From Mobula hypostoma (taxonomy: Eukaryota), in assembly GCF_963921235.1 (NCBI RefSeq), contig NC_086097.1, positions 38,132,001 through 38,196,000 of the forward strand: a DNA stretch of 64,000 nucleotides, in the 5' to 3' direction. Under the pieces are notes generated by a model. The model did not search any database. It was not told the origin of the DNA and saw only the letters and a program-made list of their open reading frames with translations. The position numbers and the translations under genes are program-made. This document shows positions 1 through 64,000 of the stretch, piece by piece; position 1 is the stretch's first letter; every line of letters starts with the position of its first letter.

Positions 1-398
1 AGTTGCATTTTAGTGCTCTGAGAGATTTACCAGAGCACGGAATGCATCAAGATAAAAATATAGCGATCAGTTCAATAGGTGAAATCATTTTTCAGTTCTG
101 TAGGCTTTCCCTTGGTCCCAATAGTTTCGACCTAATTCTTTTTTAATAGAATATACTGTTACAGTTGAGCTGTTTAAATCTGATAGGACAGTTGGACCCA
201 GTTCAATTTCCCCAGAGTGCCTAAAGAAATGGGCAAAATGTGCTAGCACACAAATTCAGCAAGGGTGATGTCTGTTGCAGTGAAGTGCTAGGAGGTAGTT
301 AGTTAAAGCTTCTTTGTCATTGCTGAGAACAACGAGGTTACAGTGCTATTCCAATCAGTGCAAAACAGCTTACTGGCAATTCAAGCACTAAAAACACG

Positions 399-1140
399 AT
401 GAATATATTTAAAAGGCAAGACTCTTGGCTGTGTGGAGGATCAGGGGTTCTTGGGGTCCGAGTCCATAGGACGCTCAAAACCACTGTGCAGATTGACTCT
501 GTGGTTAAGAAGGCATACGGTGCATTGGCCTTCATCAATCGTGGGATTGAGTTTAAGAGCCAAGAGGTAACGTTGCAGCTATATAGGACCCTGGTCAGAC
601 TCCCCTTGGAGTACCATGCTCAGATCTGGTCACCTCACTACAGGAAGGATGTGGAAACCATAGAAAGGGTGCAGAGGAGATTTACAAGGATGTTGCCTGG
701 ATTGGGGAGCATGCCTTATGAGAATAGGTTGAGTGAACTCAGCCTTTTCTTCTTGGAGTGATGAAGGATGAGAGGTGACCTGATAGAGGTGTAAAAGATA
801 ATGAGAGGCATTGATGGTGTGGACAGTCAGAGGCTTTTTCCCAGGGCTGAAATGGCTAGCCTGAGAGGGCACAGTTTTAAGGTACTTGGAAGTAGGTACA
901 GAGGAGATGTCAGGGGTAAGTTTTTTACGCAGAGAGTGGTGAGAGCGCGGAATGGGCTGCCGCAATGGTGGTAGAGGTGGAAACAATAGGGTCTTTTAAG
1001 AGACTCCAGGATAGGTACATGGAGCTTAGCAAAACAGAGGGCTATGGGTAACCCTAGGTAATTTCAAAGGTAAAGACATGTTCGGCCAAGCTTTATGGGC
1101 CGAAGGGCCTGTATTGTGCTGCAGGCTTTCTGTGTTTCTA
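399..1140 (+). mobile_element. CR1 LINE, 5'-truncated 3' fragment
   Basis: ORF2 C-terminal motifs LYRTLVR..LEY..QIWSP and IERVQRRFTRM, followed by a CR1-type 3' UTR and short-repeat tail. Confidence 0.9.
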
Positions 1141-1199
1141 AAATAACGTCTGAGTTATTTAGAGTGACATCTAAGTTACAACTGAATTTAAAAAAACAA

Positions 1200-2640
1200 C
1201 TCTAAAGTGAGGCTTTGTTTGGTTGCATGACAGCCCTGGGGAAAAAGCTGTTTCTGAGTCTGGATGCCCGTACTGGATGGGTGGAAATAGAACAGGCGAT
1301 TACTGGTGTGGGATGAGTCCATCATGATTTTGCAAGCCCAATGTAGACATCATGAGTTGCAGATGGTTTCCATATCTGGTAGTTGTGTCTCACTGATGTT
1401 CTGGGCAGTTCTGATCACTCGCTGAAGTGCTTTTTGGCCAATCTTCTTGCAGTTCGTGTACCATGCTGTCATGTAGTAGGTCAGCAGGCTCTCAGTTACA
1501 CATCGATAAAGGTTTACCAGCAGCATTGGAGGCAGATTTGCTCTCTTTAAACTCCTAAGATTGTATAGGCGCTGTTGAGCCTTCCCTACCGTCGAGGTGT
1601 TTGTGGTCCAGGTGAGCTCCTCTGTGATGTTCACTCCCAAAAACTTAAAGCTGGAGACCTTTTCCATTGGTTCACTGTTTGAGTAGTGGAGCTTATTCAT
1701 TTGATTACCTGAAACTGATCATCATTTCTTTGGTTTTTTAAATGCTGAGTGAAAGATTATGGTTATTGCACCATTCAGACAGTTTCTGCATCTCCTCCCT
1801 CTATGCTGTTTCATTGTTATTTGTAATTAATCCAATCACTGCGGTGTCATCTGCAAATTTGGTGGCACAGGCAGGGGCACAGTCATGGGTGAAAAAGTTG
1901 TAAAAGACTGGGTGCAGTACACATCCCTGCAGTGCATTGGTGTTCAGGGTCAGGGAGGTCGATGTGTACTTGCCTAGTCTGACTGGGTGTGATTGGCAAG
2001 GAGGTTCAGAGTCCAGTTGCAAATTCATGTATTGAGTTCCAGATGGTGTAGTTCAATGGTGAACTTGTTGGAGAGTAGGACGTTGAAGGCAGAACTTTAG
2101 TTGATTAAAAAAAACTTTCTGGCATTGATGTCTTTATGGTCCAGGTGTTCCAGTACGATGTGGAGAATGACGGAGATGATGTCCTCGGGTGATCTGATTC
2201 CCTTATAGGTAATTGGTGCTGGTCCAGAGTAGCAGGGATGGCATTCTTAATGTGTTTTCTCCAGGCACTCAGGGGCTACGGGAGTGAGAGCAACCGTCTG
2301 TAGTCATTGGGGCGCATTGCCGCTGACGGCTTTGGGATTGTTATTGATGTTTTGAAACGTGTAGGGACCACAGCAAGGGTCAGAGAGGTGTTATAGATTT
2401 CAGTAAGAACCTCTACCAGGTGGTCAGCACAGTTCCTGAGAACCCGCCCGGGTACGCCGTCTGGTTCAGCTGCTCTGCATGTGTTAATATTGCAGAGAGT
2501 ACGTCTCACCTCGTGTGTGATCGGTGTCAGCGCTGTGCCCCCCTCAGGTGGAACGGCCTTGATCACTGGTTCAGTGTTGTCTCTGTCAAACCTAGCAAAG
2601 AAGTTGTTTAGCTCCTCAGCTAGTGTGGCTTCATCATTTA
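1200..2640 (-). mobile_element. Rex1/Babar-like LINE, decayed RT region
   Basis: ELNNFFARFD, GPDG-like motif, QGCVL, KFADDT, FKFLGV and AQQRLY motifs across frameshifted ORFs. Confidence 0.85.
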
Positions 2641-2649
2641 TAACTAGGA

Positions 2650-3870
2650 TCAAGGATCAACTTTATTCGCAATATAGATTTACATGTATTAGGAGTTTGC
2701 TGGGGTGTTGGCATGACGTGCAACAGAAAACAGCAACTCAACGATTATAAAGAACAAAGGATCACACAGAAATAGGTTAGAAGTTAAAGTACGAACATGC
2801 AATAAAATGTGCATCAGTATATCAATACCAGCATGTACCTACAATGTAAACAGCATTATATAAAGTGGATTAAAGTGTTTACAGTGCATTGGAGTCACTG
2901 AGGTAATAGGTAGAGGGGGGCTAACTACAATGATTGATCAGATTAACTGCCTGGGGAAAAAATCTTTTAAGGTGGTGTGAAGTATTTCTTTTAATCGCCC
3001 TAATAGCACTTTCCAGAGGGGAGCTTTTAGAAAAGGCAGTTTGCAGGGGGTGAGTAGTGTCTGCAATAATTTTTCCTGCCCCCTTCTTTGTCCTGTATAC
3101 ATACAAGTCCTGTAGTATTAGCAGACTGAAGAAGAAGAAGAAAGCCCTTAACCTCGAGTGGAGTCATCGGAATGCCGTCATGACGGCATTTTTTTATTAG
3201 CAGGCTTTCTTATTTTTACGAAGCTGAGTTGTTAGCTCGACCTACAGTTTAACTAAGTTGGGGGGGGGGCTGTAGGACATAAACAGCACATACGGGAGGG
3301 GTGAGGGGAGGGTAGGGCTGGGAAGGGGAAAGGAGATGGGGTGGTAGTGTTTCCTTTGCTTTTTGCATGTTTACTAAACACATTCATTTGACTTTCATTA
3401 CGTTGTTATAAGAAAGAAAAGGAAAAAGAAGCATTGTACTTTAGGACGTCGTCGGTTGTGGTTAAGCTGATGTTGCTTCACAATAAAAGCGTTTGAAAAC
3501 CAAGTTGCTAGCTCAACGCTCAACCCAGCACGGATGGAAAGCGTGCAAGGGAGCCAGCTGGATTCAAATTCGGGAACTTTTGCTCCGAAGTCTGGCACTG
3601 ATGCCACTGCGCCAACAGCCAACTTAATGGTGGACTGCAGCCAGTGACTTTTCCTGCTGACCTGATAGTTGGTTCATTGTGGTTTTCGTATATTGTGAGA
3701 GGATGCTGCACTGAACCAGACAGTAATGGCTGATGTGAGGATGCTCTCTGTGATGGCAGTGCAGAATTGCACCAGTGTGTTCTGAGGAAGATGGAATTTT
3801 ACCATTTGTTCAAGAAGTACCTCCTCTGCTGAGTCTTTGTGTTAATGAAGAAGCTATCAGATGAAGAGTA
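2650..3870 (-). mobile_element. Second Rex1-like LINE 3' fragment, interrupted by a SINE
   Basis: KIIADTTHP...FFPQAVNLIN C-terminus at 2921-3106; coding-like sequence resumes at about 3628. Confidence 0.7.
3129..3625 (-). mobile_element. tRNA-derived SINE with (TTC)n tail, itself interrupted by a 264-bp insertion (3239-3502)
   Basis: Minus-strand A box TGGCGCAGTGG (3604-3614) and B-box-like ATTTGAATCC (3560-3569). The nested insert is flanked by agttg(t/c)tagctc at 3227-3238 and 3503-3514 and ends with AATAAA. Confidence 0.7.
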
Positions 3871-3927
3871 ACACAGTTATTAAGCATGTCTTGTATGAGA
3901 AACATGTTGTAAATTGCCTCTTATTTT

Positions 3928-6900
3928 AGAACCATAGAACACTACAGCACAGAAAACAGGCCATTCGGCTCTTCTAGTCTGTGCCGAAACTTTATTCTGC
4001 TAGTCCCATTGACCTGCACCCAGTCCTTAACCCTCCAGACCTCTCCCATCCATGTATCTATCCAATTTATTCTTAAAACTTAAGAGTGACCCCGCATTTA
4101 CCACATCAGCTGGCAGCTCGTTCCACACTCCCACCACTCTCTGAGTGAAGAAGTTCCCCCTAAACCTTTCCCCTTTCACCTAAAGCAATGTCCTCTCGTA
4201 TTTATCTCTCCTAATCTAAGTGGAAAGAGCCTACTCGCATTTACTCTGTCTATACCCCTCATAATTTTGTAAACCTCTATTAAACGCCCCCTCATTTTTC
4301 TACGCTCCAAGGAATAAAGTCCTAACCTGTTCAATCTTTCCCTGTAACTCAACTCCTGAAGACCTAGCAACCTCCTAGTAAATCTTCTCTGCAATCTTTC
4401 AATCTTACTGATATCCTTCCTATAGTTAGGTGACCAGAACTGCACGCAGTACTCCAAATTTGGCCTCACCAATGTCTTATACAACCTGACCATAACATCC
4501 CAACTCCTATACTCAATACTTTGATTTATGAATGCCAGGATGCCAAAAGCCGCCTTTACCACCCTGTCCACCTGTGACGCCACTTTCAGGGAATTATGTA
4601 TCTGAACTCCCAGATCCCTTTGTTCCTCCGCATTCCTCAGTGCCCTACCATTTACTGTGTATGTCCTACCTTCCAAAATGCAACACCTCACACTCGTCTG
4701 CATTAAATTCCATCTGCCATTTTCCGGCCCATTTTTCCAGTTGGTCCAGATCCCTCTGCAAGCTTTGAAAGCCTTCCTCGCTGTCCACAACACCTCCAAT
4801 CTTAGTGTCATCAGCAAACTTGCTGATCCAATTTACCACAGCCTTTCCTTCAACTACTTTCTTGGTAACCTCCTCTAAAAACTCTACAACATTCATTAAA
4901 CAGGATCTATCACACACAAAGCCATGCTGACTATCCTTAATCAGCCCTTGGCTGTCCAAATACTTGTATATCCGATCTCTCAGAACACCTTCCAATAATT
5001 TACCTACAACTGATGTCAGGCTCATCGGCCTGTAATTACCTGGTTTACTTTTGGAGCCTTTTTTAAACAACGGAACAACATGAGCTACCCTCCAATCCTC
5101 CGGCACAGCACCCGTGGCTAAGACATTTTAAATATTTCTGCCAGGGCCCCTGCAATTTCTACGCTAGTCTCTCTCAAGGTCCGAGGAAGTAGCATGTCAG
5201 GTCCAAGGAAATAGCATGTCAGGCCCGGGGGATTTATCTACCTTTATTCACTGTAAGGCAGCAAGCATCTCCTCCTCTTTAATCTCTGTATGTTCCATGA
5301 CACTACTGATTGTTTCCCTTCCTTCCATATACGCTATGCCAGTTTCCTGAGTAAATACTGATGCAAAAAAGCTGTTTAAGATCTTCCCCCATCTCGTGAG
5401 GCTCCACACATAGACGACCCCTCTTATCTTATAGGGGACCAATTTTGTCCGTTACTATCCTTTTACTCTTAATATACTTGTGGAAACCCTTGGGGTTTAC
5501 CTTCACATTATCTGCCAAAGCAACCTCGTCTTCTTTTTGCCTTCTTGATTTCCTCCTTTAGTTTTTTTTTTACATTTTCTATAATCTTCAAGTGCCTCAT
5601 TTGTTCTTTGTTGCCTATACCTGCTATACATCTTTCTCTTTTTCTTAACCAGATCACCAATATCCCTTGAAAACCAAGGCCTGTTAACTCTGCCGTTAAT
5701 CCTGGCAGGAACATGCAAACTCTGCACTCTCAAAATTTTGCCTTTGAAGGCCTTCCACTTACTGAACACATCCTTGCCAGAAAACAACTTATCCCAATCC
5801 ACTCTTCCTAGCTCCTTTCTCATTTCCACAGAATTGGCCCTTCTCCAATTTAGAACCTCAACTTGAGGACGAGCCCTATCCTTATCCATGAGTAACTTGA
5901 AACTAATGACATTATGGTCACTGGATCCAAAATGTTCACCTACACATACTTCTGACACCTGACCTGTCTGGTACCCTAATAGGAGATCAAGTATTGCATC
6001 CTCTCTCGTAGGTACCTCTATATGTTGATTTTTGAAACTTTCCTGGACACATTTGACAAACTCCAAGCCATCTAGCCCTTTCACAGTGTGGGAGTCCCAG
6101 TCAATATGTGGAAAGTTAAAATCCCCTACTATTACAACTTCCTGTTTCTTCCTGTGTCTGCTCTCTCTCTACAGATTTGCTCCTCCAATTCTCTCTGACT
6201 ATTGGGCGGTCTATAATACAACCCTGTTAGTGTGGTCACACCTTTTCCGTTACTCAGCTCCACCCATATGGCCTCTGTAGGCAAGCCCTCCAGGCTATCC
6301 TGTCTACACACAGCTGTGATATTCTCCCTGACTAATAATGCCACTCCTCCCCCTTTCATCCCTCCCCCTCTGTCACGTCTGAAACAACGGAATCCTGGAA
6401 CATTAAACTGCCAGTCCTGCCCCTCCTGCAGCCAAGTCTCACTAATAGCAATAATGTCATAATCCCACGTGCCACTCCACACCCTAAGCTCATCTGCCTT
6501 ACCTACAATACTCCTTGCATTGAAATAGATGCACCTGAGAACATTTCTATCATGTACAAACCTTTGATTTCTATCTATACATGTAGCCCTCGCATGACCT
6601 TTATCCTCCTCCACCTCACTTTCTGCTCTAACACTCTGGTTCCCCTCCCCCTGCAAATCTAGTTTAAACACCCCGGAGCAGCACGAGCAAATCTACCCGC
6701 GAGGATGTTAGTCCCCATCGGAACAGGTCCCATCTTCCCTGGAACAAAGCCCAATTGTCCAGAAACATGAAGCCTCCCCTCCTGCACCATCTCCTTAGTC
6801 ACGTATTTAGCTACATTACTATTTCTATTTCTAGCCTCACTAGCACGTGGCACGGGTAGCAATCCTGAGAGTGCAACCCTGGAGGTCCTGTCCTTCAACT

Positions 6901-7535
6901 TTTTCCTAACTCCCTAAACTCTCTTTGTAGGACCTCCTCCTCTTCCTATCCATGTCATTGGTCTCTACATGGACCACGACATCTGGCTGCTCACCCTCCC
7001 TCTTGAGAATACCAAGATCTCAGTCTGAGATATCGCGGACCCTGGCACCAGGGAGGGAACAGACCATCCGGGATTCTCAATCTCTCCCACAGAACCTCTT
7101 ATCTGTCCCCCTAACTATCAAATCCCCTATCACTACTGCTCTCCTCTTTTCCCTCCTTCCTTTCTGAGCTGAGGGTCCCGTCTCAGTGCCAGAGAGGTGA
7201 CCACTACAACTTGTCCCTGGTAGGTTGTCCCCACCAGCAGTATCCAAAACGGTATACCTATTGTTGATGGGAACGGCCACAGGGGTGCTCTGCTCATTCT
7301 GTCTGTTCCCCTTCGCTCTCCTGACAGCCACCCAGCAACCTGCCTCCTGACTTTGGGGGTGACTGTCTCCCTGAAACTCCTCTATTTCTGCCTCTGCCTC
7401 ACGAATGATCCGAAGTTCATCCAGCTCCAGCTCCAGTTCCCTAACTCGGTTTGTCAGGAGCTGCAGCTGGATGCACCTTTTACAGGTGTAGTCATCAGGG
7501 ACAATCGTGCTCACCCTGACTTCCCACATGCTGCC
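3928..7535 (-). mobile_element. Near full-length CR1 LINE (ORF1 zinc finger/zipper/esterase plus ORF2 endonuclease-RT), internally deleted
   Basis: ORF1 YTCKRCIQLQLL..RVRELELELDEL and VVIGD.IVRG; endonuclease NARSI, ISETW, GGGVALL, SDHN; RT NYRP.SLTS, QHGF, KFADDTK; CR1 3' tail at 3928. Confidence 0.93.
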
Positions 7536-8348
7536 ACCTTTCCCACATTTTAGGGAAACAGATGCCATATTGCTGAGTGTAATAATGTCAGTGCAGTAAA
7601 TGTATGCCAGAACTTGAGGAGGCACCAGGTCAGTTTTCAACTGAGGGTTGAAGCCAGTGCCATCGGTTTAGCATTCAGTGATGTAACAGGTAAGCTTGCA
7701 AACTTGCACAGGTACAAACACACCACACAGCACAGATAAACACTGAACCAGTCCTATTTAAAGAGGTTAAACACAACTTGTTACCTGCAGGTTGATTTCA
7801 TCTGGATTTTTCTGCTGTTGTACATGTGTTCTCTCTTTCAGTTTACTAAAGTTTTCAGAGCAGTGAGTCAGGTTCTTGCCACTAATTTCAGAATTTCTAT
7901 GCAAGTTGCCCTTGGATGTGGTTACATTAGTCGGCATACCTTTGGACTAAGTGGATGGCCGCAGAATACCAGAGATCACACTGAGCAGGAGGAGAAGGAA
8001 GACTGCAAATGGGGTGAATGGAAGTAGGGCTCTCACCACTCACTGGTTCTGTGCAGTTCAATTGACTGAACTGGGATAGAGCAACATTACACACATTCCT
8101 GGATGTCTTAACATGAGGTGCTCATGCAAGCCAGGAGACCTGAAGCTTGCCACACTGTTAAGTGTGTAAGAATATCATGAAGCATGTAGCTTTAAGCTAG
8201 GAGTCCTGATTTGATGATTGTTATTGGATAAATGACAGGCTTGCCGTGAATTTGGATGTGTGTAACATCAGAGAAGCAGTGGATAGAATAATGCATTTTC
8301 TCATAGGAAAGCACTGGATTCCTTGCAGCCTTGCATCTAGGTCATATA

Positions 8349-8888
8349 CACTCAGTGACTATTTTATTAGGTACACCTGTACACCTATTCTTAAATGCAA
8401 ATATCTAATCAGCCAACCCTGCGCCAGCAACTCAATGCATAAAAGCACGACGGCAAGGTCAAGAGGTTCAGTTGTTCTTCAGACCTAACATCAGAATTAG
8501 GATGAAATGTGACCAAAGTGACTTTGATAGTAGAATGATTGTTGGTGGCAGAAGGGGTATCTTAGAAGCTGCTGATCTCCTGAGATTTTCATGCGCAACA
8601 GTCTCTCGAGTTTACAGAGAATGGAGTGAAAACCAAAAATACATTCAGTGAGCGAGTAGCTGTTCTGTGGGAAGAAACTCCGTATTAATGAGAGAAGACT
8701 GAGGAGAATGGCCAGACTGGTTCAAGCTGACAGAAAGGTGAGACTAGCTCAAATAACCACAAGTAACAGTAGTCGTGTGCAGAAAAGCATGTCTTGACAC
8801 ACTGCATGTCGAACCTTGAAGTGGATGGGCGAAAGCAGAAGACCACACTGGGTTCCACTCCTGTGACTAACAACGTTGCCATTGAGTG
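8349..8888 (+). mobile_element. Internally deleted Tc1/mariner DNA transposon (540 bp)
   Basis: Degenerate inverted termini cactcagtgactattttattag / ctaacaacgttgccattgagtg, with TA on both sides (8347-8348, 8889-8890). The interior resembles a Tc1 transposase N-terminus. Confidence 0.8.
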
Positions 8889-10298
8889 TAAATCTGGCAC
8901 TGCCCTTTGCATTGTGCTCTCACTGTCATTTAACCATATGCTGGAAGAGCCAGCTGTTGCTCTTTGAAAACAGCCTATCCATCCTAAATTCATCTTTTTC
9001 AGTAAGGCCTGCATTCCATTTTGCAAAGAGCTTGTTCATTTGCATTATGGAGCCTTGCACAGTTTCCTAGGCCGGCTTCTTTAACTGCTGCTAGCTGTTC
9101 ATTATGTTAACCACATGATGATGCAAGCACCCAATCAACTGTGTATTGATGCTAATGAGTATTATGCAAATGAGAAGGCAACATGAAATTGGGAGGCTGC
9201 CTCCAGTTCAGTCAGTGGGTTTGGTTAATTGCACATCATGATCTTCAAACCTGTTTTGAGGCTTGACTTGACTGACTTAATTGATTTATTTGAGAAAATG
9301 TCTATCAAAGTGGACAATAATATTCCTAGGAATATGTTGCATTCCCTGACTGAAACAACTTTTTAGGAAGTGCCACAAATGAGGCTGTTAAATAAGGATA
9401 GTCCATATGTCTTAATTGAACAGTTATACTAGATAGCTAATCCATTAAGTTTTATAGGCTGGGGATTGGTACTAATGTGATTGAATCTGGTCAGACCATG
9501 ATTGAATGGAGCCTCATAAATTTCCATGCTTTGGCTGCATCTGTTTTATTTAGATTAGGACATGAATGATATCATCCTTGTATCCACAATTGACAAATAA
9601 ATAGAGATTTATCAAAATGAATTTGGAAAATGGGTCTTTTGAGGAGGATGCCTTTAGTATCCACAACACTGGGTACAATTGCACCATCTGAGAATGATCA
9701 GTAATAGATATGATATATCAAAAAAGAGATCTGAACTTGATTGGTGACTTTGAAACAAAAAGAAATGAATTGGCTGTAGGATAGGCAACCAGGGTTAATA
9801 GAAAGTAGCTGGTTAAATATAATGGGGGAAAAGAACAAAATCAAACGGGAAAAAGCATTCTAAAGCAAAGATGACACACCAGAAGACAAATTAAAACCAA
9901 CTTAAGAGCCAAAGAGAGGGCATATAATAGAGCAAAAATGAGTGGGAAGCAAGAGGATTGGGAAGCTTCTTAAAAACCAACAGAAGGCAACTAAAAAAAG
10001 TCATTTAGAAGGTAAAGATGGAATGTGAAAGTAATAAGGAAGAGGATACCAGAAGTTTCTTTAGATACATTAAGTGTAAAAGAGAGGCAAGAGTGCATAT
10101 TGAACCACTGGAAAATAATGCTGGAGAGGTAGTAATGGGGGACAACAAAATGGCGGACAAACTGAATAAGTATTTTGCATCAGTCTCCACCGTGGAAAAC
10201 ACTACCAGTGTGGTGGAAGTTCCAGGTGTCAGGTCATGAAGTGTGTGAAGTTACCATAACTAGAGAAAGTTCTTGGGAAACCAAAAGGTCTAAAGGTA

Positions 10299-10388
10299 AC
10301 ACACATCAAAGTTGCTGGTGAACGCAGCAGGCCAGGCAGCATCTGTAGGAAGAGGTGCAGTCGACGTTTCAGGCCGAGACCCTTCGTC
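10299..10388 (-). mobile_element. Penelope-terminus mini-element with hammerhead-like core
   Basis: Perfect 13-bp TSD aggtctaaaggta (10286-10298, 10389-10401). Minus strand reads CTGACGA AGGGTCTCGGCCT GAAA CGTC GACTG. Confidence 0.88.
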
Positions 10389-10477
10389 AGGTCTAAAGGT
10401 AGGTAGGTCACCTGGACCAGATGATATATACCCGAGTACTGAAGGAGATGGCTGAAGAGATTGTGAAGGCATTAGTA

Positions 10478-10929
10478 GAAACATAGAAACATAGAAAATA
10501 GGTGCAGGAGTAGGCCATTCAGCCCTTTGAGCCTGCACCGCCTATTATTATTATCATGGCTGATCATCCAACTCAGAACCCTGCACCAGCCTTCCCTCCA
10601 TACCCCCTGATCCCCGTAGCCACAAGGGCCATATCTAACTCCCTCTTAAATATAGCCAATGAACTGGCCTCAACTGTTTCCTGTGGCAGAGAATTCCACA
10701 GATTCACCACTCTCTGTGTGAAGAAGTTTTTCCTAATCTCAGTCCTAAAAGGCTTCCCCCTTATCCTCAAGCTGTGACCCCTCGTTCTGGACTTCCCCAA
10801 CATCGGGAACAATCTTCCTGCATCTAGCCTGTCCAATCCCTTTAGGATTTTATATGTTTCAATCAGATCCCCCCTCAATCTTCTAAATTCCAACGAGTAC
10901 AAGCCTAGTTCATCCAGTCTTTCTTCATA
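10478..10929 (-). mobile_element. Young CR1 3' fragment nested in an older CR1
   Basis: Intact ORF end YEERLDELGLYSLEFRRLRGDLIE...FFTQRVVNLWNSLP with a repeated aaacatag tail. Confidence 0.9.
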
Positions 10930-12805
10930 GTAATGATCTTTCAACGATCACTAGCTTCTGGAATAGTTCCAGAAGACTGAAAAATTGCAAATGGTACTCC
11001 ACTCTTCAAGAAGGGAGAGAGGCAGAAGAAAGTAAGAAATTAGTCTGACCTCAGTGGTTGGGAAGATGTTGGAGTGGATTTTTAAAGATGAGGTTTAAGG
11101 GTATTTGGAGGCACATAATAGGCAGTAGACGGCCTGGTTTCCTCGAGGGAAAATCTTGCCTGATAAATCTGTTGGAATTCCTTGAAGAAATAATGAGCAG
11201 GATAGAAAAGGAGAATTGGCTGATGTTGTATACTTAGATTTTCAGAAGGCCTTTGACAAGGTGCCACAGAAGAAGTGCTTAACAAATTATGAGCCTATTG
11301 TGTTACAGGAAAGATTCTAGCAAGGATAAAGCAGTGGCTGATTGGCAGGAGGCAAAGAGTGGGAATAAAGGAAGCCTTTTCTGGTTGGCTGCTGGTGACT
11401 GGTGGTGTTCCACAGGGGTCTGTGTTGGGACCAATTCTTTTTACGTTATATGTCAATGATTTGGATGATGCAATTGATGGCTTTGTTGCAAAGTTTACAG
11501 ACGATATGAAGATAGGTGGAGGGATAGGTAGTTTTGAGGAAGTAGAGAGGCTACAAAAGAGACAGATTAGGAGAATCGGCAAAGAAATAGCAAATGGAAT
11601 ACAGTGTCGGGAAGTGTATGGTCAAACACTTTGGTAGAAGAAATGAAAGGGTTGACTATTTTCTAACTAGAGAGAAAATACAAAAACTGAAGTGTAAAAT
11701 GACTGGGGGGTGCGAGTGCAGGATCCCCTAAAGGTGAGTTTGCAGGTTGAGTCTGTGATGAGGAAGGCAAATGCAATGTTAGCATTTATTTCAAGAGGAC
11801 TAGAATATTAAAGCAAGGGCATAATGTTAAAACCTAATAAAGTACTGGTGAGGCCTCACTTGGAGTATTTTGAGAATTTTGGGCCCTTATCTTAGAAAGA
11901 TGTGCTGAAACTAGAGAGGGTTCAGTGGAGATCCACGAAAATAACTCCACGATTGAATGGCTTGTCATATGAAGAGCATTTGATGGCTGTGTGCCTGTAT
12001 TCACTGGAATTCCGAAGAATGAGGGGTGACCTAATTGAAACCTATCTAATGGTGAAAGGACTTGATAGAATGGATGTGGAGATGATATTTCCTATGGTGG
12101 GAGGGTCTGGACCAGATGACACAGCATCAGAATACAGTGGTGTCCTTTTGGAACGGAGATGAGGAAGAATTTCTTTACCCAGAGAATGATGAATCTATGG
12201 AATTCTTTGCCACAGGCAGCTGTGGAGGCCAAGTCTTTATGTGTGTTTAAGGCAGAGTTTGATAAATGCTTGAATCGTCAGGGCATGAAGAGATACGGGG
12301 AGAAGGCAAGAGATTGGGGCTGAGAGGAAAAATGGATCAGCCATGATGAAATGGCAGAGCAGACTCCATAGGCCAAATGGCCTAATTCTGCTCCTATACC
12401 ATCATGTCCTGGGTGAAGGGGGTCCTTAATGATGGATACCACCTTTCTGAGGCATCACTCCTTGAAGATGTCCTGGATGCTATGGAGGCTAGTGCCCGTG
12501 ATGGAGCTGACTGAGTTCACAGCTTTCTGCAGCTTCTTTCAATCCTGTGCAGGAGATTGGGGCTGAGAGAAAAATTGAATCAGTCATGATGAAATGGCAA
12601 AGCTGACTCAATGGGCCAAATGGCCTGATTCTGCTCCTATATCTTGTGGTCAATTGAATGTTTAATATGTAATGTTCTGATGTATCCACCCTTTGTAATG
12701 CCTTTTGTGATTCTGATTCTCACATAATCTTTTGGAATGAGATATTAAACTAAACATTTTTGTTCTGCTAGCTGATTATAGGAGATCCCCAAGCACTATT
12801 TAAAA

Positions 12806-12884
12806 CGGGGTTCACAACCTTTCTAATGCCATAGACCAATATCTTTAAGCAAGGGGTCCATGGACCCCAGGTTGGGAACCCCTG
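12806..12884 (+). mobile_element. 79-bp hAT-like MITE
   Basis: Inverted termini cggggttcacaacct / aggttgggaacccctg; 8-bp TSD atttaaaa/gtttaaaa; internal palindrome ggggtccatggacccc. Confidence 0.75.
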
Positions 12885-13440
12885 GTTTAAAAGGAGCAGT
12901 GGATTTCCTTTGATCATAGAGTCATTGAGCACGGAAACATGCCCTTCAGTACATCTCGTCCATGCCAAGCTGTTATTCTGCATGGTCTCAGTGACCCACA
13001 CTTAGACCATGCTCTCCATACCCCTCCTATCAATGTACTTATCCAAATGTGCAATCAAACACAGATGCACCACTTCCACTGGCAGCTTGTTCCATACTTG
13101 CACCCCTCACTGACTGAAGAAGTTCTCCCTCTTCCCCTTAAATATTTCACCTTTCACCCTCAAATTTATAATTTCTGGTTCTAGTCTCACCCAGCCTCAG
13201 TGACACGGACAGGATTTATCCTTGCAGTCCTTGTTGAATATCACCTGTGCGCCGGAACCAGTCAGAGACTCGCTGTTTTTTGTCTAAGCTTGTTGATTGC
13301 CAATGAACAGGTGAGTTTCCTTCATCACAACCATGACAGCTCTTCAGAAGTGCTTTCAGATGACCTGAGGTCCTGAAAGGCCATGTAAATGAAAATGCAT
13401 CCAATATACACTTGCACAACAAAGGTGTTAAGGTTTAGTA

Positions 13441-13519
13441 CAGGGTTTCCAAGCTGGGGTCCATGGAACCCTCAGGTGATGGTTGGGGTCCATGGAATAA
13501 AAACAGTTGGGAACCCCTG
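13441..13519 (-). mobile_element. Second copy of the 79-bp hAT-like MITE, opposite orientation
   Basis: Termini cagggtttccaa / ttgggaacccctg, same ggggtccatgga core; TSD is degenerate. Confidence 0.7.
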
Positions 13520-13629
13520 TTTTAGAGGATGCCCAGAGGAGACTGACTGGAATGATGTGTAACTTAAATGGTCTTAGTTGACAAAGGTAATATCAAAGCA
13601 TTTACAAACAAATAGATCATCTACGCAGC

Positions 13630-15370
13630 TTCATGTTCCTGGGTGTCAAGATCCCTGAGGATCTAACGGGGCCCCAACACATTGATGTCATAAAGAAGGC
13701 AAGACAGTGGCTATACTTTATTAGGAGTTTGAAGTGATTTGGCATGTCAACAAGTACTCTCAAAAACTTCTATAGTTGTACCATGGAGAGCATTCTGACA
13801 GGCTGCATCACTGTCTGGTATGGAGGGGCTACTGCACAGGACTGAAAGAAGTTGCAGAAGGTTGTAAATCTAGTCAGTTCCATCTTGGGCACTAGCCTAC
13901 AAAGTACCCAAGATATCTTTAGGGAGCGGTGTCTCAGAAAGGCAGCCTACATCATTAAAGACCTCCAGTACGCAGGGCATGCCCTTTTCTCACTGTTACC
14001 ATCAGGTAGGAGATACAGAAGACTGAAGCGATTCAGGAACAGCTTCTTCCCCTCTGCCATCCGATTCCTGAATGGACCCTGAAGCTTTGGACACTACTTC
14101 AGTTTTTTTAAAAAACATTTTTATTTTTATTTGTTACAAACAAACAAAAAAACGCAAAAATATACAGCACATCCACAAAAACTACAACCATCATAGTCAT
14201 AGTTGTAGTCATACTTTATTGATCCCGGGGGAAATTGGTTTTCGTTACAGTTGCACCATAAATAATAAATAGTAATAGAACCATAAGTAGTTAAATAGTA
14301 ATATGTAAACTATGCCAGTAAATTATGAAATAAGTCCAGGACCAGCCTATTGGCTCAGGGTGTCTGACCCTCCAAGGGAGGAGTTGTAAAGTTTGATGGC
14401 CACAGGCAAGAATGACTTCCTATGATGCTCTGTGTTGCATCTCGGTGGAATGAGCCTCTGGCTGAATGTACTCTTGTGCCCACCCAGTACATTATGTAGT
14501 GGATGGGAGACATTGACCATGGTGGCATGCAACTTAGACAGCATCCTCTTTTCAGACACTGCAGTGAGAGAGTCCAGTTCCATCCCCACAACATCACTGG
14601 CCTTACAAATGAGTTTGTTGATTCTGTTGGTGTCTGCTACCCTCAGCCTGCTGCCCCAGCACACAACAGCAAACATGATAGCACTGGCCACCACAGACTC
14701 GTAGAACATCCTCAGCATCGTCCGGCAGATGTTAAAGGACCTCAGTCTCCTCAAGAAATAGAGATGGCTCTGACCCTTCTTGTAGACAGCCTCAGTGTTC
14801 TTAGACCAGTCCAGTTTATTGTTAATTCGTATCCCCAGGTATTTGTAATCCTCCACCATGTCCACACTGACCCCCGGATGGAAACAGGGGCCACCGGTAC
14901 CTTAGTCCTCCTCAGGTCTACCACCAGCTCCTTAGTCTTTTTCACATTAAGCTGCAGATAATTCTGCTCACACCATGTGACAGAGTTTCCTACCGTAGCC
15001 CTGTACTCAGCCTCAATTTGATAACAAAATCAAATGAAATATTGAGCAGCAAAAGAGAAAAAAATATTAAGGCAAAAGTAAACATTCACAGCAGAGGTGC
15101 ACCACACCAAAAATCCTCAGTCCTCACCCCGTGAGAAAGTCCAATACAGGGCCCTATATTCTTTCAAAGATGTCCCCTCTGTCCTCATTATATAGTTTCA
15201 GTCTCTCCAAATGTAAAGTATTTGCCAGTTCTCTCAGCCACAGATCATACGTAGGCACAGAGTCCATTTTCCACATTTGCAGGATTAACTTCTTAGCAAT
15301 CACCATTTACTTCACTTTTTTTAATATACAGTATTTCTGTTTTAGCACATTTTTAATAACCTATTCAATA
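13630..15370. mobile_element. Nested LINE cluster: Rex1 (+, 13630-14105, resuming about 15305), containing an L1 3' fragment (-), containing a younger Rex1 (-, 14195-15010)
   Basis: Rex1 motifs HALFSLLPSGRRYR..NSFFPSAIR (+) and YKYLG..LDWSKNT...SFLPVAIKLYN (-, ORF 14347-14865). An L1-like AT-rich minus-strand end flanks the inner Rex1. Confidence 0.75.
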
Positions 15371-15661
15371 TACATAACTATAGGCTCATCAATGGATGTG
15401 CAATACATTTATGGAACATGGTCAAGCAGTGTATTCTATGGTACAGTGTTAGCTTCTCAGCATTTGTTATTTGCATGGTTGGTCAAGGGCACAGGAGGTA
15501 TAAATATGCAGTTTGTATTTCAAGGAAGCAGGACAAACTTCAAGAAGTGTGCAGTTGTGTGGGCAAACGTGGACGTTAACGGAATGGCTTGTCTTGAGGT
15601 TAGGGGATGGTGTATTTGGTGTGTGGACAGGAGGGAGGAATGGGGTTGTTCTGCTGTTCAC

Positions 15662-15790
15662 AAACATGAGAGGTTTTTTCAGATGCTGGAAATCCAGAGC
15701 AACACACACAAAATGCTGGAGGAACTCAGCAGGTCAGGCAACATCTATGAAAATGAATAAACAATCAACGTTTCAGGGTGAGAGCCTTCT
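15662..15790 (-). mobile_element. Degenerate Penelope-terminus (hammerhead-like) mini-element
   Basis: gcaacacacacaaaatgctggaggaactcagcaggtcaggc...aacgtttcagggtgagagccttc matches the other copies. Confidence 0.8.
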
Positions 15791-16214
15791 TTAAGATGGT
15801 TGTTGTTAATTTGTCACTTGGGTATATTCTGTCTTGCTGTGTTCTGTGTAGGTGGGCATGTACTGTAGACACTAGAGTATGTGGTGACACTTGCAGCTGC
15901 CCCCAGCATTTCACTGTAGGATTTGATGTACGTGTGACAAATAAATCTGAATCTGAGAGTATATAGTACCTGAGGTCATTTATTAGAAATATGAGAAATT
16001 AGATATAAATTTAATATCAGATACTGGAGCATGTAACTATGGAAGAGACCTGGACATTGAAAGAATTTTGATAACACAAGTAGGTTCTGCTTTTTACAAA
16101 ACACTGTTTATAGCACTGTGTGCTGTTTGCTGTTTTAGGCATACCATTATAGAAAATAGTGGTACAGTATATCCTGACCTTCAAGTGTGGCTTAGCTACT
16201 AAGCCTGTCAGAAC

Positions 16215-16408
16215 TGTTTTACTGACAGAAGAGGCAAAGGTGGGTTACTGGTGCCTTAAATCTAGTCACTTCAGGCAGATGGGGCTCATCAGCTATGGTT
16301 GGCTGCTCATCTAGGAGAAGGAAAACTCTGATTTCAAACCTCTGCTGCCTTGAGGCTATACCCACTTGCAGGGAAGGCTTCAGGAGTCAACCCCAAGGAA
16401 AATCCAGA
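16215..16408 (+). mobile_element. Probable RTE-clade LINE 5' UTR fragment
   Basis: The motif ctaggagaaggaaaactctgatttcaaacc resembles RTE 5' UTR sequence from memory; not verified by search. Confidence 0.45.
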
Positions 16409-16409
16409 G

Positions 16410-18215
16410 ATGGAGGGATAATCCAGGATAGTGAGGGATAAAATTGGTCCCTTAGAGAATCAGAGTGGACGGCTATGTGTGGAGCCAAAAGAGATGGGGG
16501 AGATTTTGAACAATTTCTTTTCTTTGGTATTCACTAAGGAGAAGGATATTGAATTGTGTAAGGTAAGGGAAACAAGAAGGGTAGTTATGGAAAGTATGAT
16601 GATTAAAGAAGAGGAAGTACTGGTGCTTCTAAGGAATATAAAAGTGGATAAGTCTCCGGGCCCTGGCAGGATATTCCCTTGGACCTTGACGGAAGTTAGT
16701 GTGGAAATAGCAGGGGCTCTGACAGAAATATTTCAAATGTCATCATAAACGGGGATGGTGCTGGAGGATTGCCGTATTGCTCATGTTGTTCCATCGTTTA
16801 AAAAGGGTTCTAAGAGTAAACCTAGCAATTATCGGTCTGTGAGTTCGACGTCAGTGGTGGGTAAATTGATGGAAAGTATTCTTAGAGATGGTATATGTAA
16901 TTATCTGGATAGACATGGTCTGATTAGGAACAGTCAACATGGATTTGTGCGTGGAAGGTCATCTTTGACAAATCTTATTGGATTTTTTGAAGAGGTTACT
17001 AGGAAAGTTGACAAGGGTAAAGCGGTGGATGTTGACTATATGGACTTCAGTAAGGCCCTTGACAAGGTTCCACATGGAAAGTTAGTTAGGAAGGTTCAAT
17101 TGTTAGGTATTAATATCGAAGTAGTAAAATGGATTCAGCAGTGGCTGGATGGGAGACGCCAGAGAGTAGTGGTGGATAACAGTGTGTCAGATTGGAGGAC
17201 GGTGTCTGGTGGTGTGCCTCAGGGATCTGTACTGGGTCCAATGTTGTTTGTCATATATATTAATGATCAGGATGTTGGGGTGGTAAATTGGATTTGCAAG
17301 TATATAGATGATACTAAGATAGGTGGAGTTGTGGATAATGAAGTAGGTTTTCAAAGCTTGCAGAGAGATTTAGACCACATAGAAGAGTGGGCTGAAAGAT
17401 GGCAGATGGAGTTTAATGCGGATAAATGTGAGGTGCTACATTTTGGTAGGACTAATCAAAATAGGACATATATGGTAAATGGTAGGGCATTGAAGAATGC
17501 AGTAGAACAGAAGGATCTAGGAATAATGGTGCATAGTTCCCTGAAGGTGGAATCTCATGTGGATAGGGTGGTGAAGAAAGCTTTTGGTATGCTGCCTTTA
17601 TAAATCAAAGCATTGAGTATAGGATTTGGGATGTAATGTTGAAATTGTGCAAGGCATTGGTAAGGCCAAATTGGGAGTATTGTGTACAGTTCTGGTCACC
17701 GAATTATAGGAAAGATGTCAATAAAATTGAGAGAGTACAGAGGAGATTTACTAGAGTATTGCCTGGGTTTTATCTCCTAAGTTACAGAGAAAGGTTGGAA
17801 AAAGTTGGGTCTTTATACTTTGGAGTGTAGAAGGTTGAGGGGGAACTTGATAGAGGTATTTAAAATTATGAGGGGGATAGATAGAGTTGATGTGGATAGG
17901 CTTTTTCCATTGAGAGTGGGGGAGATTCAAACAAGAGGATATGAGTTGAGAGTTAAAGGGCAAAAGTTTAGGGGTAACATGAGGGGGCACTTCTTTACTC
18001 AGAGTGGTAGCTGTGTGGAACGAGCTTCCAGCAGAAGTGGTTGAGGCAGGTTCGATGCTGTCATTTAAAGTTAAGTTGGATAGCTATATGGACAGGAAGG
18101 GAATGGAGGGTTATGGGCTGAGTGCAGGTTGGTGGGACTAGGTGAGAGTAAGAGTTCAGCATGGACTAGAAGGGCAGAGATGGCCTGTTTCCGTGCTGTA
18201 ATTGTTATATGGTTA
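16410..18215 (+). mobile_element. CR1 LINE RT and 3' end
   Basis: The 282-aa ORF has QHGF, YMDFSKA.DKVPH, GVPQGSVLGP and DDTK motifs; a CR1 3' UTR follows. Confidence 0.93.
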
Positions 18216-18243
18216 CCCTGCCCCCTGCTAATTTTATTCATTT

Positions 18244-18450
18244 AGCAACACACACAAAATGCTGGAGGAACTCAGCAGGTCGGGCAGCATCGGTGGAAAG
18301 GAGTAAACAGACGACGTTTCAGTCCGAGACTCTTCATCAGGACTGAGAGGGAAGGGGTGGGATGCCTGAATTAAAAGGCAGGGGAGGGGAAAGAGGCTAG
18401 CTGGAAGGTGATAGGTGAAGCCAGGTAGGTGGGAAAGGTCAAGGGCTTGA
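18244..18450 (-). mobile_element. 3' terminus (pLTR with hammerhead-like core) of the Penelope element that continues at 24761
   Basis: Minus strand CAGTC CTGATGA AGAGTCTCGGACT GAAA CGTC GTCTG (18308-18345). The purine-rich sequence resumes after the L1 and is colinear with the copy at 61088-61790. Confidence 0.88.
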
Positions 18451-21400
18451 AGGACCGCCCCTGTCTGCAAATGGAGTAGCAGTATTTTTGTGCTGCTGTT
18501 AGTTTCTCTTCCCCCAGTTTAAGCTTTGAATTTAAAATTTTTACTTGCTGATTCTTGAGGGGGAACAATATGTCTATGTCTACAAGAAGTGGGAAGAATT
18601 TACCTGAACCTAGTGATAAAGATAATGGGAAAGGAAAGGTGCAAAAGGAAAGATCTGATGAAATGCCATCGTGGGCTGAAGATATCGTTCGGACACCAAA
18701 TTCAATTAAGGATCAGAATGGATCAATTAAAGATCAACTGGAAAAGAATAGTAATGAAATGAAGTCATTTCTGGGAAAACTTAAAGACCTGGAAACTCAA
18801 GTTATTTCACATGAAGAGGAATTGAGGATAACTAAGCAAAAGTTGTCTGAGGCTACAACTTGTTTGGAAAGATATCAAAATAAGATTATAGACCTGGAAA
18901 CTAGGTCTTGACGAAAGAACACACAAATTTTTGGGCTGCAAAAAGGAGCTGAAGATGGAGATTTAACTGCTTACTTTGGTAAGCTTTTCCACACTTTATT
19001 TCCTACCATTCTATCAAAGCCGCCTGCTATAGAAAGGGCACACAGGGCGTTTATCTTGAAATCGAAGGATCCTAGTAAACCAAGAACTGTTCTGGTTTAC
19101 TTTCATCACTTTAAAATTAAAGATCAAATAATGCGACAGGCAAGAAAACAGAGAGTTTTGAGATTTATGGAATCTGAGCTCCGCCTTTATGAAGATTATC
19201 CAAGAGAGGTAATGGAACAAAGATCAAAGTTTGCCCTGGTAATGAAACAAGCATATGATAAAAAAACTTTTTCCGTCTTTGAGGTACCTGACAAGAATTA
19301 AAGTTTTTTCTGCTAATTCTCCTCCTCGTACTTTCTTTGATCCAAAATCTGCACTGGACTTTGTTCAGGCTATACCCGCCGCTGTTACTGACGCCGCTGG
19401 TGAATGAACTATCTGAAAGGCTGTTTGTTTATCTGTATATTATTCACATTTTGGAAAGAAGATTTATGAAGGTCATTTGTATATTTCATTGAGAGACTAA
19501 TTAAAGAAGCCAAGGAGAGTTGTTCATTATTGCATATTGTTGGTTTTCCTTTGGAAAGATTTATGGCTTAAGTATGTCTGTCTAAATGATCTCTAAACTT
19601 TCTACAACTGAGAGAAGAAGATAAGTGGATTTGTTCCTTTAATTTAATACTTGGTTTGTTTCTTTTTTAAATCAGAAAATTGGCAGTTTTTTCCTACTAA
19701 TAGGGCTTTTTATATATTTTTTTCTGTTTTATTGTAACATTTTATAATTGAATTTAAAGCTTTTTTAGGGAATTAATATTAAACTTAAAGATGGCACTGT
19801 TTTTTCTCTCTAAGAGATAACATTATTTTGATTCTTTCTTGTTTATTAGTCGATGGAATGTAAATACCTTTTTTGCTGAGACTTTATTGTTTTTTTCACA
19901 AGGTCACTCTACTTTTTTACTAACTGGGGGGAGGGAAAGAAAACACAGAGCAGTCAGCAGCTTTGAATTCTATCGTAGATTGCTTGCCTTTTTCGGATTT
20001 CCGGGTGTAGGTGGGTGGGTTTAGAGTTAGGAGTTTTTTCCCATTGGGTGGTTCCGGAGCATGCGTGTTTTTTATCTGGTTGTATTCTTTATCACCGCCA
20101 TTTTTGATCATCCCGTATTGGTATGAGCTCTGTGCATGTATAAAGTAGAATAAAATTATAGTATGGTATTTAAACAGATTAATATAATAAGTTGGAATGT
20201 ACGTGGTTTGAATCATTCTATTAAATGAAAAAAGACTTTTAAAATTATTAACCGATTCCAACCTGATATAATTTTTGCTCAAGAGACACATATCAGGGCG
20301 GGAGATCAAAATAGGTTTTTTAGGTGGTGGGATGGTTTGCAATTCCACTCTACTTCTCAGAGTAAAACAAAAGGCGTGTCTATTTTTATTAAACCTAATA
20401 TATTTATTCAAGAGGATATTGAATCAGATTCTAATGGTAGATTTTTAATTGTTAAAGGAACAATCTGTAACAGAAAAGTTGTTTTGGTTAATTTGTATGG
20501 TCCTAACTTAGATGATCCTTTTTTTTAAAAAGGGTATTTGCTTTACTGCCTGATTTAAATGAACATATGCTGATAATGGGTGGGGATTTTAATTGCTGCT
20601 TAAATCCTATGATTGATAAGAGTTCAACCAATCAGCGACTTCCAAATCAATCCGTGTCATTTATTAATTCCTTTTTGATTGATTTTGGGTTGATTGATTT
20701 GTGGCGGTATCTCCATCCCAATAATAGAGAATATTCTTTCTTCTCACATGTTTATAAAAAAAATATTTGAGGATCGATTATATTATAATCGATCCCCGCT
20801 TCTTGCCTAGTGTTAAAACTTGCGAATATGACGCTTTTGCTATATCTGATCATGCGCCTCTGAGTTTGTCTTTTAAATTTGACGATGTCATTCTTGCCCG
20901 CCCACCTTGGCGCATGTCTCAGACATTATTGCAAAACTCTGACTTTGTCAGTTTCATTGAAACCCAGATAAAAGAATGTTTTCTTTTTAATGATATAGGG
21001 GGTATGTCTAAATTAGTTATATGGGATACGTTTAAAGCATTTTTACGTGGTCAGATTATTTCTTATTCAGCTAAATTTAAAAAACAAACTAAAGCGAAAT
21101 TAGATAGAATTTCAAAACAAATTAAAGAGTTAGATAATATCTATGCAATTTCCCCCAATGCTGATTTTATTTAAACAAAGGGTGGAACTTCAATCACAAT
21201 ATAACCTGTTATTAACTCATCCCATTGAAGGATATTTGCTTAAGTTAAAGAGCCAATTTTATATGTTTGGAGATAAAAATAAACTGCTCGCATCTCAATT
21301 AAAAATGGCTGCAGCCAAAAGGCAAATCATGAAAATTTATAGGAAAGATGGTACCTTATCTCAGGAATATGAAGAAATTAATAAGATTTTTCAAGATTTT

Positions 21401-22448
21401 TATGCTGAGCTTTATAAATCTCAATGTCCGTTAGATTCTTCTGAAGTGAATGCTTTTTTACGAAAGATTGTTTTTCCTAAAATCTCGGCTGAGGATCAAA
21501 AAACTCTCGATGCTCAAATCACTGAAGCCGAAATTCATAAAGCTATTTTTTCAATGCAATCTTGTAAGTCCCCGGGACTTGACGGCTATCCTGTAGAATT
21601 TTATAAAAAATTTGGAAAGTTGCTTTCTCCATATATGTTGGAAATGTTTAAGGATTCTTTTGTGAAAGGTGACTTACCCTGTACTTTTTATGAGGCTTCT
21701 ATTTCATTAATTCTTAAAAAAGATAAAGATCCTACTGACTGTGCTTCATATAGACCTATTTCGTTACTGAATGTCGACGCTAAGATCTTGTGAAAGATAA
21801 TGGCCAATCGGTTGGAGAATATTTTGGGTAAAATTATTTTTAAAAGATCAAACAGGCTTTATAAAGGGTTGCTATTCTTTTTCAAATGCTCGGAGACTAT
21901 TTAACATTATACTGTATATTCGTCCTCTTTTAAAACTCCACAATGTGTTGTATCTTTGGATGCTGAAAAAGCGTTTGATCAAGTCGAATCGAAATATTTA
22001 TTCAATGTTTTAGAGAAATTTGGCTTTGGTGCTAATTTTAATAATTGGATTAAAATGATATATAAAGCCCCTATTGCTACTGTTGTCACTAACAATTGTA
22101 GGTCTCCTTTTTTTCAGCTTTCATGGGGGACAAGACAAGGTTGTCCATTAAGTCCTTTGTGAGGCTAAAAATATCCATGGAATTTTTGTGAATGAGACCA
22201 TGCATAAGGTCTCTCTTTACGCTGATGAGTTATTGGTTTATATATCTAACCCTGACGAATCCATTCCTGCCTTGCTAAAATTATTTAATGAATTTGGAGG
22301 TTTTTCAGGATATAAAATAAATTTTAGTAGAAGTGAATTGTTTCCTTTAAATGATTCTGTCTCTATATATGATAATACTCCTTTTAAAGTTACAGACTCT
22401 TTTAGATATTTAGGTATTATAATTACTAAAAAAAAAGGATCTTTATAA

Positions 22449-22540
22449 CAACACACATCAAAGTTGCTGGTGAACGCAGCAGGCCAGGCAGCATCTGTAG
22501 GAAGAGGTGTAGTCGATGTTTCAGGCCGAGACCCTTCGTC
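22449..22540 (-). mobile_element. Penelope-terminus mini-element with hammerhead-like core, inserted in L1 ORF2
   Basis: Perfect 13-bp TSD aggatctttataa (22436-22448, 22541-22553); nearly identical to 10299-10388. Confidence 0.88.
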
Positions 22541-23310
22541 AGGATCTTTATAAAGCCAATTTTGTTCCCTTAGTAGACTCTATGAAGTATTTATTTAGTA
22601 GATGGAGTCCACTTACATTTTCACTTGTTGGTCGTATTCATATAGTTAAAATGATGATTTTACCAAAATTTTTATATTTATTTCAGAATATTCCTGTTTT
22701 TTTGACTAGGAAGTTTTTTGATCGGATTGATTCTATTATTTTATCTTTTATTTGGAACAATAAAAGACCAAGAATTAGTAAATGTCACTTAAAAAAATTG
22801 AAAAAGGATGGCAGTCTTGCTTTGCCTAATCTAAGAATGTATTATTGGACTGTTAATGTGCAATACATGTCTTTTTGGTTATACTGGGTTGATAAGAGCG
22901 ATCGGCCAATTTGGGTAGACCTGGAACTGAAAATTGTAAAACAGTTTTATTTAACCTTGTTATTGGGAGCTCCTTTACCTGTGCAAGTAGTTAAAGTTGT
23001 TAATTTAAACCTATATCCTGTGATTAAGTATTCCTTACAAATTTGGCTCCAGTTCCGCAATATTTTTAATCTTAAAAAATTTAAATTTTGTAGTTTAATT
23101 TATCGAAATTACTTTTTTAAGCCTTCTTTGAGTGATCCAATTTTTTTACTTTGGAAAAATAATGGTATTAATTCTTTTTTGGATTTATTTAAAGAAGATA
23201 GATTGATGTCTTTTGAACAATTAATTGATAAATATTCTCTTTCATACTCACACTTTCTGCAATACCTTCAAGTTAGACATATTTTACAAAAATATTTAAG
23301 TAATTTTCCT

Positions 23311-23788
23311 TGCACAAGGACATTCCCGATCAAAACTTCTCCATGGACGGCTTCCAGACCGTTCCGGCTGACCAGAAGTGCACTGAGAGCGGTAAGCGTA
23401 AAGGAGTTGGGTGCTTACTGTTCTGGTTAACAACAGATGGTGCAATCTGGGATATATTACGATCGAGGAACGTGTTTGTAGACCAGATATTGAACTTTTT
23501 ACTGTTGGACTTCGGCCACATTCCACCGAGATAAAACACTGGGCGGCGTGCGAGGTCGTTCCTGCCTGTGGCCATAGAATGTGCAGCTCCTCCCGTGAAG
23601 GGTCAGACACCTTGTGCCAATAGACTAGTCCTGGACTTATTTTCCATCTGGCATAGTTTGCATTTTGTCGTTTGATTGTTTGTGGTTTTTGTATTGCTAT
23701 ATTTACGCTCTATTCTTGGTTGGTGCAGCTGTAACGAAACCCAGTTTCCCTCGGGATTAATAAAGTATATCTATCTATCTATCTATCT
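23311..23788 (+). mobile_element. Internally deleted Rex1-like LINE nested in L1 ORF2
   Basis: Endonuclease-like DGFQ...ESGKRKG...VNNRWC...PDIELFTVGLRP joined to a Rex1 3' end (similar to the reverse complement of 14200-14450), with AATAAA and a (TATC)n tail. Confidence 0.75.
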
Positions 23789-24760
23789 TACATATTGGAG
23801 GCTGACCTGTTAGATACTATTATGAGTATGAATCCTTTGACTAAGGGTTCTGTTGGAAGAATTTATAATTTATTATTACAATGGGATAAGAGTCCTTTAG
23901 CTAAGATTAAACGGGATTCAGAAAAGGAACTTAATTTGACTTTTATGACGGAGGATTGGATGCAGATTTTGAAGTTGGTTAACTCTTCTTCAATTTGTGC
24001 TAGCCATTCATTGATTCAATTTAAAATTGTACATCATTATCATTTGACAAAGGAGAGACTTTCTAAAATCTTTTCTAATGTTGATATAATTGTGATAGAT
24101 GTAAATCTGAGATAGTTACACTGACACATATGTTTTGGTCTTGTTCTATATTGGAACAGTTCTGGAAGTAGGTTTTTTCAACACTTACAACCTAATAAAT
24201 TAACTGTGCTTTTTGGAATAATTCCTCAAAATATTCATGGTATTTCTGTGTCTGACCAACATGTTATTGTATTTGTTACATTGATAGTTAGGAGGGCCAT
24301 TTTGTTGAAGTGGAAGGATACATCGGCTCCCACTTTGTCACAATGGTTCTCTCAAGTGATGCTATGTCTTAGTTTGGAGAAAATTAGAAGTTGAACTTTT
24401 GAACCTTTATTTGATTTTGAGAAAAGATGGGGCTCATTTCCACATTATTATCATTTAAGCTAATTGATATAATTTTGCCACAATCTAATTGTAAATTTTT
24501 TAGTATATTTTCTTTTCTTGCTGGCGGTTTGATGTTTATTTTTAGAAGCTTTTTGTATGATGCATGTCTCCGGGGTTGTACACCTAATGGGTTCTTTTTT
24601 TTCTCACTTTTTCTGCTTAGTAGGTTTTTTTTGTTATCACAAAATTTTTTTCAATCTTTAAGATAATGTCTTTTTTGAGACATTGTAAGTGTTGTTACTT
24701 CAATGTACTCATGTTATTTTTCCTGTATAATATAACAATAAAAAGATTTGAAAAGAAAGG

Positions 24761-27370
24761 AAGGTCGAGGGCTGGAGAAGAAAGAATCTGAAAGGAGGTG
24801 AGAGTGGACAATAGGAGAAGGGGAAGGAGACCCGGGGGGAAGTAATAGGCAAGTGCGAAGTAATAAAAGATCAGTGGTGAATAGTGGGGGTGGGGGGGCA
24901 GTTTTTGTTCACTGGAAGGAGAGATCGATATTCATGCCATCAGGTTGGATAGTACCAAAGTGGACTGTAAGGTGTTGCTCTTCTATGCTCTGTGGCCTGA
25001 TCTTGGCACAAGAGGAGGCCATGGATCGACACTTTGGAATGGGAATGTGAATCGGAATTAAAATGTTTGGCCACCAGGAAGTCCCGCTTGTGGTGGACGG
25101 TGCGCAGGTGCTCAACAAAGTGGCCCCTCAATTTACAACGGATCTCTCCAATACAGAGGCGGCCGAGTCGGGAGCACTGGCCACAATAGACAACCCCAGC
25201 AGACTTGTGGGTGAAGTGTTGCCTCACCTGGAAGGACTGCCTGGGGCTCTGAATGGAGGTGGTATATGGACAGATGAAGCACTTGGGCTGCTTGCCAGGA
25301 GGGAGATTAGTGTGGAGGGACGAATGGACAAGGGAGTTGTAGAAGGAGCGATGGCTGCAGAAAGTGGAGGGAGGGCTAGGTAAAGATACGCTTAGTGATG
25401 GGGTCATTGAGTCTCCATTTCTCCTTCCTGGTGACCAAACGTTTTAATTCCAATTCCCATTCCAATTCCAAATTGTTGAACCATGCCTCCTCTTGCGCCA
25501 AGATGAGGCCACACAGCATGGAGGAGCAACACCTTATATTCCGCTTTGGTGCCCTCCAGCCTGATGGCATGAATATCAATTTCCCCTTCGGCGAAAAAAT
25601 ATCCCTCCCCCCACCCCCACCTCCTCTAGTTCACCACTCTGATCTTTGGAGATGGCAGAAGTTGCGGAGGTTAATATGTTGGATGCGGAGGCTGATGGGG
25701 TGGTAGGTAGCTCAAGAGGGACTCTGTCACTATTAAGGTGGCGAGAAGATGGGATGCTCACAGATGTATGGGAAATGGAGATGATGTGGGTGAGTGCAGC
25801 ATCAATAGTGGAGGGAGGGAAACCCCGTTCTTTAAAGAGGGAGGACATCTTTGATGTTTTGGAAAGGAAAGCTGCATCCTAGGAACAGATCCGGCGAGAT
25901 GAAGAGCTGAGAAAAGGGAACAGTATTTTCACAGGAGACAGGGTGGGAAGAGGTATACAGTGGTCGAGATAGCTATGGGAATCACTAGGTTTATAAAAGA
26001 TGTCGGTTGACAGTTTGTCCCCAGAGTTGGAGACAAACAGATCAAGAAAGGGGAGGGAGGTGTCAGAGATGGTCCAAGTGAATTTAAGGGCAGGGTGGAA
26101 GTTAGAGGCAAAAGTTATTAAATGGATGAGCTCAGCATGGGTGCTTGAAGCAGCAACAATGCAGTTGTCATTGTTGTGGAGTAAGAGTTGGGAGTATGAC
26201 TGGGGAAGGTTTCAAACAGGCAGCATAGCTTGGGCCAAAGTGAGTACCCATGGCTACACTTCGGGTTTGGAGAAAGTGAGAGGAGCCAAAGGGAAAATTG
26301 TTAAGGGTGAGTTCGGAGGAGGGTGATGGTGGAGGGGGATTGGTTGGAGGCTGCCTTAGAGGACTTTTTGATGGAGGATAGAATTCTATAGGGACTGAAC
26401 GTCCATGGTAAAGATGAGGCGGTCAGGGCCAGGGAATTGAAAGTTACTGAGTTCGAGGGCATGAGCAGTGGCGTGGCTGTGGGTGGGAAGGGACTGGACC
26501 ATGGAATTGAAGTATGAGGACACAAATTCAGAGGTGCAGGAGTAGGCAGAGATAATAGGCCTACCCAGACAGTCTTGCTTGTGGAATTTGGGTAGGAGGA
26601 AGAAGCGAGCAGTGCAGGGTAAGGGAACTAAGTTTGCTGGCAGTGGTAGGTAGTTCCCCAGAGTGGACGAGGTCAATATTAGTGTCAGAAGTAGTCTCCT
26701 GATGGTGTGGAGTGGAGTATTCCTCAAGGGGTCAGTATGAGGAGGTGTCTGAGAGTTGTCGCCTGGCCTCAGCAAGGTGGAGGTCAGTGCGCACACTACA
26801 ACAGCACACCCTTTATCTGTGGGTTTGATGGTAAGGTTGGGATTAGTGCGGAGTGAGTGGAGGGCAGTGCGTTCAGAGGGTGTAAGGTTCGACGAAGAGA
26901 GAGGAGTGTTTAAATCGAGACAGTTGATATCTCGTCGGCAATTGAGATGAAAATATCTAAAACAGGCAGAGATTGGGGTGTCCAAGAAGAGGAGAGTTGC
27001 AGACGGAAGAAGGGGTCATCTGTGTGAGGTGTGGAATCCTTGACAAAGAAGTGGGCTTGGAGGCGGAGGCGTGGAAGAAGAATTCAGCATTGTGGTGGGT
27101 GCAGAACACACTGAGGTGTGGGCACAGGGGGACAAAGGTGAGGCCCTTACTGAAAACAGAACTTTCTGCCTCAGAGATGGGAAGGTCAGAGGGAATTGTG
27201 AAGACCCGGCATGGATGAGAGCTGGGATCAGGAGAGTTGTTAGTGTCTGAGGAAAAAGGAGGTTGGTGTGTTCAGGGAAGGTGAGGTGGGAGGAAGATGA
27301 GAAGACGAGGTTTCAGGGACCCAAGAGTTGACTGGGGGGATGGAGGGGGGGTCGGTCTGAATGACACGGG
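24761..27370 (-). mobile_element. Penelope-like element body (RT plus GIY-YIG endonuclease, Neptune-like), decayed
   Basis: RT: LTPSERTALHSLRTNPNLTIKPTDKG, LLPKFHK...GRPIIS, FTMDVQSL. Endonuclease: VVYC..C...CIGE....L..HF.EH...VAKHFN, preceded by a Cys-containing linker. Confidence 0.9.
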
Positions 27371-28463
27371 ACACAGGATTACACTTTTATGTTAACTGGT
27401 CCAGATATTTGACTTCTACCACCCAGGAAGATACAAGCAGCAAGTGCTATACTTTCCAGTTCAAGGTTCACCCCACACTGACAGGGAAATATGTGGCCTT
27501 TTGTTTTAATCATCATTAAGTTAGAGTTCTTACTGAACAAAACATACGTGGAAAGCAGTATTTCACAACTTACCCCCACTTCCTCAGGGGCGATCATAGA
27601 TGGTTAATAAATGCTGTCCTTGCCAATGATGATCAAGTCCAGTGAATGAAGCTTGACTTTTTCTCCTGAGGAAAGAAATTACATTTCTCTTCCTTTTCTC
27701 AACCATCTCCTGATCTTTGTATAACTTATAATTTTTCTGAGGAGATATTTTATATCTTTCTTCATTATTCCAAATAGTTTCCCAAAAGATTGGTTAATAA
27801 TATATTGTTAAATTTTGAGCATTTATCTTGTACTGGAGCTAATGCTTTTAGCAGGGAGAGAATTCTCACTCAGAGTTTAATATCCTACTTGTATCTACAT
27901 TATTCATGTACCAAGATAACTTGAATTATCTGGGATCTTCATGAAATTGTTTTTGTCCTTGCATTGTTTACAACCTTAATATAAAGTTAATTCCAAACCT
28001 CCTAAGATACAGGAACAATTTTTAGATAAGAATATCTAAACCTGCACAATATTTCAAATGTCAGTCAGTTAATATTGGATTAAAATAATTCATTTCTCCA
28101 CCAAACACCTCCAGAGACCCACCTAGTTGATGAAAATGTCACTTTGATTGGATACTGGCAATATTATTTCTAACAAAATAATATTTGTTAGTTGCTGACT
28201 CACACACTATTGATATTTCCCTCATATACTTTTCAATAGGCCATGTTACCAGTGGGTCACTGCCCTTTAAAGCTAAAAAAAAAATTTGCTTGTGCTCCTC
28301 GCTTACATGTACAGAAACTTTTCTTGAAGTTAATTTTAACCGCAAAACTTAATGCGATGGACAGTGGATCTAGAGCTCATGAGCCTGCTCTGTTGTCTGC
28401 TGCCAACACGAATGTTTTTATAACTGGATCTTCATCATTGTTAACAAAACACAAACAATGATG

Positions 28464-28710
28464 GGCCAGCAGGGTAGCACAGCGGTTAGTGTAATACTAT
28501 TACAGTGCTGGCGATCTAGGTTCAATTCTCCTGCTGTCTGTACGTAGTTTGACAATACTCCCTGTGACCTGTGTGGGTTTTCTTCAGGTGCTCCAGTTTC
28601 CTCCCACATCCCAAAGATGTATGAGTTCATTGGTTAATTGGTCACATGGGTGTAATTGAGCAGCACGGGGCCATTGAGCCAGAAAGGCCTTTTACTGTAT
28701 CTCTAAATAA
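28464..28710 (+). mobile_element. V-domain (HE1-like) tRNA-derived SINE
   Basis: A box tagcacagcgg, B box ggttcaattc, V-domain gggttttcttcaggtgctccagtttcctcccaca. Confidence 0.8.
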
Positions 28711-28945
28711 GAACAGTTTTAAAAAAAACATGCAATTTCTGAAGTTTACGTTACTTTATTTTTTTTGTAGACACAATATAATTTACAATGAAGACTGTAA
28801 AAGATTGCATTTAATCCTTTTTTTCCTTCATGCATTATAGTTAGAAATTAAACTTGCTTCACTCTTTATTTTTGCATTATCTTCTGGTAAAATTATGATC
28901 GCAGTGGATTTTTTTTTTCTGATTCATTTCCTTATTCCTTCGCAG

Positions 28946-29153
28946 TTATTGACCTGCTGTACTGGCGTGACATCAAGCAGACGGGAATTGTCTTTGGAAG
29001 TGTGCTCCTCCTCTTATTCTCACTGACTCAGTTCAGTGTTGTGAGTGTGATCGCCTACCTGGCACTTGCCGCCCTCTCAGCCACAATCAGCTTCAGAATT
29101 TATAAATCAGTGTTACAGGCTGTGCAGAAGACTGATGAAGGACATCCTTTTAA
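28946..29153 (+). CDS. RTN1: Reticulon-1 coding exon (first exon of the reticulon homology domain), 208 bp
   Basis: Pyrimidine tract and cgcag acceptor, aa|gtaagt donor. Translates [69 protein letters not shown], near-identical to vertebrate RTN1 as I recall it; 208 bp is the canonical reticulon exon size. Confidence 0.97.
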
Positions 29154-30107
29154 GTAAGTGTACAGTCCTTTCGTGTTTTCTGCCACCCCGGCTCCATTTG
29201 CCAATAATATTTTATCAGTTATGTCAAATGATAATGTTCTCTTAAAATTTCATATATTTTAATTTACCAAGACCCTTATCAGATTATTAACCTGAGAATA
29301 GTGGTGATAAGGTAATATCGGTACTGAAGTGAAGTTTGAAACTCTTTCTCATCTCATTCCAGAGTGGCTTGTGTTCTTTCAAAGGGGCTGCAACAGGATT
29401 GAATATTTTTGTTTATTTTGCTGTTTATGAATATATTGGTCATGATTCCTAATTCATTGTTTTTGTTTGTTGCTGAATGTTGCTAGGCTTCTTTCTTTTG
29501 GCAGGTTATACAGCTTCATAAAGTTGTAAAAGCTTTAATGTCATTTAAAACATCTAGAAATGCACAGAAACCCTGTTCAAACATTAGTATTTATTACCAT
29601 AGCTCTGCTTTATGAATCATTGCTGAGGTGAACAGTTGGGTTGGGTTGAGCAAGATCCGGGAGAGCAGATTGTTGCTGTACCATGTTGAGAACTTGACTA
29701 TCATTTAGGTGCTTGTGGAAGAGAAAATAAAATAAAACACAAACTCAGTATTTTTCAAAGATTGGTGTTAGAAGAAATAATACTGCAATAATCAATGTAA
29801 AATTGCGTGACTCAAATTTCAGTTTTGTGACTTTATTGTAGTTATAAATGACAAATAAGCATAGATTTAACTGGGAATTTACATGGAATGGTGCAGGATG
29901 TCACTGTTTTGATAAATGGTAAACTAAAATGAGTTATGGTGACACATGGGCTTAATGCATTTAATTATTGTTTGAGTTGCATAAGAAGATCTTGAGTTCT
30001 CAACAGTCTATGAAATAAATTTTCTCCATATCCTAGCACTAGAACTACTCTTCCCCCCCCACCTTTCATTTTTTTCTCTTAAATTAAGTCTATTTTTATA
30101 TTGTCAG

Positions 30108-30246
30108 AGCTTATTTGGATTTGGATACTACCCTGTCTGAAGAGCAGATTCAAAAGTATGCTGATTCTGCACTGGTGTACGTAAACAGTACGGTCAAAGA
30201 ACTGCGACGACTCTTTCTTGTGCAGGACCTGGTGGACTCTCTGAAA
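30108..30246 (+). CDS. RTN1: Reticulon-1 coding exon, 139 bp
   Basis: gtcag acceptor, gtaag donor, phase matches the previous exon. Translates AYLDLDTTLSEEQIQKYADSALVYVNSTVKELRRLFLVQDLVDSLK. Confidence 0.97.
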
Positions 30247-30914
30247 GTAAGAACAAAATAAATTCTTCTATTTTAGGACTCAAATAGGAAGACTTATTGA
30301 TTGTATTTCCTTTAAATCTTTAACTGGGAAAGAGGTTCGGTCCTACTGCTTTTATCATTGTGGAGCTGCAAATCTGTCTCTCAAATCAAATCAATGTTAA
30401 TTGTCATTCAAACCATACATAGATACAGCTGAATGAGGCTCTGGGGCCAAGGGGCAAAACATTCAAAATGGCAAGCTAACATTCAGAAATAGCAAGTAAT
30501 GTAATTCAAAATATGGAGCAAAGAAGCATATCACTCGGGGGGGGGGGGGGGGGAAGAAACAAAGTTCTCACCAAGAACTTCCTAGGTATTTTTTTCTGTC
30601 TGGATCTTCTATTTATTAGAATTTTAAACAGTGTTATCCTGAGCAAACTAAGTGAGTTATTCTCTTCTCTTTTGCTGTGGTATAATAATACTCATTTATT
30701 TATCCCAGGGTGTAAAGATCAGGAATTTGTATTCCCATCAAATCAATGGCCTCAATTCCTAAAGAATGAATGATTACTTGTGACTTTCAATATTGTTTCC
30801 ATTATCCAAATGATACCACTTCATGGCATAGCTGAAATACTTTGTGGGTAATCCTTGTGATGCAAAAAGAAACATATCAACTGAGTGGAATGCAAAAAAT
30901 ATTTTAATAATTAA

Positions 30915-31012
30915 GTCCTGACAAAGGGTCTCGGCCGGAAATGTCGATTGTACCTCTTCTTATAGATGCTGCCTGGCCTGCTGCGTTCACCAGCACTTTT
31001 TGTGTGTGTTGC
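30915..31012 (+). mobile_element. Penelope-terminus mini-element in an RTN1 intron, core mutated (CTGACAA)
   Basis: TSD ttaata(a/g)ttaa (30904-30914, 31013-31023); same body as the other copies. Confidence 0.85.
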
Positions 31013-33266
31013 TTAATAGTTAAATATTATATTGATTTTCTTTTCCTAATGTGACCGTTGAGGAAATTAATAAATTGATTACTCCAAAATTCAATAAAGA
31101 AAGAACAGTGTTCCCCTGCATATACTTTAAAGTGGAAGTTTTTTTGGCTGAAATTAATTTGGGATCTTCAATGTCAAAAGTAATGGAAAAAAAAACTATC
31201 TTGGCTCACATCTCCAGTTAGGTAAGACATCCAATTGCACTTAATAGGGTCAAGCAAAAATGTTACAGCAATCTACGTGAGGAGCTATAATACAAATCAT
31301 GATCAACTTTATTAAGGAGGTGATTTTAAGAAGAATATTAAAGATCGTAAAGAGCCTGAGAAGTTTGGACATGGAATCTTGATAATTAGAGAGATAATAA
31401 TTAGTTGTAGAATAGTTATCTTTGAAAATGCTCACGATTCTAGAATTACTCAGATATTTCAAAGCACTATAGAGCTGGAGGAGGTTATACAGATAAAACA
31501 TAGATGACGTGGACATGGGAAGATTTGAAAAGGAGAATGAAATTTTTTAAACCAAGGCTTTGCATAAATGGGAGCCAATGTACATCAGAAAGCAAAGTGT
31601 AGTGGTTAATGAAAACAAACCAGAACCGCTCAGTGACTAATCATGGGGTTTGACGCTGTTTGACACACTCTGAAGTTCAAAAGAGTATGTTCAACTCTTT
31701 ATTAAGAAACCAGCAATCTCTTGTAACGATACAAAAACTAATGAAACTAAAACTAGTGATATCACAAAATAAGCAGTCTAAGACTATTTAAGATTATCTA
31801 AGCATTCCAATTAGCGTTAAGCGGTCAACAAAAAAAAAATCATTCCAGCTGCCTGTCTGGTTCTACCTAGACTGAACTAACCCAAGACAGAGCATGAATA
31901 TGTAACCATACTCTTCACTTCTCCTTTGTCCAACCCACGTGACAAATTACCCATAATAAGCACACAACACAAAGTACAATACAGGTGAACAAAAAATGGA
32001 AACACAGCTCCTACAGTTTGGGTTGATGTGTGATGAGGGCAGCAGAACGGGGTTTGCAGTACATTGGAGGTGAAGATCATATGAGGGACCCTGCATCAGA
32101 TGAACTCAGAGCATGTAGAATTATAGAGATAACAATAGGGATGTTTCAGATTGTGTGGCTATGTGGTTGGAAATTCATTTAAGTTCATTAAGAAGAAATT
32201 TGGATATGATAGAAGAAATTAAAGTATTGTGATGCAGAAAGAAGTGGGAGTGTTGAATACAACTAGAAAAGAATGTATTCCGGAATTAAATGGGAGCAAG
32301 CTAATTGGACTAAGGAATGTAAAGATAGAATTAAAATGCATGAATGTTAAGGAAAAAAAATGCAGTGAATAAACTTAATGAGCAATGTGTCCAGATGGAA
32401 GATAAAATTATTTTCCTCAAGTTTCTGTTGAGCCTCATGGAACACACCAAAAAGCTACAGTCAAATCGATTAGAATGGGATGGAAAATTAAAGGGGACCA
32501 AGCTATAAAATAAGGGGCCAGTCATTTATAACCTTGATGCGTGGGAATTTCTTCTCTCAAAGGGCATTGAATTTGGAGGACTCTATCTCTGAGGGTGGTG
32601 GAGGCCAGATAATTAGAAATATTTAATGTGGAAATGGATAACTATTTGATACTTCAAGGAATTGATGATTATGTAGAACTTTGAGAGAATAGGGGTTGAG
32701 GCCTGCTGGCTATTAATATACAGATTAAACTCTAGGAAACAGGCCGTGCATTGAAGGACAGTCTATAAGACAGATAATCTACTTGAGTGTTTTCACAGTC
32801 TTAGTACAGAAAGGCATAAACAACAGCAGTATTTGTTTGAATGATCCACATACATTAGGAACAATTCCTATTGACAGTTCAAAATTTAACACAATGGGGC
32901 CTTGATGAATAAAGAGCAGCCTCTTTAAAAATGTTATAAACTATTTACTTTTTATGTTTCTGCTATCAAAGTATTTTTAAAGTTAAGAATGTATTTTACT
33001 CTATTCTATTGGAATGTAAAAGATCACCTTCAATTGAAACTACCACTGACATTGTGATGTTTTGAAACAGAATAAGCCCAAGGACAAAATATTAAAATAA
33101 GGAGCTAAGAAAGAATGGATATTCCATTTCTCTTATGTAAAATATACTGGAGCATATTAGGAAGAATAGTTGTGGTTTGGATAATGTGGAGCTGTTTTGC
33201 ATTGATTCTATTGTGTTTCTTTGTATCTACTGTGAATGCCTACAAAATTGGAACTCAGGGTAGTAT

Positions 33267-33613
33267 CATCATCATCATCAGGCGCTATGCCCAGTTTGAG
33301 CTGTGACTGCCATGGCCCACACACTCCTCTTTCGGGTCAAGTGGATCAACTCATTAGTATTCATTTCCAGTTCTCTGGCTGCTGTCTCCATCATCATTTG
33401 TCTTTGCCTTCCTCTTGCTTTCTTCCCTTCAATCTTTCCCATAATTACCATGCATTCTAACTCCTCTTTCCTAATCACATGTCCAATGAAGTTACGTTAC
33501 CTTTTCATCATCTCATACTTTATTTCTCCATTTGTGTTCGCTCTGTTCATGACATCCTCGTTAGATATTGGATTCGTCCATGATATTCTTTGCATCCTCC
33601 TCAAAAACCACAT
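33267..33613 (-). mobile_element. RTE-clade LINE 3' fragment with (GAT)n tail
   Basis: EMWFLRRMQRISW and GKIEGKKARGRQR motifs; TSD ctcaggg(t/c)agtat (33254-33266, 33614-33626). Confidence 0.85.
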
Positions 33614-33792
33614 CTCAGGGCAGTATATCGTGACATATACATTGATAGTACATTTACTTTGAACTTTCAATTTAAAGTGTGGCAGATACAACTCAGCAGA
33701 GAAAAAACTGATTGCAATGACTTGAGGATCAGCATGAATTCTATTTTTGATGCAGACTCACGTTCTCATATTCATTTTAATTTATTTTCAAG

Positions 33793-33862
33793 TTTGCAGT
33801 ACTGATGTGGCTACTGACCTATGTTGGAGCTATCTTCAATGGCTTGACTTTGATGATTATGG
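33793..33862 (+). CDS. RTN1: Reticulon-1 coding exon, 70 bp
   Basis: ttcaag acceptor, gtaatt donor. Translates FAVLMWLLTYVGAIFNGLTLMIM. Confidence 0.95.
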
Positions 33863-34654
33863 GTAATTATGTTCTTATATGAATATATTACAACAGTTAA
33901 TTCAGTAGTTTTGTTGCTCAACACATTGCTGAATAACCTAGCATTTGCCCCAGTGCTCTACTCATCTAGCAACCTTGTAGGTCTTGGTATTTCCATTTGA
34001 TGTCCCAGTGTTAAAATAACTGAATAGCAAAGTTAATCAGGGAGCAGAATGTGTATATAAAATGGAGTCAGGCACTCAGTCTCCTTGTCTCTGCCTGTTC
34101 TGTTTGACTTTTCGCTTTAATGGGTTTAAAGATTGATATCAATAACTAAGTGTTTAATTTCAAATATGTAAATCAGCTGTAATGAACTAAGCTATGGGAG
34201 GTTATTTCCCATGAATCTCAGGGGACTGTTTTATAACATCACGTACATGTGCAAATTTCCCCACAGTGGGAATCACCAACTGCAGGATGTCATTCGTAAC
34301 GTTCAAATAGCTCTGCTGGTGACTGCACAACCTATGGCCTTCTATCCAATAAGCACAATGGCTCTGTATGACTATCAAGCCAGATCAAGTAAATCCTGTT
34401 TTCTTTGCGGCCATCTTTGTGCTCTCATTCAAAATTAATAACACTGGGTCAGATTATTTAATTGCGAAGGAAGGCTGCCAAGGTGATCGCTATGAGATCT
34501 AAACCAAGCTATTCAGCCCTGGTTTTTGATCTCTTCAGTGGCCATGAGCAGCTAAGGAATGTGGGTAAACAGCCCCGTGTAGCTGTCAACAGTATCCCAT
34601 GTCCACCTGGTTGGCGGTAGACACTTGGCTCAGAATGAAATTGATCTGATGATT

Positions 34655-35310
34655 TCTAGAACATAGAGCAGTACAGCACAGAAACAGGCCCATCAGCCCA
34701 TGATCTTTGTGCTGACTGTAATGACAATTTAAACTCCACATTTATACCCCTCAGTTCCCTGCCTGTTCATGGGTTTGTCCAATGCCCCTTAAATGTCGTT
34801 GTTATGTCTGATTCCACCACTCCCCCTACCAGCACGCTCCTGGCATCTACAACTCTCTGTGTCTAAAATCTTGCCTTGTAAGAGTCTTTTCAACATCCCC
34901 CCCCCCTCCCAAAGCTATGCCCTGAGGATTTGATATTTCCACCCTGGGGAAATAAAGGCTCGCTCTATCCTATATTATCTATCAGGTCACTCCCTCAGTC
35001 TCCGATGCTCCAGATAAAACAATTCAAGTTTACCAACCACTCTTTATAGCTAAAACTCTCTAGTCCAGATAGCATTCTGGTGAATCTCTTCTGCACCCTC
35101 TCCAAAGCTTCTATGTGTAATATGGTGCTAGAAATGCACATGTCTCCAAATGAAGCCGACCCAAATATTTACATATCTGTAATGTGACTACCCAACTTTT
35201 ATACTCAAATCCCAACCAGTGAAGACAAGTATGCTGTATCCCTTCTTTGCCATCCTATCTACATTGTTGCCACTTCCAAAGAGCTATGGACTTGCACCCC
35301 AAGATCCTTT
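34655..35310 (-). mobile_element. Old CR1 3' fragment
   Basis: Starts with the CR1 tail agaacatagagcagtacagcacagaaacaggcc and is colinear with 3928-4620. Confidence 0.75.
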
Positions 35311-36529
35311 AGCATCTATCAGTATTTTTCATGTGCTACACTTCTACACCCACGTCTCAGCTTTGTAATGCCTGGATGAGATTGGTATAGTTTCTATGTG
35401 ATGATGGGATATGTTAGTAGTCTTAATCCAGGCAACCACTTTTATTCCACGTCCTTCTGGGAACCCTGAAATTCCCATAAAGGGATCTACTGAGAACAGA
35501 TTACCCTTGCATATTCCATTTCAATTGTAACACCAGGTTGATTAACAGAGAATGTTACAAAGTACTTAAATACACACTGGAAACACACTACTGCTGATCA
35601 ATGGATCACACACAGTGGTTTCAGAAAAGGCTATATGGTTGATCAATTATTTGTGGGGTTTTTTTTAGCACTGTATGCCCCGAGCACAGCTTGTAAACTC
35701 CTCTTGTACCCGAAATTTTGCCCGCCCTGGTGTCCTTGTGATCATTTACCATATACCTGGGCAGACCAATATATGATGCTCTGTTAATATGCCCATATCT
35801 TGTATTACACCCAGAATTTTAGATTCTCAGGATGCCCTATCAGTGCTCTCTGTGAGTATCAAGATGGTGCTCACAAGTGATAACTGTAAATTGTGTGTCC
35901 TGTCTGTTCTTGTTATTGAAGTCTTCCTTTCCTGTTACCATTTCTTGATGTATAGTTGAGTGAAGGGGATAAATACACTCAACTTCACTTGCCCCCATCA
36001 TCGAGGTGTTCTCACAACTTGTGCACACATTTTCAGGGACTCTTTATCTCATGTTCTTGATATTTATTGCTTATTTTGTTATTATTTTTTTCTGCTGTCC
36101 AATTTACATGACTACTTTATGAATCACTTCAGGATTAAGACCCTTCCTGGTGTGTCTACCTCAATGCCTGTATTTTAAATGTTGTATATTATTGGAAGTC
36201 CTTCAGCCTATTTCTTGCATGGTTATTCAGTTTTGGTTGGAAGAAGTTAACTAGAATACAATCAACAGTTTCTGAATGGGTGAAAGAAGAGGAAATGATG
36301 TATTGTTTTGCTTCACTTGAAGTCTCCCAGTCTTGCGTTCTTGTCATTAAGTTTTGTGATTACAGCTTGTCCTTCATATGCTGACTTACTCGTGCTTTTC
36401 AATTTTTCCATACCTTAAATTTTAGTAACGTATCTAGTGCTGTACAATTCCCATTTAGTTGGGTATAGTTATGTAAATGTGGTCAATCACCATTAATACA
36501 ACAATTAATTTGTTGATATTTCTTTCTAG

Positions 36530-36576
36530 CTGTTGTTTCTATGTTTACCTTGCCTGTTGTATATGAGAAATACCAG
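36530..36576 (+). CDS. RTN1: Reticulon-1 coding exon, 47 bp
   Basis: ttctag acceptor, gtaaat donor. Translates (A)VVSMFTLPVVYEKYQ. Confidence 0.95.
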
Positions 36577-36688
36577 GTAAATCTTTATTTATTTGCATAA
36601 ATGATCAAATCATCAGATTACCAAGTAAATTATTACATTAAAATCTGTGTATTTATTTTAATGAAATGTGTTTTATGTCTGTCTACAG

Positions 36689-36747
36689 GCACAAATTGAC
36701 CAGTATTTGGGACTGGTGAGGACTCACGTTAACTCTGTAGTGGCAAA
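36689..36747 (+). CDS. RTN1: Reticulon-1 coding exon, 59 bp
   Basis: ctacag acceptor after a 112-bp intron, gtaagt donor. Translates AQIDQYLGLVRTHVNSVVA(K). Confidence 0.95.
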
Positions 36748-36994
36748 GTAAGTTTGTCATTGCATTTGTATCCAAAATGAGAGGAAGCAGATTATCCTTC
36801 CTGTAACAGTTTGATAACATAAAATTGCAGATCTGCAATATTAACTTACAGAACTTGAAGCAATTTCAGCTAGTTACTTCAATACAGGAGAAAAGTCAGT
36901 CAGTCAAGTGCCTGAAGCTGCAATTCCTCTACATTTATGTTTGCAAGTAAAATAGGTTGAAGTGCGCATGGCAGAACAACAGGAGGATAAGAGC

Positions 36995-37270
36995 ACTGCA
37001 GTGGTACATCTGATAGAACTGCTGCCTTGCAGTGACACAGGTTCAGTCCTGACCCCTGGTGTTGTCAGTGTGGAGTTTCCACACTTCCCCTGTGACTGTG
37101 TGGGTTGGTTGGTTGATTGGTCTCTGTAAATTGCTCCTAGCAAATGGGAGATTCATGAGAAGGGGGTGGCAGGGTGGGGGAGGAGTAGAATAAAATTTGC
37201 TATTTGTGTTAATGAGTGCTTGATGGTCAATATGAACTTGATAGGCTGCTTCCTTTCTGTATAACTATAA
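36995..37270 (+). mobile_element. Degenerate tRNA-derived SINE (V-SINE-like)
   Basis: ggttcagtcctgacc B-box-like motif followed by gtgtggagtttccacacttcccctgtgactgtgtgggtt. Confidence 0.6.
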
Positions 37271-37449
37271 TAAACTGGAATTAAATGACAATACAGTGGA
37301 GAATGGAGTTATGAAATAAGATCAGAAAATGCTTAAAATGTTAAACCAGGTCAGGCAGCCTCTGTGGAGAGGAAGAACTGAGATGGAACAATTTCCTAGT
37401 GTCAAGTCACCAACCTGAAATATAACTTCTGTTATACTTTAACAGCATT

Positions 37450-40400
37450 AGTTTAGAATACAAAAACTGGCCCACCATGCTCATGCTAATCATCTCTACT
37501 TTATCAATACTCTTCTCATTTTCCTGAACTTGGTTTATAGCCTTCTATGCCTTGCAATTGTCATGCTGGACTCGGTATAAGAAGGTTCTGAGAGTAGCCA
37601 CTTCCACCATGCACACAAGCAGTGCATTATAGTTTCCAACCAAGTTATTTCCTTATGTTCCCTTTTATAACTCTTACTCCATAACCTATGACCTCCAGTT
37701 GTCGATACCTCTGCTGTGGGGTAAAGTTTCCTACACTCATTATTTTGCATGCCTCTGTCAGATTCTCCAAGGACAACAAACCCAGTCTATCCCATCTCTC
37801 GGTATAAATGAAGTACTTCATCCCTGGCATATCTTGTTGAATCTCCAGTGCACTCTGTCCAATGCAATCACATCCTTTCTGTAGTGTGGTAACCAGAATC
37901 GAATGCTGTTGCAGCCAAATCAATCTTTCCTAAAGTTTATATCATAACCCCCTTTGTCTGATCTAATGCCCTGACTAAGGAAGAGTCCTGAGGCCCTTGT
38001 ACCTACTACCTGATGGCAGCAGCAAGAAAAGAGCATGACCTAGATGGGACACCCCCAACCTTGGTGTCACCTGCAAATTTGCTGATACAGTTCACCACAT
38101 TATCATCCAGATCATTGATGTAGACGACAAACTACAACGGACGCAGCACTGATCCCTGTAGCACACCGCTAGTCACAGCCCTCCATTCAGGGAGGCAACC
38201 ACCTACCACCACTCTGTGGCTTCTCCTGCAAAATCAATGTCTAATCCATTTTACTACCTCATCTTGAGTGCCAAGCGACTGAACATTCTTGACCAACCTT
38301 CCACTGGGGACTTTGTATAAGACCTTGCTAAAATCCATTTGGAGAACATCCACTGTCCTGCCTTCATCGGCTCTCCTGGTAACATCCACAAAATTCTCTG
38401 TTAGATTGGTTGGACATGACCTACCATGCACAAAGTCAAGTTGACTATCCCTAATCAGTCCCTGTGTATCCAAATACTTACATATTTGGTCCCTTAGAAT
38501 ACCTTCCAATAACTTTCTCACTACTAATCTCTACTAGGGCTCCTGCAATTTCTACACTTGCCTCCCACAGGGTCCGAGGGAACACCTTGTCAGGCCCTGG
38601 GGATTTATCCACCCCAATTTGCCTCAAGACAGCAAGCACCTCCTTCCCCTCTATAATTTGTAATGGGTCCATGACCTCACTGCTGTTTTGCTTCACCTCC
38701 ATTGTCTCCATGTCCAGCTTTCAATGAAATACAGATGCAAAAAATCCATTTAAGATCTCCCCCATCTCTTTCAGCTCCACACATAGAGTACCTCTCAGAT
38801 ATTCCAGGGGAACAATTTTGTCCCTTGCTATCCTTTTGCTCTGAATATATCTGTAGAAGCCCTTAGGATTCTCCTTCACCTTGTCTGCTAGAACCTCATG
38901 CCTTCTTTTAGCCCTCCTGATTTCCTCCTTAAGTGTTCTCTTGCATTTGTCATACTCCCCAAATACCTCATTTGTTCCTACCTGCCTATACCTGCTATTC
39001 ACCTCCTTTGTCTTAACCAGGGCCTCAATATCTCTTGAAAAGCAAGGTTCCCCAAACCTGCTATCCCTGCCTTTTATTCTGACAGGAACATACAAACTCT
39101 GTGCTCTCAAAATATCACTTCTGAAGATCACTCATTTACCAAGTGCACCTTTGCCAGAAAACAACCTGTCCCAGAAAACAACCTGTCCCAATCCACACTT
39201 GCCAGATCCTTTCTGATACCATCAAGAATGGCCTTTCTCCAATCTAGAATCTCAACCTGAGGATCGGATCTATCCTTTTTCATAATTACCTTGAAACTAA
39301 TGGCATTATGATCATTAGATGCTAAGTATTCCCCTACACAAATTTTTGTCATCTGCCCTGTCCCATTCCCTAATAGGAGATCTAGTATCACATTCTCTGT
39401 AGTTGGGACTTCTATATACTGATTAAGGAAACTTTCCTGAATACATTTGGTAAATTCCTTTTACAGTATGGGAATCCCAAACAATATGTGGAAAGTTAAA
39501 ATCACCCACAATCACAACCTTATGTTTCTTGCAACCGTCTGTGATCTCGTTACAAAATTGCTCTGCTAAATCCCACGGACTGTTGGGTTGTCTATCATAT
39601 AATTCCATTAATGTGGTTATATCTTTCTTATTCCTCAGTTCTACCCATAAAGCTTCATTAGACAAGCTGTCCAGTCTGTACTGACTGAGCATTGCTGTGA
39701 CATTTTCCCTGACTAGTAATGCTATCCCTCCCCTATTACTCTCACTCTATCACATCTAAAACAATGAAACCCCTGAACATTGAGGTGCCAGTCCTGTCCT
39801 CCTGCAGCCAAGTCTCATTAGTGGCTCATTATTATCATCATTATGTGCCGTGTTACATACTGTATGTGATCCTGGTCCCATGACCATGATTGTTCTTGGC
39901 AAATTTCTTCCCTGGAAGAGAGCCCAATGATCCAAAAATACAAAGCCCTCTTTTCTGCACCATCTCCATAGCCACATGCTAAACTATATAATCTTCCTAT
40001 TTCTGGCCTCAGCACATGGCATGCAGGGCAATCCTGAGATCACAACCTTGGATGTCCTACCCTTTAACTTGGCACCTAACTCCCTAAACTCACTTTGCAA
40101 GACCTCATCATCCCTCTTTACCCATGTCATTGGTACTGATGTGTATCACAACCTCTGGCTGTTCACCCTCCCAAATAAGAATGCTGTGGACTCGATGTGA
40201 GAGGTCCCATCACCTGCGAGGCAACGTGCCATCTGCAGATCTCATTCTCATCCACAGAACCTCCTTTCTGTTCCCCTAACCAAAAAATCCCTTTTCATTG
40301 CAGCTCATTTCTTCCCCCTCTTCCCTTCTGAGCCACAGAGCTAGATTCAGTGCCAGAGACCTGAGCACTGTGACTTTCCCCTGCCAGGTCATCGCTCCAA

Positions 40401-41210
40401 CAATATCCAAAGTGGTCTACCTGTTGTTGAGGGGAAAAGCCACAGGGGTATTCTGCACTGGCTGCCTATCGCCTTTCCTCCTTTTAATAGTAACCCAGTC
40501 ACCTGTGCCCTGCACCTTGGGCGTAACTGCCTCCCTGTATGTGCTATCATTCAGCTCCTCTTCCTCCCAAATGATGCAGAATTCATCCTGCTCCAGCTCC
40601 AATTCCTTAGAAGCTGCAGCTGGATGCGTTTCTCACAGGTGTAGTCGTCAGGGACACTGAAGGTCTCCCTGTCTTCCCACATCCCACAAGAGGAGCATTG
40701 CACTACCCTGCCTGTCATCTCTACTGCTCTGAATGTGCAATAAAAAAGAAATAAAAAAGTAACAAATAAAAAATCTTCCTATGGCCTACGCCTGTCCTTG
40801 CTGAAGCCTTGAGAACCTCATTCACCTGTAATTACCTGTCCTACCCCTGCTGTCTTCCTTTGATAACAGTACCACATTTGCTGACACCCAGGCATCCAGC
40901 ATTACCTGTGACCAGTGAAGATTTAACCGTCTCTAAGGACTCCAGTAATATATTTTCCCTTGCCTCACATTATCAGCCTGTTATGTAGTTCATCAAGCCT
41001 TGGGGATTCATCCATCTTTAAGTCTACCAAGACTCTATTAACACTTTTTTAGTGAATCACTGGGCATCTCTCTAAATTCTCCAGCTAAGACTTCACTTGC
41101 TTCCTCCAGCTCCACTATTACTTTGGGCCCTAATGAGCACTACTCTCTCCCTAGTTACCTTCTTACCCTTAGTATAGTGATAAGATGCTTTGATATTACC
41201 CTAATTCAAG
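37450..41210 (-). mobile_element. Cluster of decayed CR1 copies; the largest (about 38060-40730) spans ORF1 to RT
   Basis: MDFSK, VDKSPGPD, ILDLLLGN..GQ and VIVGDFNFP motifs, plus ORF1 TGDWVT..R.KG. Confidence 0.85.
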
Positions 41211-41250
41211 TCTGTCAATTATATTCTATGCTGCCTCTTTATGTTTGCAG

Positions 41251-41481
41251 TTTATTTTAGAGATACAGCAACTAACGGGCCTTTCTGGCCCAGTGAGTCT
41301 GTGCTGTCCATTTACACCCATGTGACCAGTTAAGTTACTGACCCAGTCATCTTTGGAATGTGGGAGGAAACGAGGACACCCAGAGGAAACCCACACAGTC
41401 AGAGGGAGGACATAGAAACTCCTTACAGACATCGGCGGAATTGAACACACATCGCTGTTGTTGATGCTACTGTGCTACCCC
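41251..41481 (-). mobile_element. V-domain SINE
   Basis: Reverse complement of the V-domain (tgtgggaggaaacgaggacacccagaggaaaccca); similar to 28464-28710. Confidence 0.8.
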
Positions 41482-41969
41482 AAATTTGTTAGACTTTCTG
41501 ACAGTGTCACCAGCACCCAGTTAATGCTGTCTGCCTTCCCATCACGTGACTGCATTTTATCGGCCTGCATGTATGGTTTTAAAAATTTCTTTGGTCTGAC
41601 ATTTCCTCACAAAACGTTTTAGTGTTTTTGAGTTCAGAACACCTGAACTCAAGAGACTCAGTGGTTTGAAGTCTGAAATTTGTTAGGTGTATTTCCTCAG
41701 GTGACTCTTTTGTCATGACGTTGACAGAGGAACATAGAACAGGACAGCACAGTACAACCCCTTCAGCCTACAATGTTGTGCTGCTCCTTCAGCCTATTCC
41801 AAGATCAATCTAATCCTTCTCGTCCACATAGCCCTTATTTTTCTTTCATCTTTGAATCTCTTAATTGTCCCTAATGTATCTGCCTTTAACACCACCCCTG
41901 ACAACATGTTGCATGCACCTACCACTGTGTTTAAAAAAAAAAATAACTTTGACATTCCCCTCTATTTAC

Positions 41970-42565
41970 TTCCTGAGGAAGCTAAGGAAATTTGACCTGT
42001 TCCCTAAAAACTCTCACTAGTTTTTATAGATGCACCGTAGAAAGCATTCTGCTAGGGTACATCACAACCTGGTATGGAAGTTGTCCTGTCCAAGACCGGA
42101 AGAAGCTGCAGAAGATCATGAACACAGCCCAGCACATCACACAAACCAATCTTCCGTCCACGGACTCACTTTACACCGCACGCTGATGGAGCAGTGCTGC
42201 CAGGATAATCAAGGACATGACCCACCCTGCCAACACACTTTTCGTCCCTCTTCCCTCTGGGAGAAGGCTTAGGAGCTTGAAGACTCGTACGGCCAGATTT
42301 GGGAACAGCTTCTTTCCAACTGTGATAAGACTGCTGAACGGATCCTGACCCGGATCTGGGCCGCACCCTCCAAATATCCAGACCTGCCTCTCGGTTTTTT
42401 TGCACTACCTTACTTTCCCTTTTCTATTTTCTATTTATGATTTATAATTTAAATTTTTAGTATTTACTATCAGTTTGTACCAGGGAGCACGAAGAGCAGA
42501 ATCAAATATCGCTGTGATGATTGTACGCTCTAGTATTGTTTGGCGACAATAAAAGTATAAAGTAT
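41970..42565 (+). mobile_element. Rex1-like LINE 3' fragment
   Basis: LTSFYRCTVESIL...TWYGSC motif, then an AT-rich 3' UTR with AATAAA and a short tail repeat. Confidence 0.85.
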
Positions 42566-42880
42566 ACTTTGACCTTTTAAGTTCTTTTTCTGTACTTCTT
42601 GGCATTTTCTATACTCCTGAAGGATCTCCCCTGTTTTCAGCTCTCTGCAGCTGCTATCTGCTTCCTTTTCACTGATCCCTCAGTATCCCCAGGTATCAGG
42701 ATTCCCTCATAGAAAATTCATCCAAATGGAGTTTACTGAACTGCCAATAGTTCATGTCTGAATGTCTCCCATTCATCTCATGGCCCTTCACTCCAAGTCA
42801 CATAATGTTATAAGTTAGTTTGCTTTCCAATTGTGTAAAATCCACTCAACATCCATTTTTTATTTTAACCTTTCTTTCAG

Positions 42881-42923
42881 GATTCAAGCCAAAATCCCAG
42901 GTGCCACACGAAAGACTGAGTAA
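42881..42923 (+). CDS. RTN1: Reticulon-1 terminal coding exon
   Basis: tttctttcag acceptor. Translates IQAKIPGATRKTE-stop (TAA 42921-42923), the typical reticulon C-terminus. Confidence 0.95.
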
Positions 42924-43540
42924 GAGGAACATGAAGAGAGACTGTGGGCGCATAAGAGGGTGCCTGAGGCAGAAGCAGTTCTGTATTTGTCAAATTAATC
43001 AGACATGTCTTGGAGAGTTGTTGTCCCATTTGTCAGCACCATGAATTTCGGAACATGCGGCACGAGATGATCCTTCTCCCATGCTGTTTCCAAATGATTA
43101 GAATATCTGCAATCACTTGTGTTGATCATTAAGTATAGTAAGGAAAATCAAGTAACAATAATTGTAATAGATGTGTTTTGTGTTGCTAATGAACAAATGC
43201 ATGAGGTTAAGAGTCTTAATTCTATTTACCTTCCTAGTGTTTTCTGCTGCTATGGCAGTGCTTATGACTTTTAATGTTATTTGTGGCTAGGGCATTTCTG
43301 CTTTAGTGCACTTCTGCAATAGTCTGATTGCTCCAAAGTCACTGAGTCAGTTTGGCTTTCTTGAGTAAAACAATAGAACAGTGGATCTACTGTATGTTTT
43401 GGTGTTTATCCAGCACAAAAGTTTTAAGGATTCTGTACTGTAATTGTGGCATCTGGTTTTGTAAACTAAAGAAATACAAAGCTCATGTTTTTCGAACTAT
43501 TGTCATACTATTAAAGAAGTATGGAAACATGAGAAGACTC
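42924..43540 (+). other. RTN1: RTN1 3' UTR with candidate polyadenylation signal ATTAAA (43510-43515)
   Basis: Repeat-free AT-rich sequence after the stop codon; ATTAAA followed by a T-rich run near 43544. The end point is inferred. Confidence 0.6.
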
Positions 43541-43651
43541 TGACTTTTTTTCCTCCGAGATGAATTGCTGCAGTTTCCACTCATGTAAATGGCTCGTGTT
43601 AATTCACACTAGAAATGAACAACAAGCCTGCATAGGAGATTGAATTGAATG

Positions 43652-43754
43652 TAGAGTAACTCATTCAAAGTGCTGGAGGAACTCAACAGGTCAGGCAGCC
43701 TCTTCAGAAAGGAGTAAGCAGTCGACATTTCTGGCCTAGACCCTTCATCAGGAC
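43652..43754 (-). mobile_element. Penelope-terminus mini-element with hammerhead-like core, just downstream of the RTN1 3' UTR
   Basis: Perfect 15-bp TSD agattgaattgaatg (43637-43651, 43755-43769). Minus strand GTC CTGATGA AGGGTCTAGGCCA GAAA TGTC GAC. Confidence 0.85.
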
Positions 43755-44811
43755 AGATTGAATTGAATGACAAGCAAACTTTAAAGTCTCATTTCTCGAT
43801 TCTTTGTGTCTCAAAGTGACCATTGCTTGAAGAAAAGGACACCGTTTGGTTAAATGAGAAGGAAGCTGCTTACCACATGGTAAACTCTGACCACTGGAGG
43901 TTCTTAAAACAGCCTTTTGACTATGAGGTGGGGTGCGCAAGACCTCAAAAATCATTCTTTATATAAAGAAAACATAAATAGAGGAAATAACAAGAGATGA
44001 GCAGATTGTGAAGACTTAATGAGTGGAAAACTAAGGATTTACATATGGGCTCCAGTAACAGTGGTAGAGTACATAAATGTGAAAAGAAGACACAAATGCA
44101 GCAAATAAGAATGGTTTTGAAGTTGGTAATTTAGGTTTCATATAAAATGAAGTAAACAGACACAGTGAATTTCTTGAGTGCATTGAACAGTATACCTTAG
44201 GGTTCAAGTCATACAACCGCCAAATGGTGGGATGTAGAGAGAGACAGACAGACAGACAGACAGAGGATCTTTGCAGTAATGACCAGGAAGAGGGGGGTGA
44301 GAGATTGTGTACCAGGGTAAAAAATGCCTACAAGGTTTGGGTAAATGTCACAAGTGAAAGAAAACCACCCAGAAATAGTCTTTATTTGGAACAATCAAAT
44401 TCAGTCACAAAATGGTGATAAAAGCAGCATTTTACAATTGAATTTTTGGGCATATTTAATATTTCCAGTGCTAATAGGAGCATTGTTTGAGTTCACAACC
44501 TCCTGGGAGTGTGGCTATTTACTTAAAGACTATTAATGAAGCTATTTACCTCAAATTGATGTCCAGATCTCCAGCATAGTTCTCCAGAGACATGAAACAA
44601 CTACATCTTAGAAAAGCAAAGACATGCCAAAAATCTATACTTTTCTACCATTATTTGTGAGCTCTGAAGAACAGGAGGTTTGCTGTGCTTCCTACGGTGG
44701 CCTGCAATCTCTGCTCTACTCAGCAATGTGACTCCAGCTCTACCCACAGGCTGCAACCTTGCCTGAGACAAACTATGACATAAAATTTGTAAATTGGTTT
44801 ATTATTTACAT

Positions 44812-45890
44812 AAACTCTTCTTGGGCTTCCAGCCGGGTCCAGATATCAATTTTAACTAACATTTGGATGACAAACTCTGCCATCTTCATCAGGGATGTTG
44901 CCGAGGCATGTCTAGTCTGGTGGTGTATATACTCAACTCCCATCGTCTGTCCCTCCTAATCGGTTAGTCCTCAAACAATCAGGTTTCTGCTGTCCCACCT
45001 TGTTTAAAATCATATTCCAGTTCTTTCTTGGAGTGAGACCTTCATCTTGGTTGAAATTTTTATTTTCTAATCTTATTTCAATGACTTCCTTCACCAGGTG
45101 GTCCCAAAAGCCACTGGCACAGCTCAATAGTTTTGTGGCATTGAAGTCGATCCTGTGGTCATTGCATATGCAATGTTTTGCTACCACAGATATCTCTGGG
45201 TAACCTCCTGTGCTCCTTGGCCTACATAAGGTGGGATTTGAGCTTCCCTACGGGTTTGTGGATGGTATTTATCCGGTATTTCTTCCAGAAACCGTGAAAA
45301 TATCAACAAAATCATGAGGAAACTCAAATCCCAGCTTATGTGGGTCAAAGATGACCTGGGAATTGGGATGGCTGGCGCTTACTGGATTCCCTGTGAATGC
45401 GGAGTAGTGTGTATCGGCCAGATGGGGTGCATGGTGAAAACTCGCATCAAGGAGCAAAGGAAGCGTATCTGTTTGGGTTACCTAGAGAAATCAGCGGCAG
45501 CAGAACATTGTGTTTGCAATGGCCCCAGGATTGACTTCAACAGCACAAAACTACTGTGCCACACCAATGGCTTTTGGGACTGCCTGGTGAAGAAAGCCAT
45601 TGAAGTAAAACTAGAGAATAAGAATTTCAACGAAGATGAAGGTCTCACTCTAACTAGAATACGATTTTAAATAAGATGGGACAGCAGAAACCTGATTGGT
45701 TGGGGACTAACCAATCAGAGGGGACAAATGATGAAAGTTGAGTATAAATACCACCGGACTGGACGTGTCTAGACGTCATCCCTGATGAAGTTGGCAGAGT
45801 TTGTCACAGAAAAATCAATTAAGTGGACACTTGGTCCTAGCTGGAAGCCCAAATTTATGCATCATATACTCCGGGAAAGCACGAGATCTT
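44812..45890. mobile_element. Second Penelope-like family: inverted pair of GIY-YIG 3' fragments (- about 44812-45290, + about 45300-45890)
   Basis: GAYWIPCECG..CIGQ......RIKE....KSAAAEH...AIE......FN.DEG on +, and the same C-terminus on -. Both arms end with a cctgatgaag...ggcagagtttgtca terminal repeat. Confidence 0.88.
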
Positions 45891-48800
45891 TTCTTGGTTA
45901 ATTACAGTCATGTGTACTGAGGTACAGTGAAAAACTTGTCTTGCATAACTTCCATACGGATCAAATTATTACAAAAGAGCATTGAGATTGTGCAAGGTAA
46001 CACAATTCCTCTACCCAGATCTAATGTTCATCAAAAGTGGGGACTTGAGTAATTCTTTAAATTGTCAGGAGCAACAATAGTTTTTGCTGATTGTCTCTCA
46101 ATTCTTAACCAACAGAAAGTGTCTGATTTAGGCATGCACATTTCTGCTTATTAAGTTCTAAATTTATTACCGCTGATCAAAACCTGGGTGATTTACAGAG
46201 TATTTTTCTTGAGAAACAAATGGGTAATTTCCCAGTTTACAACTAAAATTATTTCAGTTAATTTCAAAGATTCAAAGTCAGCAACTAAGGCCAACTTTTG
46301 ATACTACTTCTGTAAAATTAGGTATTTTTTTCTACTTCCCAAACTGACCATCCTATTTTAAAATTAACGATTGTGCTGAATTGTGGACAGTCTTGTGCCT
46401 TAGGATGATTCCCGTCAGGAACTGAATCGTGGGTGCTCCAATTCAGTCCAACTTTAGAGCCATTGGATATTTAAAAAAGCCTGCGCTGGATTTGACCTTG
46501 AGAATGGCTAATACAATGGGCTGGGTCATGCAGGGCTTGGCCAGTTGCCCCGATTTGTCTTTTATGGGTTTGGAGGGCCAAACAAGCTCCTGCCATGCAT
46601 GTCTCAGGTGAAGCAGGCTTCAAACAGCAATTAGTTTGCAAATGATAGATACATTCCAACCTATTGAAGCAGATCTAAGTAATTGAAATAATTTATTTTT
46701 AATTAAATTTTAAAGTATCTTTTTAAAAACTGAAATACTAAGGATGTAAAGATTACCTAGCCCTAACCCTTATTTCTATATATAGGTTTGGTAAACCCAT
46801 TAACTGACTGAGTGGCTAACCATATGCCATCCTTGCTGAGCACTTTGTAAATGATTCCTCTCAGAACAGCAGAGATGTGCTGCCGGGGGCAATGGTGAAT
46901 TGAGCAGCAGAGAGGGAGGGCTGGCGTGTAGGCATCTTGCTTCAGACTAGTGGGTTTGGTCAAGTATATGTGGACATCCAAGACAAGCCGAGCTGACAAC
47001 AGCTAACTGCCAGCATTTTTCAACAGAATAACCGGCAGTCACCCCAATAAGTCTAAATGATTGGTACTCCTGGTGCACAAACATCCATCAATTTAGTTAT
47101 TGTCCCAAGGATGTCCAGTGTAAGTAGCAGAAACCGGTGATGTATGTACAGTATACAGGGTAAGATTTGTGCTCGATTTCATGCACATTTGCACCTAAGA
47201 TGCTTCAATTGATGTTGCGGGCTGATGAGAATTTAGAAGATATCTTATAATCCATGCTTTCCCTAGAAAATGAATTTAAAATAAGTATACCTCAGAAACT
47301 ATGAAGACCTGTATTTAATATCCACTTAATAAAAAAAGAGCAACACATAGATTTATGGAGAAATCGTTAAAATCTCCCATAGGTTGTAATTGATTGTGGC
47401 CTCTCTGAGAATATCACACCAGAACAATTCCATCTGCTCCTTTTCACTCCTTGAGTAAAGGACCCCGTGACTCCTCAGTTTTTTTGCTAAAACCAGATTA
47501 TACCTTCTAAGAACCATCTGTCACTAAGGGCTACTGCACCTGTGGAACCAGACTGCAGCAACATTAGGTACTTTAAGAGAGGGTAAGATGAGCTTGATTT
47601 TATGAAGTTATTTATAATTACCTGATTGACAATGCATTCAAGTTTATTTGGTAAGTTATTAATGGTGCACTTAAATTTTAGAATAAGGAACACAGACACA
47701 GAATATCTACACCATGCATTCTTTTTCATGAATTTTGTTTCCAAATATTCTGCTTCAGAAGTGTACTCATGAAAGCATTTTAATTGTGTATAAAAAAGAA
47801 TTGCTGGAATTGCTTGAAATATGAAAATATTGAAGTTACAGGTTAATTTACAGTAAATTATAAATGAGATTGAAAAATAGCAAACAAAAGTGACAAAAGA
47901 AAGTCCTTCCTATTTGTCAAGCACTGAAAAATAATTTTGTCAAGAGAATACCAGAAATATGATTAGATAAAAATGTAAATGCTAATTGTTGGTACGTATT
48001 AGTTTATCATTGTCAAATGTAACAGGATACAGCAAAAAGCTTGTCTTGCATACTGTTTATAGAAATCAAATCATTACACAATGCATTGAGGTAGAATAAT
48101 CTAAAATAATAACAATCCAGAATAAAGTAAAAACTACCAAAAAAGTGCTGGTAAACAACAAGGTAGATTGAGAGGTCAAGTGCCCATCTTGAAGGCAGTG
48201 AAGTTCACTTTGGCACTTAACACAGACTGTAGGCTTTTCATCTGGTTGTGCTGTTGAGAACTGACCACATATGCTTTTTCTAAAATGGACTGGTAAACCA
48301 TATAATATTTCACATCTGATTTAAAAACTGATGTTTTATCTGTCTTTTTGATATCCATTTCTGTCACTTAATAAGCAAATAATCTTATTATCAATATTTC
48401 AAGCAACTTTCCAAATAAGTTATATAAGAAGAGCCCTGATTAATGCAAGTCTGTGTTGGTGCTGAAAGCTGTAAATTGAATTTTGACAATCTGATCGTTC
48501 AATATTTTCTGTCATTTGATTTAATTTCAGTCATAGAGCACCACTGGTTCTTTCTTGCAGATGATTTTGTAAATAATGTATTTTTTTTACACGCCATTTA
48601 GATATACACCAGCAACATCATGGCATAAAAGACTACTGGCTTACAGCCAGAAAATGAGATTAGTGGAGACAAGTACATGATAGTCAGCATGGACCCAATA
48701 GGCTATGGGGCCAATTTTCGTGCTGTATAAATGTGACACTTAGACTCCATGACTCAGATATTATTGGATCACCATATGGTTCACACGTAATGAAATAAAA

Positions 48801-48963
48801 GCAATATTAGATGTTGGACTGCTAATTGAAATGGGTGATTCCACACATACGTAGTGTTATCATTGAAGATATTCTCCATACCTTTTCTCTGAACTTGGCC
48901 TATCCTGATAGGGGAAAACTCATTAGTTGTTAGAAGTACCAAACAGAATGCTTATTCAAATAA

Positions 48964-49084
48964 GGGTCTCGGCCTGAAACGTCGACTGCACCTCTTCCTA
49001 GAGATGCTGCCTGGCCTGCTGCATTCACCAGCAACTTTTATGTGTGTTGCTTGAATTTCCAGCATCTGCAGAATTCCTGTCGTT
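48964..49084 (+). mobile_element. Penelope-terminus mini-element, truncated within the hammerhead core, long 3' tail
   Basis: Perfect 15-bp TSD tgcttattcaaataa (48949-48963, 49085-49099). Confidence 0.88.
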
Positions 49085-49913
49085 TGCTTATTCAAATAAT
49101 GTAAACACTACAACAAATACAAATAAGGCACTAAAATGATATAGCTTGAAACATTACAAGAAAATACATCAACTATGAACTTTGTAGTATATTTGCATTA
49201 CAATACTGATCTAGCTTTGTACTTTAATGACTACATATCTTTGATTCTGAATTGTAAATGCACTTCAAATCATCAAACTCCAACTGAACACAGTTTACCC
49301 TGACATTCGGTTGAAGAAGTTTGCTTCCATTTGTACAGGGCATCAAGTCTAATCACCCCAGCAGGTTGTGAAAAGTTTGCTCCCAAAAACCCCTTTCAAC
49401 GATCTGTGACAACTGCCACATTCTCAGTTGTTGTACTTCTGTCTATGAAGGGCTTTATTTACTTAGTTCCTGTCATCAGTTTTCACAATTAACTTGTGTT
49501 GAGGGGGAAGAACTGGGTTTATCAGCACTTCCAGCAATGTTTATGTGTTGATGTGGGAACTCTGTAGACAGACATGCAACAGAAATTCTCCGGAGAAAGC
49601 AGATTAGTCAAGTGTACCCTTGTGTTAGTCTTGGTTGTGTGTGATTATTCCTTTTGCAGGTTGTCAACATTCAGTTGGTTTCAAAAGTTTCTTTAAAAAG
49701 TGTTCAATTATTCTTCAAGGATGTTGGGATGGAAATTTTGGTTTAATTTTTAGACAGTGTTGCTTTAGTATTGGTTTATCAGGATTTCACTGTGTTCTTG
49801 ATGAATATGAGGCAACATTAACTTTTCCAATCTTTTGTATGTCATTTGTTTGGCAATTTATACACAGGATTTAGACACCGATGAAGATGGAACAGTAAGA
49901 AGTCAGGTTTATA

Positions 49914-50010
49914 CACTCAGTAGCCACTTTATTAGGTATCTTCTGCATCCCGCTGTTGTAATGTATTGCTTTTTGAGTTTCTGTCACCTTCCTGTCAGCT
50001 TGAAATAGTG
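49914..50010 (-). mobile_element. Tc1 terminal fragment related to 8349-8888
   Basis: ta|cactcagtagccactttattagg terminus, plus the reverse complement of ttcaagctgacag(a/g)aaggtga. Confidence 0.65.
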
Positions 50011-51194
50011 GGAGCTTGCTGTGCATGTTGACTGCCATACATCTGTATCTCAACAGTAACTACTCTTCAATAGTACTTCACTGCAAGATACTTTGAGACA
50101 TCCTAACATACAGAAATGCTCCATGTACATCATGCGCCTTTATCAAAAGCATCCAGCACACTCATTTGTTAAGGACCACGGTAATCACAAAGCACATACC
50201 AAAACCTAAAGTTTGTCATATTGCGACCTTAGTGGATTGGAGTTGGAGGTGCTCTGCACTTGTGAATGGAGCTCCACTTCCTTTCCTGTCCCAATCAATG
50301 TCAAAAAGCCTGTCTACCTCTACCTTGGATATACAGTATTCCATGATTTGGCTTCCACATCTGTCCGAGGTTGAGAGTTCAAGTCTTCTGAGGGCACAAA
50401 TTTCACTGAGTCTCCATTATAAATGGCCCTTGTTCTACATTCCCCACAAGAGAACCCATCGTCTCGTTATCCCAAGTCCCATTCCAGTTTAAGATAGTGC
50501 TGGTGAAGCCCTGCGACTACTGATCGGCAACAAACGAAACAAAGAATACAACTAAATACTTCATCAATAACACTTTTTCTTGTAAAATTTCTAGTGAACA
50601 ATCACCACAAGGAATGGAGAGGCAAGCAAAGGCGAGACTGAGTCAAGAATCGAAGTGTGTGGGTGCAAAGTGAAGTCAGGGCGAGCAGAGCGGAGCAAAG
50701 TCGGAGAGGAGGAGAGGCAGATTCGAAGACTGTCCACCTAAATCTAGAGTAAGGCTTGATCAATCTAAGTGTCAGGCTGGTTTGGAAAGGTCAGGTACGG
50801 GCCAAAACGTGCCAGTGGAGTCCAGGCCCAGAGCATATTGATGAAACAGGGCCCTGGGCCTAGTGCGAGGAACAACCTAACGTTTGGACGTTTTAACCAC
50901 TGGCACAATGGGTTGAAAAGGCAGGGTGTCAGGACAAAGGGCAAGGGTCGGGCCGGTTCTGCCCGCTGCTTCGTGATGTTTACTCGGCTCTGCTCTGCAC
51001 TAAGGCTGGAGCTGAGGCCTGCTTCAGCTGCTCCAGGCATCATATCTATGGACTCACCTTTGTTCTGAATGCCACTTGATTCTTTATATTGTTTGCACAA
51101 TTTGGGTTTTTTTCTCTCTCTAAACACTGGGTGTTTGATGGTCTTTTTTATGTACACATACTTTGATAATAAATGTACTTTGAACTTGGAACCT

Positions 51195-52310
51195 TCAAGT
51201 TTTGCATTTTCTCTACAATTAGAAAATAGTCTACATTTTTATTCCTTCCAGCAAAGTACATATCTGTACACTTCCCCACATGAAATTCCATCTGCCATTT
51301 CTTTGGCCCATCACCCACCTGCTCAAATCCTTCTTGCTTCCTCAGCACCAACTGTCCCTCCGCCTCTCTTTGTATCATCCACACATGGGGCCACAAAGCC
51401 ATCAATTCCATCACCTCGATCATTACCATGTCATGTGAAAAGTAGCGGATCCAACACACACCCCTACAGAACACATCGAGTCACCAGCAGCCAACCAGAA
51501 AAGGCCCCGCTCTTTGTCTTCTGCCTGTCAGCCAATCCCTTATCCAAGTTACTATCTTTACTGTCATACCACGGGCTCCTATCTTGTTTAGCAGTCTCAT
51601 GCGTGGCACATTGTTAATTTCTCAAAGAATTCCAAAAGATTTGTCAAGTAAGATCTCTTTTTAAAGAAACCATGCTGACTTTGACCTATTTTATCATGTA
51701 TTTCCAAGTATCCTGAAACTGAATCCTTAATAATAAACTTGAAAATCTTGCCAACCACTGAAGTCTGGCTACCCAGTTTATAATTTCCCATCTTCCACTC
51801 TCCCTTCTTAAAGAGTGGAGTGATATTTATGATTTTCCAGTCCTCTGGAACCATTGCTTTCTAGTGATTCTTGAAAGAATACTACTAACGCCTTGAAAGT
51901 CTCTTCAGCTAGTTCTTTCAGAACCCTGATGTGTAGTCCATCCTGTTCAGGTGACTTATCTACCATCAGACCTTTCAGTTTCATAAGCACTTTCTCCTTA
52001 CTGTTAGCAACTACAATCACTTCTGACTGCTGACTCTTGGATTTCTGCCATGATACTGTTGTCTTCCACATTGAAGAATGACACAAAATACTGAGTTATT
52101 TAGCAACACACACAAAATGCTGGAAGACTCCTGAAGAAGGATCTCAGCCCAAGATGTCGACTGTTTATTCATTTTTATAGATGATGCATGACCTACTTTC
52201 TCCAGCGTTTTGTGCGTGTTGCTTTGGATTTCCAGCATCTGCAGAATTTCTTTGTCTATAACCTGCCATTCCTTTGTTGCTCATTACTATTTCTCCAGCT
52301 TCATTCCCCA
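51195..52310 (-). mobile_element. Decayed CR1 RT fragment containing a hammerhead-like mini-element (52102-52256)
   Basis: VPEDWK...PLFKKG, SQHGF, LTNLLEFFE and WQMEF motifs. Confidence 0.85.
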
Positions 52311-52316
52311 CATATT

Positions 52317-52865
52317 CAGACATCCCACCTCTGCTGGAAGTTCCGGGAGTCTCCCGCATATTAATAGTGGCTCCCTGATGCCCGCAAATTATATACAATG
52401 ACCTGGAAATTGATTTTTTTGAGAGCGAGTGTGAGAGAACGCGCGAGAAAGAGCGAGAGAGTAAGCACAAGAGCAAGAAAGCGAGCGCGAGACAGCGAGC
52501 GTGAGTGAGAGAGCAAGGGAAAGAGCGAGAGTGTTCCAAAAAAAGAAAATATGAAACGTACGTCACCGCAGACTACACTAAAGTGTACCCCTGCCTAATA
52601 GGGGTCAAAAATAATGACAGTGTTGCTCGCTGCACTGTTTGCAACAGTGACTTTTCTATTGCCATGGTGGGTTAAGACTGTAAAAGACATGTTGAGGTGA
52701 GTTTAACAGGTGTCATTTGTTCATTAGCATAGCTAACGTTATTTAAACTAGCTAGCTAGCTGCTAAGGAGCTACTCTATTGCAAATATCCCACCTCTCCT
52801 GGAAGTCTCCCGCAAATTGATGGTGCTACCCACCTGAAATGAGTTTTTGCAGGGTGGGATGTCTG
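52317..52865 (+). mobile_element. Non-autonomous hAT-like DNA transposon with a BED zinc-finger remnant
   Basis: Perfect 13-bp TIR cagacatcccacc/ggtgggatgtctg; 6-bp TSD catatt. The interior reads KRKYETY...ARCTVCNSDFSIA, then (after frameshifts) HGG..DCKRHVE, followed by gtgagt. Confidence 0.8.
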
Positions 52866-53029
52866 CATATTGCTCTGATGTCTGCTTACTTTGCTTTATG
52901 TGTAAACAAAAAGCAAAAAAACAAAAAAAATTGGAAATATTTGACTGCTGAGGCAAGGGAGTGGGGTGAAATGAATGTTGTAGGTTGGTGATCTTCCAAC
53001 AGAAACAAGGCAAATTAAGCAGTTTTAAG

Positions 53030-53486
53030 TGTCCCAACCACAGATTCTGCCACAGGATCTGGGCACCCAAGCAGGTGGGCTGTGGAGCAATGTTGGCAGT
53101 CACACCCATGAGTGTGCATGTTCCAGCCAATTAGTGTTTCATTATGGTGGTATTTAACACCCTTTCTCTCTTTTCAGTCTTGTCAAATCTTGACCAAAAG
53201 CACAGCCACCTCAATGTTCCCTGCTTACCTCTGTTCTTGTTCTGTGAAAGAAGACTACCATTTAGATTGACGCTATAAAGGAGTGGTGTTTATTTGGTGT
53301 TACGTACTGTCTCTGACCCGCAGTGTCAGCAGCAGCTTTCAGCTTGAGCGTTTCAGTTTGAGGCCTTGTTGGCCTAGCATTTTTTTTCCTTTAATTCTGT
53401 ACAGTTCTTATTATAAGTCAGTGAACTGTTCATCTGCTTCCGTGTCTATCCCTCTGCACTAGGACCAACACCACAAAACTCTGTCA
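53030..53486 (+). repeat. 5' LTR
   Basis: TG...CA termini; colinear with 57937-58389; TATA-like tatttaa at 53151. Confidence 0.85.
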
Positions 53487-55048
53487 GCAAGACTCAACCA
53501 CAAAATGGATCCAACGGAGAGAGAACAATCACCCATGGCCCTGACATTCATTGGTCAGAAAGTGGAGAAATTACAGTCAGTGGAGGCTCTGTTGGCAGAG
53601 GTGACTGGTGCAGTGCGACCACGACTCACGGAACGACAAGCCTGGGCAAAAACCCAAGTTCATGGAGGAGAAGCTAAAATCAGTAGAGACTGGATTGGCA
53701 GAAATGTCTCTTGCAGAACAACAACTACATTCAGAGCAGCAAGGACTGTTCAGCAACTCACTACGGATGGCCGGAATCAGGTGGCAGCCATTACTGCTCT
53801 CACGACTGCAGTTCAGCAGCTTACCACCAACAGCCAGAATCAGGTGGCAGCCATTACCACTCCCGCTGCACAATTCAGTAGACCTGCTAGGGCAGTCCCA
53901 CTCACATCCTCCTCTTCAACAGTCTCATCAGCCTCAGTCACTAATCTCCAGACTCCTATGACTGGGCCAGAACTGAGTATTCCTCCTCCAGGCAGATCAG
54001 TTCGGTGATGATGCATGGAAACAGACATGGTGAAGCTCTTAATCAGACCCCCACTTGACCTCTTCAACACTGTACAGAAACAAATTTCTCCTGCAGCCCC
54101 GACATAATAGCAATTTGTAGTAAGGTTCAAGAGAGTTTCTGATCTTACAGTACAGGGTCAGAAGGCTGCCCACCAGCTCTTGGGCCTGCACCAAGTAAAT
54201 GGGTCAGTGAGGGACTACACAGTGAAGTTCCACATGCTCGTGGTTAAGACTGGGTGGAATGAGAGATTCCTCACCACTGCCTTCCAGGGTGGGCTGAGCA
54301 CAAGATCACAGTGTGTTACAAGCAGGACAGCCTGGATGACCTGTTAAATCTGGCCAATTGAATTGACAACCGTGCAGCTGAGTGGGGCAGAGAAAGAATG
54401 TCCCAAGCTTCCTACTCCTTACTCCAGATCACCATGTGTCTTCACTCCCACCCCCCCATTACCCAGTGCACAGTCTCGGAGGAGCCTATGCAGGTGGGGT
54501 GTATGCACGTATATCAGGAGGAATGAGATTGATGCAGGAGAGCAGATTCCTACCTTTGCCGTGGCACTCCAGGATACTTCCAGGCATCATGTCCTAAGTG
54601 CCCAGTAAAAGAGGATAACTACCAGCAGTAGGGAGAATTCTGACAGGTCGATTCCCCCTGCAGGCATCTTACCCTAACTGTATAATGCTTCCTTGTTGTG
54701 GGTGCCTTGGACCCATGAGCTTCAGGCTCTTATTGACTTCAGGGTAGCCAAAAACCTCATGGATATCTCTCTGGCTCAAAGGTAGCGGGTTCTGACTCAG
54801 CCATTGAGGCAGGATAATGAATCATGGCTCCAGATGGTCATCCTTGAGGCAACAGCAAAGTCAGTCTCTCCATATAGCCCCTCCAACTCGTGCTATAAGG
54901 CAACTATCTCCTTCTACGTTGTTGATTCACCTGAGCTGCTGCTGGTGCTTGGCCTTCCCTGGCTATCTTGAATGCAACCCATGGAATGATTAGTCCTTAA
55001 AGTCACTCCAAGAGTGGAGACCAGCATGCCTGTCTACTTGTCTGAGTC

Positions 55049-55184
55049 CAACTTAAGCTCCTGTCAGTGTATCCCATGCCAACAACTCAAGCTCCTGTCA
55101 GTGTATCCCATGCCAACAACTCAAGCTCCTGTCAGTGTATCCCATGCCAACAACTCAAGCTCCTGTCAGTGTATCCCATGCCAA
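55049..55184 (+). repeat. Tandem repeat, 4 x 34 bp
   Basis: Unit caactcaagctcctgtcagtgtatcccatgccaa; one mismatch, in unit 1. Confidence 0.97.
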
Positions 55185-55940
55185 CTGCTAGTGTCAACCT
55201 GTCTCGTTTCTGACTGAATATGTTGACCTTCTTGAGGTCTTCAGTAAGAAGGCGGCCACCTCCCTGCCACCACACTGGCCATATGACTGCACCATTGACC
55301 TCTTACCCAGTACTAGTCCTCCACAGAATGGCTCTTCTCCCTCCCTTGTCCTGAATTGATGGCAATGGAAGTGTATTTCAAGAAAGCATTGACCTTAGTA
55401 TTTATCCATCTGTCAACCTCACCAGTGGGGGAGGGGTGTCTTTTTTGTGAGCAAGCGCTGTTGATTATTGATTATTGGCCTCTCAATAACATCACGGTGA
55501 AGAACTACTATCCTCTGCCCTTGCTTGCTTCTGCAAGCAGCAACTGTATTTTCCAAGATTGATCTGTGCAATGCTGACAATCTGTTTCGTATCCGAGAAG
55601 GAGCTGAATAAAAGACAGCACTCAACACCTCCACTAGCCACTATGAATACCAACTGATGCCACTTGGTCTGGCCAACACCTTTGCTGTTTTTCAAGCCCA
55701 GGTCAGCGACGTGCTCCGGGACGTATTGAATTAATTTGTTTTTGTGTATCTGGATGACATTCTTATTTATTCCCGCTGTCACCAGGAACAAGTCCAACAT
55801 GCCTGGAGGATTCTCAGGCGACTCCTCAAGAATAAACTTTGTGCCGAGCTAGAGAAGTTGAATTCTATAGCAAGCAGTGGTCATTCTTGGGCCATATCCT
55901 CACCCCTTCCAGTACTCAAACGAAGCTATGTGAAGTCCAG

Positions 55941-56015
55941 CCCAAAACGTCACCTGTACTCTTTTCCGCAGATGCTGCCTGGCCTGCTGAGTTCTTCCAG
56001 CATTTTGTGTGTGTT
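55941..56015 (+). mobile_element. Short Penelope-terminus mini-element inside Gypsy pol
   Basis: 16-bp TSD with two mismatches, gctatgtgaagtccag / gctgtgtgaagttcag (55925-55940, 56016-56031). Confidence 0.8.
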
Positions 56016-57936
56016 GCTGTGTGAAGTTCAGTCTGTCACAGAGTGGCCCAATCCATATACAGTCAGACAGGTGAGAGGCTTCGTGGGATTTGCAAACTTT
56101 TATCACTGCTTCATCAGAAACTTCAGTTCCACTGCAGGCCCCATAAATGGAGTTGCCAAGAAGACCTCTGCAGGACTCCTATCGGCAAGCGAAGCAGACC
56201 AAGCATTCTCAGAACTAAAGCCACATTTCACCTCTGCCCCAGTGCTGCAGCATCCAGACCCTTCCCATCCATTCATCATCACATCTGGTTCATCAGATGT
56301 CAGCATTGGACTGTACCTCCCAGCACTCTTCCATGGATAACTGGCTGCACACCTGTGCCTTTCTTTCCTGTTCCTTGATTCCTGCTGAGAGTACAGAAAC
56401 TACGATGTCAGAAACCGAGACGTCTGGCTGCCAGGAGGTTGGCGACGCTGGCTGAAGGGGACAAAGCACCCCTTTCTGGTATGGACTGATCACAAGAGAA
56501 TCTCCTACATCCATAACGTCAAGAGACTCAACTCCTGCCAAGCCCAGTTTAATGTCACCTTCACCTACCTTCCTGGCAGTAAGAATACTAAGATCAAAAC
56601 TCTCTCTGAGGATAACAGTATTCCAGAGACCATCTTTCCTCACTCATACAGAGGGAGAGGTGGGAGCTGCCCAAGTGTCAGATCCAGGCCAGGTACGGGA
56701 CCTCCCAACTGGCTGTTTTCCCTGCCACTACACACCCCGTGGAGTGGGGTTACTCTTCCCCTCTGGTTGGCCATTTGGGGATTCAACAAACCCTGAAATT
56801 CATAAAGAGATTGTTTTGTTGGAGATCCATGATTTTGTTTCTGCCTGTCTTGTGCTCAGAAAAACCACATCACATCAGCTAGTCTGTTCTGTCCGTTGCC
56901 TGAGCCTCACTGGCCCTAGTCGTGCCTTTCGATGGATTTCATCACTCTTCTGCCCCCATGAGATGGATTCTGAAGGTGGTAGACTGGTTCTCCAAGGCTG
57001 CCCATTTCATTGCTTTCCCCAAGCTCCTGTCAGCTTGTGAGACTGCCACCCTCATGGTTCAGCACGTTGTTAGGCACACAGCTTCCCTCAGGACATAGTG
57101 TTAGATCAAGGACCACAGTTCACATCCCATTTTTGGAAGACTTTCTGTTCTCCTGTAGGAGCCACGCCCAGCCTCTAATCTGGTTTCCACCCCCAGTCTA
57201 ATGGCCAGACTGAGAAAGTGCATCAGGAGCTGACAACCCTACACTGCCTTGTCTCTTCCAACCCCACGTCCTGGAGCTCCCAGCTAGTTGAGATTGCCCA
57301 CAATAACCTCCAACGCCCTCCACTAGCATGCCAAAAGGGATTTCAGTCACCACTCTTCCTTGAACAAGAGACTGATGTGGGGTTCCTTCTATCGAACAGT
57401 TGATCTAGCACTAACAGTGCATATAGAGAGAGGCCACGTCTTCTCTGCTGCATGCTCAGAAGCAATATGGCCGTGAGCTTGATCGGCTCTACTGATAGCT
57501 GACAAGCCATGGGAGAAAGTCTGACTGGCATCTGCAGATCTTCATCTGGAGTTGAGAGCTACAAGTTTGCCCCATGCTATGTGAGACCATTCGCAATGGA
57601 GAAGGCTGTCAACAGAGTCTCGTATAGATTGCGCCTACCATCATCAATGAATATCCACGTTTCCCAGCTCAAGCCCATGACTTCCTTCCCTCTTGTCCCA
57701 GTCACATCCCCACTCCTCCACACTTGGTGGATGGGTCCCTGGGCCATTCTGTGCAGTGCCTCTTGGCAAAATGCCCAGTGAGGGGCAGAGTCCAGTTTCT
57801 CGTGAACTGGGGGGGAAATTCTTGAGGAACACCCTTGGGTTCTGGCCCATGACATCCTGGAGAAGTCTCTAAACTGGGACTTCCAGTGGGAACAGGTTTC
57901 TGGTGCATGTGGAGCTGTGCCTCGGGAGGGGAGCCC

Positions 57937-58389
57937 TAGCACAACCATGGACTCTGCCATAGGGTCTGGGTGCCCCCGCAGGCGGGCTGCGGGGCAGTGT
58001 CAGCAAACACACTCATGAGTATGCACCTTCCAACAAGCGAGTGTTTCATTGTGGTGGCGTTTAACTCCCTTCCTCTCGTTTCAGTCTCGTTGAGTATTAA
58101 CCAAAAGCACGGCAATGTCAATGCTCCCTGCTTACCTTTGTCCTTGTTCCAGAAAGAAGGCTACCATTTAGATTGACACTGTAAAAGGAGCTTTCTTTAT
58201 TTAGTGTCAGTTACTGAGCTGCAGTGTAGGGAGTTTTAATTTAACTCAGCATGAGGGTTTTAGTTGGTGGTCCTGTTGGCCTAGTGTTTACTGTTTTTCC
58301 TTTAACTCTGCACAGATCTTAGTAAAAGTCAGTGAACTGTTCAATCCGCTTCAGTGTCTCAATTGGGCCATCACCACTCAACTCTATCA
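57937..58389 (+). repeat. 3' LTR
   Basis: Follows the polypurine tract; diverged direct repeat of 53030-53486; ends in CA. Confidence 0.85.
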
Positions 58390-58465
58390 GGACGTTTAAG
58401 AAAAGGGAATGAAAACTCAGAGTCTGATAGAGCAGAGACCAGGAGGGACTGAATGATACAAAGAT

Positions 58466-58663
58466 TTCACCTGGAACCTACCAGCCTTCTCCTTCCCACC
58501 CTCCCCCCACCTTCTTTATAGGGCACCTGCCCCCTGCCTCTTCAGTCCTGATGAAGGGTCTCAGCCCGAAACGCTGACTGTTCGTTTCCACGGATGTTGC
58601 CCGACCTGCTGAGTTCCACCAGCGTGTTGCTTTGACCCCAGCATCTGCAGAGTATTTTGTGGT
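58466..58663 (+). mobile_element. Longer Penelope-terminus insertion with the complete hammerhead-like fold (58543-58580)
   Basis: TSD tacaaagat (58457-58465, 58664-58672). CAGTC CTGATGA A GGG TCTCAG CCC GAAA CGCT GACTG; the cleavage triplet is mutated. Confidence 0.85.
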
Positions 58664-59659
58664 TACAAAGATGGTGGTGCTAGCAGTGAGAGAGCAGTGA
58701 AGCCTTGTTAATCCAGAAGTAGCTAACTGTGCTGCAGGGGATACAATGAGAGGGAGATGAATAAAGTCAAAGAGAAAAGAAAAAAAATACTGGAGATTGG
58801 ATCAGAAAACATTGTCGTTGCTGAAAATCAGAACATAGAATAGTACTGCACAGAATAGGCCCTTTAGCCCACAACGTTGTGCCGACCTTTTAATTTACAC
58901 TAAGATCAATCTAACCCTTCCCTCATACATAGCCCTCTATTTTCTATATCCATGTGCTTATCTAAGAGTTTCTTAAATGCCTCTAAAGTATTTGCCTCTA
59001 TCACCATTCCTGACATCTGTGAAAAAAGAAAACTTAGGTTAATATTACAGGTTGAATTCAACAGTTTCAGATAACCAGCCTTCCAGTTTGTGCCAAGATT
59101 AGCTAGGTCTGATGAAAAGTCTTCAACCTGTAACATAAACTTAGTTTCTCTCTCCCCACAGGTGCTACCTAGTACAGATGAGGCTTAAGGTTAAAACGTA
59201 ACTTGCCCTTTAGCCTTCTAGCTGATTTGCAAACCAAAAGCTGGCCACAACCAACTTCTACCACAAAGTCACTTGGTAAAATATTGTTATATTTTGTATA
59301 TTTATTTATATTTGATGATATGAAAAGGAATGAGATGAGATGAGATTTACTTCTCTTGTTCAGCCACATGGGGATGCTGTGAGCGCATAGATCATAAAGC
59401 AAGGGTATCAATAAATTAATCCCTGCAATATAGAGATACACCAGCTGGCATACTTTATCTCCAAAATCCAATGCATTAACTTCAGCAGAAGGAATTTTGG
59501 AAGTCGGATTCTACACACTGGCCCTACTATGACACTAGGAATGAAGAAGAAATGTTTAAGAATCACTAGTGTATTCAAATCAAATATTAAGCTTTATAAT
59601 TTTGAAGTTCAGCACTGATGTAATGGCTAATGATAATCACCTGAGGATAATGCCCAAAT

Positions 59660-60305
59660 CACAGCCTGGTTGGAAACACAAATGCCTCTTGAATGAGCAA
59701 TCCTAGAAAAAGTAGTGGGTGCACCCCAGTCCATCATGGGTAAGGTCTCCCCCTGCCCCCACCACCATTGAGCACATCTGCATGTAACATTGTTGTAGGA
59801 ATGTAACGTCCATCATCAAGGACCCCCTCCCACCCAGGTAAATCTCTCTTCTCCCTACTGCTATCAGGAAGAAGAAGTATAGGAGCCTCAGGACCCACAC
59901 CACCAGGATTAGGAACAGTTATTACACCTCAACCATCAGCTCTTGAACCAAGGGGGATAACTTCACTTACCCATCACTGAAATGTTCCCACAACCTATGG
60001 ACTCACTTTCAAGGACCATTTGTCTCAAATTCTTGATATTTATTGCTTGCTTGTTTATTTACTTATTCATACATCTATTTGTCAATTAATTAATTATTTG
60101 ATTGATTGATTTTTTTTTTCTTTTTGTATTTGTCATTTGTTGTCTTTTGCACACTGATTGTCCACCCCATTGGTGCTGTCTTTCATTGATTCTATTATGG
60201 TTATTGGATTTATTGAGTATGCCCAGAAGAAAATGAATCACATGGTTGTATATGGTGACATATGTTTACTTCCATAATAAATTTACTTTGAACTTCTGAA
60301 CTTTG
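59660..60305 (+). mobile_element. Old Rex1-like 3' fragment
   Basis: atcatcaaggacccc..cacccagg and aggaacagttatt..cctcaaccatcag coding remnants, and a 3' UTR ending aataaatttactttgaactt. Confidence 0.75.
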
Positions 60306-60313
60306 AATTCTTA

Positions 60314-60703
60314 TGTCATGGTCCCTTCTGGCAATCCCCCACCTTGCTATTTACCACAGGAACTGGGCCTCAATCACCTCATTTAATTTCCAATCATTCC
60401 CAGGTTCCACTAACTACACACACCTGCTTCCCATCAGAGACTGCAGGATAAAGACCCTGTGATCACAACAAGGAACTGTCAGTTTGTTTGGTCGACTCGT
60501 GTATGAGTAACCTCGTTCCATGCTTCTTAGGACTATCAGTTCTAAGTCTAGCATCGTTCCTGAATTCGCTACTAAAACCAAGACCCCTGGTAAAGACTCT
60601 TGGACGCCAATTCCACGCTCACTACGACCGTAATGCCTCCCGACTCGGCCTCCGCGCCCGTGTTCAGCACTTGGGTTCGTTCCACTGCCACGTCCTTGCA
60701 ACA
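60314..60703 (+). mobile_element. Solo LTR (390 bp), probably Gypsy
   Basis: TGTCA...GCAACA termini, 5-bp TSD tctta/tcttg, gcacttgggt near the 3' end. Confidence 0.75.
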
Positions 60704-61087
60704 TCTTGCCTTCTCCCTTAACCCTTAATGCCCTTACTAATCAAGAACCTATCAACCTCTGCTTAAAATTACCAATGACTTGACATCCTTAGATGTCTGT
60801 GTCAAAGAATTCTACAGATTCACCACCCTCTGGCTAAAGAAATGCCTCCTCATCTCTATCTAAAGGGACATCCTTCTATTCTGAGGCTGTGCCTTCTGGT
60901 CCTAGACTCTCTGACTACAGGAACCATCCTCTTCAAGTCAATTCTTTTTAAGCCTTTCAATATTAGATTGTTTTCAATTAGATTCCCAACCATTTTTCTA
61001 AACTCCAGTAAATACAGACCCAGAGCTATTAAGCACTCCTCATAAGATTAGCCTTTCTTTCTCAAGATCAGGAGTGAAGTTTAATTA

Positions 61088-61790
61088 GAAACACAAGAAA
61101 TTCTTCAGATGCTGGAAATCCAAAGCAACACAAACAAAACACTGGAGAAATTCAGCAGGTCAAATGGCATTGCTGGAAACTGTCGATGCTTGAGTCCAAG
61201 ACCCTTCTTCAGGACGGGAAAGGAAGGGGTAAGACACCAGAATAAAAAGTTGGGGAGGGAGAAGAAGAAGAATAGCTAGAAGATGATAGGTGAAGCCAGG
61301 TAGGTAGGAAAGATAAAGGACTGGAAAAGAAAGAACCTGACAGGAGAAGAGAGTGGACCATAGGAGGAAGAGAAGGAGGAGATGCAAGGGAATGTGATAG
61401 GCAGGTGAGGTAAGAGGCCAAAATGGGAATAGAAGAAGAGGGGAGGGGGAGGGGAATACTTTTTTTTTACCAGAAGGAGAAATCGATATTCATGCCATGA
61501 AGTTGGAGGCTATCCGGACAGAATAGAAGATATTGCTTCTTCACACTGAGAATGGCCTCATCTTTGTACAAGAGAAACCATGTACTAACATGTCCAGGTG
61601 GGAATGGGAATCAAAATTAAAATGTTTGGCCACCGCGAAATTGGCTTTTGGCAGGTGAGTGGAGGCGCTTGATGAAGCAGTCCCCCAATATACGATGGGT
61701 CTCACTGTTGTAGAGGCGGTTGCATCAGGAACACCAGACACAATAGATGGCCCCAGCAGATTCACAGGTGAAATGTTTACTCACCTGGAA
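61088..61790 (-). mobile_element. Penelope 3' fragment (GIY-YIG end, 3' UTR, degenerate hammerhead terminus)
   Basis: VAKHFNFDSHSH motif; colinear with 18244-18450 plus 24761-25240. Confidence 0.85.
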
Positions 61791-62164
61791 GAACAGTTAA
61801 TTTGATTGTGAGAGTAAAATCCAGGAGAGAGGGGAATAGCAGGAGTTTAAACTTGGAAGGATAGGGGCATGTAACAATATTATGGAGATGGGGAGAGGGT
61901 TTATTTAAAATTGCTTGTCCACCCTGCTGAGATTAATTACCTTTTTAAGTTGAAAGAACTTTAGGGTTACTGCTGATTAAAAGCACTCTCAGCGACCCCG
62001 AACCATAATATTCCATATAGTATGTGGTCAATCAACCAAATTAACTATTCATATTTTACTTTCTCATTGTTCTTCCCAGAGCTACTGACAGGGGCCTAGA
62101 AAATCCAACTGGCAACGGAAATGTTAGAAATCAGAAATTACACTCATGACTTTAATTTTTTTCT

Positions 62165-62445
62165 TTATTTAGTGCAGGAGTTGGGCACAAATGGCAAGAC
62201 AAAGCAAATTTTTTTTTCCTTCTGAGACTTGAGGCCATTCATTTCTGTCAATGCACATTTAGATCACCCAAGGTAAAGATGGCAGATTTTGTTTTCTATA
62301 GGATATTAGTGAACCAAATGATTTACTTTTACTGTAATTTGGTATTTGGTATTTTCACAGTAGTTTACCAGTACTGATTTTAAGTTTTCATTGTAGTTTT
62401 ATTTAATTAATTCAAATTCCCCGGCTGTCAATGTAGGATTCAAAC
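62165..62445 (-). mobile_element. Degenerate tRNA-derived SINE
   Basis: ggattcaaac (reverse B box) at about 62436 and ggtaaagatggcagattt...attagtgaacca body; family not assigned. Confidence 0.5.
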
Positions 62446-62940
62446 TGAAATCTGTGAGCCATTCATCAAGGAGGGAAGTACAGACAAAATCAGGTGAGAG
62501 GGAAGATGGGTGGCGGAGGGGAAATGAGGTGAGAAGGTGGAAACTGCTAGGTGGAAGAGGTAAAGAAGAAGGAATCTGATAGGAGAGGAGAGTGGAGCAA
62601 TGAAGAAGGGAAGGAGGAGAGACACCAGAAGGAGGAGAGGGGCAGGTGAGGTGGAGAGAAAAGGCCAGAATAGGGAATTGAAAGAGAAAGGGGAGAGAAA
62701 AGAACTACAGTAAATCAATGTTCATGCTGTCAGATTGGAGGATGCTGAGATGGAGTATGAGGTGCTGCTCCTCCAACCTGACAGTGGCCTTATCATGGCA
62801 GTAGAGGTGGTCATAGACTGACATGTCAGAATTGGAATTGTAAGTAGAATTAAAAAGGGTGGCCACCACAAAACCTCATCTTTTGTGATGGATGGATGGA
62901 GCAAAGGTGCTCAATGAAGCAGTCCTTTGTCAAGCACCTT
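62446..62940 (-). mobile_element. Older Penelope 3' fragment
   Basis: Similar to 24761-25130 and 61210-61680 (purine-rich UTR, GIY-YIG end). Confidence 0.75.
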
Positions 62941-63239
62941 AACTAAGGGAAAATTTCCAGAAAATTGCAGGGAGTATTATATAGTCACAAATTAGGCAGT
63001 TAATATCAATTTCAGCCACTTACAGTAACATGGACATGACTATAGCCACTAATGACACCATCCCAAAATGACACCAGTAATAACAGAATACACTATATAC
63101 TGGTCCAGGAAATCTCTCAAGCAGCAGGAAGAAGCATCATTAATCCATCTCCAATCACTTATCAGAAGAACTACGTTTTGAGCAAGCAACTCTTTGACTT
63201 TTCCCATGCCTTCACAAGTAGATGCAACTTGAAACTCGG

Positions 63240-63470
63240 TCATAGAACACTACAGCACAGACACCAGTCTATCTCGTCCATGCCTAGTCCCATCGACCTA
63301 CACCGAGACCATAGCCCTCCACACCCCTCTCATCTATATATCTATCCAAATTTCTCTTGTGTTGAAATCAAACCCAAATCCACCACTTCCACTGACAGTT
63401 CATTCCATACCCTCACCACCTGAGTGAAGAAGTTTCCCCGTGAGTTCCCCTTAAATATTTCACATTTCAC
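63240..63470 (-). mobile_element. CR1 3' terminal fragment
   Basis: catagaacactacagcacaga tail, colinear with 3930-4180. Confidence 0.75.
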
Positions 63471-64000
63471 TGGTAAGATGGTGGCGCGGTCAGACGTAGC
63501 AGCCTTTCTGGGTCCAGTCAAAAGTGTATTTGTTCGTCTTGTACATCCTTTTTTTTTAATGATTGAAAATCACCGCTGGATATGAAGAATATCAAGTACT
63601 GCAAGACCCGTCAGCAAGTTATTGATAGCGCTAGAGCTGGACTTATTGCATACTGTTCTTGAGTGCTGTTGGACACTGCATGGTCCAAAAAAAGGTGCCA
63701 GTGATTACCCTGAATGTTTTTATTCTGATCGCAAGACCCTGTTGGACATTGGTAACGTAGAACAGTGCAAATCCAGTTCACAGTTGAGACTGGGAGCGGG
63801 GAAGCTGTGTTGCCTCAGTCGTGGTGAGAACTCAGTCTCGGCTGTTCCCATCAGTCCTACCATCTAAGAAATCAGTCTGTTGTATCATCTTGTGCTCCTC
63901 CTTTGCTCAGGTAGGAACTAAATTGCACACACAACTCCAGATACGTTCACGTAAGATCCTGTGTGATTGAAGTAAGACATCCTTGCTCTCGTACTCAAAG

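What the first reader, a model, noticed from the sequence alone, without database searches (positions are those of the whole stretch)
10286..10401. Family of ~100-bp mobile elements built around a minimal hammerhead ribozyme
Seen: at least 11 related segments (10299, 15662, 18244, 22449, 30915, 43652, 48964, 52127, 55941, 58466, 61088), seven with their own 9-16 bp TSDs. Their consensus by eye is CAGUC-CUGA(U/C)GA-A-GGGU CUCG GCCY-GAAA-CGUC-GACUG. This gives stem I CAGUC/GACUG, both catalytic boxes, stem II, a GUC cleavage triplet, and helix III reduced to the palindrome ACGU. Established: Penelope-like elements carry minimal type I hammerheads of this kind in their pLTRs, proposed to act as dimers. 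Inference: here the ribozyme-bearing terminus has spread as a tiny non-coding insertion (about one per 6 kb), like a SINE or retrozyme. The near-identical pair at 10299 and 22449 suggests recent activity. I cannot tell whether this family is already catalogued.
Basis: partly seen in the sequence, partly recalled or inferred. Interest (0 to 1): 0.8.

Follow-up and report, generated by a model that had tools for sequence, protein, structure and literature searches.

The report
Penelope retroelement tails carrying hammerhead ribozyme
These ~100-base repeats are the cut-short tail ends of a very abundant Penelope-like jumping gene and carry its already known small hammerhead ribozyme motif; the kind is ordinary, but the copies stop at the ribozyme's edge far more often than chance allows.

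Summary
The window has 11 related segments with the motif CUGAYGA-A-GGGU-CUCG-GCCY-GAAA-CGUC-GACUG, and I could trace target-site duplications for six of them.

They are not a free-standing SINE-like or retrozyme-like family. They are the 3'-terminal part of an autonomous Penelope-like element (PLE):
- It shows pseudo-LTRs, adjacent inverted 5'-truncated copies and two alternative 3' ends about 35 nt apart.
- The hammerhead lies about 300 nt after the stop codon and about 95 or 130 nt before the 3' end.
- The genome (3.48 Gb) holds 48,862 exact copies of the 33-nt ribozyme string and 248,090 near-exact copies of a 20-nt tail word.

Minimal dimer-type hammerheads in PLE pseudo-LTRs, scattered as thousands of solitary truncated copies, were described in 2014.

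In an unbiased sample, 13 of 30 copies end within -8..+10 nt of the ribozyme's first core base, and 13 of 30 have a head-to-head inverted partner. No excess of ends lies at the predicted cleavage site, and no short tandem arrays were found. Cleavage was not tested.

The parts
10299..10388 (-). Flagged copy: short-form PLE 3' end (ribozyme core, helix II, GAAA, ACGU, GUC, GACUG, about 60-nt tail ending ...GUGUGUU). It is flanked by a 13-bp TSD at 10286-10298 and 10389-10401, and the 5' boundary is ambiguous by a few nt because of microhomology.
   Evidence: 100% identical over 94 nt to many genome copies
22450..22543 (-). Short-form copy, 92 of 94 identical to the flagged one, with a 12-13 bp TSD. 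It starts at or next to CUGA.
30911..31010 (+). Short-form copy with an imperfect TSD of about 13 bp. It starts about 4 nt before CUGA, and box 1 is mutated (CUGACAA).
48962..49084 (+). Copy truncated inside the ribozyme (it starts at GGGUCUC, so box 1 is missing) and carrying the long 3' tail. It has a 15-bp TSD.
43656..43752 (-). Older-subfamily short-form copy with a 15-bp TSD. It starts 3 nt before CUGA and its ribozyme is decayed.
15662..15789 (-). Older-subfamily copy with the long tail. Its 5' end lies near the ribozyme edge and is preceded by AACAAC-type letters that may be a few inverted tail bases.
52098..52262 (+). Older-subfamily copy starting about 5 nt before CUGA, preceded by a 22-30 nt inverted fragment of its own tail (52098-52127). 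Together they form a small head-to-head pair.
   Evidence: (family D12)
18247..18430 (-). Older-subfamily longer copy: the homology continues at least 70 nt upstream of the ribozyme into 3'-UTR-like sequence. Helix II is mutated.
58466..58663 (+). Older-subfamily copy that starts about 90 nt upstream of the ribozyme, with a 9-bp TSD. The 5' strand CAGUC is present and the GUC triplet is mutated.
55940..56015 (+). Decayed copy: box 1 is unrecognisable while GAAACGUC and the tail are kept. It lies inside an open frame with an LTR-retroelement RNase H-like match.
61088..61300 (-). Older-subfamily longer copy with the long tail. Homology continues upstream of the ribozyme, which is decayed.

Best explanation
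The 11 segments are insertions of the 3'-terminal (pseudo-LTR) part of an autonomous, recently active Penelope-like retrotransposon (PLE). They are not an independent small element.

Shown here:
- About 300 nt after the stop codon lies a minimal type I hammerhead motif. Its helix III is reduced to the palindrome ACGU, and an unpaired A follows CUGAYGA.
- About 95 nt or about 130 nt further on lie the two alternative 3' ends.
- Copies are flanked by 9-15 bp target-site duplications.
- Full-length copies are preceded by a direct or inverted partial copy.
- About half of all copies end within about 10 nt of the ribozyme's 5' edge, often joined head to head to an inverted second copy within one duplication.

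Inferred from published work on other PLEs:
- The element's own protein nicks both DNA strands.
- It starts reverse transcription at one of two internal sites in the RNA, which gives the two 3' ends.
- It copies towards the RNA's 5' end.

My reading of the hot spot (inference):
- The template usually ends there, or the nascent cDNA folds back there.
- The RT has by then copied the whole ribozyme, so a block by RNA structure is unlikely.
- The junctions of inverted pairs overlap short inverted repeats, including the two strands of helix I. That fits snap-back priming or joining of two cDNAs.

Consequences:
- The short copies are dead on arrival.
- They lack the upstream pseudo-LTR sequence, and most lack the 5' strand of helix I.
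- Any ribozyme activity belongs to the parent element's transcripts. The published proposal is protein-assisted or dimeric self-cleavage of multi-copy RNA. It was not tested here.
For: Continuity with a coding element:
- About 18 of the 30 best genome matches continue upstream of the ribozyme with shared sequence (my count by eye).
- This sequence runs on into an open frame. It reads ...YIDD..., then C-x4-C-x2-C, then ...LYIGET.RRLGDRFAEH....
- Pfam GIY-YIG scores 22.9 bits against a cut-off of 22.6 on copy L033.
- On a 1,043-aa open frame, RVT_1 scores 23.9 bits and GIY-YIG 19.6 bits.
- A protein search gave 157,860 first-look candidates. 110 were scored, all at 92-95% identity apart from the query itself. 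Open frames reach 1,092 aa, and eight are 1,011 aa or longer.

Architecture:
- L045 has an inverted 839-bp copy of the 3' end, a direct 318-bp pseudo-LTR with a second ribozyme, the ORF, and then the 3' UTR with ribozyme and tail.
- L046 and L047 have direct pseudo-LTRs of 1,115 and 1,206 bp.

Copy numbers (controls 0 to 2 per strand):
- 48,862 exact 33-mers of the ribozyme.
- 248,090 tail 20-mers at up to 1 mismatch and 128,249 exact.

Three-prime ends: of 30 unbiased copies, 18 end at +85..+101, 10 at +128 or beyond, and 2 elsewhere.

Five-prime ends:
- 13 of 30 end at -8..+10.
- In the window, 6 of 11 end within about 5 nt of CUGA.
- Genome-wide 20-mer counts at up to 2 mismatches fall from 148,799 (positions 0..+19) to 100,350 (-11..+8), while the tail gives 153,710.

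Inverted pairs:
- 13 of 30 copies have an adjacent partner.
- I found 24 pairs in 322 kb, with junction overlaps at short inverted repeats.
- Among the first 100 exact ribozymes there are 8 head-to-head pairs and 0 tail-to-tail pairs within 2 kb.

Literature:
- PMC4209133 (main text, parts 1-2 read) describes min-HHRs in PLE pseudo-LTRs.
- PMC11167929 (main text, parts 1-2 read) describes internal RT initiation, the tail and cleavage of both strands.
- PMC8557442 (passages read) describes 5' truncation, partial tandems, adjacent inverted copies and the tail.
Against: - No Rfam hammerhead model matches. Nothing reached the gathering score, nothing reached E<=10 over the whole window, and nothing appeared on a 131-nt stretch. 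This is expected for a motif without helix III, but it gives no support.
- Thermodynamic folding does not give the hammerhead fold. The MFE is -14.1 kcal/mol, against -7.7 for helices I+II.
- RVT_1 stays below Pfam's cut-off. GIY-YIG passes it in only one of the two copies scanned.
- No solved structure matches by sequence.
- The RT was not placed on a tree.
- There is almost no covariation. Only 1 double-sided change occurs over 9 pairs in 56 distinct strings, because the copies are young.
- In 68 of 85 copies the 10.1-11.1 pair is G-U and not the G-C called typical.
- The cause of the 5'-end hot spot is not shown, and no RNA data could be used.
Confidence: 0.87

Rival explanations
1. The ~100-bp units are a self-standing non-autonomous family (SINE-like, or a monomeric retrozyme) built around the ribozyme. 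They have their own master copies and are mobilised in trans by PLE enzymes, perhaps through self-cleaved or circular RNA.
For: - There is a discrete length class: 13 of 30 unbiased copies begin at -8..+10 and end at about +95 or +130.
- The copies have clean TSDs and a very high copy number.
- Non-LTR retrozymes are held to be non-autonomous PLE derivatives and were found in the one cartilaginous fish sampled (bioRxiv 10.64898/2026.07.22.740005, abstract and Results read).
Against: - The short copies are 100% identical over 94 nt to the 3' ends of long, ORF-linked copies.
- They hold nothing besides PLE 3' sequence, and they lack the sequence upstream of the ribozyme.
- There are no short tandem arrays. 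The smallest same-strand spacing is 1,666 bp among 100 exact ribozymes, and only 3 same-strand neighbours lie under 300 bp apart in 322 kb.
- Ends are not at the cleavage site. 1 of 30 lies at +29, and the 139-hit histogram shows no peak there.
- The same hot spot is shared by inverted pairs that lie within a single TSD (L051).
Confidence: 0.06
2. The copies are ordinary random 5' truncations of a retrotransposon. The apparent ~100-bp class is only the short end of a smooth truncation curve, and the hammerhead-like string has no bearing on where copies stop.
For: - PLE insertions are known for heavy 5' truncation (PMC8557442, passages read).
- 12 of 30 sample copies do end at scattered places from -218 to -1,382.
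Against: - 13 of 30 ends fall in one 19-nt window. The binomial p is 4e-22 for a uniform model and 4e-8 for the most favourable exponential.
- One third of the genome-wide count is lost over 11 nt, from 148,799 to 100,350.
- The older subfamily shows the same boundary in the window, at 43656, 15701 and 52130.
Confidence: 0.04
3. The motif is a sequence relic or has another role in the PLE RNA, such as a protein-binding or priming structure, and does not self-cleave in vivo.
For: - No Rfam match, and the MFE is not the hammerhead fold.
- The young subfamily has G-U at 10.1-11.1.
- Published min-HHRs cleave poorly in vitro (PMC4209133).
- For the anole PLE, cleavage needed the protein, was dispensable for insertion in vitro, and left no RNA-seq ends at the cut site (PMC11167929).
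- Here no insertion ends pile up at the cut site.
Against: - Core positions vary less than the flanks among 85 copies. Non-CpG change is 3.3% in the core, against 10.8% in the 3' flank.
- Polymorphism within the motif sits at tolerated places: N7 C/U, G-U versus G-C at two closing pairs, and loop 2.
- The motif is kept between subfamilies whose upstream UTR has diverged.
- The anole motif does cleave, with rescue by the compensatory C3G/G8C change (PMC11167929).
Confidence: 0.3

Closest known systems
Minimal hammerheads (min-HHR) in the pseudo-LTRs of metazoan Penelope-like elements (Cervera and De la Pena 2014, PMC4209133)
   Same: - Both catalytic boxes are present.
- There is an unpaired base between positions 9 and 10.1.
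- Helix I is short (5 bp).
- Helix III is reduced to a palindrome (15.2-16.2 = C-G) that calls for a dimer.
- The motif lies in both flanking repeats of a PLE.
- Thousands of solitary copies exist, 'probably related to truncated PLEs'.
- Pairs occur on opposite strands 100-700 bp apart.
   Different: - The host is cartilaginous-fish-like: the best named protein relative is from a shark at 72% identity.
- Helix II is only 4 bp with a CUCG loop.
- The 10.1-11.1 pair is G-U in the most prolific subfamily.
- The copy number is far above the roughly 4,000-9,000 reported for coelacanth and Xenopus.
- The clustering of 5' ends at the motif's edge is not mentioned in the text I read.
Poseidon PAc of Anolis carolinensis, studied in vitro (Frangieh et al. 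2024, PMC11167929)
   Same: - There are two alternative 3' ends 30-40 nt apart (the 'tail'), about 100 nt downstream of the hammerhead.
- The head-to-head products fit cleavage and extension of both DNA strands.
- There are no ends at the ribozyme cut site.
   Different: - In PAc the ORF starts inside the ribozyme. Here the first possible start codon lies about 88 nt after CUGA.
- The linker here has C-x4-C-x2-C, a motif that the literature ascribes to the Neptune and Nematis clades. The clade was not tested by phylogeny.
Non-LTR retrozymes of animals (Cervera and De la Pena 2020, PMC7229834, search listing only; Li et al. 2026 preprint 10.64898/2026.07.22.740005, abstract and Results read)
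   Same: They are small non-coding hammerhead-bearing sequences related to PLE pseudo-LTRs, and they depend on PLE enzymes.
   Different: - Retrozymes are tandem arrays with canonical type I hammerheads that give circular RNAs.
- Here there are no short tandem arrays, the motif is the minimal form, and the copies are plain fragments of the autonomous element.
5' inversions of LINE-1 by twin priming, and hairpin self-priming of cDNA at the end of a template (recalled, no paper read)
   Same: Inverted structures arise in one insertion event, within one TSD, with microhomology at the junction.
   Different: Here both arms are the same 3'-terminal region with both tails pointing outward, not an inverted upstream segment.

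Membership tests
Penelope-like elements (canonical, endonuclease-bearing) | A single ORF with a reverse transcriptase followed by a C-terminal GIY-YIG endonuclease | tested here: met
   The 1,043-aa frame has RVT_1 at 534-696 (23.9 bits, below the cut-off of 29.6) and GIY-YIG at 946-1020 (19.6 bits). GIY-YIG scores 22.9 against 22.6 on copy L033. The YIDD and LYIGET...EH motifs were read directly.
Penelope-like elements (canonical, endonuclease-bearing) | Pseudo-LTRs from partial tandems, often with an adjacent inverted 5'-truncated copy | tested here: met
   Three of three full-length loci have an upstream partial copy: 318 bp direct plus 839 bp inverted, 1,115 bp direct, and 1,206 bp direct. 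L004 and L024 have 627-bp inverted arms.
Penelope-like elements (canonical, endonuclease-bearing) | An optional 30-40 bp tail (two 3' ends) | tested here: met
   Of 30 copies, 18 end at +85..+101 and 10 at +128 or beyond.
Penelope-like elements (canonical, endonuclease-bearing) | RT groups with PLE and telomerase RTs in phylogeny | not tested
   No tree was built. There are 479 relatives at E<=1e-10, and the named ones are 'uncharacterized protein'. No solved structure matches by sequence.
Minimal hammerhead of PLEs (min-HHR) | Core boxes CUGANGA and GAAA, with H17 after GU | tested here: met
   Core positions are 93-100% kept among 85 copies, and the triplet is GUC.
Minimal hammerhead of PLEs (min-HHR) | [quoted passage not shown] | tested here: met
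   It is A in 83 of 85 copies.
Minimal hammerhead of PLEs (min-HHR) | A conserved G10.1-C11.1 pair | tested here: inconclusive
   The pair is G-U in 68 of 85 copies and G-C in 17 of 85. Pairing is kept but mostly as a wobble.
Minimal hammerhead of PLEs (min-HHR) | Palindromic 15.2-16.2, with helix III formed only between two copies | tested here: met
   ACGU is present. The 4-bp self-duplex is predicted at only -1.7 to -3.1 kcal/mol. Dimer formation itself was not tested.
Minimal hammerhead of PLEs (min-HHR) | Helix I of 4-5 bp | tested here: met
   In long copies UAGUC or CAGUC pairs with GACUG, and 92% of cells are standard pairs over helices I and II. This is not met in the short window copies, whose 5' strand is not part of the insert.
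Minimal hammerhead of PLEs (min-HHR) | Self-cleavage after C17 | not testable with these tools
   No RNA ends could be read, because the runs are kept as contigs of uncertain kind.
Rfam hammerhead families | A match to a curated covariance model | tested here: not met
   There were 0 hits at the gathering score and no hammerhead at E<=10, both on the whole window and on 131 nt.
Non-LTR retrozyme | Tandem repeats of a short unit, each with a hammerhead | tested here: not met
   The smallest same-strand spacing is 1,666 bp among the first 100 exact ribozymes. Only 3 same-strand neighbours lie under 300 bp apart in 322 kb.
SINE | An own head with an internal promoter joined to a borrowed 3' tail | tested here: not met
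   The whole 94-nt insert is colinear with, and 100% identical to, the PLE 3' end, with no extra head. No tRNA scan was run.

The most novel reading that the evidence does not exclude
The ribozyme's 5' edge may be a built-in boundary of Penelope-like retrotransposition. On this reading, roughly half of a quarter-million insertions are discrete 95-130 bp 'mini-copies'.

Two causes are possible:
- The template RNA starts there. A pseudo-LTR promoter would fire just upstream of the hammerhead, and reverse transcription would start internally about 95 or 130 nt downstream.
- The cDNA of the ribozyme's own helices folds back, or pairs with a second cDNA primed from the other DNA strand.

The hammerhead region would then shape the products of insertion, whether or not it cleaves.
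Probability: 0.3. Interest if true: 0.55.

Novelty: new member of a known kind. Interest (0 to 1): 0.3.

Why it matters
It assigns a repeat that occurs about once per 6 kb in this window to its source, an active-looking Penelope-like element with many open 1,043-aa frames. Near-exact copies of a 20-nt tail word number 248,090 in the genome. This warns annotators that such '100-bp hammerhead repeats' are retroelement ends and not a new RNA gene family.

The non-random stop at the ribozyme edge and the frequent head-to-head pairs give a large natural data set. It bears on two questions about the poorly known integration mechanism of these elements:
- whether both DNA strands are primed;
- what the hammerhead region does during reverse transcription.

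Tried and rejected
- Rfam. No hammerhead at the gathering score, none at E<=10 on the whole window, and none on 131 nt.
- DNA search of the genome with the 65-nt tail. It returned nothing because very common words are skipped. I used pattern counts instead.
- RNA evidence. No RNA holder is listed, and the 24 runs are contigs of uncertain kind. Laying four of them gave no molecule ends and only repeat-type joints, so it says nothing on expression or cleavage.
- MFE and dimer folding. These did not recover the hammerhead fold.
- Covariation. The copies are too young: only 1 double-sided change.
- A second unbiased sample of 30 loci.
- The 20-mer count just upstream, at -26..-7 (57,284). It is an undercount because three polymorphic sites fall in the word, so I do not use it as a measure.
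- A run-off model resting on a conserved AT-rich box at -36..-29. The box is present in 4 of the 5 diverged lineages I could read and absent in L013:2678. It is suggestive only.
- A splice-acceptor reading of the pyrimidine tract plus CAG before helix I. Short copies with clean TSDs carry no upstream exon, so spliced-RNA run-off is rejected as the source of the boundary.
- The 'ACC' after the 3' end in 22 of 30 first-sample loci. This is a selection artefact: my query included 8 nt of flank.
- Earlier notes of this scan. There are none on this genome or on this sequence.
Full report
**What is in the window.**
- The flagged stretch reads, on the minus strand, CUGACGA-A-GGGUCUCGGCCU-GAAA-CGUC-GACUG followed by about 60 nt ending GUGUGUU. 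It sits between two copies of a 13-bp target sequence.
- A degenerate 28-nt core pattern hits 6 times, against none in 100 shuffles.
- The alignment of the 11 copies shows two subfamilies, copies that start at different places, and two kinds of 3' end.
- I could trace target-site duplications for six copies: five perfect (9-15 bp) and one imperfect.
- No Rfam family matches, at the gathering score or at E<=10, on the whole window or on 131 nt. That is expected for a hammerhead without helix III, but it gives no support.

**What the copies belong to.**
- The window lies in a 3.48-Gb assembly. The best 30 genome matches are 96-100% identical to the flagged copy.
- About 18 of them continue upstream of the ribozyme with shared sequence (my count by eye). 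That sequence runs for 630 bp and more.
- It continues into an open frame with the RT motif YIDD, a C-x4-C-x2-C linker and a GIY-YIG endonuclease (...LYIGET.RRLGDRFAEH...). The frame ends about 300 nt before the ribozyme.
- Pfam gives GIY-YIG at 22.9 bits against a cut-off of 22.6 on one copy.
- On a 1,043-aa open frame it gives RVT_1 at 23.9 bits (below the cut-off of 29.6) and GIY-YIG at 19.6 bits.
- A protein search of the genome gave 157,860 first-look candidates. The 110 scored were all 92-95% identical apart from the query itself. Eight lie in open frames of 1,011 aa or more.
- The best named relative elsewhere is an uncharacterised shark protein at 72% identity. No solved structure matches by sequence.
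- The combination of an RT with a C-terminal GIY-YIG endonuclease defines canonical Penelope-like elements (PLEs). I built no tree.

**Architecture.** Three full-length loci were examined.
- One has an inverted 839-bp copy of the 3' end, then a direct 318-bp partial copy with its own ribozyme. The ORF follows, and then the 3' UTR with ribozyme and tail.
- The other two have direct partial copies of 1,115 and 1,206 bp.
- Two further loci are 1.7-kb structures with 627-bp inverted arms, each arm carrying a ribozyme near its outer end.
- Partial tandems (pseudo-LTRs), an adjacent inverted 5'-truncated copy, heavy 5' truncation and an optional 30-40 bp tail are the published hallmarks of PLE insertions (PMC8557442, passages read).

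**How common.**
- Whole-genome pattern counts give 48,862 exact copies of the 33-nt ribozyme string.
- A 20-nt tail word occurs 128,249 times exactly and 248,090 times at up to one mismatch.
- The reversed-pattern controls give 0.

**Where copies begin and end.** The first 30 plus-strand places holding the exact tail word are a sample that is blind to the 5' end.
- Measured from the C of CUGA, the 3' ends fall at +85..+101 in 18 copies, at +128 or beyond in 10, and elsewhere in 2. This fits the two adjacent internal start sites of reverse transcription shown for the anole PLE (PMC11167929, main text parts 1-2 read).
- The 5' ends fall at -8..+10 in 13 of 30. Three lie at +29..+39 and two at -25 and -43. 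Twelve are scattered from -218 to -1,382.
- Thirteen ends in one 19-nt window has p = 4e-22 under a uniform model and 4e-8 under the most favourable exponential model.
- In the window, 6 of 11 copies start within about 5 nt of CUGA. One starts inside the ribozyme and four run on upstream. Both subfamilies show the boundary.
- Genome-wide, 20-mers at up to two mismatches count 153,710 in the tail and 148,799 at 0..+19. They count only 100,350 at -11..+8.
- There is no excess of ends at the predicted cleavage site, +28.

**Head-to-head pairs.**
- Thirteen of the 30 sample copies have an inverted partner abutting their 5' end.
- My 322-kb collection holds 24 such pairs.
- Among the first 100 exact ribozymes on contig C1 there are 8 head-to-head pairs within 2 kb and none tail to tail. 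The smallest same-strand spacing is 1,666 bp.
- At least one pair (L051) lies within a single 15-bp duplication, so both arms arose in one event.
- The two arms often overlap by a few bases that are short inverted repeats of the element. Examples are the two strands of helix I (L066: -9 joined to +29) and AGACC/GGUCU (L018).
- Some 'simple' short copies begin with a few bases of inverted tail (L060; window 52130).

**Reading of the mechanism.**
- Shown: the copies are PLE 3' ends, made with target-site duplications. They have two preferred 3' ends and one strongly preferred 5' boundary, and often come as inverted pairs.
- Taken from the literature: the PLE protein cleaves and extends both DNA strands and starts reverse transcription internally (PMC11167929).
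- Inferred: the boundary lies on the far (5') side of the ribozyme, after the RT has copied all of it. A block by RNA structure is therefore unlikely.
- Either the template commonly ends there, or the cDNA of this self-complementary region folds back or pairs with the second cDNA.
- In D. virilis Penelope the transcription start and internal promoter lie shortly upstream of the ribozyme (PMC2377424, passages read; PMC4209133).
- Here an AT-rich box lies at -36..-29 in 4 of the 5 diverged lineages I could read. I cannot decide between these causes.

**The ribozyme itself.** The motif meets the published description of PLE min-HHRs (PMC4209133).
- It has both boxes, an unpaired base after position 9, palindromic 15.2-16.2 and a 5-bp helix I.
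- The 10.1-11.1 pair is G-U in 68 of 85 copies.
- Over 85 copies (56 distinct strings), 92% of cells in helices I and II are standard pairs. With the 3' partner slid, the figure is 12-44%.
- Only one change is double-sided, so covariation says little.
- Non-CpG core positions differ from the majority in 3.3% of cells, against 10.8% in the 3' flank. The sample was partly chosen with queries that include the motif.
- Energy models do not favour the hammerhead fold.
- Cleavage was not tested. Published min-HHRs cleave weakly as dimers, and the anole one needs its protein.

**Verdict.** The finding is real and is a member of a known kind.
- It is not a new small mobile element.
- What is possibly new is the size and sharpness of the boundary at the ribozyme edge.
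- I found no statement of it in the papers read (PMC4209133, PMC11167929, passages of PMC8557442) or in the listings of five literature searches.
- Supplements of these papers were not opened and may bear on this.

Noticed in passing
window 4000-7700 (-), 16400-18140 (+), 38350-40510: Three copies of a LINE-type retroelement, 71-82% alike. Open frames match the AP-type endonuclease (Exo_endo_phos, Exo_endo_phos_2) and RVT_1 (96 bits).
   Followed up: partly
window 55735-56340 (+): An open frame with an RNase H-like domain of LTR retroelements (RT_RNaseH_2, 35.9 bits). The decayed PLE fragment at 55940-56015 lies inside it.
   Followed up: no
window 55049-55218: A tandem array of a 34-bp unit with about five copies, the first four nearly identical.
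   Followed up: no
window 14347-14901 (-): An open frame matching ALKBH8_N (PF09004, 42 bits). I did not determine whether it is part of a gene or of a repeat.
   Followed up: no
L048-L077 (sample of 30 genome copies): Among the 12 long copies, 5' ends bunch at -444..-593 (7 copies, in the endonuclease-coding part) and at -1,085..-1,382 (4 copies). These may be further preferred stops, or chance.
   Followed up: no
L045 (reverse strand) and the 20-mer counts: GUCGAC, a 6-nt palindrome, straddles the predicted cleavage site. Its self-duplex is predicted at -7.5 kcal/mol, far stronger than the ACGU helix III, and it would compete with the active fold.
   Followed up: partly
runs X1-X24: Runs filed under at least 12 coded organisms hold 14-76% of the sampled words of the element's 3' kilobase. 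Close relatives of this family therefore occur in several species.
   Followed up: no
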